This document shows, piece after piece, positions 1-64,000 of a DNA stretch of 64,000 bases. The translations under genes and the position numbers were made by a program. The notes beneath the pieces are model-generated. The model had not been told where the DNA came from. It saw nothing but the letters and a program-made list of their open reading frames with translations, and made no database searches. Location: NCBI GenBank assembly GCA_963768055.1, contig CAVYGN010000001.1, positions 800,001 through 864,000 on the forward strand, given 5' to 3'. The stretch's first letter is position 1; each line of letters begins with the position of its first letter. The stretch comes from an uncultured Spirochaetota bacterium. Its GTDB lineage: Bacteria; Spirochaetota; Brevinematia; Brevinematales; JAOACQ01.

Positions 1-983
1 CCGTCCGCGAATATTCTTTCCGTCGGATTACCATTTATAAAACTTACATTAACTATCCGGTACCCGATAGGGACGCTCCTGTTCCATTAGCCATGTTCCG
101 CTATGAAAATAGTATTTTTATATCCCGCAGGGAACATGCTCCCCGTATAAAACCTCATTCCAAGCGGCGCAACATGGGCCTGCATTTCAAGCACTGACGG
201 CGTATAATTGGAAAGTTCGGATACGCGGCTGCCGAATACCGGGTCCGGTAAATTCCTGCCGAGAATATAGGGAAAGCCGAAATTTATTCCGGGTTTATCG
301 GTCCTGTCCAGCCTGTCGGGCGGGAGGTTGTCGCCCATATAATCCCTGCCGTTTTCGGTAAAATAAAGGGCCTTTGTTTCCGGGTCCCAGTCGAAACCGA
401 CTGAATTCCTGATCCCTTTTGCGAAAATCTCGAAGTTTTTACCGTCTCTCTGAAGACGGCAGATAGTCCCGAAAACGGGGTTATCAGGCTTACAGACGTT
501 GCAGGGAACACCGACGGAAACATAGAGAAGCCCGTCAGGCCCGATCCCCAGGTATCTCCATCCATGCCAGGACTCTGAGGGGAGCTTATCATAAATAATA
601 TCAGGCTTGGCAGGTTTAAAAGGAATTCTATCCATGCCGCGAAAACGCAGTATCCTGGAATTGGCGGCGACGAAAAGCTCGCCGTCCTTATATGCGATCC
701 CGTTAGGCATCGTCAGGTTTTCTGCGATCCTGATCACTTTTTTCTTTTCACCGTCTCCTGATCCGATAACGGCGTAAACGTTACCCCCGTTCCTGTTTCC
801 CACGAACACGGTTCCTTCGGGGCCGAGGGCGAGCGACCTTGCGTCGGGGACTTCGGCGTATATTTCTATCCTGAAGCCGGGCGGGAGTTTTATTTTATCT
901 ATAACGGACGATCCTTCAGCGGGGAAAACAGGGTAACTTGCGACGAAGCAGGAAATTGCCATTAATAAAAAAGACTTTTTCAT
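1..983 (-). pseudogene. PQQ-dependent sugar/sorbosone dehydrogenase family beta-propeller protein; in-frame TAA at 87-89; 3' end runs off the window
   Basis: Signal peptide, LPPGFRIEIYA, HGWRYL..GPDG.LYVSVG.PCNVC, GIRNSVGFDW, TENGRD and AHVAPLG motifs. After AEHG* the same frame continues WNRSVPIGYRIV...IFADG, which restores the family motif HGSWNR. Confidence 0.75.
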
Positions 984-1259
984 TCAGGCCCCCTTTTTTT
1001 AAATATAATGACGCTTTAACAGGGGGGTCAAGCATATTTTTTATTGTTAACACCCAAAAAAAAGATGTTGGGTATAATATGGGTATAATATAGGTAGCGT
1101 TTATTTAACTGTCAGCAAGGAAAAATAATTTTAAAAGATATGATAGATACATGCGCTAATCTGGAAAGTTCCGTTAATTATTCAATTCGATTTTTCCGGT
1201 ATAACTTTTATTTTTCAAATACAGGTATCATGATATTTTGAACCTTTATATATATTCGT

Positions 1260-2246
1260 TTAAATTTTAACCCAGCCGCCATTTCTTCCGGATTCGAAAA
1301 GTGCGTCGATGACTTTCATGTTCCCTATAGCGTCGGAAATGGGGATAGGGACTTCCGAGTCTTCGATGACCGCCCTGGCGAAAGCCTCGAACTGAAGCTT
1401 GTAATGATCGATCGGCTTCGTTTCCATTATTCTGGTGACGGTCTTTTTAATGAGCGTCAGCTTCATAGGCAAATCGGGAATAGGATTGAAAGGAATATCA
1501 ATAACAAGGACCCCGGCGCTTCCATGGATTTCAACCTTTTGCCAGGGATATGTCTGGGTCGATACGGTAAAAACCGTCCTTGTTCCGCCGAAATCGAGTA
1601 TCCCGGAAGAAATATAATCCGTTTTGAATTCGCTGTCGAAGGAATTCAGGGCAAGAACCCGCAAAGGTTCGGCATTGAAAAGAAAGCGGGAGGAAGACGC
1701 GGCGTAACAGCCGATATCGAGGATGGCGCCGCCCCCGAATTCCTTGATGTTCCTTATATTCGAAGCTTCTTTGTTATAATATCCGAAAAATGTATGGACG
1801 GTTTGTATTTTTCCGATGCTGCCGTCGAAGGCCATGGCCTTTGCTCTGATCCATTGGGGATGGAACCTGTACATGAAAGCTTCCATGAGTTTAACCTTTT
1901 TGCTGAGTGCGTATTCGGCAGCGCTTTTTGCTTCTTTTGCATCCATGGCTATAGGTTTTTCACAGACAATATGCTTCCCCGCGTCGGCGGCCTTTTTGAT
2001 CCATTCGGCATGCAGATGGTTGGGCAGGGGTATAAATACCATATCTATCGAATCGTCCCCGAGCAATTCTTCATAGGATGCGTAGTAAACAGGTATACCG
2101 TATTTTGCGGAAGCCCTCCTCGCTTTTTCCGGCGAACGTGAAGCTATCGCGTAAATTTCTACCAGGCTGGATTTTTTAACCGGAGGAAGGACCCTTGAGA
2201 TAAAATGGGCCGATACTCCGAGGACCCCCATTTTAAGCTTTTTCAT
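1260..2246 (-). CDS. Gfo/Idh/MocA family NAD(P)-dependent oxidoreductase
   Basis: N-terminal Rossmann fold, LPNHLH, CEKP, EAFMYRFHPQW and GGGAILDIGCY motifs; AGGAGG RBS. Confidence 0.92.
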   Translation of the reverse strand: MKKLKMGVLGVSAHFISRVLPPVKKSSLVEIYAIASRSPEKARRASAKYGIPVYYASYEELLGDDSIDMVFIPLPNHLHAEWIKKAADAGKHIVCEKPIAMDAKEAKSAAEYALSKKVKLMEAFMYRFHPQWIRAKAMAFDGSIGKIQTVHTFFGYYNKEASNIRNIKEFGGGAILDIGCYAASSSRFLFNAEPLRVLALNSFDSEFKTDYISSGILDFGGTRTVFTVSTQTYPWQKVEIHGSAGVLVIDIPFNPIPDLPMKLTLIKKTVTRIMETKPIDHYKLQFEAFARAVIEDSEVPIPISDAIGNMKVIDALFESGRNGGWVKI

Positions 2247-2296
2247 AGCCCCCTCCTTATTTGCATTATTATAATTAGAATTATAAAAAATTTAAA

Positions 2297-2330
2297 ATAA
2301 AAAACCCCGTCATTTATATGGACGGGGTTT
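2297..2330 (-). terminator. Rho-independent terminator after the membrane PPase gene
   Basis: Hairpin AAACCCCGTC-N9-GACGGGGTTT followed by a T-tract on the minus strand, about 20 nt after the hppA stop. Confidence 0.75.
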
Positions 2331-2351
2331 AATGTTTATTTTGTTAGATTT

Positions 2352-4769
2352 TTATGTTCTCTTTGGGATCCTCATCGCATAGAAAGATCTCCAGACAAAG
2401 AACAGGGCGGTTGCCAGGAAAACTATTCCGACAATCGGGGCTGTCTTTACGAACGAGGGTGAAATGGCGATCTGCATCGCAAGGAGTCCGAAGAGTGTAG
2501 TGAATTTAATAATCGGGTTCAGGGATACCGACGAAGTGTCCTTGAAGGGATCGCCTACCGTATCTCCGATAACCGTGGCTGCATGGAGGGGCGTTCCCTT
2601 TTCGTTAAGATCCACCTCGACGACTTTCTTGGCGTTATCCCAGCATCCGCCGGCGTTTGCCATAAAGATGGCCTGGAAAAGCCCGAACACTGCAATTGAA
2701 ATCAGATAGCTTATAAAGAAGGAAGCGGCATTGGGGTTCGATTTGTCGGCCGCAGAGAAGAACGCGAAAGCAAGGGCGAATGAAAAAACAGCCAGGAAAA
2801 TGTTGTACATACCCTGCTGGGCGTATTGCGTGCATATCTTGACGACTTCCTTCGAATTGGAAATAGCGGCGCTCTTAACCCCGCTGTCGAGATTGATGTT
2901 TTTCTTGATATATTCCACAGCCCGGTATGAGCCGGTAGTAACGGCCTGCATCGAAGCTCCCGAGAACCAGAATATTACCATGCCTCCGCAGATAAACCCG
3001 ATGAGGGTGAAAGGATTGAGCAGGTTCAGTACAAGCGCGGGGTCGATCCCGAGGACGTTCCTCAAAACAAGGATTATCGAGAATATCATCGTAGTAGCAC
3101 CGATCACGGCTGTACCGATCAGAACGGGTTTAGCAGTAGCCTTGAAGGTGTTTCCCGCCCCGTCGTTGGCTTCGAGATAGTGTTTTGCCTTTTCGAAATC
3201 AGGCTTGAAATGGAAATCCCTTTCTATTTCACTTTTTATATCCGGCGTAGATTCGATCAGGGATAATTCGTAAATCGACTGGGCGTTATCGGTAACAGGG
3301 CCGTAACTGTCGACGGCGATCGTAACGGGCCCCATGCCCAGGAGTCCGAAAGCCACGAGGCCGAAGGCGAATACCGATGAATATTCCATTACTTCTTTGG
3401 GTATATTTATACTTGTTATATAAGCGATTACCATCAAGAGCGCCATTATCGAACCGATCCAGAATGCGCTGAAGTTGCCCGATACCAGGCCCGAAAGAAT
3501 GGTCAGGGAGGCTCCGCCTTCCCTTGAAGCTGTTACGACTTCTTTTACATGCTTCGATTTAGGGCTCGTGAAGATCTTGGTGAATTCGGGAATAAGGGCG
3601 GCCCCAAGAGTTCCGCAGCTTATGATTATCGAAAGGATCAGCCAGAGATTTCCGGGCAATGACGACAACTGCCAGTAGCTGACTGAAAAGGTCACCGCCA
3701 TGGACAGGATCGATGTTATCCAGACCAGCGAAGTCAGGGGATGCTCGAAATCTATCTCATCCTTTTTCTTATAAATAATGCTGCTGACAAATTTGTTTAT
3801 CCAGTAAGCTACAACCGAAGTGACGATCATAAGTATGCGCATCATGAAAATCCAGATCAGCAGAGTGACCTGATTATTCGGGGCGACTGCAAGGACGATG
3901 AAAGTGATGAGCGCCACTCCGGTCACGCCGTATGTTTCAAACCCGTCGGCGGTAGGCCCTACGCTGTCGCCGGCATTGTCCCCGGTGCAGTCTGCTATGA
4001 CTCCCGGATTCCGGGGATCGTCCTCTTTTATGTTAAAAACGATTTTCATAAGGTCGGAACCGATATCGGCTATCTTTGTGAAGATGCCTCCGCAGATCCT
4101 GAGAGCGCTGGCGCCGAGAGATTCGCCGATGGCAAATCCGATAAAGCAGGCGCCTGCGTAATCCCTGGGGATGAAAAGCAGGATGATAAGCATCATTATC
4201 AGTTCTACGGAAACAAGGAGTACCCCGATGCTCATTCCCGACTGAAGCGGAATGTTCAGCAGCTTAATAGGTTTTCTCTCGAGCGAGGCGAAAGCCATCC
4301 TGCTGTTGGCAAGGGTGTTTATTCTTATGCCGAACCATGCGACTCCGTAAGAGCCCAGAATGCCTACTACAGACCAGCCGAGAATAAGCAGAACGCCGGA
4401 AAAGGGGTTTTGCTGCAGAAAACCGAAGTAAAACCCGATACATGCGGCGATAAAGATTTCCAGTATTATTAGAAACTTGCCCTGCTGAATAAGGTAGGTT
4501 TTCGCGGTTTCGAAAATCGTGGCGGCTACATCAAGCATGGATTTGTGGGCTTTCAAGGATTTTACACGAAGATACTGGTACAGGCCGAAAACCAGGCCTA
4601 GAAAGCAGATCACGAATCCGCCGATTAATAAATTATACATTGGGTTCGTACCTTTTTCACTAAGGTCGGGGATGATCAGGTTCGCCTCGCTTGCCATGAG
4701 CGGCGAAGCGAAAAACATTATAATCGCAGCGATTGGAAAAATCCCAAACCATTTCTTTGTTTTAGACAT
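2352..4769 (-). CDS. hppA: Membrane-bound ion-translocating pyrophosphatase, K+-independent (GNxxK) type
   Basis: GGIFTKIADIGSDL, EDDPRNPGVIADCTGDNAGD, DSYGPVTDNA, GNTFKA, GGCWDNAKK and GDTVGDPFKDT motifs; many TM helices. Start moved to ATG 4769, which follows a GGAGG RBS. Confidence 0.95.
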   Translation of the reverse strand: MSKTKKWFGIFPIAAIIMFFASPLMASEANLIIPDLSEKGTNPMYNLLIGGFVICFLGLVFGLYQYLRVKSLKAHKSMLDVAATIFETAKTYLIQQGKFLIILEIFIAACIGFYFGFLQQNPFSGVLLILGWSVVGILGSYGVAWFGIRINTLANSRMAFASLERKPIKLLNIPLQSGMSIGVLLVSVELIMMLIILLFIPRDYAGACFIGFAIGESLGASALRICGGIFTKIADIGSDLMKIVFNIKEDDPRNPGVIADCTGDNAGDSVGPTADGFETYGVTGVALITFIVLAVAPNNQVTLLIWIFMMRILMIVTSVVAYWINKFVSSIIYKKKDEIDFEHPLTSLVWITSILSMAVTFSVSYWQLSSLPGNLWLILSIIISCGTLGAALIPEFTKIFTSPKSKHVKEVVTASREGGASLTILSGLVSGNFSAFWIGSIMALLMVIAYITSINIPKEVMEYSSVFAFGLVAFGLLGMGPVTIAVDSYGPVTDNAQSIYELSLIESTPDIKSEIERDFHFKPDFEKAKHYLEANDGAGNTFKATAKPVLIGTAVIGATTMIFSIILVLRNVLGIDPALVLNLLNPFTLIGFICGGMVIFWFSGASMQAVTTGSYRAVEYIKKNINLDSGVKSAAISNSKEVVKICTQYAQQGMYNIFLAVFSFALAFAFFSAADKSNPNAASFFISYLISIAVFGLFQAIFMANAGGCWDNAKKVVEVDLNEKGTPLHAATVIGDTVGDPFKDTSSVSLNPIIKFTTLFGLLAMQIAISPSFVKTAPIVGIVFLATALFFVWRSFYAMRIPKRT

Positions 4770-4858
4770 TCTATCCTCCAAATTAATATTTAAATTTCTA
4801 TTATAAAACGAAAGAATAGGCATTCTATTACTGATATTAAAAAAAATTTTTACTATTT

Positions 4859-4887
4859 ATTTTATGGAATCCGGCACCATATGTCAA
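4859..4887 (-). promoter_or_regulatory. sigma70-type promoter for hppA
   Basis: TTGACA (4887-4882), N17, TAAAAT (4864-4859) on the minus strand. Confidence 0.7.
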
Positions 4888-4941
4888 GAAACGAAATGAA
4901 GCCCGGGGAGATCAAAAATAAAACTTCGATTGAATTAGAAA

Positions 4942-4970
4942 TTGACAAAAATAAGGAGTCCCTGTATTCT
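4942..4970 (+). promoter_or_regulatory. sigma70-type promoter for the hydrogenase operon
   Basis: TTGACA (4942-4947), N17, TATTCT (4965-4970). Confidence 0.7.
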
Positions 4971-5037
4971 ATCTGCATTGGTTTTTTTCCGCCGGTTTTT
5001 TAGATAACCGTAATTTTATTAATTAGGAGAGATCAGA

Positions 5038-6480
5038 GTGATGAACAGCCAGGCTTATATACTATTGGTAGTGTTAATACCCTTTTTCGGATCCCTAGTT
5101 CTTCCTTTAATCGGGCATTTTTCAGTCCGTTTAAGAAATTACATGTCTCTAGCTATGGTCCTGTGTTCATTTATTTTTTCGGCTTTGCTCCTCCCATCCG
5201 TCCTTGCCAATCAAACCGTATCATTCGCTTTGAACATGGATATGGGTTTCCTGGGTAATGCTTCAACTATATTCAGAGCCGATTCCCTTGCTGTTTTTAT
5301 GGCTATGGTTTCGTCGCTTATAGGTTCGATTATTGTTTTTTACTCATTCGGTTATATCAGCCATTATAAAAATCAAAATGAATATTACCTGATGGTAGTT
5401 CTTTTCCTCGGTTCGATGATGGGACTTGTGTTTTCTTCGCACCTGATCTTTCTGTATATATTCTGGGAAGTTTCAGCCATCTGCAGCTGGCGTCTGATCG
5501 GGTTTTTCCGTGAAAAGGATCATGTTTTAAAGGCCGATAAGGCGCTGCTCGTTACCTTCGGAGGAGCGCTCCTGATGCTGATCGGGTTTTTCATGATCTA
5601 TATGCAATACGGGACATTCGACCTGACCCTGATCAAGCAGGGGGCTGCAATATCTAACACAGCTGTTATCCTCATCATGTGCGGCATACTTTCTAAATCG
5701 TCAACCCTGCCTTTCCATACATGGCTGCCCGATGCCGGTGTAGCGCCGTCTCCGGTCACATCCCTTCTCCACGCCGCGATACTTGTAAAGATAGGAGTTT
5801 ATGTATTCGCGAGGCTGTTCTTTGCGACTTTCAGCCTTGATTCGATATGGCATTCCGTGATCCCTGTCATAGCAGCCGTGAGCGCGCTTGTCTCAGCCGG
5901 AGCCGCTATCATTGAAACCGACCTTAAGAGGATCATAGCTTATTCGACGATCAGCCAGATCGGGTTCATATTTTTAGGATTATCCTGCGGAAGCCCGCTC
6001 GGCGTCGCGGGTGCCCTTCTATATATCCTCATGCATGGCCTTGCCAAGGGCGGGCTTTTCCTCTGCGCCGGCATAGTCGAGCAGAGCACTAAAACTAAGG
6101 ATATTACGAAGCTCGGAGGCCTCATTACAGCTATGCCTGTAACAGCGATTACATTTATCGCCTGTTCTTTTTCCATTATGGGCATCCCCCCCTTCGGAGG
6201 ATTTTTCAGTAAATATATGGTTATCGGCGGCACAGTTGAAGCCGGACAGACATGGATGGCTTTTGTATTCATTCTTGGCGCAATATTGACCGCGATCTAT
6301 CTTTTACGTGTTTTTGTCAGCGTCTTTATGGGCAATATAAAAACACAGCCCTCGAAAGAGGGTTCAAGTACAATGCTTATAAGCGTTGCCGCTCTTGCTC
6401 TTCTTTCGCTGGCCGCGGGGATATTTATCAGTTATCCTGCCGGATTGGTCCAGAACATTATCATGGGGGTTAAAGGTTAA
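5038..6480 (+). CDS. Antiporter-like membrane subunit 1 (NuoL/M/N, MrpA/D superfamily) of a group 4 hydrogenase
   Basis: LYIFWE, KSSTLPFHTWLPDAGVAPSPVTSLLHAA, LKRIIAYSTISQIG, HGLAKGGLFL and GIPPFGGFFSK motifs. Confidence 0.9.
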   Translation: MMNSQAYILLVVLIPFFGSLVLPLIGHFSVRLRNYMSLAMVLCSFIFSALLLPSVLANQTVSFALNMDMGFLGNASTIFRADSLAVFMAMVSSLIGSIIVFYSFGYISHYKNQNEYYLMVVLFLGSMMGLVFSSHLIFLYIFWEVSAICSWRLIGFFREKDHVLKADKALLVTFGGALLMLIGFFMIYMQYGTFDLTLIKQGAAISNTAVILIMCGILSKSSTLPFHTWLPDAGVAPSPVTSLLHAAILVKIGVYVFARLFFATFSLDSIWHSVIPVIAAVSALVSAGAAIIETDLKRIIAYSTISQIGFIFLGLSCGSPLGVAGALLYILMHGLAKGGLFLCAGIVEQSTKTKDITKLGGLITAMPVTAITFIACSFSIMGIPPFGGFFSKYMVIGGTVEAGQTWMAFVFILGAILTAIYLLRVFVSVFMGNIKTQPSKEGSSTMLISVAALALLSLAAGIFISYPAGLVQNIIMGVKG

Positions 6481-6481
6481 A

Positions 6482-8350
6482 ATGGATAATTCGATTCTTT
6501 TCATACCGGTATTTCTCCCTCTCATTATTGCACTTGTCGTTTTTGTAATTCCCGGGCGCGACAGATGGCTGAAGGAGACCCTCGCTATCATCGGCGTTAC
6601 CGTAAATCTGGCAATATGCATATACCTTTTTGGATTTGTTAAAAATATGTCTCTGGACATCCCCTGGTTTTCGGCAGGCGGCCTCGATGTCCATTTTCTC
6701 CTGAAACTATATAATTTCAGCGCGTTTATTGTCCTGGCCGTATCGGGTTTTGCTTTTCTAATAACGCTTTATTCGGCAGTTTTTATGAAGGGAAAGGAGA
6801 ATTTAAGGCAGTATTACGCTTTTCTTTTATTAACCGTCGGTTTTGTAAACGGGGCAGTGCTTGCCAATCATCTTGTCCTGATGCTCTTTTTCTGGGAAGG
6901 CATTCTTATAACGGTTTTCGCGATGATTATGTCGGGAGGCAAAGCGGCTTTTCCGACCGCCGTAAAATCATTCGTGCTAAACGGAGTCGCGGATTTCTGC
7001 ATGATATTGGGAATAACCATATTAGGATTTATTACCAAGGGCAACCTGGAGATGGACTCGCTTAAAGCGGCGCCGATTGGACTTACAAATTTCCCCGGCA
7101 TTTTCTCTTTTATTCTTATTATGATCGGGGCGGTAGCTAAAGCCGGTTCAATGCCATTTCATTCATGGATACCCGATGCCGCCATCGATGCACCGCTTCC
7201 CTTCATGGCCTTCCTCCCGGCTTCCCTTGAAAAATTGCTTGGTATTTATCTGCTGGCCCGTGTCACGCTTGACTTTTTCGATTTCAAGTCGGGCACCGCT
7301 ATCAGCATAGTTGTAATGACAATCGGAGCGGTAACCATAATGCTTGCGGTGATAATGGCCCTTATACAAAAGGATTTCAAGAAGCTTCTATCCTATCATG
7401 CAATCAGCCAGGTAGGATATATGATCCTGGGCATCGGCACGGCAATTCCTGTCGGTATAATAGGCGGGCTCTTCCACATGATAAATCATGCGATGTATAA
7501 AAGCTGTCTTTTTTTGACAGGCGGCTCCGTTGAAAAGCAGGCTGGAACGACCCATCTTGCGGCCTTAGGCGGGCTGGGCAGGAAAATGCCTTTTACCTTT
7601 GCGAGCTTTATCGTAGCGGCGTGTGCGATTTCGGGAGTTCCGCCGCTAAACGGATTTTTTTCCAAGGAGCTCGTTTTTGCCGGAGCGCTCGAGACGGGGA
7701 TGCCGATTTTCTATATAGCGGCTGTCCTGGGCGCGTTTTTTACAGCAGCTTCTTTCCTGAAACTCGGTCATTCCGCGTTTCTCGGCAAACCCGCCAGGGA
7801 TTGGAAAAATGTTAAAGATCCCTCCTGGGCGATGGTTGTACCTATGGTTATTATAGCCCTTGGATGCATAATTTTCGGAGTTTATAATGTCCTGCCCCTG
7901 CAAAACCTTATTGAGCCGATACTCGGTACAAGGCTTGAACACAGCTTTGCCGGCCTTCCCGCAAACTGGACGCTTGCGGCGGTTTCAGTTGCAGTGCTGG
8001 CCCTGGCTTATCTCAACCATCTCTACGGGGTCTCCAGGTCGAAAAGCGCGCTTGGCGCAGCTGATCATATACACTATGCGCCTGTCCTCTCGACTGTTTA
8101 CGGCCTAGCCGAAAAGAGATTTTTCGACCCTTATGATATAGGCATGTTAATAGTAAACGGAATTTCAAGGTTTTTATGGTGGATAGACAGGGGCATCGAC
8201 TGGATTTATAATAAATTTATTACAGGCGTAACAGCTGCGACATCATGGATTATCAGGAAAGCCCATACGGGTAATTTCGCCTTATACCTGGTCTGGTCCC
8301 TTGCAGGTATGGCTGTTATCATAGTAATATTTGCGTTACAAACACGTTAG
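6482..8350 (+). CDS. Antiporter-like membrane subunit 2 (long, NuoL/MrpA-like)
   Basis: LFFWE, KAGSMPFHSWIPDA, KKLLSYHAISQVG, NHAMYK and GVPPLNGFFSKE motifs; C-terminal amphipathic tail ending HTGN..LY. Start moved to ATG 6482, right after the previous stop. Confidence 0.9.
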   Translation: MDNSILFIPVFLPLIIALVVFVIPGRDRWLKETLAIIGVTVNLAICIYLFGFVKNMSLDIPWFSAGGLDVHFLLKLYNFSAFIVLAVSGFAFLITLYSAVFMKGKENLRQYYAFLLLTVGFVNGAVLANHLVLMLFFWEGILITVFAMIMSGGKAAFPTAVKSFVLNGVADFCMILGITILGFITKGNLEMDSLKAAPIGLTNFPGIFSFILIMIGAVAKAGSMPFHSWIPDAAIDAPLPFMAFLPASLEKLLGIYLLARVTLDFFDFKSGTAISIVVMTIGAVTIMLAVIMALIQKDFKKLLSYHAISQVGYMILGIGTAIPVGIIGGLFHMINHAMYKSCLFLTGGSVEKQAGTTHLAALGGLGRKMPFTFASFIVAACAISGVPPLNGFFSKELVFAGALETGMPIFYIAAVLGAFFTAASFLKLGHSAFLGKPARDWKNVKDPSWAMVVPMVIIALGCIIFGVYNVLPLQNLIEPILGTRLEHSFAGLPANWTLAAVSVAVLALAYLNHLYGVSRSKSALGAADHIHYAPVLSTVYGLAEKRFFDPYDIGMLIVNGISRFLWWIDRGIDWIYNKFITGVTAATSWIIRKAHTGNFALYLVWSLAGMAVIIVIFALQTR

Positions 8351-8360
8351 GAGGTTTTGA

Positions 8361-9794
8361 TTGCAGGCCCTATTTATAATTATCCCCCTGCTGGCGGTAT
8401 TGGTCCTGAACCTTCCATTCAAGCAGGCATTCAGAAAGATAGCGTTTTACGCGGCGATTATAGTGACCCTTTTACAGATGGCTATGTCATTGACATCGGG
8501 AATCATGCTGTGGAATAATATAACCGAGATATTTAAATTTAATTTCATGGCGCAATTAAGCGTGGATTTTTTCACTCTTGTTGTCCTTTTTACGATAGGC
8601 CTTATAGCCTTCGTATCCCTTATTGTCTGCAGGGCGTCGGTAAAAAAAGACCCCTTCAATTTCATAAACCTCATTCTCCTGGCGGTAATGGGGATGAATG
8701 GCGTTGTTATGACCAGGGACATTTTCACTTTATATGTCTTTCTTGAAATTACGGCAGTGGCTTCTTTTATTCTTATCGCAATGGATAAAGGCATAGAAGC
8801 CTTCGAAGGCGCCCTAAAATACCTTATTTTATCAGCCGTCGCAACAATATTCATTCTTATGGCGATCGCCCTGATATTCTTTTCCGTCCAAAGCTTGAAT
8901 TTCAGCGATATAAGTTCTTATTTAAAAAGGCTTAAAGGCAGTTTCCCCCCCAATCTTATCGCGGCTGTTATTCTATTTATAACCGGCCTTTCAATTAAGG
9001 CTGGGGTGGTTCCGTTTCATGGCTGGCTTCCCGACGCTTATATGTCGGCCACTGCTCCAGTGTCGGTTTTTTTGGCGGGCATAGTTACGAAGGTCGCCGG
9101 GGTTTATACTATAATGAGGCTTGCCGGTGAAGTTTTCAATAACATACCATTTGTAAATACAGTTTTAATGGCTTTCGGGACACTTTCCATCGTTATAGGC
9201 GCCCTTGCGGCAATAGGACAGAAAGATTTTAAAAGGATACTCGCATATTCGAGCATATCACAGATAGGTTATATAATTTTAGCTACAGGCATAGGAACAC
9301 CCCTGGCCTTCGCCGGGGCTCTTTTACACTTCTTCAACCATGCCTCGTTCAAATCGCTCTTATTCGTCAATTCTACAGCGGTTGAATTACAGACCGGGAC
9401 AAGGGAAATAGATAAGCTCGGAGGGCTTGCAGGCCGTATGCCGATTACCGGAGGGACTTCCATTGTAGCGTTTTTCTCGACCATGGGCATGCCTCCGCTT
9501 GCGGGGTTCTGGAGCAAATTGATAATAATACTTGCCGCATGGTCAGGCGGTTATTATATTTATAGCGTAATAGCTCTTCTGGCAAGCATTTTAACATTGG
9601 GTTATTTTCTCATTCTTCAGAGGAAGGTGTTTTTTGGAAAGTTAGCGGCAGGTTTAGAGAATATTAAAGAAGCGAATTTTGGTCTTTCCTTTCCGGCAAT
9701 TCTTCTCGCGGCAATTACTATTATTTTAGGTTTAGCTTTCCCGTTTATTATCTATTATTTTCAGGCGAACGGGCTTTTAAAATTGGCAATATAA
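8361..9794 (+). CDS. Antiporter-like membrane subunit 3 (NuoN/MrpD-like)
   Basis: DIFTLYVFLE, GALKYL, KAGVVPFHGWLPDAY, KRILAYSSISQIG and GMPPLAGFWSK motifs; AGGAGG RBS before a TTG start. Confidence 0.9.
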   Translation: MQALFIIIPLLAVLVLNLPFKQAFRKIAFYAAIIVTLLQMAMSLTSGIMLWNNITEIFKFNFMAQLSVDFFTLVVLFTIGLIAFVSLIVCRASVKKDPFNFINLILLAVMGMNGVVMTRDIFTLYVFLEITAVASFILIAMDKGIEAFEGALKYLILSAVATIFILMAIALIFFSVQSLNFSDISSYLKRLKGSFPPNLIAAVILFITGLSIKAGVVPFHGWLPDAYMSATAPVSVFLAGIVTKVAGVYTIMRLAGEVFNNIPFVNTVLMAFGTLSIVIGALAAIGQKDFKRILAYSSISQIGYIILATGIGTPLAFAGALLHFFNHASFKSLLFVNSTAVELQTGTREIDKLGGLAGRMPITGGTSIVAFFSTMGMPPLAGFWSKLIIILAAWSGGYYIYSVIALLASILTLGYFLILQRKVFFGKLAAGLENIKEANFGLSFPAILLAAITIILGLAFPFIIYYFQANGLLKLAI

Positions 9795-9813
9795 GGTTAA
9801 TGGAGTAATTGGA

Positions 9814-10335
9814 ATGAAAGAGACCTTTATTATTATAATGCTTTCGGGGCTGGTATTATCCGCCATCCTGTCGGTCATGATAAGGAGCCTTATCAAGGCG
9901 GCGATATCTCTCGCCATCGCCAGCGCTTTTCTTGCGGTAATGATGTTCATACTGGGCGCATGGATCGCTGCCGTGATAGAACTGTCTGTTTGCGCGGGTA
10001 TGATCACCGTTGTATTCATTAGTGCTATAAGCCTTACGGTTCCTCTGACCGATGAACAGATCGCGATTGAGGCTAAACAGAGGGTGAAACGATTTATTTA
10101 TCTTCCTTTTATCCTCGCCGCGACACTGGCGCTTGCGATAATACTATGGTACAACCGGATTATTAATTTTGATTTTCTTTCAGCGTTTAAAGGAGCGCCG
10201 GAGAAGCTTGACTTCTATACTCAGGGATCTGTGATATGGGACAAGAGGGCGGTAGATCTCCTGGGCCAGGTCATCGTTTTACTTTCGGGAGTTTACGGAG
10301 TAGTAGTTTTATTTAAGGAGCGTAATCAAAAATGA
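9814..10335 (+). CDS. NuoJ-like membrane subunit
   Basis: Small hydrophobic protein with AAVIELSVCAGMITVVF (cf. NuoJ Q/ExxVYAGA); position in the operon. Confidence 0.7.
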   Translation: MKETFIIIMLSGLVLSAILSVMIRSLIKAAISLAIASAFLAVMMFILGAWIAAVIELSVCAGMITVVFISAISLTVPLTDEQIAIEAKQRVKRFIYLPFILAATLALAIILWYNRIINFDFLSAFKGAPEKLDFYTQGSVIWDKRAVDLLGQVIVLLSGVYGVVVLFKERNQK

Positions 10336-10643
10336 CTTTCGATTTAAATTTTCTGATATTCACAACGATTTTGCTCTTAATTGTGACAGGCCTATACTGC
10401 CTGATCGTTACTCTGAACTTAATAAGGCTTTTGATAGGGCTGGAAATACTCACTAAGGCCGTTACGCTTCTCCTGATAACATCCGGATTTATAACAGGCA
10501 GTATTGCTGTAGCCCAGTCGCTGACGATAACGCTTATAGTTATTGAAGTGGTTGTTATAGTCGTAGCGTGCGGTATCGTGATAGGGGTTTGTAATCATAA
10601 TAAAAACCTCGATATCAGAAACCTGAGAAAACTTAAAGGGTAG
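10332..10643 (+). CDS. NuoK/MrpC-like membrane subunit
   Basis: Three TM helices, NLIRLLIGLEI motif, conserved Glu residues, C-terminal LRKLKG. Confidence 0.85.
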   Translation: MTFDLNFLIFTTILLLIVTGLYCLIVTLNLIRLLIGLEILTKAVTLLLITSGFITGSIAVAQSLTITLIVIEVVVIVVACGIVIGVCNHNKNLDIRNLRKLKG

Positions 10644-10653
10644 GAATAGAATA

Positions 10654-10971
10654 ATGATTAATATATTAATACCACCGATCGCTTTTTTAATTTTACTGGC
10701 AGCGGCTTATCTTTTTTCGCTTGCGTCCAACCTCTTTTCGGCCAAAGGCGTTGAATCGTCGGGAAAATCTAAGTCTTACGCCTGCGGCGAGAATGTCACT
10801 GCAAATAAAGCGCAGCCGGATTACAGCCAGTTTTTCCCTTTCGCTTTCTTTTTTACGATCATGCATGTTTTAGTTTTGATCATTGCAACCGCACCGAAGG
10901 GAATAATCGGCCTGCCGCTTGTATATGTGGGAGCAGGAGTGATCGCCCTTTTTGTTTTATTCAGGAGGTAA
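10654..10971 (+). CDS. NuoA-like membrane subunit
   Basis: KSKSYACGE loop (cf. NuoA YECG) and three TM helices. Confidence 0.75.
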   Translation: MINILIPPIAFLILLAAAYLFSLASNLFSAKGVESSGKSKSYACGENVTANKAQPDYSQFFPFAFFFTIMHVLVLIIATAPKGIIGLPLVYVGAGVIALFVLFRR

Positions 10972-10972
10972 T

Positions 10973-11404
10973 ATGTCTTTTCTAAAGAAGATGATGACAT
11001 GGGCGAGAATAAAATCGCCATGGATCATTCATTTTAATACAGGCGCATGCAACGCATGCGATATAGAAATACTGGCTTCGCTTACGCCCAGGTACGATCT
11101 GGAGCGTTTCGGCATTCAGCTTAAAGGTACTCCAAGGCATGCCGATGTAATGGTCTGTTCAGGGCCTGTCACGCTTCAGACAAAGGACAGGCTGATAAGG
11201 ATTTATGAGCAGATGGCGGAACCTAAATTCGTTGTAGCGGTCGGCACCTGCGCTTGTTCGGGCGGGGTCTTCCAGGGCTGTTACGGGGTCAAGGGAGGCA
11301 TAGATACGGTAATACCGGTATCCGCCTATATTCCCGGTTGTCCCGCCAGGCCTGAAGCTATCATTGACGGAGTGGTTAAGCTTTTAAAAACCCTAAAAAG
11401 CTGA
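10973..11404 (+). CDS. [NiFe]-hydrogenase small subunit (NuoB/HycG/EchC-like)
   Basis: GACNACDIE, TPRHADV, VGTCACSGG and IPGCPARPEAI motifs; AGGAGG RBS before ATG 10973. Confidence 0.93.
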   Translation: MSFLKKMMTWARIKSPWIIHFNTGACNACDIEILASLTPRYDLERFGIQLKGTPRHADVMVCSGPVTLQTKDRLIRIYEQMAEPKFVVAVGTCACSGGVFQGCYGVKGGIDTVIPVSAYIPGCPARPEAIIDGVVKLLKTLKS

Positions 11405-11421
11405 AATTGAGGAAGTGATTT

Positions 11422-11907
11422 ATGGATAAAACTGAAAATATCATCAGCGACCTCTGCAAGAATTTTAAATTTCTTGAGGGCCGGGCAAACGTTAAAAGGG
11501 TAAGAAGGATGTTCGTTGAAATCCCTATTGAAAACAACGGTTCTTTAAAAGATATAATGAAATATCTAAGGGATAACAAGGATTTTACTTTCCTATGCAC
11601 GGTTACCGGCCTTGATTCGGGTGAAAATTTCGAAGTGATCTATCACCTTGCCGACGATTCAGGCAACCTGATTAATTTGAAAATACTTACTCCGAGGTCG
11701 GAACCTGTTATAGAATCAGTAACGCCTGTTTTTACCGGCGCGGTTTTTTACGAAAGGGAATTGAAAGACCTTTTCGGGATTGAAATTAGGGGATTGCCGG
11801 AGGGCAGAAGATACCCTCTTCCTGACGATTGGCCTGAAGGCCAGTATCCCCTCAGGAAAGATTGGAAGAAACCAGAATCAAGACCCGAGGCGTCAAACCG
11901 GCCATAG
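11422..11907 (+). CDS. NuoC/EchD-like subunit
   Basis: LCTVTGLD, FEVIYH, YERELKDLFG and YPLRKDW motifs. Confidence 0.9.
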   Translation: MDKTENIISDLCKNFKFLEGRANVKRVRRMFVEIPIENNGSLKDIMKYLRDNKDFTFLCTVTGLDSGENFEVIYHLADDSGNLINLKILTPRSEPVIESVTPVFTGAVFYERELKDLFGIEIRGLPEGRRYPLPDDWPEGQYPLRKDWKKPESRPEASNRP

Positions 11908-11916
11908 GAGGAAATC

Positions 11917-13128
11917 ATGGCAAAAGTAGTTATACCTATAGGACCTCAGCATCCGGCATTGAAAGAGCCTGCAAGTTTTACCCTCTATCTGGAAGGTGAA
12001 AAGGTTGCGGCAACAAACGTCGCGCTTGGCTATAACCATCGCGGCATAGAAAAGGCATGCGAAGAAAGGCCCTACATTCAGGATATATACCTGATAGAAA
12101 GAGTATGCGGTATCTGTTCGCATTCCCACTCTACCGCGTTTTTACAGGCAGTAGAGGAAATTGCGGCGCTTGAGATACCAAAAAGGGCGGCTTATATCAG
12201 GTCCATTGTCGGCGAACTTGAAAGGATTCACAGCCATCTTCTCTGGCTGGGTGTGGCCGGTCATGAACTCGGTTTCGATACGCTTTTCATGTACAGCTGG
12301 CGGGACAGGGAAGTAGTGATGGACATCCTCGCCATGGTCACAGGGAACAGGGTCAATTACGGGATAAACACGATCGGCGGCGTAAGACGGGATATTTCAA
12401 AGGAACAGGCCGTTGATATATTGAAAGCCCTTGACATCCTCGAAGAAAGGACAAAATTTTATATTAAGCTGGCGATGGAAGAAACGACGCTGATCGGCAG
12501 GCTTGCAGGCGTCGGAAGTCTTTCCAGGGAAATGGCTGTGAAATTCGGCGCCACCGGTCCTACTGCAAGGGCTGCTGGTGTTGACCGGGATATCAGGAGG
12601 GACGACCCTTACGCGGCTTATTCAGACGTAAATTTCAATGTCATAACCGACGGCCATGCCGACGTTCTCGGAAGGACCATAGTCAGGGTGAAGGAATTGA
12701 TGGAAAGCTATTCAATTATAAGACAGCTCTTGGCAAAGATGCCCGACGGGCCGATTTCCGTGAGGGCCCCCAGGAAAATCCAGGCCGGGGAAGCCATAAG
12801 CCGGTACGAAGCTCCGCGCGGCGAAGATTTTCATTATGTAAAGGCCAACGGTTCTGAAAAACCCGAAAGGGTAAAAGTCAGGGCCCCGACTCTGGCAAAC
12901 CTTGCCGCTATAACACATATGATAGACGGCGGTTACCTTGCGGACGTGCCTATAGTCATAGCGGCAATCGATCCATGCTTTTCCTGCACCGACAGGATGA
13001 TCTCGCTTAAAGACCGGGATAATGGTAAAGAAACTATTATGGATTGGGAAGGGCTGAGGAATTACAGCCTTGAATGGTATAGGAAGAACCGCGGTATAGA
13101 TATGAATAAAATACATGCTTTAAGATAA
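11917..13128 (+). CDS. Group 4 [NiFe]-hydrogenase large subunit
   Basis: GPQHP, HRGIEK, L1 motif ERVCGICSHSH, ELERIHSH, EAPRGE and L2 motif DPCFSCTDR, followed by a C-terminal extension. Confidence 0.95.
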   Translation: MAKVVIPIGPQHPALKEPASFTLYLEGEKVAATNVALGYNHRGIEKACEERPYIQDIYLIERVCGICSHSHSTAFLQAVEEIAALEIPKRAAYIRSIVGELERIHSHLLWLGVAGHELGFDTLFMYSWRDREVVMDILAMVTGNRVNYGINTIGGVRRDISKEQAVDILKALDILEERTKFYIKLAMEETTLIGRLAGVGSLSREMAVKFGATGPTARAAGVDRDIRRDDPYAAYSDVNFNVITDGHADVLGRTIVRVKELMESYSIIRQLLAKMPDGPISVRAPRKIQAGEAISRYEAPRGEDFHYVKANGSEKPERVKVRAPTLANLAAITHMIDGGYLADVPIVIAAIDPCFSCTDRMISLKDRDNGKETIMDWEGLRNYSLEWYRKNRGIDMNKIHALR

Positions 13129-13142
13129 GGACGGTGCATTAA

Positions 13143-14101
13143 ATGTCGGAAACTCTTGTTAATCTATTCGAGATCATGGTTTTCCCGGGTTTTATATTTT
13201 TGTCTCTTTACGCACTATTGGTGGAATTTGTGGACAGGAAACTTTACGCCCGGTTCCAGAACCGTGTCGGTCCGCCCTGGTTCCAGCCTCTTGCGGATTT
13301 TATAAAACTCCTCGGAAAAGAGACCATCGTTCCTCTTGAAGCGGATGCGAGAATGTTCCGGGTCATACCGTTATTCTCTTTAGCCGCGGTCTGCACGGCC
13401 TTCCTTTATATCCCCATCTGGGGCGTTAAATCTATGTTCCCATTTAACGGCGACGCGATAGTCGTACTATATCTTCTTACCATTCCGACGCTGACATTTT
13501 TCCTGGCCGGATGGTATTCCTCATCGCTTTTCGCATGTCTGGATCCGTAAGGACCCTTACACAGCTTTTTGCATATGAAGTTCCCCTTTTCATGGCTATA
13601 CTGGCTCCGACTTTACTGGCCGGTAATACTGGAAACTGGTCGCTGTCCGGCATTTCAGCATATTATGGAACTCACCCCCTGCTGCTGCTTGTCAATATTC
13701 CCGCCTTTTTCGTAGCCCTTGTATCCATCCAGGGTAAACTTGAAAGGGTGCCTTTCGATATACCTGAAGCTGAAACCGAGATCGTAGCCGGTTCGTTCAC
13801 AGAGTACAGCGGAAAACTCCTTGCAATGTTCAGGATGTCGATCGATATCGAGATGGTCGTGGTGGCTTCGCTTTTAGCCGCAGTCTTCTTTCCGTTCTTT
13901 ACCGCCGGCGGGCCTGTGATCGGGTTTGCTCTTTTTATCGTGAAAACGATGATTATCGTGTTTTTACTATCCGTCGCTCGTGCGACTATGGCCAGGCTCA
14001 GGCTGGAACAGATGGTATCTTTCTGCTGGCGTATTTTGACGCCTGTCGCAATTTTACAGATACTTGCGAATTTAATTTTAAAAGAGGTCATTAAAATATG
14101 A
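13143..14101 (+). pseudogene. NuoH/HycD-like membrane subunit split by a 1-nt frameshift near 13533-13535
   Basis: The N-half (DRKLYARFQNRVGPPWFQPLADFIKL) and the C-half (GSVRTLTQLFAYEVP, RVPFDIPEAETEIVAG..TEYSG, RLRLEQ) are in different frames. The junction TTC GC ATG TCT GGA lacks one base. It could be a sequencing error. Confidence 0.8.
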
Positions 14102-14445
14102 GAAGACCCGGGTCGTTAATGCCGTTCGTAATGGGTATGGTTCTGAAAAAACCCGCCACAAATATGTATCCCTATAAAAAGGTTATAATGCCAGACAGAT
14201 ACAGGGGAAAGCTGAAGTTCGAACAGATAAAGTGCATCGGGTGCCAGTTATGCGTAAAGGATTGCCCTTCGAATGCGATCGAGATAGTGAAGGTAGGCGA
14301 TAAGCTTTACGATGCCTATGTTTATCTGGACAGATGCATATACTGCGGACAGTGCGTCGACAGCTGTCCCAGGAAGGCCCTTGAGAATACAAAGGACTTC
14401 GAACTGGCTAATTACGATCACGAGCACCTCAAGGTGAAGATATAA
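14098..14445 (+). CDS. NuoI/HycF-like 2x[4Fe-4S] subunit
   Basis: ATNMYP, YRGK, CIGCQLCVKDCP and CIYCGQCVDSCP motifs. Confidence 0.92.
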   Translation: MRRPGSLMPFVMGMVLKKPATNMYPYKKVIMPDRYRGKLKFEQIKCIGCQLCVKDCPSNAIEIVKVGDKLYDAYVYLDRCIYCGQCVDSCPRKALENTKDFELANYDHEHLKVKI

Positions 14446-14465
14446 ATAGGTTCCGGAGCTGATCG

Positions 14466-14984
14466 GTGACGCAATCTGTAAACCAGTCAATTGAACAAAT
14501 CTTAAATCCCATATTATCCGATGGGGGCAAGGTTGTCATTCTGGGCGCCGGATCATCGCTTAACTGCGACGACGGTGCCGGGCCTGCTATCGCGGACAGG
14601 CTGATCAGCGGAATGAAGGGGAAGCTTCCCGAAAATATCAGGGTCTATAACGGATGCGCGGCGCCTGAAAATTTTACCGGCGAGATCAAGCGTTTTACAC
14701 CCGATACACTGCTCATTATAGACGCGGCTGATTTTTCTCTTCCACCGGGCAGCGTGCGGACGATCGATTTGAAAGACATCTCGGGAGCGGCTTTCAGCTC
14801 TCACATGCTCCCCATCAAAATAATGGTCGATTACCTGGAAAAGGAAACGGGCTGTAAAACGATCCTGATCGGCATACAGCCGGAGAGCGTGCAGTACGGG
14901 GATGAATTATCGGGGCCGGTGGCGGGGACGGTTAAAGAGATAGTTAAAGTTATTCTGAAAAACATCAGGAAGTCAGCTCGATAA
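14466..14984 (+). CDS. hycI: Hydrogenase maturation endopeptidase, HycI type
   Basis: VILGAG..LNCDDGAG, APENF, IIDAAD, SSHMLP and IGIQP motifs; last gene of the hydrogenase operon. Confidence 0.85.
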   Translation: MTQSVNQSIEQILNPILSDGGKVVILGAGSSLNCDDGAGPAIADRLISGMKGKLPENIRVYNGCAAPENFTGEIKRFTPDTLLIIDAADFSLPPGSVRTIDLKDISGAAFSSHMLPIKIMVDYLEKETGCKTILIGIQPESVQYGDELSGPVAGTVKEIVKVILKNIRKSAR

Positions 14985-15507
14985 GCCTGTTTACGACCTT
15001 CCATGTCCGGGCCGTGCCGGTAACACCGAGTATCTTCTCGAAGTTGACATTCCTTCTGGTCCCTGCAAATTCAATCGGATATTCATAGTATAGAACGTTT
15101 CCCTGGATACTGAAGCGGTATTCGTCGCCCTGCTTTTCCATAAGCGCGTCCCGATGCGCCTCATCCGGTTTTCCGGAAAGGAACATGATATGGCATTGTA
15201 TTGTATCCGGTCCTTCCGGTTTGAACGGGTTATCGGCGGCCGCTTTTTTCAAATTTTCAGGAGTAAGCACAAATGCAATAACTTCGTAGCCCAGGGATAG
15301 CAGAAGCTTGTCCTCGATCTGACATTTCAGCTTTCCTGTATCGGTTTCCTCGGATTTGAACAGGATATTTCCGCTCTGGATATATGTAAATACGTCTTTA
15401 AAGCCGTATGATTCGAACAGGAGTATCAGATCGTTCATCCTGATAACAGCGTTTCCTCCGACATTAACGGCGCGCAGCAGGGCGATATACTGGAAAATGT
15501 TTTGAAT
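14965..15507 (-). CDS. DUF1697 family protein; probable ATT start
   Basis: The family N-terminal motif YIALLRAVNVGG lies in frame upstream of the ATG at 15438. TYIQSGN and TARTW motifs are present. GGAGGG sits 5 nt before ATT at 15507. Confidence 0.8.
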   Translation of the reverse strand: MQNIFQYIALLRAVNVGGNAVIRMNDLILLFESYGFKDVFTYIQSGNILFKSEETDTGKLKCQIEDKLLLSLGYEVIAFVLTPENLKKAAADNPFKPEGPDTIQCHIMFLSGKPDEAHRDALMEKQGDEYRFSIQGNVLYYEYPIEFAGTRRNVNFEKILGVTGTARTWKVVNRLIELTS

Positions 15508-15695
15508 ACGATCCCTCCGATTTATTATTTAATTATAAATATGAGTTGAAATTAAATCAACATGCTTAAACTTTTATAAAAGCTGACAAAACATAAGATA
15601 AAACAACATTCAATGCGAATGACATAACCCGGATGTTTAAGAATCGCTAATCTTCATCATTAAATGCATCTGAGCGATCTCAACAACGACTCCTT

Positions 15696-16550
15696 TTAAT
15701 ATTGCAATTTATTCATCCAATCGATAAAAACTTTTGAAACCTCGCTTATATGATTATTATAGCTGTGGTCGGCGCCTTCGATCATAAGTGTTTTGACGCC
15801 GGAGGAGGCTGCTGCGGCATTGCGTATAAAATCCAGTTCCTTTTCCGAACCCACCCAGCCCTCGCTGGTACCGTATACAGCCAGGAGAGGGCAGAGGATC
15901 CGGCCAATGTAGCCGCCTATCGATTTTCCTAACAAATAAGCATAGCTTAGATATGTCCGGGCGCTCAGTGTTTCGGCTCCTATATAGAAAGAGCCCCAGG
16001 GCAGAAGATCTCTGCCGCGGCCTTCGGCTGCCAGATTTTCGGCTTTCTCAAATATTTCCGGATCAGTGTTTCCGGCTCGCAGAGGGGGCGATGCGGCTAT
16101 CAGCCCTGCAACTCTCTCGTCCTTTTTTTCGGCCTGGTAATACATCGCTTTCAATGCCCCGAGGCTGTGTCCGATGATCATTATTTTGTTATGCCCTAAA
16201 TGAGCAGTAAAATCCATCCAGGCCGTTATATCCTCAAGAGATTCCTCGAAGATTTCCCAGCCGCCTCCGTAAAGCATCGGCACGCCTTTTGGCGAATAGT
16301 ATATAGAGCCGAAGTCATGGCCCCGGTTATTGCCTGTAATGAATGTATAACCGGCCGCCGCTATCTTCCGTCCGATCTGTACGGTGCTGTATTGATAATA
16401 ATTGCTGGAAAAACCATGAACCCATACGACCGCGGCAGATTTAATCGGGACTCCGGCCGGACGGATCAGCAGGCCCTCCTGGTAAAGGGCGTCGCTCGTC
16501 CGCGTGTAGACAAGATCTTCCGAATAATTAATGTTCATTCCGTAAAACAC
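15696..16550 (-). CDS. Alpha/beta-fold hydrolase (DUF1749-like)
   Basis: VWVHG, nucleophile elbow GHSLG, C-terminal GADHSY. Confidence 0.85.
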   Translation of the reverse strand: MFYGMNINYSEDLVYTRTSDALYQEGLLIRPAGVPIKSAAVVWVHGFSSNYYQYSTVQIGRKIAAAGYTFITGNNRGHDFGSIYYSPKGVPMLYGGGWEIFEESLEDITAWMDFTAHLGHNKIMIIGHSLGALKAMYYQAEKKDERVAGLIAASPPLRAGNTDPEIFEKAENLAAEGRGRDLLPWGSFYIGAETLSARTYLSYAYLLGKSIGGYIGRILCPLLAVYGTSEGWVGSEKELDFIRNAAAASSGVKTLMIEGADHSYNNHISEVSKVFIDWMNKLQY

Positions 16551-16653
16551 TCCGGGGCAGATAGCAAAATTCGAAGAACTTCCTGTTAAGATATTATATA
16601 ACTAAAATGAAATTATTTAAATATAATTGGAAATCCTGAAGTAGAAAATGACT

Positions 16654-17505
16654 CTATTTTTCCTTGAGTTTCGACTTTACTCTTGTCGCTATGAATTCAA
16701 GGACAACAGCAAAGGCCAGGATGAAGTAGGTAATAAGACCCACTTCATGCAGATCGAAATAAAACGTGCTGGACATGAATAAGTCGAAACCTATTCCGGC
16801 CGCCCCCGCCGCGGCCCCCATGGCAACAGCGTTTGAAAAATTCAACTCGAACCGCAGAAAGGTCCAGGACAACAGATATGTCGCCGATGAAGGGAGAACC
16901 GCCTGGAAAACTATATGCAGCCATCTTGCACCTGAGGCCTTCAGAGCGTCTATGACCCCCTTGTCAAGTTCCTCGTAGCACTCTGCATAGGCCTTGGTTA
17001 AATAACCGATCGAGTGGAAAGAGAGGCCTATTACAGCCGCCGTGCTGCCCAATCCTGCCGATACTGCGAAGATCAAGACCCAGAGTATGGAAGGAATGGC
17101 CCGTATAACCGCTACAAAAGCTTTGACAATGACTGTTACTCCTTTCGGGGACAGATTCTGAGCCCCCAGAAGACCAAGAAAAAGCGCAATAAAGCTGCTG
17201 AAGAGGGTAATGAGGATGGATAGTCCTATGGTTATAACTATTTCGACAAAAATATCTAGAATTGAAAGCCTGTAGGAGAAGGGATGAATGAAAATAGTCT
17301 TGAAGTTATTTAATGTATCCAGGACAGCGCCGGGAATATTGACGCTTCCGCCATCCAGGGTTAAAAGGCTGTATACTGTAATGGCAGCTAAGACCGCCAA
17401 TGTGAAACGGACAATGATCGTAGCGCGTGTCAGAGGTTTAATCAACCTCCCGGGTATTTTATTTTCAGGGCTTAGAGACTTCGCGGCTGCTTTTAAATCA
17501 GTCAT
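16654..17505 (-). CDS. phnE: Phosphonate ABC transporter permease
   Basis: RAIPSILW, DALKASGA (EAA-like loop), RFELN and GAAGIGF motifs; operon context. Confidence 0.9.
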   Translation of the reverse strand: MTDLKAAAKSLSPENKIPGRLIKPLTRATIIVRFTLAVLAAITVYSLLTLDGGSVNIPGAVLDTLNNFKTIFIHPFSYRLSILDIFVEIVITIGLSILITLFSSFIALFLGLLGAQNLSPKGVTVIVKAFVAVIRAIPSILWVLIFAVSAGLGSTAAVIGLSFHSIGYLTKAYAECYEELDKGVIDALKASGARWLHIVFQAVLPSSATYLLSWTFLRFELNFSNAVAMGAAAGAAGIGFDLFMSSTFYFDLHEVGLITYFILAFAVVLEFIATRVKSKLKEK

Positions 17506-18287
17506 AGTATTTCCCTTCGAACGATGTTGGATATGGTTTCCATGGCAATGACAGTAATGACGGTGACTATTACAACAAGGCTTGCTACATGGTAATTGAA
17601 GGATTTGTAGTATACATCGAACAAAAAGCCTATGCCCGTACCTGTGAGAAATCCGACCAGTGTTGCATCGCGAATGTTCGTTTCAATCATGAAAAGAAGC
17701 CAGCTTACAACCTGGGGCATGCTTGACGGCAAAACCGCCTGGAAAATAATATGGTAATAAGCGGCTCCTGTTGCACGCAGAGCTTCTACTGTATTTTCGC
17801 CTACTTCATCGAGCGTTTCCATAAAGGCCCGGGTAAGAAATCCCAGAGAACCGAAAAACAGGGCCAGAAAGCCTGTAAGGGAGCTCTGGCTGAAGGCCAG
17901 CATAAGAACCATAGCCCAGGCCACGAGAGGCACGTTCCTGAAAAAAGAGCCTATGCCCCGGGCTAACGCTGTAAAAAATACGTGAACACGGGTGCTGCGC
18001 GACCCCAATAAGGCAAGCGCCATGGCAAAAACGGCAGCTACGACGCTCGAAGCAACAGACAGCAGGATTGTGTCCCTGAGCTTTATTAAAATATCGCCAA
18101 TCCTTGAAAACGAAGGGACGTCGGGATAAAAGTTTGATATGCCCCAGATAAAGGCCCTGTAAATACTGAGGAAGCCCCTGCCGGGGTCATATTGGGTAAT
18201 TATGATCGAACCTGCTGTAAGGACGGCTATCAGGGCAAAGACCAGGAGAGTGCTTTTCCTGCGTTTCGCGAAGATGTCAGCCTGCAT
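17502..18287 (-). CDS. phnE: Phosphonate ABC transporter permease
   Basis: RNVPLVAW, VEALRATGA and ETNIRDATLVG..GTGIG motifs. Confidence 0.9.
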   Translation of the reverse strand: MQADIFAKRRKSTLLVFALIAVLTAGSIIITQYDPGRGFLSIYRAFIWGISNFYPDVPSFSRIGDILIKLRDTILLSVASSVVAAVFAMALALLGSRSTRVHVFFTALARGIGSFFRNVPLVAWAMVLMLAFSQSSLTGFLALFFGSLGFLTRAFMETLDEVGENTVEALRATGAAYYHIIFQAVLPSSMPQVVSWLLFMIETNIRDATLVGFLTGTGIGFLFDVYYKSFNYHVASLVVIVTVITVIAMETISNIVRREIL

Positions 18288-18289
18288 GA

Positions 18290-19090
18290 TTAAACTATCG
18301 CTTCGGTAAGGACGCCGCCTGTATCATGGTCATAGCTTTCTGCTATCTGTTCAGCGCCGTAAATCTCGGTGATCCGATTGCGGGAGAGCTGTGACGGAGG
18401 ACCGTCAAAGTGGATTGAGCCTTTGTTGAACCCGATGATCCGGTGGGAATAATTCAAAGCCACATTCACCTGGTGAAGGCTGATTATCAGGGTTATGCCC
18501 CGGTCCCGGCAAATATTCTTAAGATAGTCCATGATAATCTTTGATGAACCGGGATCCAGGGATGCAATGGGTTCGTCACAGAGTATCATCTTGGGGTTCT
18601 GTACCAGTGCTCTTGCAATACCTACTCTTTGTTTCTGGCCGCCGCTTAGCTGGTCACAGCGTTTGTGTATATGGTCTTCCATACCGAGAATTTCGAGAAT
18701 ATCCCATGCATCCTTTTTTTCCTTCACAGTATAACTGCCGAGGATACCTGAAAGGGTAGATTTATATCCGAGCCTGCCATGAAGTACATTTTCAATGACA
18801 GTCAGGCGCTCCACCAGATTGTGATGCTGAAAAATCATCCCGATTTTCGTTCTCACCTTCCTGAGTTCTGACTTTCGCAGTTTCGAAACTACAACACCGT
18901 TGAAGCAGATTTCCCCGTTCGTCGGATCGGTCATCCTGTTAATGCATCGGAGAAGAGTTGTTTTTCCCGAACCGGAAGCCCCTATAACTGAGACAAATTC
19001 CCCCTCTCTGACTGAGAAGCTTACATCAGCAAGGGCCGGTTTTGTTCCAAGAAAACACTTGGTTACATTTCTAAGTTCTAATAATACCAT
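18290..19090 (-). CDS. phnC: Phosphonate ABC transporter ATP-binding protein
   Basis: GASGSGKT, GMIFQHHNLVERLTVIENVLHGRLG, LSGGQKQRV and DEPIASLDP motifs. Confidence 0.95.
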   Translation of the reverse strand: MVLLELRNVTKCFLGTKPALADVSFSVREGEFVSVIGASGSGKTTLLRCINRMTDPTNGEICFNGVVVSKLRKSELRKVRTKIGMIFQHHNLVERLTVIENVLHGRLGYKSTLSGILGSYTVKEKKDAWDILEILGMEDHIHKRCDQLSGGQKQRVGIARALVQNPKMILCDEPIASLDPGSSKIIMDYLKNICRDRGITLIISLHQVNVALNYSHRIIGFNKGSIHFDGPPSQLSRNRITEIYGAEQIAESYDHDTGGVLTEAIV

Positions 19091-19115
19091 AAGCTCATCC
19101 TCCTGAAAATAGAGG

Positions 19116-19141
19116 AAGGGCGTCAGACAAGTGACGCCCTT
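19116..19141. terminator. Intercistronic hairpin between phnD and phnC (mRNA stabiliser or partial terminator)
   Basis: Perfect 10-bp stem AAGGGCGTCA-GACAAG-TGACGCCCTT; the T-tract is on the plus side only. Confidence 0.55.
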
Positions 19142-19166
19142 TTTTAAACCAATTTAAATACAGATC

Positions 19167-20198
19167 TTATTTAAGCCCGAGAATTTCGCGCATCGTGTCG
19201 TAATCGGCATCGGTGATTTTGACGAAACGATGGGGCTGCATAAAGAGTCCCGCCATTGAAGAACCTTTTGGGCGGAACAGTAATTGATCGTCCTTAACCT
19301 TATCGTCAGTGAGGGCGGTTACTACCTTATCGATGGTTTCCTGGCTCAGGAAGGCGGCGTTGGCTTCGAGAGGGGTATTCAGCACGGGAATAACCTTGAT
19401 AATCACGAATTGAGCGCCGGCAAGGTCAGAGAAAGGTGCTGAAGCGTCTTTTTTAACCTTATAGACAGCGCCGGGCTGTTCGTCGGTTCCGGATGTGAGT
19501 TCGAGATAATTCTGCACATCGATGTCATCAACAGCTGAAACATCTACATTGCCTTTCAGCAGGTTGACAAGCGACAGCTGATGGGATCCTGAAAATACAA
19601 CCTGGCTGAAGAACTTTCCGGCTCCGCCCTGCATGAGGTCGTCCTTGGTAAGGCTCTTCCATTTGCTCTTTGTATGGAAAATGGCCAGGATAGCCGCGGA
19701 AGGCATGTTGAATCCGGATGTCGAACTTGTTGAAACAAATGATATTTTCTTTCCTGCGATGTTGTCGATGGAATAAGTATTTCCGGATTTGTATTTACCT
19801 TCATTCCCTTTTTTAACAAGAAGGCGGCTGTAATACAGCGCATCGCTTATAGTGCCCGATTTGCCGCTTTCAACTATAAGAGGAACAATATTGGTATCCC
19901 TTGCATGGCCGGTAATGTACTCGAAAGGCCCGAAGTAGCCCAATTGGGCGTCCCCCGATTCCAATGCCGCCATGGCGATATTGTAGTCGGTTGTCAGCTT
20001 ATCTACCACCTTGTAGCCAGTTGCATCGGTGATGATTTTTCCGAATTCGGCGCGCATGGCCTTTTCGTTGTCGCCCGAATTGTTGGGCAGCCAGGCCATT
20101 GTAATAACTTTTTGATTCGCACAGCCTGCAAACATTAAGGCCAGAAGAGATGCTGAGATAATACTTTTAAAAACTTTAGGGATCAGTTTCAAAACCAT
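19167..20198 (-). CDS. phnD: Phosphonate ABC transporter substrate-binding lipoprotein
   Basis: Lipobox FAGC, TTDYN, GPFEY, YYS, STSSTSGF.MP and GSHQ motifs; GGAGG RBS before ATG 20198. Confidence 0.9.
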   Translation of the reverse strand: MVLKLIPKVFKSIISASLLALMFAGCANQKVITMAWLPNNSGDNEKAMRAEFGKIITDATGYKVVDKLTTDYNIAMAALESGDAQLGYFGPFEYITGHARDTNIVPLIVESGKSGTISDALYYSRLLVKKGNEGKYKSGNTYSIDNIAGKKISFVSTSSTSGFNMPSAAILAIFHTKSKWKSLTKDDLMQGGAGKFFSQVVFSGSHQLSLVNLLKGNVDVSAVDDIDVQNYLELTSGTDEQPGAVYKVKKDASAPFSDLAGAQFVIIKVIPVLNTPLEANAAFLSQETIDKVVTALTDDKVKDDQLLFRPKGSSMAGLFMQPHRFVKITDADYDTMREILGLK

Positions 20199-20246
20199 TA
20201 TATCCTCCAAAATAATTTTTCTGATGAATTTCTATCATTTTTTTTA

Positions 20247-20381
20247 ACTATGACATCCTATTGTTTATTTGGCGTCAATTTCATGTTAATTTTCAGAGAA
20301 TTATTAATAATGGTCCGGGGCCGAAAATTCTCTGCAAATTAACATGAAATTAACTTCAATCAAACACAATTATGCCATATT
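20247..20381. promoter_or_regulatory. Mirror-image divergent promoters with 11-bp-period Pho-box-like repeats
   Basis: 26-bp inverted repeat at 20277-20302 and 20326-20351 (1 mismatch). Plus arm: TTAACA-N5-TTAACT-N5-CAAACA-N5-ATGCCA. Minus arm: TTAACA-N5-TTGACG-N5-TAAACA-N5-ATGTCA. Confidence 0.7.
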
Positions 20382-20434
20382 AATCCAGTTTAAAAGCAAC
20401 AAAAATTCGTTCTAAATACAGGAGGTTCAGGCTG

Positions 20435-20854
20435 ATGGATGAAAATGCCAGGAATTGGGCAGAATGTCTGACTGACGCTGAAGCAGCCGATATACTCGGC
20501 TTGCTGGAAAAAAAAGAGGATTTAACTATTGGAGATAATGAGCAGGGGATGGTGATGCTGACTGCGAGGGACCCTTTCGGCTGTGATTTTTATGTAGGTG
20601 AAGTGCTTGTAACCGAGGCAGAGGCTGAATACGGGGCTTCGAAGGGCTACGGGATGGTTATGGGAAATAAAGCAGGGCAGGCAAGGGTTCTTGCGGTTTA
20701 TGATGTCGCATTAAGGTCGGGTGATAATGAACTGATCAAAATGATCTCAGAAAAAATGAAAACCGCACGGGAAAGATTTGAAGAAAGAATATCTATTGAA
20801 AGATCGATGACTGCCTCAACGAAGGTAGATTTCGGTTTAATGGCAGAGGGATAG
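20435..20854 (+). CDS. phnG: C-P lyase system protein PhnG
   Basis: GMVMLTARD...FYVGEVLVTEA, GYG and C-terminal ASTKVDF motifs; first gene of the lyase operon. Confidence 0.88.
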   Translation: MDENARNWAECLTDAEAADILGLLEKKEDLTIGDNEQGMVMLTARDPFGCDFYVGEVLVTEAEAEYGASKGYGMVMGNKAGQARVLAVYDVALRSGDNELIKMISEKMKTARERFEERISIERSMTASTKVDFGLMAEG

Positions 20855-20858
20855 GATC

Positions 20859-21413
20859 ATGGAGATCAGGGAAAAAAACAGGCTGACCCTTGATACTTTT
20901 AGAATTCTGATGCGGTCCATGGCTAACCCCGGGATGGTTATAAAGCTTCCGGGTGCAGGATTGGAAAAGGTATGCGAGGTTCTCCTGGACCATGAAGTCA
21001 GCTTCAGCGTTATCGGTTCCGGCGTTCATGACGGCCTTATCAGGAAAATATACGAGATCACTAAATCGGAGTATGTAAGGGCCGATACGGCCGATTACGT
21101 CATTGTCGCAGGCGGTTCAAGCTGCGGCGGCATTAAAAGCCTTAACAGGGGAACGCTTGATTTTCCGGACAAAGGGGCGACAGTCATTTACATGGTCCGG
21201 GAATTGGGGAATGGCGGACTTACCCTCGGCCTCAAAGGCCCCGGGATCGAATCTATAAGGGATTTAACAATAAATGGGGCGGATGCCGGGGATTTAATGG
21301 ATATAAAGGAAATGAATTCTGAATTTCCGCTTGGATTAGACCTTGTCCTGATAGATGATAATGGTTTTGCAAGTTCCATACCCCGTTCATCCTCCATTGA
21401 ATTTAAGGGGTAA
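20859..21413 (+). CDS. phnH: C-P lyase system protein PhnH
   Basis: FR.LMRSMANPG, LLDHEV, GT..FPDKGAT, LKGPGI, FPLGLD and IPRS motifs. Confidence 0.92.
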   Translation: MEIREKNRLTLDTFRILMRSMANPGMVIKLPGAGLEKVCEVLLDHEVSFSVIGSGVHDGLIRKIYEITKSEYVRADTADYVIVAGGSSCGGIKSLNRGTLDFPDKGATVIYMVRELGNGGLTLGLKGPGIESIRDLTINGADAGDLMDIKEMNSEFPLGLDLVLIDDNGFASSIPRSSSIEFKG

Positions 21414-21416
21414 AGA

Positions 21417-22511
21417 ATGGGTTATGTCGCAGTTTCAGGCGGAAGAACAGCCATAGATAATGCCGAGAAATTTCTGAAGTTTCAAAGGTCTGCAAACTCA
21501 GCCGGCGGGTCTGATATTGAAGAGATAAAAAAATCCCTACACTTCCTGGTCGACAGGGTAATGGGCGAGGGTTCCCTTTATGCGCCTGACCTCGCAGCCC
21601 TTGCCGTTTTACAGTCTGCAGGAGATACTTTTGAGGCCTCTTTTATGATCAGGGCTTACAGGACAACACTGCCGAGGTTTTCCTATAGCCTCCCGGCAAA
21701 TACTTTGAATATGAGGGTGATACGAAGGATATCCTCGACGTTCAAGGATATACCCGGGGGCCAGTATCTCGGCCCGACAAGCGATTATACATTGAGGCTT
21801 CTCGATTTTGATATGATCGGTGAAGACTCTGTTATTTTTAAAAAAAACCTTGACGAGATAATGAAAAAAACCGGAATTGATGCTGCTGTACCGGAATCTT
21901 TCCCGGGGCTGGTCGATATCCTTCGCCGGGAAAACCTGATTACCAATAGTCTTTCTTCAAGTATTAAGGAAGCGGAATGTTTCGATGTGACCCGCGAGTC
22001 GCTGTCATTTCCTGCCCCAAGAAGCGCAGCTATGCAGACTATGGCCAGGGGAGAAACGGGCGGTATGCTGGCCCTTGCTTATTCGAACATGCGGGGTTAC
22101 GGATCTGCACACCCTACTATCGGGGAGCTCAGGGTCGGATACGTTCCCATGGAGATAAAACATCCTTATTCGGGCAAGGCTTGCAGGATCGGGGAAGTCC
22201 TTATGACAGAAGCCCAGATTATTTCAGATATGGATATGCAGGACGGGTCGCCGAAATTCGCCCTTGGCTACGGGCTGTGTTTCGGCCATAATGAAACGAA
22301 AGCTATCTCCATGGCTACTCTTGACCGTGGCATGCAGGCCGATATACCGCATTATCCCTCTGAAGATCAGGAATTCGTACTTCTGCATATTGACGGGATC
22401 GAAGCGATGGGTTTCGCCAACCATTTCAAACTGCCACATTATGTTACATTCCAATCGGCTCTTGACAGGCTGCGGGCTTCCCGGGATAAATCCGCTCTTA
22501 AAGGGGAATGA
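21417..22511 (+). CDS. phnI: C-P lyase complex subunit PhnI
   Basis: MGYVAVSGG, DRVMGEGSLY, RRISSTFKDIPGGQYLGPT.DY, HPTIGELRVG and HFKLPHYVTFQS motifs. Confidence 0.96.
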   Translation: MGYVAVSGGRTAIDNAEKFLKFQRSANSAGGSDIEEIKKSLHFLVDRVMGEGSLYAPDLAALAVLQSAGDTFEASFMIRAYRTTLPRFSYSLPANTLNMRVIRRISSTFKDIPGGQYLGPTSDYTLRLLDFDMIGEDSVIFKKNLDEIMKKTGIDAAVPESFPGLVDILRRENLITNSLSSSIKEAECFDVTRESLSFPAPRSAAMQTMARGETGGMLALAYSNMRGYGSAHPTIGELRVGYVPMEIKHPYSGKACRIGEVLMTEAQIISDMDMQDGSPKFALGYGLCFGHNETKAISMATLDRGMQADIPHYPSEDQEFVLLHIDGIEAMGFANHFKLPHYVTFQSALDRLRASRDKSALKGE

Positions 22512-22515
22512 AGCG

Positions 22516-23358
22516 ATGGAACTTAAATTTAATTTCGGCTTTCTGGATGAAAATGCCAAGCGCGAGATCAGGAGAAAAATTTTAAAGGCTATAGCCATAC
22601 CAGGCTACCAGGTTCCGTTCGGATCGAGGGAAATGCCTATAGCCAGGGGTTGGGGCACCGGCGGTCTCCAGATAACTTTATCGATTATCGGGCCTGAAGA
22701 TGTCCTGAAGGTAATAGACCAGGGAAGCGACGATAGCGTCAATGCGGTTAACATCAGGAAATTCATCGCTAAAGTAACAGGCGTCCGGACTACCGAAGAT
22801 ACATCAAAAGCTACCATCATTCAGACCAGGCACAGGATACCCGAGGAAAAACTTAATGAAAACCAGGTCCTTGTATTCCAGGTACCGTTGCCGGAACCCC
22901 TCAGGATCGTGGAACATTCGGAAAAGGAAACGCGCCGTATGCATGCCGAAGCCGATTACAGTTCAATGTGGCTGTATCTTTACGAGAGCATAATCAAGTT
23001 TGGCGAGATAACCCTCGGCGCAGGATATCCTGTAATGGTCAATTCGAGGTACCTGATGTCGCCGAGTCCCATTCCCAGGTTCGATATACCCAAGCTCAGC
23101 ATGGCGGAAACATTGTACCTGTTTTGCGCCGGGAGGGAAAAACGCATTTATGCCATTCCTCCCTATACATTCGTGGAGGGCATAGGATTTGAAGACCATC
23201 CCTTCCGTATTGAGGATTTCAAAGGGCAGACCTGCGATTTATGCGGAAGCTCGGGTACTTATCTTAATGAGATAATTGACAATGAAAGAGGCTCAAGGTC
23301 TTATCAATGCTCGGATACTTCCTGGTGCAGAAAAGTCATGGAAGGGAATAAAATATGA
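22516..23358 (+). CDS. phnJ: Alpha-D-ribose 1-methylphosphonate 5-phosphate C-P lyase (glycyl radical/SAM enzyme)
   Basis: FGFLDENAKREIRR.ILKAIAIPGYQVPF.SRE, GWGTGG, KVIDQG, QTRHRIPE, and CxxC-x21-C followed by SDTSWC. The true start is ATG 22516, not 22264. Confidence 0.97.
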   Translation: MELKFNFGFLDENAKREIRRKILKAIAIPGYQVPFGSREMPIARGWGTGGLQITLSIIGPEDVLKVIDQGSDDSVNAVNIRKFIAKVTGVRTTEDTSKATIIQTRHRIPEEKLNENQVLVFQVPLPEPLRIVEHSEKETRRMHAEADYSSMWLYLYESIIKFGEITLGAGYPVMVNSRYLMSPSPIPRFDIPKLSMAETLYLFCAGREKRIYAIPPYTFVEGIGFEDHPFRIEDFKGQTCDLCGSSGTYLNEIIDNERGSRSYQCSDTSWCRKVMEGNKI

Positions 23359-24227
23359 GGCCAGTTTTAGAGATAAGAAACCTGACGAAAATCTACGGGA
23401 AAGGGTGCCCGGATTGCAGTAATTCCGGGAGTGAAAACGGCAACGGTAATATCTGTTCAAGCTGCCGGTCTGTGTCGGCATGCAAGGATGTTTCATTCAG
23501 CCTTTATGAAGGCGAGGTACTGGGCATTGTCGGCGAGAGCGGGTCGGGCAAGTCGACCCTATTGAAGATGCTTAATTTCGATGAGGAGCCGACCTGCGGC
23601 CTTATGGAGATTGATTCGGGATACCTGTCAAAATCCAGGATACCCGGGTACAGCCTTGATTTTGTAGGGAATGCGAACCTTTTCACTTTGAATCCTTTTA
23701 GAAAAAGGCTCCTCAGAAACCACCTGATGGGCATGGTTTATCAGAACCCGCACCTTGGTTTAAAGATGCATATTTCTTCAGGAGGAAATATAGGGGAAAG
23801 GCTTCTTATGGCCGGATGGAGAAACATCGGATCGATCCGGAGCAGGGCGTCGGAACTCCTTGTTAAGACTGAAGTTCCCCCGGAACGCATGGACGAGCCG
23901 CCTTCAAACTTCAGCGGCGGAATGCAGCAGAGGGTGCAGATCGCTAAAGCCCTTTCCAATAATCCGATAATCCTTTACCTTGACGAACCTACGACCGGCC
24001 TCGACCTTTCCGTCCAGGCACGTGTTCTCGACCTTGTCCGAAGCCTGCAAAAGGAATTGAAATTTTCCATGATCGTAGTTTCTCATGACCTGGGAATAAT
24101 CAGGCATCTTACGAGCCGCACTATCGTGATGAAAAACGGACGCATAGTCGAATCAGGTCTTACAGACCAGGTTCTCGAAGATCCCCAGCACCAGTACACA
24201 CAGCTCCTGGTCCATTCGAATTTATAG
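23355..24227 (+). CDS. phnK: C-P lyase system ABC-type ATPase PhnK
   Basis: GESGSGKST, VYQNP, GGNIGERL, FSGGMQQRVQIA, DEPTTGLDLSVQAR and LEDPQHQYTQLLV motifs. Confidence 0.95.
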   Translation: MRPVLEIRNLTKIYGKGCPDCSNSGSENGNGNICSSCRSVSACKDVSFSLYEGEVLGIVGESGSGKSTLLKMLNFDEEPTCGLMEIDSGYLSKSRIPGYSLDFVGNANLFTLNPFRKRLLRNHLMGMVYQNPHLGLKMHISSGGNIGERLLMAGWRNIGSIRSRASELLVKTEVPPERMDEPPSNFSGGMQQRVQIAKALSNNPIILYLDEPTTGLDLSVQARVLDLVRSLQKELKFSMIVVSHDLGIIRHLTSRTIVMKNGRIVESGLTDQVLEDPQHQYTQLLVHSNL

Positions 24228-24229
24228 AG

Positions 24230-24922
24230 GTGATTATGCTTGAACTCATTAATCTTGCCAAGAATTTTACCCTGCATATGCATAACGGTAAAATAATCGA
24301 GGGTTTCAACGGAGTGAACTTCAGCGTAAAAGAAGGCTCTTCCATGGGAATTTCCGGGCCGAGCGGAGCGGGAAAAAGTTCGATCCTAAAGTGCATATAC
24401 CGCACTTACCTTTCAAGCTCAGGTTTCATCCATTATGAGTCGACGCAATTCGGCAATGTAAATCTTGCCGACGCACCCGAACACATAATAATCAAGATCC
24501 GCGAGAATGAGATAGGTTATATAACCCAGTTTTTAAGGGTTATCCCGAGGGTGCCATGCGATCTTGTGGTGGCCGAACCGCTGCTGCTGACTGGAACCGG
24601 AATGCCGGAAGCGCTTGAAATTTCACGGCGCCTTCTCGGCAGGCTCGGAATACCCGAAAGGCTTTTCGGAGCCTTCCCGGCTACCTTCAGCGGCGGGGAA
24701 CAGCAGAGGGTGAATATCGCCAGGGCTGTTATCCGCTCGCCCCGCCTTCTTCTTCTGGATGAACCGACCGCATCGCTGGATTACAAATCGGCAGGGGCGG
24801 CAATGTGCATTCTTCATGAGCTCAAAAAAAATGGTACGACAATGATCGGAATTTTTCATGACCCGTTTGTCATGAAGGATTTTTCAGATTCAATATACCA
24901 GCTTGAGGAGAAAATACAATGA
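24230..24922 (+). CDS. phnL: C-P lyase system ATPase PhnL
   Basis: KNFTLH, GPSGAGKS, QFLRVIPRV, PATFSGGEQQRVNIAR and IGIFHD motifs. Confidence 0.95.
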   Translation: MIMLELINLAKNFTLHMHNGKIIEGFNGVNFSVKEGSSMGISGPSGAGKSSILKCIYRTYLSSSGFIHYESTQFGNVNLADAPEHIIIKIRENEIGYITQFLRVIPRVPCDLVVAEPLLLTGTGMPEALEISRRLLGRLGIPERLFGAFPATFSGGEQQRVNIARAVIRSPRLLLLDEPTASLDYKSAGAAMCILHELKKNGTTMIGIFHDPFVMKDFSDSIYQLEEKIQ

Positions 24923-26091
24923 AACCATTTAATGGAGTGTTCTCCATTTACAATGTAAATATCATTACCCCGGATGAGGTAATAAGGAGCGGTTCAGTCC
25001 TTGTGGAGAATGGAAAGATTTCAAAGGTTACAGGCGAAAAGATCCTGTCATGTTTCAAGGCCGTTGACGGCAATGGAAATTACCTGATGCCCGGTTTTAT
25101 CGATATTCACAGCGATGTAATAGAAAGGGAGATCGAGTCGAGGCCCGGCACCTTCCTTGCTACAAATATCGCTCTAATGGAACTGGATAAAAAACTTGCA
25201 GCGGCAGGGGTAACGACAATTTATCATTCGGTTTCATTTGCCGACGAGATAGTAATTGTTATCCGTTCACTCGATGTCGTCGACAGTATTGTCAGGGAAA
25301 TAAAGCGTTTGAGGGACAGCCTTCTTATTAAAACCAAAGTGCATACCAGGTACGAGGTAACTTATTCCGGAGGCTACCCTGAAATTGAAAAACTGATGAG
25401 CGAAGGCCTTGTCGACCTTGTCTCAGTTATGGACCATAGCCCGGGTCAGGGTCAGTTCAAGACGGAGGAACAGATCAGGGGATACTACGGGGACAGGTTC
25501 GGGGTCGATAGGAAATCAATCATGGACCTTATCGACAGGAGGATGAAACTTCGTGAAAGGGTGGGTATGGAAAATGCCGTAAAGATGATGAAATCGGCTC
25601 ATTCTCATAAAGTTCCGCTGGCAAGCCATGATGACGATACGAAGGAAAAAGTGAATTTCATGAAAAAGCATGGGGTTAATATTACCGAATTTCCAGTCAG
25701 TATTGAAGCTGTTGAAGAATCAGCATCGTCAGGGATTGCAATAGCACTGGGTTCTCCCAATATACTGAGGGGTTATTCGCATAATAAAAATCTGAGTTCG
25801 CGCGATCTGTTAAAGAACGGGTACGGCGATATAGTATGCTCGGATTATATTCCTTCGACCCTTCTGCACTCGTTGTTTGTAATAAAGGAAACTTGCGGCA
25901 AAACACTGCCTGAGGCATGCCGCCTTTATAGCTATAATCCGGCAATGCACCTGGGGCTATCCGGAGAGTGTGGAGCAATAAGTCCGGGCCTGGACGCCGA
26001 TTTAGTGATTGTCGACAACAATGGTGAAATTCCCAGAATACAGAAAACTTATGTAAAGGGCAGGGAGGTTTATTCTGCATGCATGGTTTAG
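24919..26091 (+). CDS. phnM: Alpha-D-ribose 1-methylphosphonate 5-triphosphate diphosphatase
   Basis: PGFIDIHSD..ERE...RPG, H.RYE, MDHSPGQGQF, ASHDD, EFP, GSPN and SDY motifs. Confidence 0.95.
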   Translation: MKPFNGVFSIYNVNIITPDEVIRSGSVLVENGKISKVTGEKILSCFKAVDGNGNYLMPGFIDIHSDVIEREIESRPGTFLATNIALMELDKKLAAAGVTTIYHSVSFADEIVIVIRSLDVVDSIVREIKRLRDSLLIKTKVHTRYEVTYSGGYPEIEKLMSEGLVDLVSVMDHSPGQGQFKTEEQIRGYYGDRFGVDRKSIMDLIDRRMKLRERVGMENAVKMMKSAHSHKVPLASHDDDTKEKVNFMKKHGVNITEFPVSIEAVEESASSGIAIALGSPNILRGYSHNKNLSSRDLLKNGYGDIVCSDYIPSTLLHSLFVIKETCGKTLPEACRLYSYNPAMHLGLSGECGAISPGLDADLVIVDNNGEIPRIQKTYVKGREVYSACMV

Positions 26092-27032
26092 GCATACGGG
26101 TTCCCGGTGTACAACTTGATAATAAAAAGGATGAATTTATAAAGGCCCTGAGTTATATCGGACAAACAGGTTTCGATTCGATAGAAGTAAGCCCGGATGA
26201 TTTTGACGCTATAAGGACAGGCGAACTTGACATTAATATCGTGAAATCCTTAAAAAAGATATTAAAGGATTTTAATTTCCATCTAAGCGTGCACACGCCG
26301 CTCTTGTTGAATTTATTTAACAGGGATGATCCGGCCCTTCATGAAAAAGTCCTGGAAGCCTGCCTTGATTTTACCGACATTGCCGGGGGCGATCTGCTGG
26401 TTTACCATCCAGGAAGATATGTTGACAACTGCGAGTTTGCCCGTATCGGTAAGGAAAATTACACTTCAGACGAAAAAAAAAGGCTTAAAGAAAATGAGGT
26501 AGAAACTCTAAGGGAATTATCCCTTAGGTATCCTCAAATTACAATCGCCTGTGAAAACCTGAGGTCCTATATTTATCATTCTCCTTACAGTTACGCTGAA
26601 TATCCCTGGGAACTGGCGGAACAGGTTAGGGCTGTAGATAGCGGGAACGTGGGGATGATGATAGATACGGGGCATCTTCTATTAACAGCCAATTATTTCG
26701 GCTTTGATATTTTTGAAAGCGTTTCAATTGCAGGGATGCATCCGGTGCATTTTCATATAAACGATAATCATGGCATACCCACGTATTATACTGAAAAGGA
26801 CAAAAAAGGCCAGCTTTGTTTAGGGAGGGGGGATGAGCATGTTCCGCCGGGAATGGGAACATTTCCATTCGGTAAATTTTTAAGTAAATTTCCTGAATAC
26901 AGCGGCCGGTATATTATCGAATTGACCAGCAGGTATTTTTATCCGGAGAGGATTGAACAATCTTATAAATTTATGGAGAAAACACTGAAAAAGCTCAAGG
27001 TACCTGAGAAGACATTAAGAATTACGGAATAA
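26079..27032 (+). CDS. Sugar phosphate isomerase/epimerase (AP-endonuclease-2-type TIM-barrel) metalloenzyme
   Basis: SVH.P, VYHPG, ACEN, IDTGH, HFHINDNHG, DEH.PPG.G and IIE motifs; overlaps the end of phnM. Confidence 0.82.
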   Translation: MHGLGIRVPGVQLDNKKDEFIKALSYIGQTGFDSIEVSPDDFDAIRTGELDINIVKSLKKILKDFNFHLSVHTPLLLNLFNRDDPALHEKVLEACLDFTDIAGGDLLVYHPGRYVDNCEFARIGKENYTSDEKKRLKENEVETLRELSLRYPQITIACENLRSYIYHSPYSYAEYPWELAEQVRAVDSGNVGMMIDTGHLLLTANYFGFDIFESVSIAGMHPVHFHINDNHGIPTYYTEKDKKGQLCLGRGDEHVPPGMGTFPFGKFLSKFPEYSGRYIIELTSRYFYPERIEQSYKFMEKTLKKLKVPEKTLRITE

Positions 27033-27035
27033 GGG

Positions 27036-27641
27036 ATGAAAATAGGAGTGATCTCGGACATCCATACCGGTGAGTTGCTCAGGCTTGTAATAGTAACAAT
27101 TCCCGGAGGCAACTTTTATAATGAAATTTCAGGAATGATCGGGGCCTTAAGTTCATTGACCGGCTCGAGAACGGCATCTTCATACCTTCCGCATATGACG
27201 CTCAGGACCGGAGTTTTTGTTCCATGTGATGAATCGGACAGTTTTATAAGAGAATTCGGAGAACTTATTAGCGAAGAAAAGGCAATAAAGGTAAAAACCG
27301 AAAGGCTAAGGGTCTTTCCTTACTGGGAGGAGGAAAATCAGAAATTCATAATCCTTTATTCGGTCAGGAAATCCCAGCCGCTTTCTTCCATTAATAGGCG
27401 TCTTTTAAGCTATGAAAAATATAAGAAAAGCGATAAAAGCATATTTCAGCCCCATATCAGCCTTCTCTACGGGGATGTAGACAGGGAGGGTTTCGAGAAA
27501 GCTAAGCAGTTCGTCAGGGAGAGGCCCGAAATCTTCGAAAGAGAATTTACATTCGATCTTGATAACGTCGCCCTGCTATCGCAGGGAAGGGGAGGGAACT
27601 GGTCGGTTTATTATAAGTACAAATTGAGGAGAGAATTATGA
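27036..27641 (+). CDS. 2H phosphoesterase (2'-5' RNA ligase/cyclic phosphodiesterase superfamily)
   Basis: Two Hx(T/S) motifs, PHMTL and FQPHISL; C-terminal strand pattern typical of the family. Confidence 0.85.
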
Positions 27642-28276
27642 CATATATTGAAAATTACAAAATGCCGGGGGAAAAAACGCTTGGAAAATCACCGCTGATA
27701 TCGGAAAATGCGGTCATTTCAAAATCGCGGTTCGGCGAGTATACTGAAATCATGGAACATGTCCGCTTTATTAACTCCAGCCTCGGTGATTTTTCTTATA
27801 TTTGCGAGTATAGCGACATTATTTACACAGAAATAGGGAAATTTTCAAATATTGCCGCTTATTGCAGGATAAACCCGGGAAATCATCCGATGGAAAGGCC
27901 GTCCCTGCATCATTTTACTTACAGGTGTAAACAGTTCGGCTTCATGGATAACGATGATCCGGAGTTTTTCAACTGGCGGTCGATCCAGAAAGTAATAATA
28001 GGCCATGATACCTGGCTCGGGCATGGGGTTATCGTTATGCCCGGAGTGACAATTGGAAACGGGGCTGTGATTGGCAGCGGAGCTGTTGTGACAAAAAACA
28101 TTCCCCCTTATACGATAGCGGCGGGTATTCCGGCAAAGGTTGTCCGGCCGAGATTTCCCCAGGAGATAGCATCTAAAATAATCAAAACGGCATGGTGGGA
28201 CTGGCCGTTTGAAAAAATAAAGGAGAATTTGGAAGACTTCAAGGACATCAGGCGTTTCTTAGCAAGGCATTGTTGA
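27638..28276 (+). CDS. Phosphonate-operon hexapeptide-repeat acetyltransferase (CatB/Vat-like)
   Basis: [58 protein letters not shown] and WWDW motifs; overlaps the previous gene. Confidence 0.88.
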
Positions 28277-28279
28277 ATT

Positions 28280-28687
28280 CTATCCCCCGTATTTGAATTT
28301 ATTTATTGTCCGCCTTTCCTTTTTATCGGGTTTACCCTTGCGTTTTACCCGGTCTTTTTTCGCCTGTTTATCCAAAATTTTAATTATTTCTTCCATTTCA
28401 GGCGTAATTCCAGGTGCTTTTTCTTCATCATAGTATTCCCTTGCGAGGGAGGCTTTCACCTGTTTTTCAGTGATAACCTTAATTTTTATTGTCCTGTACT
28501 TATTGTCCTGCCTGACAGTCAGCACATCACCGGCCCTGACCATTTTAGCCGGCTTTGTCCTCTCGCCGTTGATCTTAACGGCGCCCCCGTCTACAGCCTC
28601 CGACGCGTCGGTCCTTGTTTTGAAAATCCTGGCTATCTTCAGCCATCTGTCTATCCGCATTGCCTGCAGGAGTTCGTTCTTTTCCAT
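28280..28687 (-). CDS. S4-domain RNA-binding protein, Hsp15/HslR-like
   Basis: MRIDRWL..ARIFKTR..A, G.VKING, KPAK.V..GD and GKPDKKERR motifs; start codon uncertain. Confidence 0.88.
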   Translation of the reverse strand: MEKNELLQAMRIDRWLKIARIFKTRTDASEAVDGGAVKINGERTKPAKMVRAGDVLTVRQDNKYRTIKIKVITEKQVKASLAREYYDEEKAPGITPEMEEIIKILDKQAKKDRVKRKGKPDKKERRTINKFKYGG

Positions 28688-28750
28688 GAGATATTTTAGC
28701 TTTGATATTAATTTTGAGCAAATTGGGAACCGATTAAAACAATATATTAA

Positions 28751-28915
28751 GGGCACTTCTAAAAACCGCCTTTTCACGCCGAGCAAGTCGGCACAAGGGC
28801 GGCAAGTTAGTGCCCATAGGGTTTATGCCCGTAGGGTGTTTATGCCCGAAGGGTGCGGTTTCATTACTATTAGAATATCATTTGTTAATAACAAAGTTAG
28901 TTTTTGGAACCGCCC
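28751..28915. mobile_element. MITE-like non-autonomous element (165 bp)
   Basis: Terminal inverted repeats GGGCACTTCTAAAAAC and GGGCGGTTCCAAAAAC (13/16 match), with TTAA on both flanks. Three internal TGCCCRWAGGG hairpin repeats. Confidence 0.6.
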
Positions 28916-29195
28916 TTAATCTTTATGAAACCAAATTTTATTGCGCGGGATTTCGTAAGCTTGAGTTGCTGCGTTTCAAAACGGCGGTAAGCGCTTTTAT
29001 GAGAATCAAGTATATTATCGATTCATATAGATTCATATAGATGATAATAAAATTTCTTTTTTAAAAAAAGCGTTCAATCACGCTTGCGCAGCTGTTTTGA
29101 ACTGATACGGCTCATACCCTTCGGGCAAAAGCGCTCTCGAGTACTGCTCGATAAAAATTGACTTCATCCGGAATTATGATTGTTTTAATCGGTCC

Positions 29196-29846
29196 TTATT
29201 TCGGGTACCCCAGCGGCATAATGTAGAGCGGGATCTCGTCGCTGCCGAGCTTCAATTCATCGGTAATTCCTTTAATATTCATGCTTGCCACAATTCGGGT
29301 CCCTATGCCCAGGGCATCGGCGGCAAGATAAACATTTTCCGCTATGCATCCGGCCGTGGCGTTAGCCATAGCCTTTCCGGACTCTTTATTGACATAGATC
29401 GGCATCATATTCAGTTTCGCGGTGAGAATAAGAACATGGCTGGCTTTAGGAATATCTCCCTGAGAACCTATTCTGTTTTTTATGCCGGCATCCGAAATAA
29501 ATTTCAGGGTTTTGTTCTGTGGGTCGTATAGATACGTACCTTCGGAGGATGCGACATAGATATTGATGTAATAGATACCGAAAGCCGAAGGGGCGGTCCG
29601 CTTACCGTCCTTGCGGTTGACACCGTCGGCGGCCCAAAGGATCGTGGAAAGATCTTTCAGGGAAATTATTTTATCGGAGAAATCCCTGGCGGATTTCCGG
29701 TTTTCAAGGGCTGTGATCAGATCCATGCCGAGGCTTGACTGGGGATCTGCAAGTTTTATATCCTTACTCTCAGAAAATAAGGGTATCGTCAAAATTGTCG
29801 AATTAAGAATAAATCCTGCGATAAGGATTAAAGCTAACCCTTTCAT
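29196..29846 (-). CDS. Nitroreductase family (SagB/ThcOx-like) flavoprotein with an N-terminal hydrophobic leader
   Basis: RKSARDF, LSTILWAA.G, RTAPSA, ENVYL and MPLGYP motifs. Confidence 0.88.
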   Translation of the reverse strand: MKGLALILIAGFILNSTILTIPLFSESKDIKLADPQSSLGMDLITALENRKSARDFSDKIISLKDLSTILWAADGVNRKDGKRTAPSAFGIYYINIYVASSEGTYLYDPQNKTLKFISDAGIKNRIGSQGDIPKASHVLILTAKLNMMPIYVNKESGKAMANATAGCIAENVYLAADALGIGTRIVASMNIKGITDELKLGSDEIPLYIMPLGYPK

Positions 29847-29994
29847 TTTATCCTCCCTTTACGGCGTCGGTAAATTTTAGCCCGGTTCCGGAGAATAATC
29901 AATTATGGTGCTGCTATAACACCATTTTATTTGATTTTATAGCCATGCTTATTTATCATAATATTCGTTATAAAGTCCTTCATGAAAGGTTTAT

Positions 29995-31311
29995 ATGTTT
30001 AAAACCGTATTCAAGAACGCCACCCCGGCCCTTGTTTTTATTCCCCTGATCCTTACCCTAATCGGGTTAGTTTTCATTTTCAGCGCCGATATAAACGCGA
30101 ATGGCACAAACAACGGCCTTTATTTGAAACAGCTTCTCTGGATTGTCACCGGTCTGACTATCGCCTATTTCATTATTAACATCGACTACTTTATCTTCGT
30201 TGAGACTTCCCTTTATTACTATATCGGGGGGCTGGTCCTCCTGTTAATAACCCTGCTTCTGGGCAAGAACATCAGGGGTCACAAGAGCTGGATGGGTTTT
30301 GCGGGCCTGGGTATAGAGCCTTCAGAAATAATGAAAGTTTGCTACATTCTCTATTTTGCGAAGTATCTGGCAAATGCCCCTTCAATTGAAAAAAAGACCC
30401 AGGTGTTTTTTGTATCCCTGGGCCTGCTTGCCGCGCCCCTTTTGCTGATTCTTCTTCAGCCCGATTTTGCGACATCAGCTGTCTATATTTTCATTTTCCT
30501 TGTAATGGCTTATTTAGGCATGGCTGATACCATTTATATCAAATATATTCTGCTTACCGGGACAGCCACGATTTTTGTCTTTCTGGCCGAGGGCTTTTAC
30601 AAGGCTTACCTGCTTAACGGGGGAAATATTAACCCTGTCATTGAAACGATACTAAATGCGAATACCTTCTTCATTATCAGTATTGTAATGTTTTTATATA
30701 CTCTGATCATATTCGTGATCGAGTTTTTCCAGTCGATGAGCATTTCAAAAAAGATCCTTCCGGTTACCACAATTGTCGGCTCAAGCTGCCTGATCCTTGC
30801 CGTCAGTTTTAAAATTTTCAAACCTTATATGTGGAACAGGATCTTGATGATGTTCAGCCCTGAATTCGACAAGAGCGGTGCGGGTTATAATATAATACAG
30901 TCAAAGATCGCAATCGGCTCTGGGGGATTTTTCGGCAGGGGCATCTTCCAGGGAACCCAGAATATTCTCGGTTTTCTTCCTGAAAAAAGCACCGATTTTA
31001 TTTTTGCAATAATCTGCGAGGAATTGGGATTTTTAGGGGGTTTCCTGATCCTGGGCCTGTTCGGGCTATATCTTTATAATATAAGCAGGACAATCCAGAA
31101 CGCAAAAGACAAGGAGGGTATGCTCGTCGCCAGCGGCATACTTGCCATGCTCTTCATACATCTATTTATAAACGTAGGGATGACCCTGGGGCTCATCCCG
31201 GTTGCCGGTATCCCTCTTCCGTTTATTAGTTACGGAGGTTCAAGCTATATCGGTTTTATAGTGGCGGCTGCAATTATCCTTAATATCAATATAAGAAGAT
31301 TTGTCCACTAG
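29995..31311 (+). CDS. rodA: SEDS-family peptidoglycan glycosyltransferase RodA
   Basis: KSW, EPSE..K, LQPDF, GYNIIQSKIAIGSGG..GRG...GTQ...FLPE..TDFIF and GIPLPFISYGGSS motifs. Confidence 0.88.
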   Translation: MFKTVFKNATPALVFIPLILTLIGLVFIFSADINANGTNNGLYLKQLLWIVTGLTIAYFIINIDYFIFVETSLYYYIGGLVLLLITLLLGKNIRGHKSWMGFAGLGIEPSEIMKVCYILYFAKYLANAPSIEKKTQVFFVSLGLLAAPLLLILLQPDFATSAVYIFIFLVMAYLGMADTIYIKYILLTGTATIFVFLAEGFYKAYLLNGGNINPVIETILNANTFFIISIVMFLYTLIIFVIEFFQSMSISKKILPVTTIVGSSCLILAVSFKIFKPYMWNRILMMFSPEFDKSGAGYNIIQSKIAIGSGGFFGRGIFQGTQNILGFLPEKSTDFIFAIICEELGFLGGFLILGLFGLYLYNISRTIQNAKDKEGMLVASGILAMLFIHLFINVGMTLGLIPVAGIPLPFISYGGSSYIGFIVAAAIILNINIRRFVH

Positions 31312-31460
31312 TGGCCGATCTATTTCAATCGATTAATTAAAATAAGCGGTCCCGGATAAAACGCTTGCTTTCGCCGTTTTAAGATGATGCAGTTCAAGTT
31401 TTCGAATTCAGCGAGCTAAAAATTGACTCTATAGATAAGCTGGATGTTGTTTGAACGGCT

Positions 31461-32192
31461 TCAATTCGTCGATTCCACTTGATTTGTGTTATTGATATTA
31501 TTTGCATTCGACAAGGGGATATACCCAGGCATGTAGTCGGGCAGGCTTGACAGAGTCAGAGAAATGCACTGTTCCGAATGAATGTACAGCGGATGGCCGA
31601 TCATATCCTTCAGGGACTTGACGATCGCCTTGGTAACTAAATCCTTGCCTATGTCTGCCGCGACATTTTTCAGCATATCTTCAGGCCTTGAGCCTAAAAT
31701 GGTAAACACCCTCGATTTAGATTCGACGAATCCCTGTGAAGACTCCCAGTATAAAACGTTACGCCAGCCGTCTATAAACTTTGCATCCAGCCTCACCTCT
31801 TTTTTTGTCTCGATTATACCGACGGTATATTCGAAATTAAGGACCGTGCCGTAAAACAGGCCGTCAACGCCCAGTTGCTGATCGAGCTCCTCCGGCGTTA
31901 TGCTGTTAAGCTGGCCGCCGTATGTTATCCCTAAGTCCTGCAGGATTTTATCGGTTTCATTGGGATCCTGAACTATGTAGCCCTTGTCGTTTAGTTTCTG
32001 GATGAAAAGCAGCCTTACCATAACAGGGCCCTGTTCGTCTTTCGACATGTTTGCAAACGGCAATACCGCGACTATCCTCGGCGGGTTCCAGATATTATCG
32101 GATTTTATATAAACTTTTGATGTCGAAGAACAGCCGGCAAGTATAAAAATGAAAAAAATTAATGAAAAGCAGATTACTGCTTTATTCTGCAT
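31461..32192 (-). CDS. DUF799/GNA1162-like lipoprotein
   Basis: Lipobox LAGC, IVAVLPF.N, L.DKGY and LGVDGLFYGTV motifs; overlaps the CsgG-family gene. Confidence 0.72.
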   Translation of the reverse strand: MQNKAVICFSLIFFIFILAGCSSTSKVYIKSDNIWNPPRIVAVLPFANMSKDEQGPVMVRLLFIQKLNDKGYIVQDPNETDKILQDLGITYGGQLNSITPEELDQQLGVDGLFYGTVLNFEYTVGIIETKKEVRLDAKFIDGWRNVLYWESSQGFVESKSRVFTILGSRPEDMLKNVAADIGKDLVTKAIVKSLKDMIGHPLYIHSEQCISLTLSSLPDYMPGYIPLSNANNINNTNQVESTN

Positions 32193-33091
32193 ATGTCGCC
32201 CTCTGCAATTCCGCTGTCCGAGAGGATTTTACAGTTTGCGCCGTTTTCTCCGAAATAACTTGTTACCTCCAGAGACCCGACAATGTTCTCGGAATAACCA
32301 AGGATATCGCCGGTAGTCTGGCTTTTGATTTCTTCACCGCGCCGGATTACGCTGATTATTGTTCCCAGTGGAAGGTTGCTTGTCTGGCCTGCGTCTATTA
32401 CAACCGTGTTCTGGTCGATTTTTTTTGCGATATGACAGCTCCATGGGATTTTATTCATAGACTGGACAATCTTTTCAACAACGTTCATGATAGCCGCCTT
32501 AAGCGCATCGCCTTCAAGGGCCTCGTCATAGCCTCCGGTCGATCCTATGCCCATAAACGATGAGTAACTTTTCACGGCTTTGCCCTCGCCTGTTTCCGCT
32601 GTTACTACAGTTCCTGTGGCGATGTCTATCAGCCTGACGCTGACTTCGGCGTTTGCCGTTTGGGTCTTGCTGTCGCCGAGTAAGACATCCGAGGATGTAA
32701 TATTAACCCCGAATTTTGTCACGCTCCCTGTGATGATCGCATCGGCCCCGGCAAGGCTGCCTATCGAAACGGCCGTAGAGGTATCCACTAAACCTGACAT
32801 TGATAATTTCTGCTCATCAATTATGGCTGATAGACGCTCCCTTTCAACAAGAATAAACCTTCCGGTATTCTGAAGTACTGAAATAAGTATGTCCGAGGAA
32901 ACATTTCCCAGCCTTCTTTTTCCATAAACAGATTCTACCTTGAAATTGACGACCGCGACCCTCTTTTTCGGGCCGATCAGCTGCTTCGTATCGTTGGGAT
33001 TGGCGTTCTCTTTTATACTGACTTCCCGTGAAGTACAGGAAACCAGGAAAATGGATGTTATAAAAACTGAAAACATTAATATTTTCCGCAT
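32174..33091 (-). CDS. CsgG/HfaB family lipoprotein with an extra C-terminal beta-barrel-like domain
   Basis: Lipobox LVSC, KKRVAVVNF, TGRF.LVERE.L..I.DEQ, GADAIITGSVT.F and VRLID..TG motifs. Confidence 0.85.
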   Translation of the reverse strand: MRKILMFSVFITSIFLVSCTSREVSIKENANPNDTKQLIGPKKRVAVVNFKVESVYGKRRLGNVSSDILISVLQNTGRFILVERERLSAIIDEQKLSMSGLVDTSTAVSIGSLAGADAIITGSVTKFGVNITSSDVLLGDSKTQTANAEVSVRLIDIATGTVVTAETGEGKAVKSYSSFMGIGSTGGYDEALEGDALKAAIMNVVEKIVQSMNKIPWSCHIAKKIDQNTVVIDAGQTSNLPLGTIISVIRRGEEIKSQTTGDILGYSENIVGSLEVTSYFGENGANCKILSDSGIAEGDICRIKQ

Positions 33092-33244
33092 CTTTTTCCT
33101 CCGCTTATTCAATTAAAAATATACACCCACATATATATAAGCGCAAGTCTTTTTCATTATTTTTTTTCAGTACTGTTTATAAAACAAATCACAATGTGAA
33201 ACCGGCGATTGACATTTTGAGCACAGCTGTTTTAATGAAAGGGC

Positions 33245-33274
33245 TTACCATGTAATGGATTTACCATGTAATGG
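33245..33274. repeat. Direct repeat of a 14-bp self-complementary unit
   Basis: TTACCATGTAATGG-AT-TTACCATGTAATGG. Confidence 0.85.
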
Positions 33275-33285
33275 GAAACAGAGCG

Positions 33286-33855
33286 CTATTCTATAGGCGG
33301 TTCAAAATGGAATTTATAATATATTTCTTTATCTAATTTATCGATGGTTTTGAATTTTTCATAAGTAATTGATTTTGCTCCGCAAAGCTCGAGCATTTTA
33401 TTAACATAACCCATTATGACATATTCAAAATAATAATGGTTTATTGGAAAATCAAAAACCCTTACTTCTACGCTTCCTGTTTCATACTTTGTTTCCATAT
33501 GCCCCTCGGTGTAATACACCTGCCACAAAACCGGAATTGCTTCCGTCATCACGCGTCCTATTTTTCTATTCTTAATTAAAACTTTATATGGACCGTCGAC
33601 TAAGGCATATTCTGCGGACTTTTCCCCCATCATCCAATAAACATTATTATTATTGTTATAAAATTTCTGTAAGGCCAAATCGCTGAATAAAAGGAACTTC
33701 TCAACGGGGATCAAGGTAATTGGAATAATATCATTTTTTTTAAAATAGTCATCCTTTGTACTTACTTCATTCAATAATTCATTGAACTTCTCTTCCCCGA
33801 ATTGCGAGATCATCATTTTTTTTCTTGCTAAAAAAGCTGTCCCCTTAACTTCCAC
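33286..33855 (-). CDS. Hypothetical protein resembling DUF2378 / V4R-HNOB-like small-ligand-binding domains
   Basis: N-terminal VKGTAF..RK......FG, MG..SAE.AL.GPYK, W..YY..G and GY...LE.CGAK patterns; GGGAGG RBS before GTG. Confidence 0.5.
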   Translation of the reverse strand: MEVKGTAFLARKKMMISQFGEEKFNELLNEVSTKDDYFKKNDIIPITLIPVEKFLLFSDLALQKFYNNNNNVYWMMGEKSAEYALVDGPYKVLIKNRKIGRVMTEAIPVLWQVYYTEGHMETKYETGSVEVRVFDFPINHYYFEYVIMGYVNKMLELCGAKSITYEKFKTIDKLDKEIYYKFHFEPPIE

Positions 33856-34050
33856 TAAAACCTCCCCTTATACTTTAAATCAGTTTGCTTGAAAATATTA
33901 TTATAATAACCCCATTTTCCTCATTAATCAATATACTTTGATATTTTTATTTGAAAATACTATAATAAAATTTCAGTTTTAAAGTATATGGACTCGTTAT
34001 TTCCCCCGTGTGTTAGGATAGTTGTCGCCTAAAATATTAGGAGACAAAAA

Positions 34051-34533
34051 ATGAATAGTCAAATTCGTTCAGAGGAATTCAGGAAATCTATCGTTCAAAA
34101 GATGTGTATGCCAGGAGGAAAAACAGTATCTGAACTGAGCCAGGAAATAGGAGTATGTGAACAAACCCTTTACAACTGGAGGAAAATGATCCAGAATAAT
34201 GTATCCAGAGGATTCCAGGATAGAAGCCCGAGAGGCTGGAAATTATCTGATAAATATCAGGCGGTAGTAGACGCAGCAAGCCAATCGGGAGAAGAGTTAG
34301 GACAGTGGTTGAGAAAAAATGGTCTCCAGTCGACTCATATCGAACTCTGGAAACAGGAGTGTTTATCAGTGATATCTAATAACTCATACAGAGAAGAAAA
34401 CAAGGGTTTGAAAGCAAAAATCATAGAGTTAGAAAAAGAAATTAACCGTAAGGATAAAACTATAGCCGAGGTTACTTCTCTGCTGGTGCTTAAAAAAAAA
34501 CTGAACAAGCTGTTCGGGATCGAGGAAGATTAA
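34051..34533 (+). CDS. IS3-family transposase OrfA (HTH + coiled coil)
   Basis: HTH TVSELSQEIGV..QTLYNW and leucine-zipper-like ELEKEINRKDK..AE..LLVLKKK; A9 run at 34492-34500. Confidence 0.9.
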   Translation: MNSQIRSEEFRKSIVQKMCMPGGKTVSELSQEIGVCEQTLYNWRKMIQNNVSRGFQDRSPRGWKLSDKYQAVVDAASQSGEELGQWLRKNGLQSTHIELWKQECLSVISNNSYREENKGLKAKIIELEKEINRKDKTIAEVTSLLVLKKKLNKLFGIEED

Positions 34534-35567
34534 CTCCATTGGATATACGCATAGATATCTGTGCCTTGATTAATGAGGCTGTTACGACAGGGGCCAGCAG
34601 GGATAAGGCTTGTGAAGAATCTGGCTATGATATAAGGACCATACAGCGCTGGAATAAAAATCTTGAGGGAGACAGAAGAAAATTGAGAAATGTAATGCCT
34701 TCAAATGCCCTGTCGGCCGAAGAAAGGGAGGAGATCATCTCCTGCTGTTGCAGCGAGAGATTTAGAGATATGACGCCGAATGAAATAGTGCCCATGCTGG
34801 CAGAGGAAGGTCGGTATATAGCATCAGAATCATCTTTTTACCGCGTTTTAAAGGACAATGATTTGCTGCACCATAGATACGAAACGAAGCCGAAAACGGC
34901 AAGGAAAACGCCAAGAGAACTGGAAGCGACGGGTCCTAATCAGGTATGGAGTTGGGATATTACATATATATCCAGTCATATAAAAGGTAAGTATTTCTAC
35001 CTCTATATGATCGAAGATGTCTGGAGCCGTAAGATAGTCGGCTGGAAAATGCACGAGGAGGAAAGCTCTGATCATGCCGCAAGAATGGTGGCAGAGATCG
35101 GAGAAACCATTGATTTGAAAGGCTTGTATTTACATTCTGATAATGGTTCTCCTATGAAAGGGGCTACGATGTTAGCGACCTTGCAGAGGTTACAGGTTAT
35201 GCCGTCGTTTTCAAGGCCGAGTGTAAGTAACGATAACCCTTACTCAGAATCATTGTTTAAAACATTGAAATATAATGTGAAATACCCAGGCAATTTCGAG
35301 ACAATGGAATCGGTAGAAATATGGATGCAAAATTTTGTAGACTGGTATAATAATAAACATCTTCATTCAGGGATCGGATATGTCACACCAGCACAGAGAC
35401 ATGAAGGTAAAGATAAGGCGATACTCCTGAAGAGAGCGGAAACTTATGCGGCTGCAAAAAGCAGACATCCTGAAAGATGGTCAGGAGAATCTAAAAAATG
35501 GGAACGGATAGAATCGGTATTTTTAAACCCGAGTAAGACTAACAAGGAATCGTTGGTTGCGGCGTAA
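34494..35567 (+). CDS. IS3-family transposase OrfB (DDE integrase core), -1 frame relative to OrfA
   Basis: PNQVWSWDITY, HSDNGSP, SNDNPYSESLFKTLKY and WYN..H.HSGI..VTP motifs; the frame is open from the A9 run. Confidence 0.93.
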   Translation, partial: KKTEQAVRDRGRLTPLDIRIDICALINEAVTTGASRDKACEESGYDIRTIQRWNKNLEGDRRKLRNVMPSNALSAEEREEIISCCCSERFRDMTPNEIVPMLAEEGRYIASESSFYRVLKDNDLLHHRYETKPKTARKTPRELEATGPNQVWSWDITYISSHIKGKYFYLYMIEDVWSRKIVGWKMHEEESSDHAARMVAEIGETIDLKGLYLHSDNGSPMKGATMLATLQRLQVMPSFSRPSVSNDNPYSESLFKTLKYNVKYPGNFETMESVEIWMQNFVDWYNNKHLHSGIGYVTPAQRHEGKDKAILLKRAETYAAAKSRHPERWSGESKKWERIESVFLNPSKTNKESLVAA

Positions 35568-35695
35568 AATAAAAGCGACAACTCCCTTGACAAAAACCGT
35601 TTCTAATACTTTGACATAGCGGAATGTTCGGTACTGAAAGGGATTACATCGAGGAAATTTTCGGGTAAAATCAGAGTTTAAAGGGAGAATCAAAG

Positions 35696-36217
35696 ATGTT
35701 TTCCGCAACAGACGCTATCAGGATGTTTGCAAGATATAACGCTTATTCTAATAATGAAATGAATAAGATAATTTCACAGCTTACGCCGGAAGAGTGGGAA
35801 AAAGAATTGGGAGGCTATTACAAGAGTGTAAAAGCCCTCTGCACCCATATTTATTTGTCAGATTTTTTATGGCTGAAAAGAATGGAGAAAATAAGAAAGT
35901 TTAAGTACCTTGATATGCCTGTAATGAAGGAAAATCACAGCTGGCATAGTGTTCCGTTTAATTCTGTTGAAGAATACAAAGTTTTAAGGGATAATTTAGA
36001 CAATGTTTTCAGCAAACTTGCAGACGAGGTCAATGAGGATGATCTTGAAAAAGACCTGAATTATATAAATATCAAGGGCGAACCTTTGAGCTGGAAATTC
36101 GGGACATTGATTTTTCATGTTTTCAATCATCAAACCCATAACAGGGGTTTAACCTCAATTTACCTGGAATTACTGAACAAACCTAACGATTACAACAGCC
36201 TTATGGCCTCATTATGA
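35696..36217 (+). CDS. DinB family protein
   Basis: YNAYSN, SV..L..HI..SD..WL.R and HVFNHQTHNRG motifs. Confidence 0.85.
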   Translation: MFSATDAIRMFARYNAYSNNEMNKIISQLTPEEWEKELGGYYKSVKALCTHIYLSDFLWLKRMEKIRKFKYLDMPVMKENHSWHSVPFNSVEEYKVLRDNLDNVFSKLADEVNEDDLEKDLNYINIKGEPLSWKFGTLIFHVFNHQTHNRGLTSIYLELLNKPNDYNSLMASL

Positions 36218-36283
36218 GATTTTTATTTGTCAATTCTATAATAACATTTCTCGTTTGAAAGCAGAGGATAATATGAAATATTA

Positions 36284-36335
36284 TTGACATCCGCCCCTCC
36301 ATTTGATATAATATGCAAATGCAAATTATTTGCAT
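36284..36335 (+). promoter_or_regulatory. Consensus sigma70 promoter followed by a Zur/Fur-type palindromic operator
   Basis: TTGACA (36284-36289), N17, TATAAT (36307-36312), then ATGCAAAT-T-ATTTGCAT (36319-36335). Confidence 0.85.
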
Positions 36336-36360
36336 ATTAAAATTCAAAGGAGGAAAATTT

Positions 36361-37296
36361 ATGAGACGCCCGGGAATTATTTTTGCCGCTGTCATAGTCC
36401 TTTCGGCTGTCCTTATGATTGAGTCCTGCGTTGGAAAAAACTCGGCTTCCAGCGGAGGAGGCAAACTGCTGGTCTATTCAAGTTTCTACGCAATGTACGA
36501 CCTTACAAAAAAAATCGGCGGGGAAAGGATCGATCTTGTCAACCTTGTTCCCGCGGGAACGGAACCCCATGAATGGGAACCATCCCCGGGCGATATTGTC
36601 AACCTTGAAAAAGCCGATGTTTTTGTCTATAACGGCGCGAGCATGGAGGGCTGGGTGGACAAGGTAATTCCTGCACTGAAAAACAAAAAATTGATAAGCG
36701 TTGAAACTTCAAAAGAGATCAAACTTCATGAAAATCCGGAAAAGGGTGATAATCCTGTAAAGGGCGAAAATCTCAAATACGATCCGCATGTTTGGCTTTA
36801 TCCGATGAACGCGGTTAAGCAGATGGAAGCCATTATGGAAGCACTGTCCAGGGCCGACCCGGCCGGGGCGGATTATTACAAAAGCAATTTTATCGTTTAC
36901 TCGGAGAAATTTTCCGAACTCGATAAAGAGTACAGGGATGCCCTGGCAAAGGTGAAAAACCGGAACATAGTCGTTTCTCACCAGGCTTTCGGGTACCTTT
37001 GCGAGGCCTACGGGCTTAACCAGGTAGCCATCGAAGGCCTTGAAGCGGATTCGGAGCCTGCCGCTGAAAAAATGGCCGAAATATCCGATTTTGCCAGGAA
37101 AAACGGCGTTAAGTATATCTTTTTCGAAGATCTTGTCAGCCCTAAAGTTGCCGAAGCTCTAGCAAGGGAGATCGGCGCTAAAACCGAAACCTTCAATCCC
37201 CTCGAAGGTCTTTCCGACAAGGAAATCTCAGAAGGAAAGGAATATTTAAGCGTGATGAGAGACAATCTTGCCACACTTGAAAAAGCCTTGAAGTAA
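36361..37296 (+). CDS. Zn/Mn ABC transporter substrate-binding lipoprotein (ZnuA/AdcA-like)
   Basis: EPHEWEP, DPHVWL.P, SHQAFGY and NPLEG motifs; AGGAGG RBS before ATG 36361. Confidence 0.92.
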   Translation: MRRPGIIFAAVIVLSAVLMIESCVGKNSASSGGGKLLVYSSFYAMYDLTKKIGGERIDLVNLVPAGTEPHEWEPSPGDIVNLEKADVFVYNGASMEGWVDKVIPALKNKKLISVETSKEIKLHENPEKGDNPVKGENLKYDPHVWLYPMNAVKQMEAIMEALSRADPAGADYYKSNFIVYSEKFSELDKEYRDALAKVKNRNIVVSHQAFGYLCEAYGLNQVAIEGLEADSEPAAEKMAEISDFARKNGVKYIFFEDLVSPKVAEALAREIGAKTETFNPLEGLSDKEISEGKEYLSVMRDNLATLEKALK

Positions 37297-37407
37297 TCAA
37301 GAAATACCGCATAGAGGGAAAATTCCCGGCAGAAGGGATATTGGATATTCTGCATACAGCTATGGTCCGGCTAAGCGGTATTTTACCTATCGGACCGCGG
37401 CCTACTT

Positions 37408-39531
37408 TTATTCTTCCTCTTTATCGATCCCATCATATGTGTTTTTTTCGATCGGCTTGAATATCTTTCTCGATTTTTTTTCCTTTGTCATTTCAGTCTC
37501 TTTAATATAATCATAAATCATTTCGAAGCTGTCCCTTTTTTCAGTCCTCGTCTCCCTGCGGACATATACTTCGTCATGTTTCAGTTCCCAAAGGTTTTCA
37601 GTGTCCCCGAACTGAAAATCGATGATTTTTTTCAGAAATTCCCTGTGCCTTGGATTGTTAACGGGAAAGAGCAGTTCGATCCTCCTGTCAAGGTTCCTTT
37701 CCATCCAGTCTGCGCTTGCAAGGTAATACTCCTCGTCACCGTCATTATAAAAATAATATATCCTGGAATGTTCAAGGTATCTTCCTACCAGTGAAATCAC
37801 TGAAATTTCCCCGCCGTTATCGCCTGGTCCGGGGATGAGGGAGCAGATTCCCCTTATAATCAGCCTTATTATGACCCCGGCCTTCGAGGCCTCGTAAAGC
37901 CTGCTGATAATATCAGGATCGGTCAGGGAATTCATCTTGGCGATGATCGCCGCCTTCCTGCCGCTTTTTGCGCAGACGGTTTCCCTTTCTATCAGGCGGA
38001 TGAACTTCTGTCTCAGATAAAGAGGGGCGATGGTCACTGCGTTCCATTTTTCAGCGAGTGAAAAACCTGTAAGGAGATTGAAAAGGGATGAAATGTCGCC
38101 GGTCAGATTTTCGTCCGTTGTAAACAGGCTGAAATCGCTGTATAGGCGCGCTGTGTTTTCATTGTAATTTCCCGTGGCAAGATGCGCGTAACGCTCAATC
38201 CCCCTTGTTTCTTTGCGTATTATCAGCATAGCCTTCATGTGGGTTTTAAATCCTGCAACACCGTAAGTGACATGGGCGCCCGCATCCTCGAGCTTTCTTG
38301 CCCACTCGATATTCCTTTTTTCGTCGAACCTGGCTTTAAGCTCGTCTATTACGGTAACGTACTTGCCGTTTTCTGCGGCGCGGATCAGGGCCTTTATTAT
38401 TTCAGATTCCGAACTTGTCCTGTAGAGCGTCTGTTTTATAGCTATAACGGCAGGATCATCTGCGGCGGTACTGATAAGTTCGACAACAGGTTCGTAGGAG
38501 TGATAGGGATGAAAGAGTATTATGTCGCGGTCCCTGACGGCCTTAAAAATATTCTTGTTTTTAAAATCACTGGGATAAACGGGAGTGACGGTTTTGAATT
38601 TAAGATCTTCTTTATTAATAATATTGTAGAGCTGCATTAGATCTTTTAAATGGATAAAGCCGTCAACAGGGTAGCCGTCTTCTTCACCCAGGCCGTTTTC
38701 TTCGCAAATAATTTGTATAACGCTATCGGGAATGTCCCTCTCATATTCCAGCCGGACGGCGGAACGGCGGTGCATTCTCTTTATCGAGGTCTCTATTTCT
38801 TTAAGAAGGTTAGGGGCGTCTTCCTCCTGAAGGCTTATATCTGCATCTCTCGTGATCTTCACCACATTGCAGGACGTCACTTCATATCCGTTATATAATT
38901 TGTGAATAAACAGCCGTATTATGTTTTCAATTGGGACAAAAGCCTTGCTCTTTATACCCGAATAAAAACGGCCGAAAACATTTGTCGGGATCTCAACGAA
39001 GGAGAGGGTACTTTTTTCTAAAACACCCTTCTCGTCCGGCTTGAGGCCGATGGCCAGGTAAAGCCTTCCTGTCACCAGGGTAATAAAAGGCATGGTTGGG
39101 CCTATGGATAGAGGGGTTAGTGATATCTTCAGCTCGTTATCGAAATAGGGTTCAAGCTCATCCTTTAGGGCCGTAAGTTCATCCTTATCCAATAAAAGTT
39201 TTATTCCATTCTCGGAGAGAGAGGGAACGATTTCCCCGTAAAGGATATCGAATTGCTTTTTCAGCATGTCAAGTACATGGGCTCTGATCGCTTTAATCTG
39301 CACAGATGGGGGGATGGACGGATAATCCGTGGTTTCCGATATTTTTGCGGTGATCTGGTTTTTTAAAACTGCTACGCGTATCATGAAAAACTCTTCAAGG
39401 TTAGAAGCGCTTATCGATAAAAACTTTAATTTTTCCAGGAGGGGGTTGCCGGGCCTGGCGGCTTCGAAAATAACCCTTTCGTTGAAATTAAGCCAGCTGT
39501 ATTCCCTGTTGATTATATTATAGGCGCTCAT
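37408..39531 (-). CDS. ppk1: Polyphosphate kinase 1
   Basis: NRE.SWL.FN.RV, NLEEFFMIRVA, HPYHS, IKQTLYR, ELKARFDE..NI.W, KTH.K, TGNYN, AKMNSL, LEHSRI and SADWM.RNL motifs; start at ATG 39531. Confidence 0.96.
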   Translation of the reverse strand: MSAYNIINREYSWLNFNERVIFEAARPGNPLLEKLKFLSISASNLEEFFMIRVAVLKNQITAKISETTDYPSIPPSVQIKAIRAHVLDMLKKQFDILYGEIVPSLSENGIKLLLDKDELTALKDELEPYFDNELKISLTPLSIGPTMPFITLVTGRLYLAIGLKPDEKGVLEKSTLSFVEIPTNVFGRFYSGIKSKAFVPIENIIRLFIHKLYNGYEVTSCNVVKITRDADISLQEEDAPNLLKEIETSIKRMHRRSAVRLEYERDIPDSVIQIICEENGLGEEDGYPVDGFIHLKDLMQLYNIINKEDLKFKTVTPVYPSDFKNKNIFKAVRDRDIILFHPYHSYEPVVELISTAADDPAVIAIKQTLYRTSSESEIIKALIRAAENGKYVTVIDELKARFDEKRNIEWARKLEDAGAHVTYGVAGFKTHMKAMLIIRKETRGIERYAHLATGNYNENTARLYSDFSLFTTDENLTGDISSLFNLLTGFSLAEKWNAVTIAPLYLRQKFIRLIERETVCAKSGRKAAIIAKMNSLTDPDIISRLYEASKAGVIIRLIIRGICSLIPGPGDNGGEISVISLVGRYLEHSRIYYFYNDGDEEYYLASADWMERNLDRRIELLFPVNNPRHREFLKKIIDFQFGDTENLWELKHDEVYVRRETRTEKRDSFEMIYDYIKETEMTKEKKSRKIFKPIEKNTYDGIDKEEE

Positions 39532-41066
39532 ACAAGCTTCTCGATCGAGACCTGAACCCCGAAGAAGTTTTCGAAAAGATCGCTCTTCTTTTTGACGGAA
39601 TTCCTGATCATTTCCAGAAAATCGTACCTGTTGTTTTTTATCCTGACAAGTATCTCGCATTTTTCTGCGCTTAAATTGACACGCAGTTCTTCTACGATCT
39701 GAGAGTGAGTGTTGTCGAGTCCGTCGGCAATTCTTAATATGCTTGACATCCGGGATACGATCAGCCTGTCCTCCATTGGAAGCTCGATATATTCAGTATG
39801 CGATGGTTTTGGAGGAGATTTTCTGTGGTATCTTGCGATTTGTGCGATAATATCCATTTCGGATTTCTGGAGTCCAATAATCTCGGATGAGGAGATAAGC
39901 TGGGCGGAATGCTTGTTATGGCTCGTAGTACCGACAAAATACCCGATATCATGCAGCAGGCCCCCCACTTCGAGGTATAAACGTTCATTGTCGCTAAAAT
40001 CGTAGTTTTTACGGAGTTCGTCAAAAATCTCAAGGGCGAGCCGGGTGACCGCGAGGGAATGCTCCCTGTCAAACTGGTATTTTTTGGCAAGAGACATAAC
40101 GGATGATATGATGTTTTCACGGATCTCGGTTTTTATGGCCTTATTCTTCGAGTTAACTATTTTATAGATATTGAAAAATGAGGGGTTTACATTCGGTATC
40201 ATTATATTCTGGGCTGCTGTCAGATTATAGAACATACCGAAGAGGATAAACGTTATTTTAGATGTTTTGAGCATAGTATCGGAAAGCTGGTACTTATCCT
40301 TGATCCTGTCGATCGACATGCTTTCTATTTGTGCAAAATATTTGTTAAAATCCTTTCTCGGCACAATGAATATTCCATCCGTTAAATAATCATGGAATAT
40401 TTTCTGGGCTAGGGGAAGTATGTCCTCGTTTATCCCTATGAATCCGTCGATTTTTTTGATATCGGGGAACCTTTTCAGCGTGCTTTGAAAACTCATTGAA
40501 AACGGGTTCAAAGCTAACTGGTATTTATCATCATAATTGTAATCTTTCGCGAATTTAATTGTACCTATACGATGGGTTTCCGAAAATATTATTTTACCCT
40601 TCGATTTGAGTATTATATGAGTCGAACCGGCTCCTATTGAAAAGAGGACAAAATTTTTTTTGTTGAACGAATACTTGTTTTTGATCTGATTCTTGATACC
40701 CTCATAAACTATTTCGCTTTCTTCAGCAGGTTCGCTTATCTCGATTACCACTCCCGTAGCTTTTCTGAGCCTTTCTATCAAAACGTCGCTGTTGCCGGAT
40801 TCCCGGATATTGCTTGTTATATAGGTTTTAAAGTTTGAAATACGGTAGCTTTCGATAACTTCCTTAAATTTATTTACTGACTGGATCACTTCCTGGATTG
40901 TCTGGTTTGAAATGAATCCCTTGCTTAAAGTGTCTCTTCCTATTCCGATAGGATTCCATAGATACTCGACCTGGGAAATATTTTTTTTCTTTGAAATTTC
41001 CGCGATATGCATTTTTATAGTATGAGACCCTATATCAATGACGGCTATCAATTTATTCGGTTCCAT
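39528..41066 (-). CDS. ppx: Ppx/GppA family exopolyphosphatase with HD domain
   Basis: IAVIDIGS, IGAGST, LLHDIG, HNKHS, IARYHRK and ILRIADGLD motifs; overlaps the ppk1 start. Confidence 0.88.
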   Translation of the reverse strand: MEPNKLIAVIDIGSHTIKMHIAEISKKKNISQVEYLWNPIGIGRDTLSKGFISNQTIQEVIQSVNKFKEVIESYRISNFKTYITSNIRESGNSDVLIERLRKATGVVIEISEPAEESEIVYEGIKNQIKNKYSFNKKNFVLFSIGAGSTHIILKSKGKIIFSETHRIGTIKFAKDYNYDDKYQLALNPFSMSFQSTLKRFPDIKKIDGFIGINEDILPLAQKIFHDYLTDGIFIVPRKDFNKYFAQIESMSIDRIKDKYQLSDTMLKTSKITFILFGMFYNLTAAQNIMIPNVNPSFFNIYKIVNSKNKAIKTEIRENIISSVMSLAKKYQFDREHSLAVTRLALEIFDELRKNYDFSDNERLYLEVGGLLHDIGYFVGTTSHNKHSAQLISSSEIIGLQKSEMDIIAQIARYHRKSPPKPSHTEYIELPMEDRLIVSRMSSILRIADGLDNTHSQIVEELRVNLSAEKCEILVRIKNNRYDFLEMIRNSVKKKSDLFENFFGVQVSIEKLV

Positions 41067-41241
41067 AATTAATCCCCGTTAATCAAGCGTAAACTGTGTT
41101 AAAAACAAACGATAAGATTTTTATTTTATACTATGAAAATTTCTTTTGCAAAAAAAATGCGATATTTATTAATATTAAAAACTTCCGATAACTCATTTTA
41201 TTCATTAAAATATCCTGTTATTAAACATTAGGAGGCGGCCA

Positions 41242-42225
41242 TTGGGACCGATAAAATTAGGAATAATAGGCTGCGGTATTGCCGCCCGCGATCTGCATCT
41301 TCCTGTAATACAGGCCTTAAAGGATAAATACAAGATAGTTATGGTCTGCAATCATACCGAAGAAAAAGCAAGGGATTTCGCGATATCGGCCGGTAACGTA
41401 CCTTATACACGTAACTATAAAGAACTTCTCAAAAACCCGGAAGTAGAGGCTGTGGATATAACCGTGCCGATTCATCTTAATTATGAAGTCGTTAAGAGCG
41501 CCATAAGGTTTAAGAAGCATGTTATAGTTGAAAAACCTTTAGCGGCAAACCTCGACGACGCGAAGAAGCTTTCGGGTATTGAAAAACATTACCGCAAGGT
41601 TTTAATGGTGGCGGAAAACTATAGATATTCCCCTATATACAGGAAAGCCGGAGAATTGATCAGGGAAGGCAGGATAGGAGAGCTTTACGGGGCGTTCTGG
41701 AATATTTTCAGGCGGCTGGATGAAAACGATAAATACGCAAAAACCGAATGGCGTATCAACCATAAATACGAGGGTGGATTTATCATGGACGCCGGGATAC
41801 ATAACATAGCGGTTCTCCGCATGCTTTGCGGGGAATTTTCCTCGGGAATTGCGGCCGTTGAATGTATAAATCCCAGAATAGGGAAGATGGATTCGATGAG
41901 CTTTTTATTCGCTACAACGAATATGGTAAAAGGCGTATTTAATATGTATTACAGTGTTATCGGCTATGCGGAGGAAAAGCTCCTTCTTATTGGAACCGAG
42001 GGCAGTATAACTGTGGAGAACGGATCAAGGATCATTCTTAAAAGGGAGGGTGAAGAGGATCAGATTACCGACATGCCGGGCAGCGGAGGGTATCTTGAGG
42101 AATTCGTAAATTTTTACGAAGCGGTACGGGGCGGAGGAAAAGTTGTAAGCACTTTTCATGAAGCGTATATGGATCTTATGGTAATGCTCGGGGCCATTCA
42201 TTCCGCCGACAGCAAGCCTTCCTAA
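41242..42225 (+). CDS. Gfo/Idh/MocA family oxidoreductase
   Basis: GIIGCG, VEKPLA, VAENYRY and GGFIMDAGIH motifs; AGGAGG RBS before a TTG start. Confidence 0.92.
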   Translation: MGPIKLGIIGCGIAARDLHLPVIQALKDKYKIVMVCNHTEEKARDFAISAGNVPYTRNYKELLKNPEVEAVDITVPIHLNYEVVKSAIRFKKHVIVEKPLAANLDDAKKLSGIEKHYRKVLMVAENYRYSPIYRKAGELIREGRIGELYGAFWNIFRRLDENDKYAKTEWRINHKYEGGFIMDAGIHNIAVLRMLCGEFSSGIAAVECINPRIGKMDSMSFLFATTNMVKGVFNMYYSVIGYAEEKLLLIGTEGSITVENGSRIILKREGEEDQITDMPGSGGYLEEFVNFYEAVRGGGKVVSTFHEAYMDLMVMLGAIHSADSKPS

Positions 42226-43028
42226 TAAGCGAACGGCTCATGAGTCTTCCAATCGAGCATAAAGGGTTCTTCGGGTTCTTTGTCGGTATCGATCTTATCG
42301 ACGTCGAATTTCACATCTTCTTTCAGGTCAGTGTTCGCGATGCCTTCAATATCCACAGTTTCTTCAAGCCTGTCCGGCTTGAACCTTTCCATATGCCCGT
42401 AAACCCTTACCCAATCATCGTTTTTATACGGCCTGATGCCGTTTGTGCTTATCCTGAATCCTATAGCACACGCGTCGACAATACAGCATACCATCGCGAC
42501 ACGCATAAGTGCGATCTGTCCCTTTTTTTCAAGCTGAGGGTTTTTGTAAACGAAAGCCCTGAAAACATAATTGTTGTTCTTGATGATCGCATCTACTTTT
42601 TTCTTAGGGTTGTTGTAAAGGATCATATAGAGTTCGCCAAGGTTGATCGGGATATATTCTACCCCGTTATAAGTTACCCTTCCGGTTTTCGGATCGGACC
42701 CCTCGAGTTTTACCGGCTGGTATTTCTGCGTGATCTGGTTCGTATTTGTGATATTTCCAAGCTGAATTCCATGCAGCCTTACAGCCGGCGCCAACAAGCA
42801 TAAAATAACAAAAATTATTATAATCACCGCCGTGGACGGTTTTACCGAAATGCCGGTAAAAAGGGTGGCCAGGCCTGAAATGATAAGCAAAGCCCCGGTG
42901 GCCCCCGTCAGCCAGAGGAATTTTGAGCTCATGATATTGTGATATCCCCCTGAAAATATAAGATACATAATATATGATCCTATGGCCAGCAGGAAGATGG
43001 AAGCAAGGATCGATAAAAATTTCTTCAT
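42222..43028 (-). CDS. YcgQ-like (DUF1980) membrane protein, partner of the permease
   Basis: N-terminal TM helices; R..MVCC..DA..IG and D.WV.V.G motifs; follows a DUF318-type permease. Confidence 0.75.
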   Translation of the reverse strand: MKKFLSILASIFLLAIGSYIMYLIFSGGYHNIMSSKFLWLTGATGALLIISGLATLFTGISVKPSTAVIIIIFVILCLLAPAVRLHGIQLGNITNTNQITQKYQPVKLEGSDPKTGRVTYNGVEYIPINLGELYMILYNNPKKKVDAIIKNNNYVFRAFVYKNPQLEKKGQIALMRVAMVCCIVDACAIGFRISTNGIRPYKNDDWVRVYGHMERFKPDRLEETVDIEGIANTDLKEDVKFDVDKIDTDKEPEEPFMLDWKTHEPFAY

Positions 43029-43033
43029 ATACT

Positions 43034-43942
43034 TTACCCCGATAAAAGAGCTATTATATTCGTGATTAAAAATACCATCGATGCTGAAATTATTGCGATA
43101 TATAAAAGGGCCTTTCTTTTTAAAGTCCCTCCGTACATTATTATGGATTTCAAACCAAGGACCGGCCCGATCGTGACAAAAGCCAGCTGGGCGGATGGTG
43201 AAAATTTAATGAATGAGGATGCAACGAAAGCATCCGCCCCGGAGCAGATGGAAAGCATTATTGCGAAAGCCATCATAAAAAATACGGACAGCGGAAGGTT
43301 ATGTTCGAAAAATATCGAAACGCTTTTAGGAGCGAAAATCCTGAAAGCCGATGCAAGTATCGCCCCGGCGATGAGATATTTTGACATTTCCAGGAATTCC
43401 CCGGCGGAATGCTTCACCAGGAAAGATAATCTTTCCCCAGGGGGTATGTGATCCTCAATAAAACATTCGCCGTTATGGTCATGGCAGGCTTTATCGCTTT
43501 CTTTTATGCCGTACCTGCTGAAAATATCTTTCTGGCCGGATAAAGCTATTCCGACGGTTACTGCGACTGCGGCCGATATGGCCATCCTGCCGAGGACCAT
43601 CATTAAATTGAAACGGAAAGCCACGTATGTCGCTATAATGACTATCGGATTGATCACAGGCGCCGCCATCATATAAACTACTGCAAGGTGCTGCGGCAGG
43701 CCTTTTTTCGCAAATTTTCTGGCAATCGGGATCACACCGCATTCGCATGTCGGAAGCATCATGCCCAGCAAGAGAGCAAGAATGAAGCCGGGCGCTCCCT
43801 TCCCGAAGATTTTGTGCCTGAATATTTTTTCCGGAAGAAATATTTCTATAAGAATGCCGATCACGGATCCCGCCAGTAAAAACGGCAAAGCATCCAGTAC
43901 CAGCGCAACCGTATAGATGGCAAACATATCGAATTTAAGCAT
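43034..43942 (-). CDS. DUF318/YcgR-like metal permease
   Basis: ALPFLLAG, PTCECGVIP, AAPVINP and LSICSGADAFVA motifs; His-containing loop. Confidence 0.88.
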   Translation of the reverse strand: MLKFDMFAIYTVALVLDALPFLLAGSVIGILIEIFLPEKIFRHKIFGKGAPGFILALLLGMMLPTCECGVIPIARKFAKKGLPQHLAVVYMMAAPVINPIVIIATYVAFRFNLMMVLGRMAISAAVAVTVGIALSGQKDIFSRYGIKESDKACHDHNGECFIEDHIPPGERLSFLVKHSAGEFLEMSKYLIAGAILASAFRIFAPKSVSIFFEHNLPLSVFFMMAFAIMLSICSGADAFVASSFIKFSPSAQLAFVTIGPVLGLKSIIMYGGTLKRKALLYIAIISASMVFLITNIIALLSG

Positions 43943-44384
43943 CCTTGCCCCTATTGACGGCGGAGCAGTCGCCGCAGTAGCCGTAAATTTCGAGTTTATG
44001 CCCGGTGGCGCTGAAGCCGGTTTTTTTTCGCAATATCTTCATTTCCCTTACGCCGATGGGGCAGTTTTCAATCGATATGATTTTATGGCATCCGATGCAG
44101 ACTGCATGATGCCTGTGTTCATCCCTGTTTATTTCAAATCTCGCCTTTCCATCGTTGAACAGGCTGGTTTTTAATGTGAAACCGTTGGCGGTAAGCGTTT
44201 CGAAAGTCCTGTAAACAGTAGAGAGATTGAGGTTACAGCTTACAGGTTTGAGTTTTAAAAAAACCTCTACGGCTGTCATGGGTTCCTTCGATTTTTCCAG
44301 AACTTCAAGGATCGATCTTCTATGCCTTGTGTTTCTAAGGCCCTTCTGTTTAAGTGTTTTAATATCGCTGCTTTTCAACTTCAA
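43935..44384 (-). CDS. Fur-family regulator, probably Zur
   Basis: GLRNTRHR, LSTVYRT, HRHHAVCIGC and YGYCGDC motifs; co-transcribed with Zn ABC genes. Confidence 0.88.
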   Translation of the reverse strand: MKLKSSDIKTLKQKGLRNTRHRRSILEVLEKSKEPMTAVEVFLKLKPVSCNLNLSTVYRTFETLTANGFTLKTSLFNDGKARFEINRDEHRHHAVCIGCHKIISIENCPIGVREMKILRKKTGFSATGHKLEIYGYCGDCSAVNRGKDA

Positions 44385-45228
44385 AGACTCCTCCTTTGCC
44401 GCCGGCTGTTTTTTTTAGCGATGAGGCTGCAGGCCTGATCTTTGATAACATCATGATGACTAGCGTTAATACTCCGACTATAATAATAGTACCGCCGGGC
44501 TTTAAATTCAGATAGAATGAAATAAACAGCCCTGAAATTGTGAAGATCAAAGCGAATATGACGGATAATGAGACCGTTTGCTTATAACTTTTCGATACCT
44601 GCATAGCGCAGGCGACGGGCAGAACGAGTAGGGATGAAATAACCAGAGTGCCGACCACCCGGGAGGATATTGAAATCGTTACAGCCGTTAACAGGGTAAA
44701 AACGATATTTATCAGGCTTACAGGTATTCCTGCGAGCCTTGCCGATTCCTCGTCGAATGTCATATAAAAAAGTTCTTTATAAAGAAGAATTACGGTTACA
44801 AGGACCATAACGCATAAAAAAACAATCATATAAAGTTCAAAATCACTGATAGCCACAATGCTTCCGAAAAGAAAACTGTTGAAACTTGAACTGTTTTTTA
44901 CAAAACCCGATAATATTCCGGCGAGCCCGATCCCTGTGGACATAATAACAGCTATAGCAATTTCCGAGTACCGGGGAAATGCCCTTCTGATTCTTTCAAT
45001 ACTGAAAGCGGAAATGACTGTAAAAAATACGGCGCCCAGGACCGGGTTGATGCCGAATACAAGGCCGGCAGCAACCCCTGCCAGGGACGTGTGGGAAAAC
45101 GCGTCGCCTATCATTGAGAGCCTTTTCAGAACTACTATAACGCCTATAAGCGGCGTTATTATTGCGATCAGGACCCCAACTATAAGAGCCTTTATCATGA
45201 AATCGTATTCAAAAATATTAAGCATCAC
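44359..45228 (-). CDS. znuB: Zn/Mn ABC transporter permease
   Basis: SMIGDAFSH..LAG, FLFGSI, FDE..A...G and VGTL..SSLLVLP motifs. Confidence 0.88.
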   Translation of the reverse strand: MMLNIFEYDFMIKALIVGVLIAIITPLIGVIVVLKRLSMIGDAFSHTSLAGVAAGLVFGINPVLGAVFFTVISAFSIERIRRAFPRYSEIAIAVIMSTGIGLAGILSGFVKNSSSFNSFLFGSIVAISDFELYMIVFLCVMVLVTVILLYKELFYMTFDEESARLAGIPVSLINIVFTLLTAVTISISSRVVGTLVISSLLVLPVACAMQVSKSYKQTVSLSVIFALIFTISGLFISFYLNLKPGGTIIIVGVLTLVIMMLSKIRPAASSLKKTAGGKGGVFEVEKQRY

Positions 45229-46019
45229 AATTCTCCATGCCTGCAGCTGTTCCTGCTTTCATTATGCAGATGGACGCCATGGCCGTATATTTCAGTTAAA
45301 AGATCGTTTGAGATTTTCTCATCCGGCGAATGTTCGAAAAAGCCGTTCTCGCCCAGGCAGACGAACCTGCTGGCGTGAATGGTCAATGCAAGGATGTCAT
45401 GGCTTACCATTATGACCGTCAACCCCAATTCATCGTTAAGATCCCTTAGAAGGCAGTACACAGCCTCTTCTGATCTGACATCTATTCCGGCTGTAGGTTC
45501 ATCAAGAATGAGCATCTCCGGTTCGCTGACCAGAACCCTGGCTATGAATACCCTCTGCTGCTGGCCGCCCGAAAGGTTGCCTATCATTTCTTTTCCCCGG
45601 TCCTGCATGCCAACCTTTTCAAGGGCGGTATAAACAAGGTCCCTGTGCTCTTTTTTCGGGGCTTTAAACAAGCCTACTCTGGAAAAAAGATTTGCCCCGA
45701 CAATTTCCTCAACGGAAGCAGGAAAGCTCAAATTGAAAGATGTGGCGGTTTGAGATATATACCCGACTTTGCTCCATCCGTTAAAACTGTTTATGTTAAT
45801 TCCGAACAGCTTTATTTCACCCCCGGTAGGGTTAAGGATCTTAAGAATAAGCTTAACGAGAGTGCTTTTCCCCGAACCGTTGGCGCCGATGACGCCCATA
45901 TAATCACCCTTGTTTATAGAGAAGCTGATGTCGTTTATCAGCGGCTTGTTATTGTAAGAGAAACTAAGGTGGCTGATTTCCACTACTTTATTCATAATAT
46001 GATTATCGCTTATTTCCAT
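45225..46019 (-). CDS. znuC: Zn/Mn ABC transporter ATP-binding protein
   Basis: GANGSGKST, LSGGQQQRV, DEPTAG and VSHD motifs; His-rich tail. Confidence 0.88.
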   Translation of the reverse strand: MEISDNHIMNKVVEISHLSFSYNNKPLINDISFSINKGDYMGVIGANGSGKSTLVKLILKILNPTGGEIKLFGININSFNGWSKVGYISQTATSFNLSFPASVEEIVGANLFSRVGLFKAPKKEHRDLVYTALEKVGMQDRGKEMIGNLSGGQQQRVFIARVLVSEPEMLILDEPTAGIDVRSEEAVYCLLRDLNDELGLTVIMVSHDILALTIHASRFVCLGENGFFEHSPDEKISNDLLTEIYGHGVHLHNESRNSCRHGEL

Positions 46020-46063
46020 CTATTTTTCAACTTTGCCCCGGGGCACTTGCTCCGGGGCAGCAC

Positions 46064-46119
46064 ATGCAAACAGTTTGCATCAACGATAAATTATAATATG
46101 GTTATCAACCGGCTGTCAA
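46064..46119 (-). promoter_or_regulatory. sigma70 promoter plus Zur/Fur-type operator for the znuC operon
   Basis: Minus-strand TTGACA (46119-46114), N18, TATAAT (46095-46090), then palindrome ATGCAAAC-N-GTTTGCAT (46064-46080). Confidence 0.8.
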
Positions 46120-46198
46120 AATGTTGACTCTTTTTTTTTAAATGCTTATTTTTTAAACTAGTCGATAGTCAACAGTCAACATCGATGAGGAGGGCGTT

Positions 46199-47173
46199 AT
46201 GCGTCTTGGTATGATCGGCCTCGGCAGAATGGGCTTGAACATGGCCAGGCGGCTTATCCTGGACGGCCATGAAGTGGCCGCATACAACAGGACATATGAA
46301 AAAGTAAGGGAATTTGAAAAAGAGGGGGGGATCGGATCTTCGACGATTGAAGAATTCATCGGTAAACTTAATCCCCCCAGGATAATCTGGCTTATGCTGC
46401 CTGCGGGTAAAATCACGGAAGAGCATTTAGAGAGGCTTAAACCCTTTTTAATAAAAGGAGACATTATTATCGAAGGCGGAAATACATACTACAAGGACGA
46501 TATCCGAAGGGCCGGCGAGTTCTGGAAATCGGGAATATTCTACATGGATGCGGGAGTTTCAGGGGGGATATGGGGATTAAAAAACGGTTATTCGACAATG
46601 GTGGGAGGAAACAGGGATACTTTTTTAATAATCGAACCGCTAATTAAATCGATCGCCCCCGAGGAGGGTTACCTTTACTGCGGCCCTTCGGGAGCCGGCC
46701 ATTTTGTTAAAATGATTCATAACGGAATCGAATACGCCCTCATGGAGGCCTATGGAGAAGGCTTCCAGGTCTTAAAAGCCTCCGGTTATGGTCCTGAAAT
46801 CAAATTAAGGGATGTGGCTCATATCTGGAACAGGGGGAGCGTAGTCAGGTCCTGGCTTTTGGAACTTCTGGAATCAGCCTTTGATAGAGATGACGACCTT
46901 TCCGGTATCCAGGGTTATGTTGAAGATTCCGGCGAGGCGCGATGGACTGTAAAAGAAGCGCTCGATGAGGGGGTAGCTGCTGACGTAATAAGCGCTTCGC
47001 TCTTCAAAAGGTTCAATTCGAGGCAGAAAGATGTGTTCGCAAACAGGGTAATAGCTGCACTCCGCAATGAATTCGGGGGCCATTCGATACTGAAAAAGGG
47101 AGAGAATTTCGAAGAACATGGAGAAGGCGCTGGCAGGATAAAACACTCGATGCCGGAAGAGAGGCCGGAGTGA
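46199..47173 (+). CDS. gnd: 6-phosphogluconate dehydrogenase, decarboxylating (short form)
   Basis: GMIGLGRMG, IEGGN, DAGVSGG, GAGHFVKMIHNGIEY, DSGE.RWT and ALRNEFGGH motifs. Confidence 0.95.
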   Translation: MRLGMIGLGRMGLNMARRLILDGHEVAAYNRTYEKVREFEKEGGIGSSTIEEFIGKLNPPRIIWLMLPAGKITEEHLERLKPFLIKGDIIIEGGNTYYKDDIRRAGEFWKSGIFYMDAGVSGGIWGLKNGYSTMVGGNRDTFLIIEPLIKSIAPEEGYLYCGPSGAGHFVKMIHNGIEYALMEAYGEGFQVLKASGYGPEIKLRDVAHIWNRGSVVRSWLLELLESAFDRDDDLSGIQGYVEDSGEARWTVKEALDEGVAADVISASLFKRFNSRQKDVFANRVIAALRNEFGGHSILKKGENFEEHGEGAGRIKHSMPEERPE

Positions 47174-48711
47174 ACGTCAGGAATAATATCAAACTTTCCG
47201 GTTTTTGTGAAATTGAAAAAGCCCCCCCATGCGGATTTGTTCTTTTCGGAGCTTCGGGGGATCTCGCAGGAAAAAAGCTTCTGCCGTCGTTATTCAAGCT
47301 CTATCGATCCGGAAGAATATCTGAAAGCTTTTTCATAGTAGGTTTCGCAAGGACAGTAATGAATGAAAACGAATTCAGGGCCAGGGTGAGAAAATCTGTC
47401 AAAGACGCCTTGGATGAAGTTAACCCGGTTTCTCTTAGCGGTTTCGCCTCAAGATGCTTTTATATCCCCGGAGGTTATGATAGCGATTCAAGCTATCTCG
47501 ATCTTGGTAAAAAGTTGAAAATCCTGGAGAAAGAATTTCATACCGGAGGGAATATTGTATGCAAACTTGCAGTTCCTCCCGATCTATACGGACCTATCGT
47601 TCAAAAACTGGGAATAAACTCAATTATAAAAAAAGGCCAGAATGAAGGGCCTTATCAAAGGGTCATGGTGGAAAAGCCTTTCGGGAGGGACTTTGAAAGC
47701 GCGGCTGCATTGAACGGCCTGATGCTGGAATATCTGACCGACGAGCAGATTTACAGGATCGATCATTATCTTGGAAAAAATACCGTTCAGAATATTCTCG
47801 TTTTCAGGTTTGCGAACATGATCTTTGAACCTGTATGGGACCATAACAGTATCGATCATGTCCAGATTGCCGTAAACGAGGACGACGGTGTTGGAAACAG
47901 AGCCGGATATTTTGAGCGCGCCGGGCTTATCAGGGACATCCTTCAGAACCATTTAATGCAGGTCCTGACCCTTGTTGCAATGGAACAACCCCCATCTTTC
48001 GACGCGGAATCCATAAATGACGAAAAAACAAAAGTGCTTGCCTCTATAGAACCCTTCAGGATCGGAAAACTGGAAGATTCTATCATAAGGGGGCAATATT
48101 CCGCAGGTACTATCGGAGGAAATGCTGTACCCGGCTACAGGGACGAACCCGGCGTCGATAGTAATTCCTGTGTTGAAACATATTTCGCATCAAAATTGTT
48201 CATCAATAACAGCAGGTGGACGGGAACCCCTTTTTATTTAAGGGCAGGAAAAAGGCTTAAAAATAAATCCACGAAAATACATATCGTCTTCAAGGAAATG
48301 GCTGACTGTTTATTCTGTAAACTGGGAATAAAACATGATCCCAACATCCTGACCTTCGGAATTCAACCTGAACAGGAAGTATCGCTTAAGTTTATAGCAA
48401 AAGTACCGGGCGCAAAGCTTTGCCTGTCCCCTCTGGATATGGATTTCAATTACAGGGATATTTTCGGCAATGATACGGGAGGCGATTATGAAACTGTCAT
48501 CCTTGACTGCATGCTGGGAGACCAGACCCTTTTCTGGAGAAAGGACGGAGTCGAGGAGTCCTGGAAACTGCTGACTCCCGTACTGAAAGAATGGGAAGAA
48601 TGCCCGGTTTCAAGCAAAAAGAAAAGGCTCTATTTTTATAAATCGGGCGGCCGGGGTCCTGAACAGGCCGTCAGTTTCATCGGAAGGGACGGCAGGGCAT
48701 GGATCGATTAA
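47170..48711 (+). CDS. zwf: Glucose-6-phosphate 1-dehydrogenase
   Basis: FGASGDLA.KKL.P, EKPFG, RIDHYLGK, RDILQNH and PFYLRAGKRL motifs. Confidence 0.96.
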   Translation: MNVRNNIKLSGFCEIEKAPPCGFVLFGASGDLAGKKLLPSLFKLYRSGRISESFFIVGFARTVMNENEFRARVRKSVKDALDEVNPVSLSGFASRCFYIPGGYDSDSSYLDLGKKLKILEKEFHTGGNIVCKLAVPPDLYGPIVQKLGINSIIKKGQNEGPYQRVMVEKPFGRDFESAAALNGLMLEYLTDEQIYRIDHYLGKNTVQNILVFRFANMIFEPVWDHNSIDHVQIAVNEDDGVGNRAGYFERAGLIRDILQNHLMQVLTLVAMEQPPSFDAESINDEKTKVLASIEPFRIGKLEDSIIRGQYSAGTIGGNAVPGYRDEPGVDSNSCVETYFASKLFINNSRWTGTPFYLRAGKRLKNKSTKIHIVFKEMADCLFCKLGIKHDPNILTFGIQPEQEVSLKFIAKVPGAKLCLSPLDMDFNYRDIFGNDTGGDYETVILDCMLGDQTLFWRKDGVEESWKLLTPVLKEWEECPVSSKKKRLYFYKSGGRGPEQAVSFIGRDGRAWID

Positions 48712-49454
48712 AATATGATGTAAGGAAATTCGGCAGTTTATCCGAAATGAGCGATAATGCCGCGGAATATATTGTCAGCGCTGTAGAATCAGTTAATATG
48801 ACGGGCGGGATTTGTGCTATCGCCCTTCCCGGAGGGGATTCTCCCAAATGTTTATTCCAAAAACTTGGCAGCGGGAGTTTCAGCGAAAGGATTCAATGGA
48901 GCTCTCTTATGATATTCTGGAGCGATGAGAGGTATATAGGGCCGGATTCGGAGGAAAGTAATTTCAGGACAGCCTATGTCAATATGCTGTGCAACGTACC
49001 GGTCCCTGATGGAAATATATTCAGGGTTCCGGTGGGAGAACCTACGCCCGGAAAATCAGCCCTGCTCTATGAAAGAATAATGAGGGAACAGTTCTTGAAA
49101 ATGGGCGGGAAGCACAAGAGGGGGAAATTTCCGGCTTTCGATATAATGATCCTCGGAGTTGGCGAAGACGGGCATACGGCGTCCCTTTTCCCCGGCAGCA
49201 GCGCGCTTGAAGAAAGGGCCAGGTGGGCTGTTCATGTAAGGGGAGGCCCCGAACTGAAAGTGCGGGACAGGATAACATTGACCCTGCCGGTTATCAACGC
49301 GTCTGTCAAAGTTGTTTTCGTCGTATCGGGCCGTAGAAAGGGCAGGGCGGTATCCAAGATCCTTTCGCTTAAAAGGCCGGGCATATCGCTTCCGGCTTCC
49401 CGGGTTCAAGGGACCGGGAAAACTGTATGGTTCATTGACGAATCGGGCGGGTAA
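48699..49454 (+). CDS. pgl: 6-phosphogluconolactonase
   Basis: ALPGG.SP, FWSDER, SNF, LGVGEDGHTASLFP and RITLTLP motifs. Confidence 0.95.
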   Translation: MDRLKYDVRKFGSLSEMSDNAAEYIVSAVESVNMTGGICAIALPGGDSPKCLFQKLGSGSFSERIQWSSLMIFWSDERYIGPDSEESNFRTAYVNMLCNVPVPDGNIFRVPVGEPTPGKSALLYERIMREQFLKMGGKHKRGKFPAFDIMILGVGEDGHTASLFPGSSALEERARWAVHVRGGPELKVRDRITLTLPVINASVKVVFVVSGRRKGRAVSKILSLKRPGISLPASRVQGTGKTVWFIDESGG

Positions 49455-49588
49455 TAAATATCTATTTTTATATTGCTGCCCCGATCATTCGGATTAGCGA
49501 GGATGATTGCTCCGGGAAATCCGAAAAACCTGAAAGTCTTGCCAGAATAAAAACAGCATTGTAAAATAGTGTTATAGAAGGTTAACGT

Positions 49589-50653
49589 TTGAATAAAATA
49601 AAGGTATTAATCGTTGACGATTCTGCGATAATCCGGGATATACTCTCGGAAAAATTATCAGGGCAGACGGATATAGAAGTAGTCGGCACGGCACCGGATC
49701 CTTATGTAGCCCGCGATAAAATTCTACGGCTCAATCCCGATATCATAACTCTTGATATAGAAATGCCCCGTATGGATGGGCTCACATTTCTTGAAAAATT
49801 AATGGCTTATTTCCCGATGCCAGTCATAGTGGTAAGTTCTGTTACGGCTAAAGATAAATTCGCCGCTGTCAAGGCCCTGGAACTAGGCGCTTTTGACGTG
49901 GTTAATAAGCCAGGGGGAAGCTTAACAATAGGGGATGTGATTGAAGATATCCTTTTTAAGATACGTCAGGCTTACCTGTTGCGGGAAAATTATATTACAA
50001 AACGTAAGATAATCGACGAGCAGATCATCCGGAAAATCCGGCCGGTCGGTAAAATCTCTATTATGCCAGGCATTTCGACAACTGACCGGTTTATAGCTAT
50101 CGGAGCTTCAACCGGCGGTACTGTAGCCCTTGAATATATCATAAAAAACCTGCCGGCTAATCTTCCGGCAATTCTGGTGGTCCAGCATATGCCCCCCGAA
50201 TTTACCAAGCAATTTGCTGACCGTCTTGATGATATGTCAGAATTAAATGTCAAGGAAGCTGAAGAAGGTGAGATCATAACTTCAGGTACTGTTTATATCG
50301 CCCCCGGCGGTATTCACCTTTCTCTTGCAAGGCAAGGTTTATCGCTTTACACAAAACTTCTTGATACTCAAAGGGAGAATTTTCAAAAACCTTCTGTAGA
50401 TGTATTATTCCGGTCTATGGCGGAAAATGCCGGTAAAAATTCTCTGGGAATTATTTTGACAGGGATGGGCAAAGACGGGTCAGCGGGGCTGCTTCAAATG
50501 AAAAACGCCGGAGCTCAGACCGTTGCTCAGGATGAAGCTTCTTCGGTGGTTTATGGTATGCCCAGATCTGCAGTTGAAATCGGAGCTGCGACTGAAGTTA
50601 TTTCTCTCGATAAAATACCGGACAGGATTATACTCTACGCAGCATCATCCTGA
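49589..50653 (+). CDS. cheB: Chemotaxis response regulator / methylesterase CheB
   Basis: REC domain (IVDDS, LDIEMP), IGASTGG, VQHMP, PSVDVLF and LTGMGKDG motifs. Confidence 0.96.
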   Translation: MNKIKVLIVDDSAIIRDILSEKLSGQTDIEVVGTAPDPYVARDKILRLNPDIITLDIEMPRMDGLTFLEKLMAYFPMPVIVVSSVTAKDKFAAVKALELGAFDVVNKPGGSLTIGDVIEDILFKIRQAYLLRENYITKRKIIDEQIIRKIRPVGKISIMPGISTTDRFIAIGASTGGTVALEYIIKNLPANLPAILVVQHMPPEFTKQFADRLDDMSELNVKEAEEGEIITSGTVYIAPGGIHLSLARQGLSLYTKLLDTQRENFQKPSVDVLFRSMAENAGKNSLGIILTGMGKDGSAGLLQMKNAGAQTVAQDEASSVVYGMPRSAVEIGAATEVISLDKIPDRIILYAASS

Positions 50654-50673
50654 TCAGAAATCAAACCGCCGTT

Positions 50674-51162
50674 TCAAAGTTCGGGATTGTATAGATCCGA
50701 GATATCCGATACCTTGATCGGTTGAATCAGGATATTGCCTGTTCCTGTATTAAAAAGGACCTTTTTCCCCTGCTCACCACCGGTATTTGTAGATTTTATC
50801 CTTATACCGTGCTTGTTCAGGATATTTCTGGCAATATCGATATTCTGTTCGCCGATAAAAAAGAAATTGTTTTTATTATAAGTGATAAAAGCCCCGCCCG
50901 CAATATGGGCTTCCAGATCTTTCAATTCGGTTCGATTCTTGACAAACTTATTAATAAGTATCTTTAAAGCGATATTACCGTATTTTGTGCTGGCGTTGTT
51001 GTCTGCTCGGTCAGGAAGAAGGTAATGACACATTCCGCCAAACCGGTTCTTTTTATCGTACAGACAAACGGAAACGCATGAACCAAGAACGGTTTTAATG
51101 ATAATTGGAATTTTAGAGAAGATCAATTCTCCTGGGTTCAAAAAATATTCCTCAATATCCAT
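50674..51162 (-). CDS. cheD: Chemoreceptor glutamine deamidase CheD
   Basis: TVLGSCVSVCL.D, GGMCHYLLP, AGGA, IG..N and TGG motifs. Confidence 0.93.
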   Translation of the reverse strand: MDIEEYFLNPGELIFSKIPIIIKTVLGSCVSVCLYDKKNRFGGMCHYLLPDRADNNASTKYGNIALKILINKFVKNRTELKDLEAHIAGGAFITYNKNNFFFIGEQNIDIARNILNKHGIRIKSTNTGGEQGKKVLFNTGTGNILIQPIKVSDISDLYNPEL

Positions 51163-51211
51163 GAAATCTTAACCCCATTTTATACCCCATCTGCTTTAAT
51201 TATAATTAGTA

Positions 51212-52048
51212 CTATTTTTTTTGATAAATTGAGTTTTTTAGTGCAAAAAGGTCATGTTTTATCTCAAAAATGGTTTCCGATAGTCCCAGGATCAAATATC
51301 CCCCGGGTTTGATAAAATTACTGACCTTTTGGACTACCATTTCCTTCTCCCGGTTATTAAAATAAATCAAAACATTTCTCAGAAACACCATGTCGAATAA
51401 TTTTTTAAACGGGTAGCTTTCAAAAAGATTCAAGTACCGGAATGCAATCAGTTCTTTTAATATCTGCCGGATCTGAAATTGATTGTCTTTACGGTCGTAA
51501 TCAAAATATGTTTTAAGTTCCCCATTATTAACATGGCCATCGACTGCGCTGTAATTATATAAACCCTTTTTCGCCGTCTCCAGGGCCTTTGTAGAAACAT
51601 CGGTTGCAAGAATTTTAATATCCAGGCTCAGGATATCCTGCAGGATTTGATAACAAATGATCGCCATGCTATAAGGTTCCTCGCCGGTTGAACAGGCTGA
51701 ACTCCACAAGCGGATATACGTCTCAGATCGTCTCTTCTCCAGCAGATATTGCTTTAAAAACTCGAAATGCACTTTATCCCTGAAAAAAAAACTGTAATTC
51801 GTAGTTAATGCATTCACAAATGCGGCGGTAAGCCTGCCGTCCTTATCATTTTTCAGGGCTTCATAATACTCCTCAAATCCTGTAAATTCCCTGCCCCGCC
51901 CTACCAATTTCGATAGGCGGTTTATCACCAGATATTTTTTATAATCTTTTAATGTAATGCCGCTTTTCTGAAATAAAAGCGCTGTGAATTTTCTGAAAAG
52001 CCCATCGGTAAGAAAGGGAATCTCAATTCTATTCATATTATTTTCCAT
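51212..52048 (-). CDS. cheR: Chemoreceptor methyltransferase CheR
   Basis: TTN.SFFFRD..HF, WSSACSTGEEPYS, ATDVS and RNVLIYF motifs. Confidence 0.95.
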   Translation of the reverse strand: MENNMNRIEIPFLTDGLFRKFTALLFQKSGITLKDYKKYLVINRLSKLVGRGREFTGFEEYYEALKNDKDGRLTAAFVNALTTNYSFFFRDKVHFEFLKQYLLEKRRSETYIRLWSSACSTGEEPYSMAIICYQILQDILSLDIKILATDVSTKALETAKKGLYNYSAVDGHVNNGELKTYFDYDRKDNQFQIRQILKELIAFRYLNLFESYPFKKLFDMVFLRNVLIYFNNREKEMVVQKVSNFIKPGGYLILGLSETIFEIKHDLFALKNSIYQKK

Positions 52049-52055
52049 AATATAA

Positions 52056-53543
52056 CTAGAATATTATCACAGATTCGCCGCCGACGGCGAGATCCTTTTC
52101 CGCCTTATTTTCAATTACGGCGTTTTCATGCACTTGGATATTGAATTCCTTTTCATATTTTTCCAACACGATACGCTCTTGCTCCGAAGTAATCAACCGG
52201 TTCATCGCTTCAAGGATATGCTTCCGGATTGTATTTTTTTCCTCCTGGGAAAGGGTTTCCACAGGCGAAGCGGCATCCTCCTGTGCAATCTCATTATCCT
52301 GAAATGCAAACTCAAACATTGACTTCAAATGTGAGGTTCCCTGGCTTGTGATATCGTAAAATTGAAGTTTACCTATTACATTTTTCATATCAGCTTCTAT
52401 TTGGGCCGAGAAATTATTAAGATTTTGAATAGAAATCTTAATATGTTTTACGGCGCTATTAAGAATTGAGCCGAAAGATTCGAACGAAATTTTTATACTG
52501 TTAAGGGAATCGTATACATTTTTCATATCTTTAACATAATTATCAGTCAATTTTGATGTTAACGCCTGGTTATATTTAACTCTGTCTTTTACTTCGGCCG
52601 AAAATTTTATCGTTTTCAATGTGAAAGCCCGCAGGTCTCTTGCAAGAACCTGAAAGCTCTTGGAGCTATTACCGGCGCTGACCGCCTGTATGCTGAAATT
52701 AAGGGAAATCAGCTTGATAGTATCTGAAACCTGCTGAATGGAATTAATAATTTCCCCGATATTCTTCAGCATGCCCGCAGTTTTTGATGTAAATTCATCC
52801 CATTTATTTTTCAGCCTTTCCATACTGTTGTAAAATACATCGAATTCGGCAGTAAGCCTGCCTGACTCCTTGATAATATGGGCAAGGTTGTCAGTTTTAT
52901 CATCCTCCATCAGTTCCAGCATACTTTTTTCAATCCCGCCGGTTATGAGTTTATTATTTTTTGAGATATCGGAAAAACGGGATATTAAATCCATAATTAT
53001 TTTTTTCGAGAAATCGTTAAGCTTTACGGTCAGGTCATTCAGGATCGGTATAAGCATATCCCGGGTATAATTTCTTATTAGCAGATTCTTTTTAAATACA
53101 GCCATGGAAGAAATTCCGGATTCATATTCTTCCCGGAATTTTTCTATCAGCTCCCATAATAATTCATGAACCTCATGCATTATTGAAATGGCATCTAAAG
53201 CTGTTTTCTTGGTATTAATTTTCTCGGATACTGCCTGAAGCCTTTTGTTCAGATCTTTTATTTCCCACCTCGGGTCCTCGTCGCTGAGTTTTTTGCGGAT
53301 CATCTGAATCCGGTTTAGGAAGCTAAATCCAATATTATTAATTAAAAGCGACAATTCTTTATCCATTGAAGTTTTCCGGTTTACTGCCAAAACAATAAAT
53401 ATGACAAAAGAAAGGGTGGTTTCAAGAAGGCTCAAAATAATGCACCATTCAAAATATCTGAAGATTATCAACAGGCAGGATAACGCCGCCGATATAAACA
53501 TGACAATGAGAGATAAAAATGTAAGCGATTTTGCCCCCTTCAT
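52056..53543 (-). CDS. Degenerate MCP-like coiled-coil membrane protein with a CheZ-like LQFxDxxxQ motif
   Basis: Two N-terminal TM helices. IKLISLNFSIQAVSAGNSSKSFQVLARDLR resembles the MCP hairpin tip; LQFYDITSQ lies near the C-terminus. Confidence 0.6.
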   Translation of the reverse strand: MKGAKSLTFLSLIVMFISAALSCLLIIFRYFEWCIILSLLETTLSFVIFIVLAVNRKTSMDKELSLLINNIGFSFLNRIQMIRKKLSDEDPRWEIKDLNKRLQAVSEKINTKKTALDAISIMHEVHELLWELIEKFREEYESGISSMAVFKKNLLIRNYTRDMLIPILNDLTVKLNDFSKKIIMDLISRFSDISKNNKLITGGIEKSMLELMEDDKTDNLAHIIKESGRLTAEFDVFYNSMERLKNKWDEFTSKTAGMLKNIGEIINSIQQVSDTIKLISLNFSIQAVSAGNSSKSFQVLARDLRAFTLKTIKFSAEVKDRVKYNQALTSKLTDNYVKDMKNVYDSLNSIKISFESFGSILNSAVKHIKISIQNLNNFSAQIEADMKNVIGKLQFYDITSQGTSHLKSMFEFAFQDNEIAQEDAASPVETLSQEEKNTIRKHILEAMNRLITSEQERIVLEKYEKEFNIQVHENAVIENKAEKDLAVGGESVIIF

Positions 53544-53738
53544 GCCCCCGAATCCTCCAAAAATCCAACCCCATAATCAGAAGTTTAATTTAAAACTGAT
53601 AAATGTCAATAATTTATGATAAAAAATTAATTACCTATAATAAAACTAAAAAGACCTTGCTAAATAAAATATTTAAGTTAATATTAATTATTATATGGAT
53701 CAAACGGATTCCAAAAAATCTTATTTTTGAGGTTTTTT

Positions 53739-55931
53739 ATGGAAAAGGTAGGATTCTTAACAGATCTGGATGCCCTCACTAAGAAACTTGAGAGCCTTGA
53801 AAGCGGCGATCTTATCGCGATATCTGACATTAAAAATTCCTATGAAGAAATTAAAAATCATCTTGGAAGTATAATAACTGGAGATCAATTAATTCTTAAT
53901 ACCGACTTTCTTCCTATTCTTACTGAGAAATTATCGGATTCAAGGCATGAAAGTGAAATTAAAACAATCCTTATAAAAGCCAACCAATACCTTGCGGATT
54001 ATTTGAACAAACCGGAAAGCTTTTCCGAAATTCAGGTAAACTGGGAAAAACTTATCCATGATTTCAAGAGTATTATCGAAGATGGTAAAGAAGCTGAAAT
54101 ACTTAAGACTGCGGATGAATTAATAAATCAATATGAGGGATTCTTCAATAATATTGTTGACGATTCAAAAATGCTTTCGCAGCTGTGCGAAGAAATCAGG
54201 GAGCATCTGGATACGGCCCAATACACCCTGGTGGAACTGGAATTCAACGAAACCAACCAGGAAAACATCAACAAGGTTTTCAGGAGTTTTCACACTATAA
54301 AAGGCTCATCAGCATTTCTTGGTCTGAAAAATATAGAAGAAATCGGGCATGAGATGGAAAGCTTGCTGGTCCTTGTCCGTGACGGCAAACTTCGAGTTTC
54401 CAGGGAATTGATCGATGTAATATTTATGGGAATAGAACTTTTACGTTCCCTGATTTCTATTATGGAAACCAATCAGTTCCAGCTGGAAAAAATGACCAGA
54501 AGTTTTGTTAAAGTGGATATTTTTAGTTATATGAAACTGATAAAAAAAATCATAGCCGAATATCCTACAAAAAAAATAGGTGAGATCCTTGCGGAAGGAT
54601 ATATCATTTTCAATAGAGATGTTGAAACTATTCTCAGTAAACAAAAAGAATCCGGTAAAAAATTCGGCGAAATCGCAGTCGAAGAAAAGTTAGTCAGCGA
54701 GAAAGATCTGTTAAACGCCTTAAAAAAACAGCAGACTATAACGGCAAAGAGCACCAGTTATGTCAAAGTATCTAATGAACGTTTGAATTCTTTGATCGAT
54801 ATCGTCGGCGAACTTGTAATAAATCAATCCATGATCAAACAGGTCCTCCTGCATGGGGAAGCCTCTTCCGATAGTTCCGAAAGGGCTTTGTCCCAATTGG
54901 AATTTATTACAACTACCATAAAAAACCTGGTCTTATCAATGGGGATGGTCCCGATCTCTGAAATATTCAATAAACTTCGCGTAGTCGTCCGGAATACATC
55001 ACAGGAAACCGGCAAAACAGTAGTAGTTGACCTGAAAGGTGAAGAAACCGAACTGGACCGCAATGTCATTGAAGCGATTTATGATCCGCTGGTTCATATG
55101 GTACGGAACTCGATCGATCATGGCATTGAACCGCCTGAAGAGCGGGAACAGCTGAATAAAGACAGGATCGGCAAGATTGTCATTACCGCGGAGCATAAAG
55201 GCAATAATATCGAAATATCCGTATTTGACGACGGCCGCGGCATTGACAGAGACGCGGTTTTGAAAAAAGCCATTTCTGAAAATCTGGTGGATCTCATGAA
55301 CATTGAAAATATCAGCGATAGGGAAGTCTACAACCTGATGTTTCTCCCGGGATTCTCCACAACCCGGAAAGTTACAGAAATATCGGGGCGCGGCGTAGGC
55401 CTGGATGTTGTAAAAAGGAATATCGAATCAATAAGGGGCCGAATCGATGTAACTTCTCAGCCCGGTCAATTCACAAAATTTACGATAAAGCTCCCGCTGA
55501 CGCTTGCGATAATAGAAGGTTTCGTAACCATGATCGGGAAAAATAAATATGTTCTGCCCTTCACTTCGATCGATGAAATCGTTGTTCCTCTGGCCGAAAA
55601 CCTGAAAATAATGGATGATGGGAACATAATACTGTTAAACCGCGGTGCCTATGTACCCCTTCTTTTTGCAGGCAAGATACTCAATGAAGTTGGATTCAAT
55701 CAGGATATATCATCGCTACTGCTGGTGCTGATATCATTTGACAGCATGAGCTACGCAATTGTTGTCGACAGGATTATCGGAAAACAGGAAATAGTCATTA
55801 AAAGCATGGGTGAAGTTTTTTCAGGACTGTCGGCCTTTTCAGGCGGCACTATTTTCGGAGACGGAACCATCGGATTTGTAGTTGATATCGAAGGTTTGCT
55901 TAAAGGAGTGAAAAAATTGCAGGGGGCGTAG
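53739..55931 (+). CDS. cheA: Chemotaxis histidine kinase CheA
   Basis: HPt FRSFHTIKG, VGELVI, H.VRNSIDHGIE, DDGRG, GFST, SGRGVGLDVVK and LPLTLAI motifs; C-terminal CheW-like domain. Confidence 0.96.
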   Translation: MEKVGFLTDLDALTKKLESLESGDLIAISDIKNSYEEIKNHLGSIITGDQLILNTDFLPILTEKLSDSRHESEIKTILIKANQYLADYLNKPESFSEIQVNWEKLIHDFKSIIEDGKEAEILKTADELINQYEGFFNNIVDDSKMLSQLCEEIREHLDTAQYTLVELEFNETNQENINKVFRSFHTIKGSSAFLGLKNIEEIGHEMESLLVLVRDGKLRVSRELIDVIFMGIELLRSLISIMETNQFQLEKMTRSFVKVDIFSYMKLIKKIIAEYPTKKIGEILAEGYIIFNRDVETILSKQKESGKKFGEIAVEEKLVSEKDLLNALKKQQTITAKSTSYVKVSNERLNSLIDIVGELVINQSMIKQVLLHGEASSDSSERALSQLEFITTTIKNLVLSMGMVPISEIFNKLRVVVRNTSQETGKTVVVDLKGEETELDRNVIEAIYDPLVHMVRNSIDHGIEPPEEREQLNKDRIGKIVITAEHKGNNIEISVFDDGRGIDRDAVLKKAISENLVDLMNIENISDREVYNLMFLPGFSTTRKVTEISGRGVGLDVVKRNIESIRGRIDVTSQPGQFTKFTIKLPLTLAIIEGFVTMIGKNKYVLPFTSIDEIVVPLAENLKIMDDGNIILLNRGAYVPLLFAGKILNEVGFNQDISSLLLVLISFDSMSYAIVVDRIIGKQEIVIKSMGEVFSGLSAFSGGTIFGDGTIGFVVDIEGLLKGVKKLQGA

Positions 55932-55934
55932 GGC

Positions 55935-56300
55935 ATGGAAATCATGATCGTAGATGATTCTGAAGTCGTCAGGAGTGTTATCCGGGAAGCCCTTTTATTA
56001 TACGGCTACACAAATATTATCGAAGCGGAGGATGGGGAAGACGCAATGAGCAAAGTGAAGCAAAGCAATACATCGATCGCTCTCTATATACTGGATGTAA
56101 ATATGCCGAAAATGGACGGAATAACCCTCGTGAAAGAAATCAGAAAAATAAACTCCTCTGCACCAATAATTATGCTGACAACTGAAACGGATAAAGTTAA
56201 AATGCTTCAGGCAAAGGAAAATGGGGCGACCGGATGGATAATCAAGCCTTTTGAATCGAAAAAATTCATAAGGGTTATACAAATGCTCCTTAATGATTAA
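55935..56300 (+). CDS. cheY: Single-domain response regulator CheY
   Basis: IVDDS, LDVNMP.MDG, MLTTE and GWIIKPF motifs; follows cheA. Confidence 0.9.
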   Translation: MEIMIVDDSEVVRSVIREALLLYGYTNIIEAEDGEDAMSKVKQSNTSIALYILDVNMPKMDGITLVKEIRKINSSAPIIMLTTETDKVKMLQAKENGATGWIIKPFESKKFIRVIQMLLND

Positions 56301-56341
56301 TAATTTTATAATGCGTCGATTTATAGAAGGGGGTAATTAAT

Positions 56342-56836
56342 ATGTCTGATCTTGCTAATAAGTACCTGGTTTTCGATGTTATCAAAGAAAGTTATGGTGT
56401 TCCGATAACAAAAGTCCGGGAAGTGATCCGTTTCGTTGAAATAACGCCGCTGAACGACGCATCTCGTTTCTTGAAGGGTGTTATCAATCTGAGGGGAAAA
56501 ATTATTCCTATTATCGACTTGCGGGCGAAATTCGGACTTCAGGAGACCGACTATAGCGACAGAACCATATTTATTATAGTGGATATACCGGGCGCAAAGG
56601 ATGTCATCAATATCGGTATAGCGGTCGACTCCGTCCAGGATGTCATAGATATTCCGGAATCAAACCTTGAAAAAGCCCCTGATATAGGGCTGAAACTCAA
56701 GTCACAGTATCTTTATGGAATTGCTCAGATAAATGGAAAAATGCTTATGATTCTCAATATTGACAGGATCCTCTCAACGGAAGATGTTATAGATCTTTCC
56801 GATCTTGAGGAAAATAAAACGAACGTTTCGAATTAA
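56342..56836 (+). CDS. cheW: Coupling protein CheW
   Basis: KYLVF, V.EVI, GVINLRGKIIPIIDLR and G..VDSV motifs. Confidence 0.95.
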   Translation: MSDLANKYLVFDVIKESYGVPITKVREVIRFVEITPLNDASRFLKGVINLRGKIIPIIDLRAKFGLQETDYSDRTIFIIVDIPGAKDVINIGIAVDSVQDVIDIPESNLEKAPDIGLKLKSQYLYGIAQINGKMLMILNIDRILSTEDVIDLSDLEENKTNVSN

Positions 56837-56837
56837 A

Positions 56838-58496
56838 CCGATATTTCCCAAATGACACCCCAAACTCTCCCATTTAATGGATTGATTTATTATGATTCCG
56901 TAAAATAACTTTGTCAACATTAAAATCCAGGTTTCTTTATATAAAATTCATTCGATAATAACATAAAATCAGATTTCAGGCGATGTTCTGCTAACCTTTA
57001 AACAAAAAGGCGACAGTAACCCCTTGAAAAATCCGATATCAAATAAATAGTATTAACCAACGCCAAACAGTAGCCTTAATCTATGTAATCTATCAAGGAT
57101 AACGGCAAACAGCCCTTTCGGGACGGCGACTTCCGCCATCTGGAAAACCACATAGCGAGCATGGCTGACAACCTTTGCACCGATTTTTATTAGCTTTTCC
57201 CTGAGTGTCGTCATGGTCCAGTGTTTCATTACTCTGGGTAAAGCTGAATGCCGGAAGAAGTTTCCAAGATTGTAGGCAAGGACAAATAACTGGAGCCGGA
57301 CATGATTATCGATAAAATCATGACAGGAGAGCCTTGTCCACTTTACAGCATTCTTACCCTCTTTAATGCATTGTTCCGCTGTTCCCCTCATATTGTAAAA
57401 ATGGACTACTTTCTTCTTTTTAGCCCTTAGATTTGTAACGATAAAACCGACCCTGGGAAAGAGTTCTCCCTGGTGCCATTCCACCTTTGCTATTATCCTG
57501 CGATCACGAGCCCAGGATGCCGCTTTATACAGGAATTCATGGTACCAGACAACAGGTGTATATGACGGCCGTCCTACCGGCCTTGTAAGGAGATGTCCGA
57601 TTTCACTGTATAAAATATCATTGGCTGGTAAGCGAATGGCATACTTGAAATGTTCTGATTCCAGGTACTCGTAAATCTCGGGTTTGGCAAAGCCGGCATC
57701 CCCTCTGAAGTAATGAGGAAATTTTCTATTACGGTAACGGGCAACAATTGGATCTAATACTTTTTTCCAGTTATCAGCGCTGTGTACATTACCTTCCCGA
57801 AGAAGGGCAAACTCGACATCGCCAAACTGGTTGAAGCAAAAAAGGGGGTGGTAACAAGTACATCCAAAGTGTCCATTATATGCAGTCCCATCCTGTCTTC
57901 CATATGTTTCACTCACAGAGCTGTCCATATCGAGAACAAGATTTCTCATGGGAACCTGATCCCTTAACCTGTCAATCCATTGCCCGGAAAGATTCATAAG
58001 GGCTTTGATGTTATCCGGAAGAGTTAGAACTTCAGTTTCAAACCTTCCCATCTGGCTCGTTGACGCAGCCGTATGAATAAGAGCTCTTCCCCCGACAACC
58101 TGCCTCATGGCAGGATCAACGGAAAGACGTTCCGCATCATTTGTGTCTTCATATCCCGCAAGCCTGCTGAATACGGATTGCCGCAATTGTGCTGCAATAC
58201 TATGCTGTTTGTTCTTTCCAAATCTGATATCTTTCAGGCACTTTGCCGCAATGTCTGTCAATCCCAATGCGTCATCAAGTTCACGATAAGCAAGTAGTCC
58301 GGCATCAGAAGTAATGGTTGAACCATGAAATTCAAGCCTTAGACTCTTATCAAAATCGACTCGTAATGCCTGATTTTGGCTTTCACCCATTGAATCCTCC
58401 AGTTATGAAGGTTTTTTAGTAATCTAATTCCTATCCTGATATATGATTATGCCATGTTTTCTCTAAGAAAACAAAATTTCATCTGGGAAATGTGGG
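56838..58496 (-). mobile_element. IS1380-family insertion sequence with a 5-bp target duplication
   Basis: IRs CCGATATTTCCCAAATGA and CCCACATTTCCCAGATGA (15/18); TTAAA at 56833-56837 and 58497-58501. Confidence 0.92.
57053..58390 (-). CDS. IS1380-family DDE transposase
   Basis: [44 protein letters not shown] and TLR.KLIKIGA motifs. Confidence 0.95.
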
Positions 58497-58544
58497 TTAA
58501 AATATTATTTTTCACTTATTGTTAAATGTTGAAAGGAGGTTTCT

Positions 58545-60125
58545 ATGATTAAAAATCATGGCTTGATGATGAAGTTATTAACGGTTATTCTTCTTTGTGT
58601 TCTGCTGTCTATAGCAAGCTTCGGAATAAGTTTTTATATTATTGCTAACGGCACGGTTTCATCCTTGGCTGATGAAGAATTGAATAATATTTTAAATTCT
58701 TTTTATAGCTCCGCGCGGATCGCATATCTCATAGGCAGTAACTTGAATCAGAGTTCGGAAATGGCATATCTTAAACAGGAATACGGCAGTATGCACATCG
58801 GAAAGACAGGATACCCGTATATCATCGATTCACAAGGAAATTTACTTCTGCATCCCTCCATGGAAGGGAAAAATATTTATGATTCGATCGATGCTAAAGG
58901 GCGGTATTTTATCCGGGAAATTTGCAGTAATAAAAATGGAAAGATCATTTATCCCTGGAAAAACCCGGAGGACCCGGCCGCCAGGGACAAAATAGTAGTT
59001 TATAAATACCTTGCGGAACGGGATTGGATCATTGCGGTCGGAGTTTATATCAATGAATTATATTCCCCTATCCAAACTTTCCTGATCGATATGCTCGTCA
59101 TCGGGATTATTCTTCTTGGATTAGCTGTTATTCTGGCAATATTTGTTTCCAACTCTATCAGTAAACCGATCAGCCATATTGCCGATGATCTTTATAATTC
59201 CTCCAACAGCCTGGAATCCGCGGCGGGGCAGGTTTCATCTTCGAGCCAGGAGCTTTCCAGCGGAGCCTCTGAATTGGCTTCCTCAGTGGAAGAAATGTCT
59301 TCATCGCTGGAGGAACTTCAATCAATTATCGAATCCACGACCAGGAATGTGAATGAGGCAGAACTTATGACGCGCGAGGCTATGGAGGAATCCAAGGAAA
59401 GTTCATTACATATGGATGAAATGCAGAAAGCTATGACTGAAATCAGCGATAACAGCAGGAAGATCTCAAAGATCATTAAGGTCATTGACGATATCGCTTT
59501 TCAGACCAATATCCTGGCGCTGAACGCGGCGGTTGAGGCGGCCAGGGCAGGCGACGCGGGTAGAGGGTTTGCGGTCGTGGCGGATCAGGTCAAGAGCCTT
59601 GCGCAAAAAAGCGCTGACGCGGCAAAGGAAACCGCGGATTTGATGGAAATAGCAATTGCCAGCGTTAACGGCGGAAATACTATTGTGGATAAGGTAAAAA
59701 AAGCCGCTGAAAAAGCCGGCGGTGTGCTTGGGAAAGTAGGGACAATGATGGATGAAGTTACACGCGCTTCGAAAGAACAGTTAAATGGCGCCAACCAGGT
59801 TAATAAAACTGTGACCCAGATCAATACTGTCGTCGAGAATACGGCCGCATCATCGGAAGAGACCGCGTCAGCCGGTGAGGAATTATTGGCCCAGGCTGAA
59901 ATGATAAAATCAGTAGTCGGTAACCTGAATAATCTTATAAAGGGGAATAGATCTTCCTCCTATGAAAAGAGTTCTCAGACGGCCGGTGAAAGAACAATAT
60001 TACACGATGACCCTGCCAAAACCGGGAATGAAATACATTCCATGAAGTTCTTAAAAAAAGATGAGCAGATAGAGCTGATCAAGCCTGAAGATAAAATTCC
60101 AATGGAGGATTTTAAGGATTTTTGA
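58545..60125 (+). CDS. Methyl-accepting chemotaxis protein with a Cache sensor domain
   Basis: TM-Cache ([22 protein letters not shown])-TM architecture; [30 protein letters not shown]-terminal FKDF tail. Confidence 0.95.
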
Positions 60126-60186
60126 GAAATAGGAATCATGATTATGACAGGTATGGAAAAGATATGTTATAGCGGTTGTTTTATAT

Positions 60187-61365
60187 ATGAGCTATAAGAA
60201 GAACATCCTTTTAGTAGATGATTCTCCGGTTATAAGGTCGATGATCGAAAAAGTTTTAAGGGAAGAAGGTTATCAAAATATCGATATGGCTGTAGACGGC
60301 TTAGACGCTAAAAAAAAGCTGTTTCAAAAAAAATACGATATGGTTCTTTCCGATTACGATATGCCGAATATGAACGGGGGAGAACTTCTGGATTTTATCA
60401 AAACAAGCTACCCGGACATTTTGGTGATTATGCTAAGCGGTCAGGACCAAAGACAGACCGTTGTGAAATTGATGCGGATGGCTGATAATTATATAGTTAA
60501 GGATAATATCGAGACTATTAAAGCTGATATTCTTCTGACGATACATCAGGCTTTTGAGAGGCAAAGGCTGCTTAAAGAAAATAAAGAGCTTTTTGAGAAA
60601 TTGGCAGAGAAAGATAAAAAAATCCAGAAAGAATTAAACCATGCTTTATACCTGCTGAGAAGCATCTACGAAGTCGGTGTCGAGAAATCCCCGGTCTTTA
60701 ATATCGAAGTATTTCATCGCCTTTCGAATACGATCGGCGGCGATTATTACCTGGTAAGAAGATTGAATAACAAAATCGCGGTTTTGCTTGCGGATATCAG
60801 CGGACATGGCATCCCTGCTGCAATGCTGGTTTTTACGCTAAGGAATGTAGTCGAGAATATAATTTCGGAATTTTCCAAGACAAGCAAAGTCATCGATCTT
60901 CTGGATTCGAAACTTAAACAGGTCTTTCCTGAAAGCATGTTCGCGACAGTATCCTATCTGGTATTGGATGAAGAAACGAAAGAGATTTTCTACACGAACG
61001 AATTGCAAAATCCTATTCTTTTCCAGACCAGCCAGGGCGAAATAAAAGAGGTTACAAACAGCAAAGTAATACTCCTGGGATGTTATGACAGGGCGGATTT
61101 TCTTGACAAGCTGGATTTCAACTTTTCAGAGGATATTCTGAAATTAGGAAAAAGAGAACGGCTGTTTATTTTTACCGACGGTATAACCGAAGCAAAAAAT
61201 ACAGTCCATGCAGATTTCGGAATCGAAAGGCTGGTCGAATCTATAAAAGCAAATGCCAATTACAGTCTTGCCGACTGCCTGACGAATGTATTTAACGATG
61301 TGAAGCAATTTAATTCAGGAGATATTACCGACGATATTACGATTATCGGAATTGAAATGAAATAA
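60187..61365 (+). CDS. Response regulator fused to a PP2C/SpoIIE-type phosphatase
   Basis: REC domain (LVDDS, SDYDMP), coiled coil, GGDYY, ADISGHG..AA, FTDGITEA and DDIT motifs. Confidence 0.93.
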   Translation: MSYKKNILLVDDSPVIRSMIEKVLREEGYQNIDMAVDGLDAKKKLFQKKYDMVLSDYDMPNMNGGELLDFIKTSYPDILVIMLSGQDQRQTVVKLMRMADNYIVKDNIETIKADILLTIHQAFERQRLLKENKELFEKLAEKDKKIQKELNHALYLLRSIYEVGVEKSPVFNIEVFHRLSNTIGGDYYLVRRLNNKIAVLLADISGHGIPAAMLVFTLRNVVENIISEFSKTSKVIDLLDSKLKQVFPESMFATVSYLVLDEETKEIFYTNELQNPILFQTSQGEIKEVTNSKVILLGCYDRADFLDKLDFNFSEDILKLGKRERLFIFTDGITEAKNTVHADFGIERLVESIKANANYSLADCLTNVFNDVKQFNSGDITDDITIIGIEMK

Positions 61366-61393
61366 TCCCGAGGGGATTGATGCGGAGGCATAA

Positions 61394-62140
61394 TTATTCT
61401 ATAATGCTGAATTTCCTGCGGACTACATCATTGGGAAAGGCGTTAAAATGCCACCATTCGTTGACGATGGGCTCAAAATCGGCCTGTTCCATGATTTTCC
61501 GGAGCAGGAGACGGTTGGAGATTTCATTATCGCTTAGAGGTCCTGAAAGCTTTATATCGTTTTCAATCATTTCCTTTACATTTTTATCGAGTCTCGCGTT
61601 TTTTACCGTTTCCGGATAGAGAAAATAATCTTCATACCTCGGCTGAGCCTTGACCCCGAAATAGTCGAATGGAGTCCCCATATCCAGCGGATTGCCTTTA
61701 TTATCGGTAATTGTCAGGTCGACGGCGGCTCCGTAATTATGGATCGATCCGTATTTTGGATTTCCGACATAAAACATTTTCGGCGTGCCCTTTACTATTT
61801 TCCACATCTGGTACTGGACCCTGCGGGGCCGCAGGCCGTCATAGATAAATAAACTGTAGCCGGGGCGCTTTTCCCTTAAGATTCTCTGCGCATTCGTCAG
61901 CTTGTCGGCCGCTTCCCTCCTCAGGTAGCAAATCCGAAGATTTCTGTAAACGTTTTTACCGAGGAAATTATTTGTCGTGGCGTACATCAATTTTACGCCT
62001 ATCGACGGGTCAAGGGCTTGAACATCGACAAGGTTTTCCCGTTTTATCACATCATCGCTTATCAAAACTTTGTCAAAGGAAAATAGAGCCGCCGCGAAGA
62101 CAGTAAGAAATAAAAATATCCGAACCTTTCTTATAAACAT
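61394..62140 (-). CDS. M15D D-alanyl-D-alanine dipeptidase (DdpX/VanX-like), exported
   Basis: YAT.NNF.G, YDG.RP, SIHNYGAAVDLT, DMGT.FD and EWWHF motifs; signal peptide. Confidence 0.9.
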   Translation of the reverse strand: MFIRKVRIFLFLTVFAAALFSFDKVLISDDVIKRENLVDVQALDPSIGVKLMYATTNNFLGKNVYRNLRICYLRREAADKLTNAQRILREKRPGYSLFIYDGLRPRRVQYQMWKIVKGTPKMFYVGNPKYGSIHNYGAAVDLTITDNKGNPLDMGTPFDYFGVKAQPRYEDYFLYPETVKNARLDKNVKEMIENDIKLSGPLSDNEISNRLLLRKIMEQADFEPIVNEWWHFNAFPNDVVRRKFSIIE

Positions 62141-62183
62141 ATTATCCTAATAAATCCAGGTAATCAGAAATTTCAGTCCCTTG

Positions 62184-63566
62184 TTACTGGACTTGAAATT
62201 CTGCATTGTTAAAATTCAGGTTATGCACATTTCCGGTATTTGTTATATAATATACGTCACTCGTTCCTTGAAGGGGGCTTATTGTCAGGAATTCCGTAAA
62301 AATCCTTTTCGACGAGTTTTTGTAAACATATTCTCCGTTATCACCGCCTCCGCAATCTCCACCCCCGCCCCCGCCCGTATCTACCCATTGGCCCAGCTGG
62401 GTTACGATATAACCGAAAATCCTGAGGCTGACGCCGGTGTCGTGCGATGTTTTCAGAACCTCGTAATTTCCAAGAATAAAATATTTATTTGCTTTTCCAT
62501 CATCGGAAACTATGCTGCCTTCAGCATAAATGCTTCCATCGGAGCGGATCCTAATCTGGAGGTCGATGGAGGAATCTTCATTTTGGCTTATTGATTTTAT
62601 GTTATTATCGAGAATATTGACGACATCCGCGGTAGAAAAAGCGCCCCGGTTATACTTAATGTTGTCTTTTAAGTAATCGATCGGGTCGATCAGGAAATAT
62701 TGATTGCCGTTATAAAAGCGAAGTTCGCTTATTACCAGGTCCTTGTATGATTTTCCGGCAAAACCATCCAATATCGTCATTTTAAGGTAATCCCCTTTGA
62801 ATGTATTTGACAATTGGAACTCCTGGGGCCCCATTACATCCCTGAAATTGAGAGTCTGGGTGAAACCCCTGCCGTCTTCCAGCATCAAAGTCTTGATCCT
62901 GCTGTTTGCCTCGTAATGGACCTTCGAGCGCTGATAACCGTTCCAGAATTTAACGGCTGTGATCGTTTGAGGCTCAGAGAACTTGAATTCGATCACGTCC
63001 CCGCTTTTTTTATGGTTCGACGACCAGCCGTATTCCGCACGGGAGTCGAAAATACCCCAGATGCTGTAAGAACGTACCGGGTCAAGCGTAGAAGTCGCAG
63101 TGACGCTCCCTTTAACGGATTTTGCCGCTGAAATTGCAATTTCTTTATTGTTTTTATCGAAGAACTTGATTTTCTTTATCGATATTTCATCGTTATGGCC
63201 GAAGTTGACGGTTACGGATTGCACGTTACCGTTAAAAGCAACCTCCGTGGCGATTTTGTTGCTGACCGGGATGATATAATAAACTGCGTCCTGGACATTG
63301 ATAAACACCGTTACTCCCCATGTCATAACTCTGCCTGTTTCAATTTCAACTCCTCCCAGTTTAACAGGCTTGTCGAAGAGAAAGTCGACTTTGACATATC
63401 CGGCATAAGGATCGGCATCCCAGGTCTTGCCTTCGAAAATATCGTAGGGAAGGCTGTCTTTAACCGATGTTGTGGAAATTATGGATATACTGGCCGTTGT
63501 TTCTGAGAAACAACAGATAGAGGTTAAAAATAAAATGGACAAAATAACCGCAGATGTTTTTTTCAT
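62184..63566 (-). CDS. Secreted protein with discoidin/galactose-binding-like domain(s)
   Basis: Signal peptide; ATSTL..Y...FD....GW, I...F, WNGYQRS..HY.AN.R.K and DL.ISEL.F patterns. Confidence 0.6.
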   Translation of the reverse strand: MKKTSAVILSILFLTSICCFSETTASISIISTTSVKDSLPYDIFEGKTWDADPYAGYVKVDFLFDKPVKLGGVEIETGRVMTWGVTVFINVQDAVYYIIPVSNKIATEVAFNGNVQSVTVNFGHNDEISIKKIKFFDKNNKEIAISAAKSVKGSVTATSTLDPVRSYSIWGIFDSRAEYGWSSNHKKSGDVIEFKFSEPQTITAVKFWNGYQRSKVHYEANSRIKTLMLEDGRGFTQTLNFRDVMGPQEFQLSNTFKGDYLKMTILDGFAGKSYKDLVISELRFYNGNQYFLIDPIDYLKDNIKYNRGAFSTADVVNILDNNIKSISQNEDSSIDLQIRIRSDGSIYAEGSIVSDDGKANKYFILGNYEVLKTSHDTGVSLRIFGYIVTQLGQWVDTGGGGGGDCGGGDNGEYVYKNSSKRIFTEFLTISPLQGTSDVYYITNTGNVHNLNFNNAEFQVQ

Positions 63567-63587
63567 GATTAACTCTCCTCAATTTAT

Positions 63588-64000
63588 TTATTTTTTCATA
63601 AAAGTTTCGATAAATTCCGGCAGTGTCTTTCCGAAATCGGGCCGGCTGCCGGCCGGAACTAAAACAGGCAGGTTAGCTTTATAATCGGGGTTGAAAGCGA
63701 TTTTGACCGCAGGATGGTCGGCCCCGTCCGGATCGATTTTAGCCAGAAAAAGCGCCGTAAGCTCGTTTCTGCTGCGTTTTGTGGAAAATACTATCCACCG
63801 GGCGTCAGACGACCAGGCATGCCAGGAATTCATAGTTCCCGGTATGTTAAGAGAGAGCTTTTTAATATTCCCGGTTTCCAGCGCATAAAGCCAGATGCTG
63901 CTTGATTTCCGGGCAAAATACCCTTTAGAAGCGTCACCGGAAACAAAGGATATGAATCTCCCGTCAGGAGAAAATTTAGGAAAATAGCAGTAATCCGAAG
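63588..64000 (-). CDS. TolB-like/PD40 beta-propeller protein, C-terminal part (5' end outside the window)
   Basis: The frame is open to the window edge: YFPKFSPDGRFISF...NSWHAWSSDARWIVFSTKR (PD40 repeats). Confidence 0.8.
   Translation of the reverse strand, partial: SDYCYFPKFSPDGRFISFVSGDASKGYFARKSSSIWLYALETGNIKKLSLNIPGTMNSWHAWSSDARWIVFSTKRSRNELTALFLAKIDPDGADHPAVKIAFNPDYKANLPVLVPAGSRPDFGKTLPEFIETFMKK

Follow-up and report, generated by a model that had tools for sequence, protein, structure and literature searches.

The C-P lyase operon in the window (the 64-kb stretch of DNA analyzed here) ends in an accessory tail whose conserved and unreported element is a TIM-barrel protein, referred to below as TIM, with a predicted metal site of the endonuclease IV type. 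C-P lyase is the main bacterial route to phosphorus from phosphonates, including methylphosphonate and glyphosate, and releases methane; the product of its PhnJ subunit is 5-phosphoribosyl 1,2-cyclic phosphate (PRcP). On balance, we favor the view that TIM is a phosphoesterase that converts PRcP, or the ribose bisphosphate derived from it, to ribose 5-phosphate and Pi, making the PhnN kinase unnecessary. A literature search, with most subscription journals and supplements outside its reach, returned no published link between the TIM family and C-P lyase. The features of the operon and of the adjacent transporter genes are as follows.

16654..20210, minus strand: phnE2, phnE1, phnC and phnD, encoding a phosphonate ABC transporter, divergent from phnG
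20435..26091, plus strand: phnG, phnH, phnI, phnJ, phnK, phnL and phnM, the C-P lyase core, assigned with Pfam and NCBIfam
26079..27032, plus strand: phn-linked TIM barrel with a predicted endonuclease-IV-type metal site (PF01261 AP_endonuc_2, E 2.1e-27)
27036..27641, plus strand: 2H phosphoesterase (PF13563 and PF07823 CPDase, both above cut-off)
27638..28276, plus strand: hexapeptide-repeat transferase of family TIGR03308 (Hexapep; TIGR03308 at 276.4 bits)

The C-P lyase core is complete, with all seven genes in one orientation and matches to PF06754, PF05845, PF05861 (E 2.5e-137), PF06007 (E 1.9e-142), TIGR02323 and TIGR02324, along with a PhnM match to NF011990 at 407 bits. The listed phnJ open reading frame (22264-23358) begins too early, its Pfam match running from residue 88. 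In the transporter block, PhnC matched TIGR02315 above its cut-off (335 bits), both PhnE proteins matched TIGR01097 below its cut-off of 216.7 (178.7 and 198.2 bits), and PF12974 Phosphonate-bd was also matched. The ATG of TIM at 26079 is preceded by GGGAGG and lies 13 nt inside phnM, whose TAG stop occupies 26089-26091; the TAA stop of TIM is followed by 3 nt and then the ATG of the 2H gene at 27036, and the 2H stop and transferase start share an ATGA at 27638. The sequence-only reading had described phnGHIJKLM followed by these same three genes, and its open reading frames, coordinates and translational coupling were all confirmed. Together, TIM, the 2H protein and the transferase make up the accessory end of a C-P lyase operon of variant type. 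No Rfam match was found within the 64-kb window, and scans for promoters (19 against 16.0 expected) and terminators (11 against 10.5 expected) gave hits at chance level. For 22264-28276, we found no RNA data set covering the region, parts of which are present in metagenome DNA runs only.

The enzymes that usually accompany this core could not be found. Domains of PhnF (GntR), PhnO (GNAT), PhnN and PhnP were absent from the 19 open reading frames between 16.6 and 33.1 kb and from 46 further open reading frames of at least 90 amino acids in the window (E ≤ 1e-5). Genome-wide (3.69 Mb, 94.75% complete), PhnP, PhnN, PhnPP and DUF1045 had no match above their family cut-offs; for DUF1045 (PF06299) there was no match at all in this genome, while the same model matched five sampled Desulfobacterota genomes. 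The absence of phnN, phnO, phnP and phnF had been noted from the letters of the window, and it holds there for all four and across the genome for PhnN and PhnP. The best genomic candidate for PhnP, 420 kb away, is a generic metallo-beta-lactamase (MBL) hydrolase that scored 84.7 bits (cut-off 272) and fits NF038231 and PRK02113 far better, and the best candidate for PhnN is a guanylate kinase (35.6 bits, cut-off 156). The sole cog0613-type PHP protein, considered as a hidden PhnPP, reached 64 bits (63.8) on NF041661 against a cut-off of 500; it matches the RNase RNM and pAp-phosphatase models better (132 and 124 bits) and adjoins methionyl aminopeptidase. This PHP housekeeping homolog was unlinked in all 17 genomes that carry it, and it occurred in 10 of 14 genomes with TIM versus 7 of 12 without. 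The presence of the generic MBL hydrolase and the PHP phosphoesterase elsewhere in the genome counts against our proposal.

Homologs of TIM are linked to phn genes wherever they are sufficiently similar, as the neighborhood survey proposed in the sequence-only reading showed, and they are anticorrelated with PhnN, PhnP and DUF1045. TIM followed phnM in all nine genome_contigs loci and lay near phnJ in each of six further genomes with PhnJ from the same family as the window. In a sample of 401 Desulfobacterota genomes, every TIM genome (14/14) also had PhnJ, and in 13 the two genes shared a contig and lay within 6 kb of each other. Among metagenome loci, phn linkage was seen in 10/10 at 32% identity or above versus 0/70 among weaker matches, which places the boundary of the subfamily near 32% identity. 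A representative-library search, whose entries carry no genomic context, showed a wider superfamily fringe, with 158 clusters when the limit was set at E ≤ 1e-30 and 507 when it was relaxed to E ≤ 1e-10. Four operon layouts, from three phyla (Spirochaetota, Desulfobacterota and Fibrobacterota), have TIM next to phn genes. In layouts B and C it directly follows the transporter gene phnE, and in layout D it is the final gene and the sole accessory hydrolase. Two close relatives of layout B are without TIM. These data indicate that TIM is a conserved partner of the C-P lyase genes.

We compared gene content among the 26 PhnJ-bearing Desulfobacterota genomes of the sample. The 14 genomes with TIM contained no PhnN, no DUF1045 and no PhnP above cut-off; the 12 without TIM contained PhnN in seven, DUF1045 in five (each time accompanied by PhnN) and PhnP in one. 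Since the sampled genomes are related, the PhnN contrast of 0/14 versus 7/12 is not a formal test; many of the genomes are incomplete metagenome-assembled genomes. On a PhnJ tree, the TIM label requires at least six changes, and an operon with phnM-TIM (L039) is sister, with support of 100/100, to one with phnM-phnN-phnP (L027). Another spirochaete family has an operon with a PhnPP-like PHP protein instead, its best match being NF041661 at 193 bits. Five of the 12 TIM-less PhnJ genomes also lacked PhnP, PhnN and DUF1045; together with the two TIM-less relatives of layout B, they indicate that C-P lyase operons can lack a recognizable PRcP enzyme, and that the PRcP step may be carried out by unlinked housekeeping enzymes, which counts against our proposal. 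In one TIM genome, G186, the PhnP-like MBL hydrolase matches its model as two separate fragments (positions 2-87 and 127-248) and may therefore be broken, although the phn-TIM operon is intact.

The predicted metal site of TIM comprises H72, H110, E159, D196, H199, H226, D252, H254 and E281, and all nine positions are retained in 28/28 phn-linked TIM proteins. The reference for this site is E. coli endonuclease IV (Nfo), in which H69, H109, E145, D179, H182, H216, D229, H231 and E261 are the ligands of three zinc ions, as reportedly described in Hosfield's 1999 study. We confirmed the residue types at these nine numbers in the Nfo sequence. An hhalign comparison of the TIM family with Nfo paired H72/H69, H110/H109, E159/E145, D196/D179 and H199/H182, and MAFFT paired H110, E159, D196 and H199 together with H226/H216, D252/D229, H254/H231 and E281/E261, showing in addition a D-x-H-x3-G-x-G motif common to both proteins. 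In the Chlamydophila EndoIV paper, H69A is the only one mentioned. Nfo thus resembles TIM in its barrel, its nine metal-ligand positions and this motif; it differs in having only about 21% identity and in acting in DNA repair rather than in a phosphonate catabolism context. The best solved sequence relative of TIM is archaeal MJ1311 (PDB 3wqo; E 1.3e-19), with which all motifs align, but for which no phn context is known; it reportedly keeps the nine residues and lacks the DNA-binding groove. The only NCBIfam match of the TIM proteins was CbiR (NF041277; E 2.4e-4 to 6e-8), at 20.7 to 32.6 bits against a cut-off of 105 (20.7 for the window's TIM). CbiR functions in a different pathway, cobamide remodeling, but is described as a metal-dependent phosphodiesterase of the same superfamily whose small-molecule substrate is cleaved at a ribosyl phosphate bond (bioRxiv 10.1101/2020.09.02.280537). 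TIM appears to form a subfamily of its own within the AP_endonuc_2 TIM-barrel superfamily, one that is specific to phn operons and carries the trinuclear-metal phosphoesterase site of the endonuclease IV type.

From this context we infer substrates, products and a division of labor between TIM and the 2H protein. TIM would hydrolyze PRcP and/or the ribose bisphosphate derived from it to ribose 5-phosphate and Pi. The closest functional analog of such an enzyme is PhnPP, the Elen0235-type PHP cyclic phosphate dihydrolase (NF041661), reported by Ghodge in 2013 to be a trinuclear-metal enzyme that cleaves both ester bonds of PRcP, giving ribose 5-phosphate and Pi without PhnN. PhnPP has a PHP fold rather than an AP_endonuc_2 TIM barrel, and the sequences are unrelated. 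Because the proposed net reaction would equal that of PhnPP, the cell could dispense with PhnP and with the PhnN kinase. PhnP of E. coli goes no further than ring opening of the diester, which yields ribose 1,5-bisphosphate, and the PhnN kinase is then required. TIM is proposed to act on the same intermediate as the PhnP-PhnN pair, which occupies the same slot after phnM, as the sister operons show; PhnP, however, has a metallo-beta-lactamase fold unrelated to TIM, and PhnN was found in none of the 14 genomes with TIM.

The 2H protein belongs to the 2H phosphoesterase superfamily, with the two motifs H53-x-T55 and H140-x-S142, both invariant in 6/6, and Pfam clan matches above cut-off (PF13563, 31.3 bits against 27; PF07823 CPDase, 26 bits against 21). 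The plant and yeast CPDase (PF07823) is a 2H enzyme of eukaryotic tRNA splicing that opens the ribose 1'',2''-cyclic phosphate of ADP-ribose 1'',2''-cyclic phosphate; its sequence relation to the window's protein is very weak (PDB 1fsi, E 0.042). The 2H gene was seen only between TIM and the transferase, and in three of the nine genome_contigs loci, which makes it an optional extra confined to one spirochaete lineage. In that lineage, the putative cyclic phosphodiesterase inserted there would, most likely, open the ring of the 1,2-cyclic phosphate, much as CPDase does with its substrate, and leave the monoester to TIM. The sequence-only reading had also assigned PRcP opening to the 2H protein, and the H-x-T/S motifs and CPDase match retain this as its likely role; the idea itself was already in print for other 2H proteins, DUF1045/RcsF, which PMC3840354 (citing Huang 2005) and PMC3266647 propose as the replacement where phnP is missing. 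The window's protein had no match to DUF1045 (PF06299) even at E ≤ 1, and it goes with TIM and without PhnN, whereas DUF1045/RcsF goes with PhnN. Since many operons have TIM without the 2H gene, TIM probably does more than process a 2H product. That it alone strips both ester bonds of PRcP on a trinuclear site, as a fourth, independently evolved PRcP enzyme after PhnP, PhnPP and the predicted 2H, is a tentative proposal to which we give slightly less than an even chance. If TIM performs both steps, the added 2H protein is left without an explanation, which counts against the proposal.

TIM might instead be a sugar-phosphate isomerase or epimerase that rearranges 2H-made ribose bisphosphate, with another enzyme freeing the phosphate. 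The database names of its homologs ("sugar phosphate isomerase/epimerase") favor this, as do the top structural neighbors of its AF2 model (TIM-barrel fold, pLDDT 87.1), which are ketose 3-epimerases and UlaE. The model lies slightly nearer to ketose 3-epimerases (Z 26.4) and MJ1311 (Z 26.3) than to endonuclease IV (1qtw; Z 23.6 over 259 residues, rmsd 3.2), in a whole-fold comparison by Foldseek and VIA-align where every match is a TIM barrel within about 3 Z units and endonuclease IV is not discriminated from the epimerases. The ketose 3-epimerase TM0416, however, has 3 residues where TIM has 25, a stretch that includes D252-E-H254, and it lacks the additional H, H and D-x-H ligands of TIM, which are among the nine invariant positions; the ketose 3-epimerase and sugar isomerase branch of PF01261 is marked by a single E-D-H-E metal site that has no D-x-H for a third metal. 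Moreover, most TIM operons have neither the 2H gene nor another hydrolase or kinase, so that under an isomerase reading phosphorus would never be released. We consider an isomerase or epimerase quite improbable; of the three activities first suggested for TIM (isomerase, epimerase or phosphatase), the nine endonuclease-IV-type ligands point to a phosphoesterase and away from the other two.

A role before C-P bond cleavage would leave PRcP to unlinked housekeeping enzymes; TIM might, for instance, widen the substrate range by de-esterifying phosphonate esters or the head groups of phosphonolipids. The position of TIM directly after phnE in layouts B and C, the five PhnJ genomes without any recognizable PRcP enzyme and the unlinked MBL hydrolase and PHP phosphoesterase are consistent with such a role, but it leaves unaccounted for both the exclusion of PhnN, DUF1045 and PhnP and the exchange of phnN-phnP for TIM between sister operons, and the possibly broken MBL hydrolase of G186 beside an intact phn-TIM operon also argues against it; we regard it as unlikely. 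Least credible, and very improbable, is that the 2H protein is the sole PRcP enzyme and TIM an ordinary DNA-repair endonuclease IV present in the operon by chance. The genome has no nfo above cut-off and TIM shares its nine ligands with Nfo, but the nfo family model (TIGR00587, cut-off 129.65 bits) does not include the window's TIM among its matches at E ≤ 0.001, TIM is phn-linked at every locus of at least 32% identity, mostly without the 2H gene, and its closest solved relative is reported to be grooveless despite the nine residues. The absence of TIM from the nfo matches, like the slightly nearer fold of the epimerases, also weighs against our own proposal.

Gene surveys usually score the C-P lyase pathway against the E. 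coli gene set. In 14 of 26 PhnJ genomes in the sample of one anaerobic phylum, an unannotated TIM stands in place of PhnP and PhnN, and reconstructions would therefore miss the step that delivers the phosphorus. If TIM is the phosphoesterase that we propose, the endonuclease-IV metal center would gain a further catalytic role, acting on a small sugar phosphate, and the subfamily, with its 32% boundary, would be a clean annotation marker. If TIM, moreover, strips both ester bonds of PRcP by itself, anaerobic Spirochaetota, Desulfobacterota and Fibrobacterota would have a C-P lyase pathway branch that needs no kinase, and MJ1311-like proteins, with an endonuclease IV site but no DNA groove, would gain a first physiological function.

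The transferase, the third gene of the tail, had been counted among the non-canonical genes, but it belongs to a curated phn-associated family, TIGR03308 (cut-off 201.65), and lies in a phn context. It had also been suggested to fill the PhnO role; three loci carry a TIGR03308 transferase alongside a PhnO-like GNAT protein, which argues against a simple substitution.

Two divergent phn operons were found in the window from the list of open reading frames (ORFs) and Pfam and NCBIfam scans, and the second continues past phnM into three further genes.

16654-20210, minus strand: phnD, phnC, phnE, phnE (Pfam/NCBIfam scans)
20435-26091, plus strand: phnG, H, I, J, K, L, M (Pfam/NCBIfam scans)
26079-27032, plus strand: TIM-barrel protein (TIM), 317 aa; PF01261 (AP_endonuc_2, "xylose isomerase-like TIM barrel"), E 2.1e-27
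27036-27641, plus strand: 2H phosphoesterase (2H), 201 aa; PF13563, 31.3 bits (cut-off 27); PF07823 CPDase, 26 bits (cut-off 21)
27638-28276, plus strand: hexapeptide-repeat transferase, 212 aa; TIGR03308, 276.4 bits (cut-off 201.65)

ORFs, domain scans, and junctions agree, and the phnGHIJKLM-TIM-2H-transferase run described in the sequence-only reading is correct. TIM overlaps the end of phnM by 13 nt, its start preceded by GGGAGG; 2H begins after a gap of 3 nt; and the 2H stop and transferase start share an ATGA. These junctions indicate that phnM, TIM, 2H, and the transferase are translationally coupled. Genes downstream of the transferase (Hsp15, nitroreductase, and RodA) are convergent or unrelated.

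Phosphorus assimilation requires opening of the cyclic diester of 5-phosphoribosyl 1,2-cyclic phosphate (PRcP), followed by pyrophosphorylation (by PhnN, to PRPP) or hydrolysis of the resulting phosphate. That PhnJ yields PRcP is established (summarized in PMC3840354). The 46 other window ORFs of at least 90 aa gave no GntR, GNAT, PhnN, or PhnP domain. The search of the remaining genome (3.69 Mb, two contigs, 94.75% complete) proposed in the sequence-only reading returned neither PhnP nor PhnN over its cut-off: the top PhnP match (84.7 bits; cut-off 272) is a generic MBL hydrolase that NF038231 and PRK02113 fit far better, and the top PhnN match is a guanylate kinase. The genome's sole cog0613-type PHP protein, whose gene adjoins methionyl aminopeptidase, was rejected as PhnPP, scoring 132 bits for RNase RNM and 124 for pAp phosphatase versus 64 for NF041661 (cut-off 500). 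DUF1045 had no match in this genome; the search works, since the same model matched five genomes of a Desulfobacterota sample. TIM is single-copy in the genome. In a same-genus genome, a generic PhnP-like MBL hydrolase (G186:C1:1981449-1982195) gives a two-piece match (model positions 2-87 and 127-248) and may be disrupted, though the phn-TIM-2H operon there is intact.

A word-indexed search yielded 24 TIM homologs, and the alignment of the window protein with 23 of them (A1, fragment P0022 left out) has 28 invariant columns. Contigs of species-representative genomes carry nine TIM loci, from Brevinematales and other Spirochaetota, Desulfonatronovibrio, Desulfobacterales, and Chitinispirillum. 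TIM directly follows phnM in all nine, and 2H is present in three; a GNAT occupies the slot after TIM in loci L008 and L012, the transferase follows TIM directly in L009 and L011, and L010 and L013 reach contig ends. In a sample of 301 genomes of the window's phylum, which overlaps the preceding scan (several genomes are those behind L005 to L010), PhnJ was found in 10; TIM lies ~3 kb from phnJ in all six other PhnJ genomes of the window's family and is absent from all three of another spirochete family. In 401 Desulfobacterota genomes, TIM was found in 14 (E <= 1e-86) and PhnJ in 26. All 14 TIM genomes have PhnJ, on the same contig and at most 6 kb away in 13 and on separate short contigs in the fourteenth (G647). 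Among metagenome contigs, where the best 80 of 163 TIM relatives were kept, phnM or other C-P lyase genes adjoin TIM in all 10 loci of at least 32% identity, and PhnG, H, I, J, L, or M lies beside TIM in none of the 70 weaker loci (L053 to L122), one of which (L053, at 31% identity) spans 1.5 kb and has no flank. From these best 80 we read a subfamily boundary: phn-linked at 32% identity or above, without phn context below. A few PhnC matches and a lone 38%-identity PhnK match (L109) in the weaker loci were read as ABC-ATPase cross-hits. In four weaker loci (L054 to L057), full-length relatives (25 to 28% identity; E 1e-25) lie away from any C-P lyase core gene; these are a sister subfamily with no assigned role. 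In this neighborhood survey, which the sequence-only reading had called for, TIM is a conserved partner of the phn operon, and we consider it very probably a dedicated C-P lyase accessory protein. Its operons have four layouts.

Layout A: G-H-I-J-K-L-M-TIM-(2H or GNAT)-transferase
Layout B: M-C-D-E-TIM-G-H-I-J-K-L
Layout C: H-I-J-K-L-M-C-D-E-TIM-transferase
Layout D: C-E-E-transferase-G-H-I-J-K-L-M-TIM (TIM is the final gene and sole accessory hydrolase; an OmpR-type regulator is often nearby)

TIM and the known or proposed PRcP-step proteins exclude one another, the anti-correlation with phnP and phnN that the sequence-only reading had suggested looking for. In the 26 PhnJ-bearing Desulfobacterota genomes, PhnN (E <= 1e-20) was found in 0 of 14 with TIM versus 7 of 12 without it, DUF1045 in 0/14 versus 5/12, and PhnP over cut-off in 0/14 versus 1/12. 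All PhnN matches in the TIM-less genomes adjoin phnJ (4 are over cut-off), and each DUF1045 match adjoins both phnJ and PhnN. PHP-protein homologs occur in both groups (10/14 with TIM, 7/12 without), never near phnJ. Neither PhnP nor PhnN was over cut-off in the five TIM-bearing genomes reached via L005, L006, L008, L009, and L011. On a maximum-likelihood PhnJ tree (37 rows, 36 different, since L010 and L016 are one genome), genomes with TIM do not form a single clade: the label changes 7 times, with at least 6 changes forced by well-supported branches. Locus L039 (phnM-TIM, genome G662) is sister to L027 (G588) with support of 100/100, and in G588 the same slot after phnM holds PhnN (121246-121773) and PhnP (120407-121147). 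Such repeated module swapping at one slot is a signature of non-orthologous displacement, and non-orthologous replacement at the PRcP step is already known from PhnP, PhnPP, and the predicted DUF1045. In L015, from the other spirochete family, the order is phnH-I-J-K-G-L-M, a TIGR03308-like transferase, a 285-aa PHP protein (4666-5523, minus strand), and phnC-D-E. A PDB search places this PHP protein in cog0613 (2yb1, 3e0f), and NF041661, the PhnPP model, is its top NCBIfam match, at 193.5 bits against a strict cut-off of 500; a known PRcP enzyme therefore takes the accessory slot in this locus. Upstream, L015 also encodes an alkaline phosphatase and another PhnM-like amidohydrolase.

Five PhnJ-bearing Desulfobacterota genomes have no TIM, PhnP, PhnN, or DUF1045 (G335, G385, G530, G543, and G625; loci L019, L023, L034, L035, and L020), and L020 and L035 are near PhnJ relatives of layout B TIM operons yet are TIM-less; both observations are evidence against a strict requirement. 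No obvious substitute enzyme was seen in the neighborhoods of these loci, and some TIM-less PhnJ genomes are incomplete or break off where a contig stops, the G530 contig stopping ~1 kb past phnJ.

The AlphaFold2 model of TIM, built on A1, is a confident (beta/alpha)8 barrel (pLDDT 87.1, pTM 0.88) with two low-confidence but highly conserved loops (residues 117-124 and 241-249). In Foldseek, E values of 1e-10 to 1e-14 were obtained alike for MJ1311 (3wqo), endonuclease IV, UlaE, and ketose 3-epimerases, and VIA-align gave Z scores of 26.4 (5h1w), 26.3 (3wqo), and 23.6 (1qtw). Whole-fold searches fail to discriminate functions; residues do discriminate. By hhalign, TIM H72, H110, E159, D196, and H199 correspond to H69, H109, E145, D179, and H182 of Escherichia coli endonuclease IV (Nfo); MAFFT aligns TIM H110, E159, D196, H199, H226, D252, H254, and E281 with Nfo H109, E145, D179, H182, H216, D229, H231, and E261, with a D-x-H-x3-G-x-G motif common to both. 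All nine positions are kept in 28/28 phn-linked TIMs, including the ~35%-identical layout B and C proteins. The nine Nfo residues are reported (Hosfield et al. 1999) to be exactly those that bind the enzyme's three zinc ions. In the ketose 3-epimerase TM0416, the sequence flanking D252-x-H254 aligns on either side, but the segment itself has 3 residues versus 25 in TIM, so the third-metal ligands are missing. MJ1311, the best solved relative by sequence (E 1.3e-19), reportedly conserves the nine endonuclease IV residues and has no DNA-binding groove. TIM is not an Nfo ortholog, since the nfo model does not list the window's protein. Endonuclease IV removes both 3'-phosphate monoesters and 3'-phosphoglycolate diesters, so both chemistries on one site have precedent. 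The sole curated NCBIfam family matching phn-linked TIMs is CbiR, described in bioRxiv 10.1101/2020.09.02.280537 as a metal-dependent small-molecule phosphodiesterase cutting a ribosyl phosphate bond; the TIM superfamily therefore includes such an enzyme. No Pfam or NCBIfam model specific to phn-linked TIM emerged from scans of the window proteins.

We favor with moderate confidence a role for TIM as a phosphoesterase acting on PRcP or a ribose bisphosphate. TIM operons never carry PhnN and often lack any other hydrolase. Most simply read, TIM would take PRcP to ribose 5-phosphate and Pi, the same net reaction as PhnPP. [quoted passage not shown] Our division of the ester bonds between TIM and 2H, and any reason for the gain of 2H, is inference only.

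The 2H catalytic motifs, H53-x-T55 and H140-x-S142, are kept in 6/6 aligned sequences (the window's own P0025 and fragment P0029 not counted). This subfamily is very small, with 5 matches, itself included, among 5.8 billion proteins, and in every locus with context (the window, L005, L006, L007, L017, and L043) 2H has TIM on one side and the transferase on the other; L044 likewise carries a copy. In that metagenome locus (L044:6941-8277), TIM (54% identity), a calcineurin-like metallophosphoesterase, and the diverged 2H (33% identity, no Pfam match) are three consecutive phosphoesterases. A family-model search ruled out DUF1045 membership, and the nearest solved structures are weakly similar (YjcG 2d4g, E 0.022; CPDase 1fsi, E 0.042). 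Two papers bear on precedent: a DUF1045/RcsF 2H enzyme in place of PhnP has been proposed for clusters without phnP (PMC3840354, citing Huang 2005), and DUF1045 is present in 78/223 phn operons, mostly adjoining phnN (PMC3266647). The transferase belongs to an already known, curated phn-linked family (TIGR03308, [quoted passage not shown]) with no assigned substrate. Its suggested PhnO role fared poorly: L008, L021, and L022 carry the transferase alongside a GNAT for which the PhnO model is the top or nearly the top NCBIfam match, below cut-off, which argues against a simple PhnO substitute. These two proteins are the less novel parts of the module. An AP_endonuc_2 barrel with an endonuclease IV-type site in a PRcP role was not found in the literature searched.

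At 2352-4823 and 37408-41066, near the phn cluster, are further genes of phosphate economy: an H+-pyrophosphatase, the polyphosphate kinase PPK1, and a Ppx/GppA-HD protein. A set for zinc/manganese uptake (ZnuA, followed by a Fur-family regulator, ABC-3 permease, and ATPase; 36313-37296 and 43935-46019) lies within 10 to 20 kb of the putative tri-metal TIM enzyme, probably by coincidence. A complex-I/Mbh-type hydrogenase cluster with a HycI protease spans 5038-14984; its NuoH/HycD-like membrane subunit (PF00146; 13143-14101) is broken across two ORFs that overlap, matching profile positions 8-127 and 124-296, through a frameshift or assembly error. Two insertion sequences, an IS3-type element (HTH_Tnp_1 and rve) and a DDE_Tnp_1_4 transposase, lie at 34051-35567 and 57053-58390.
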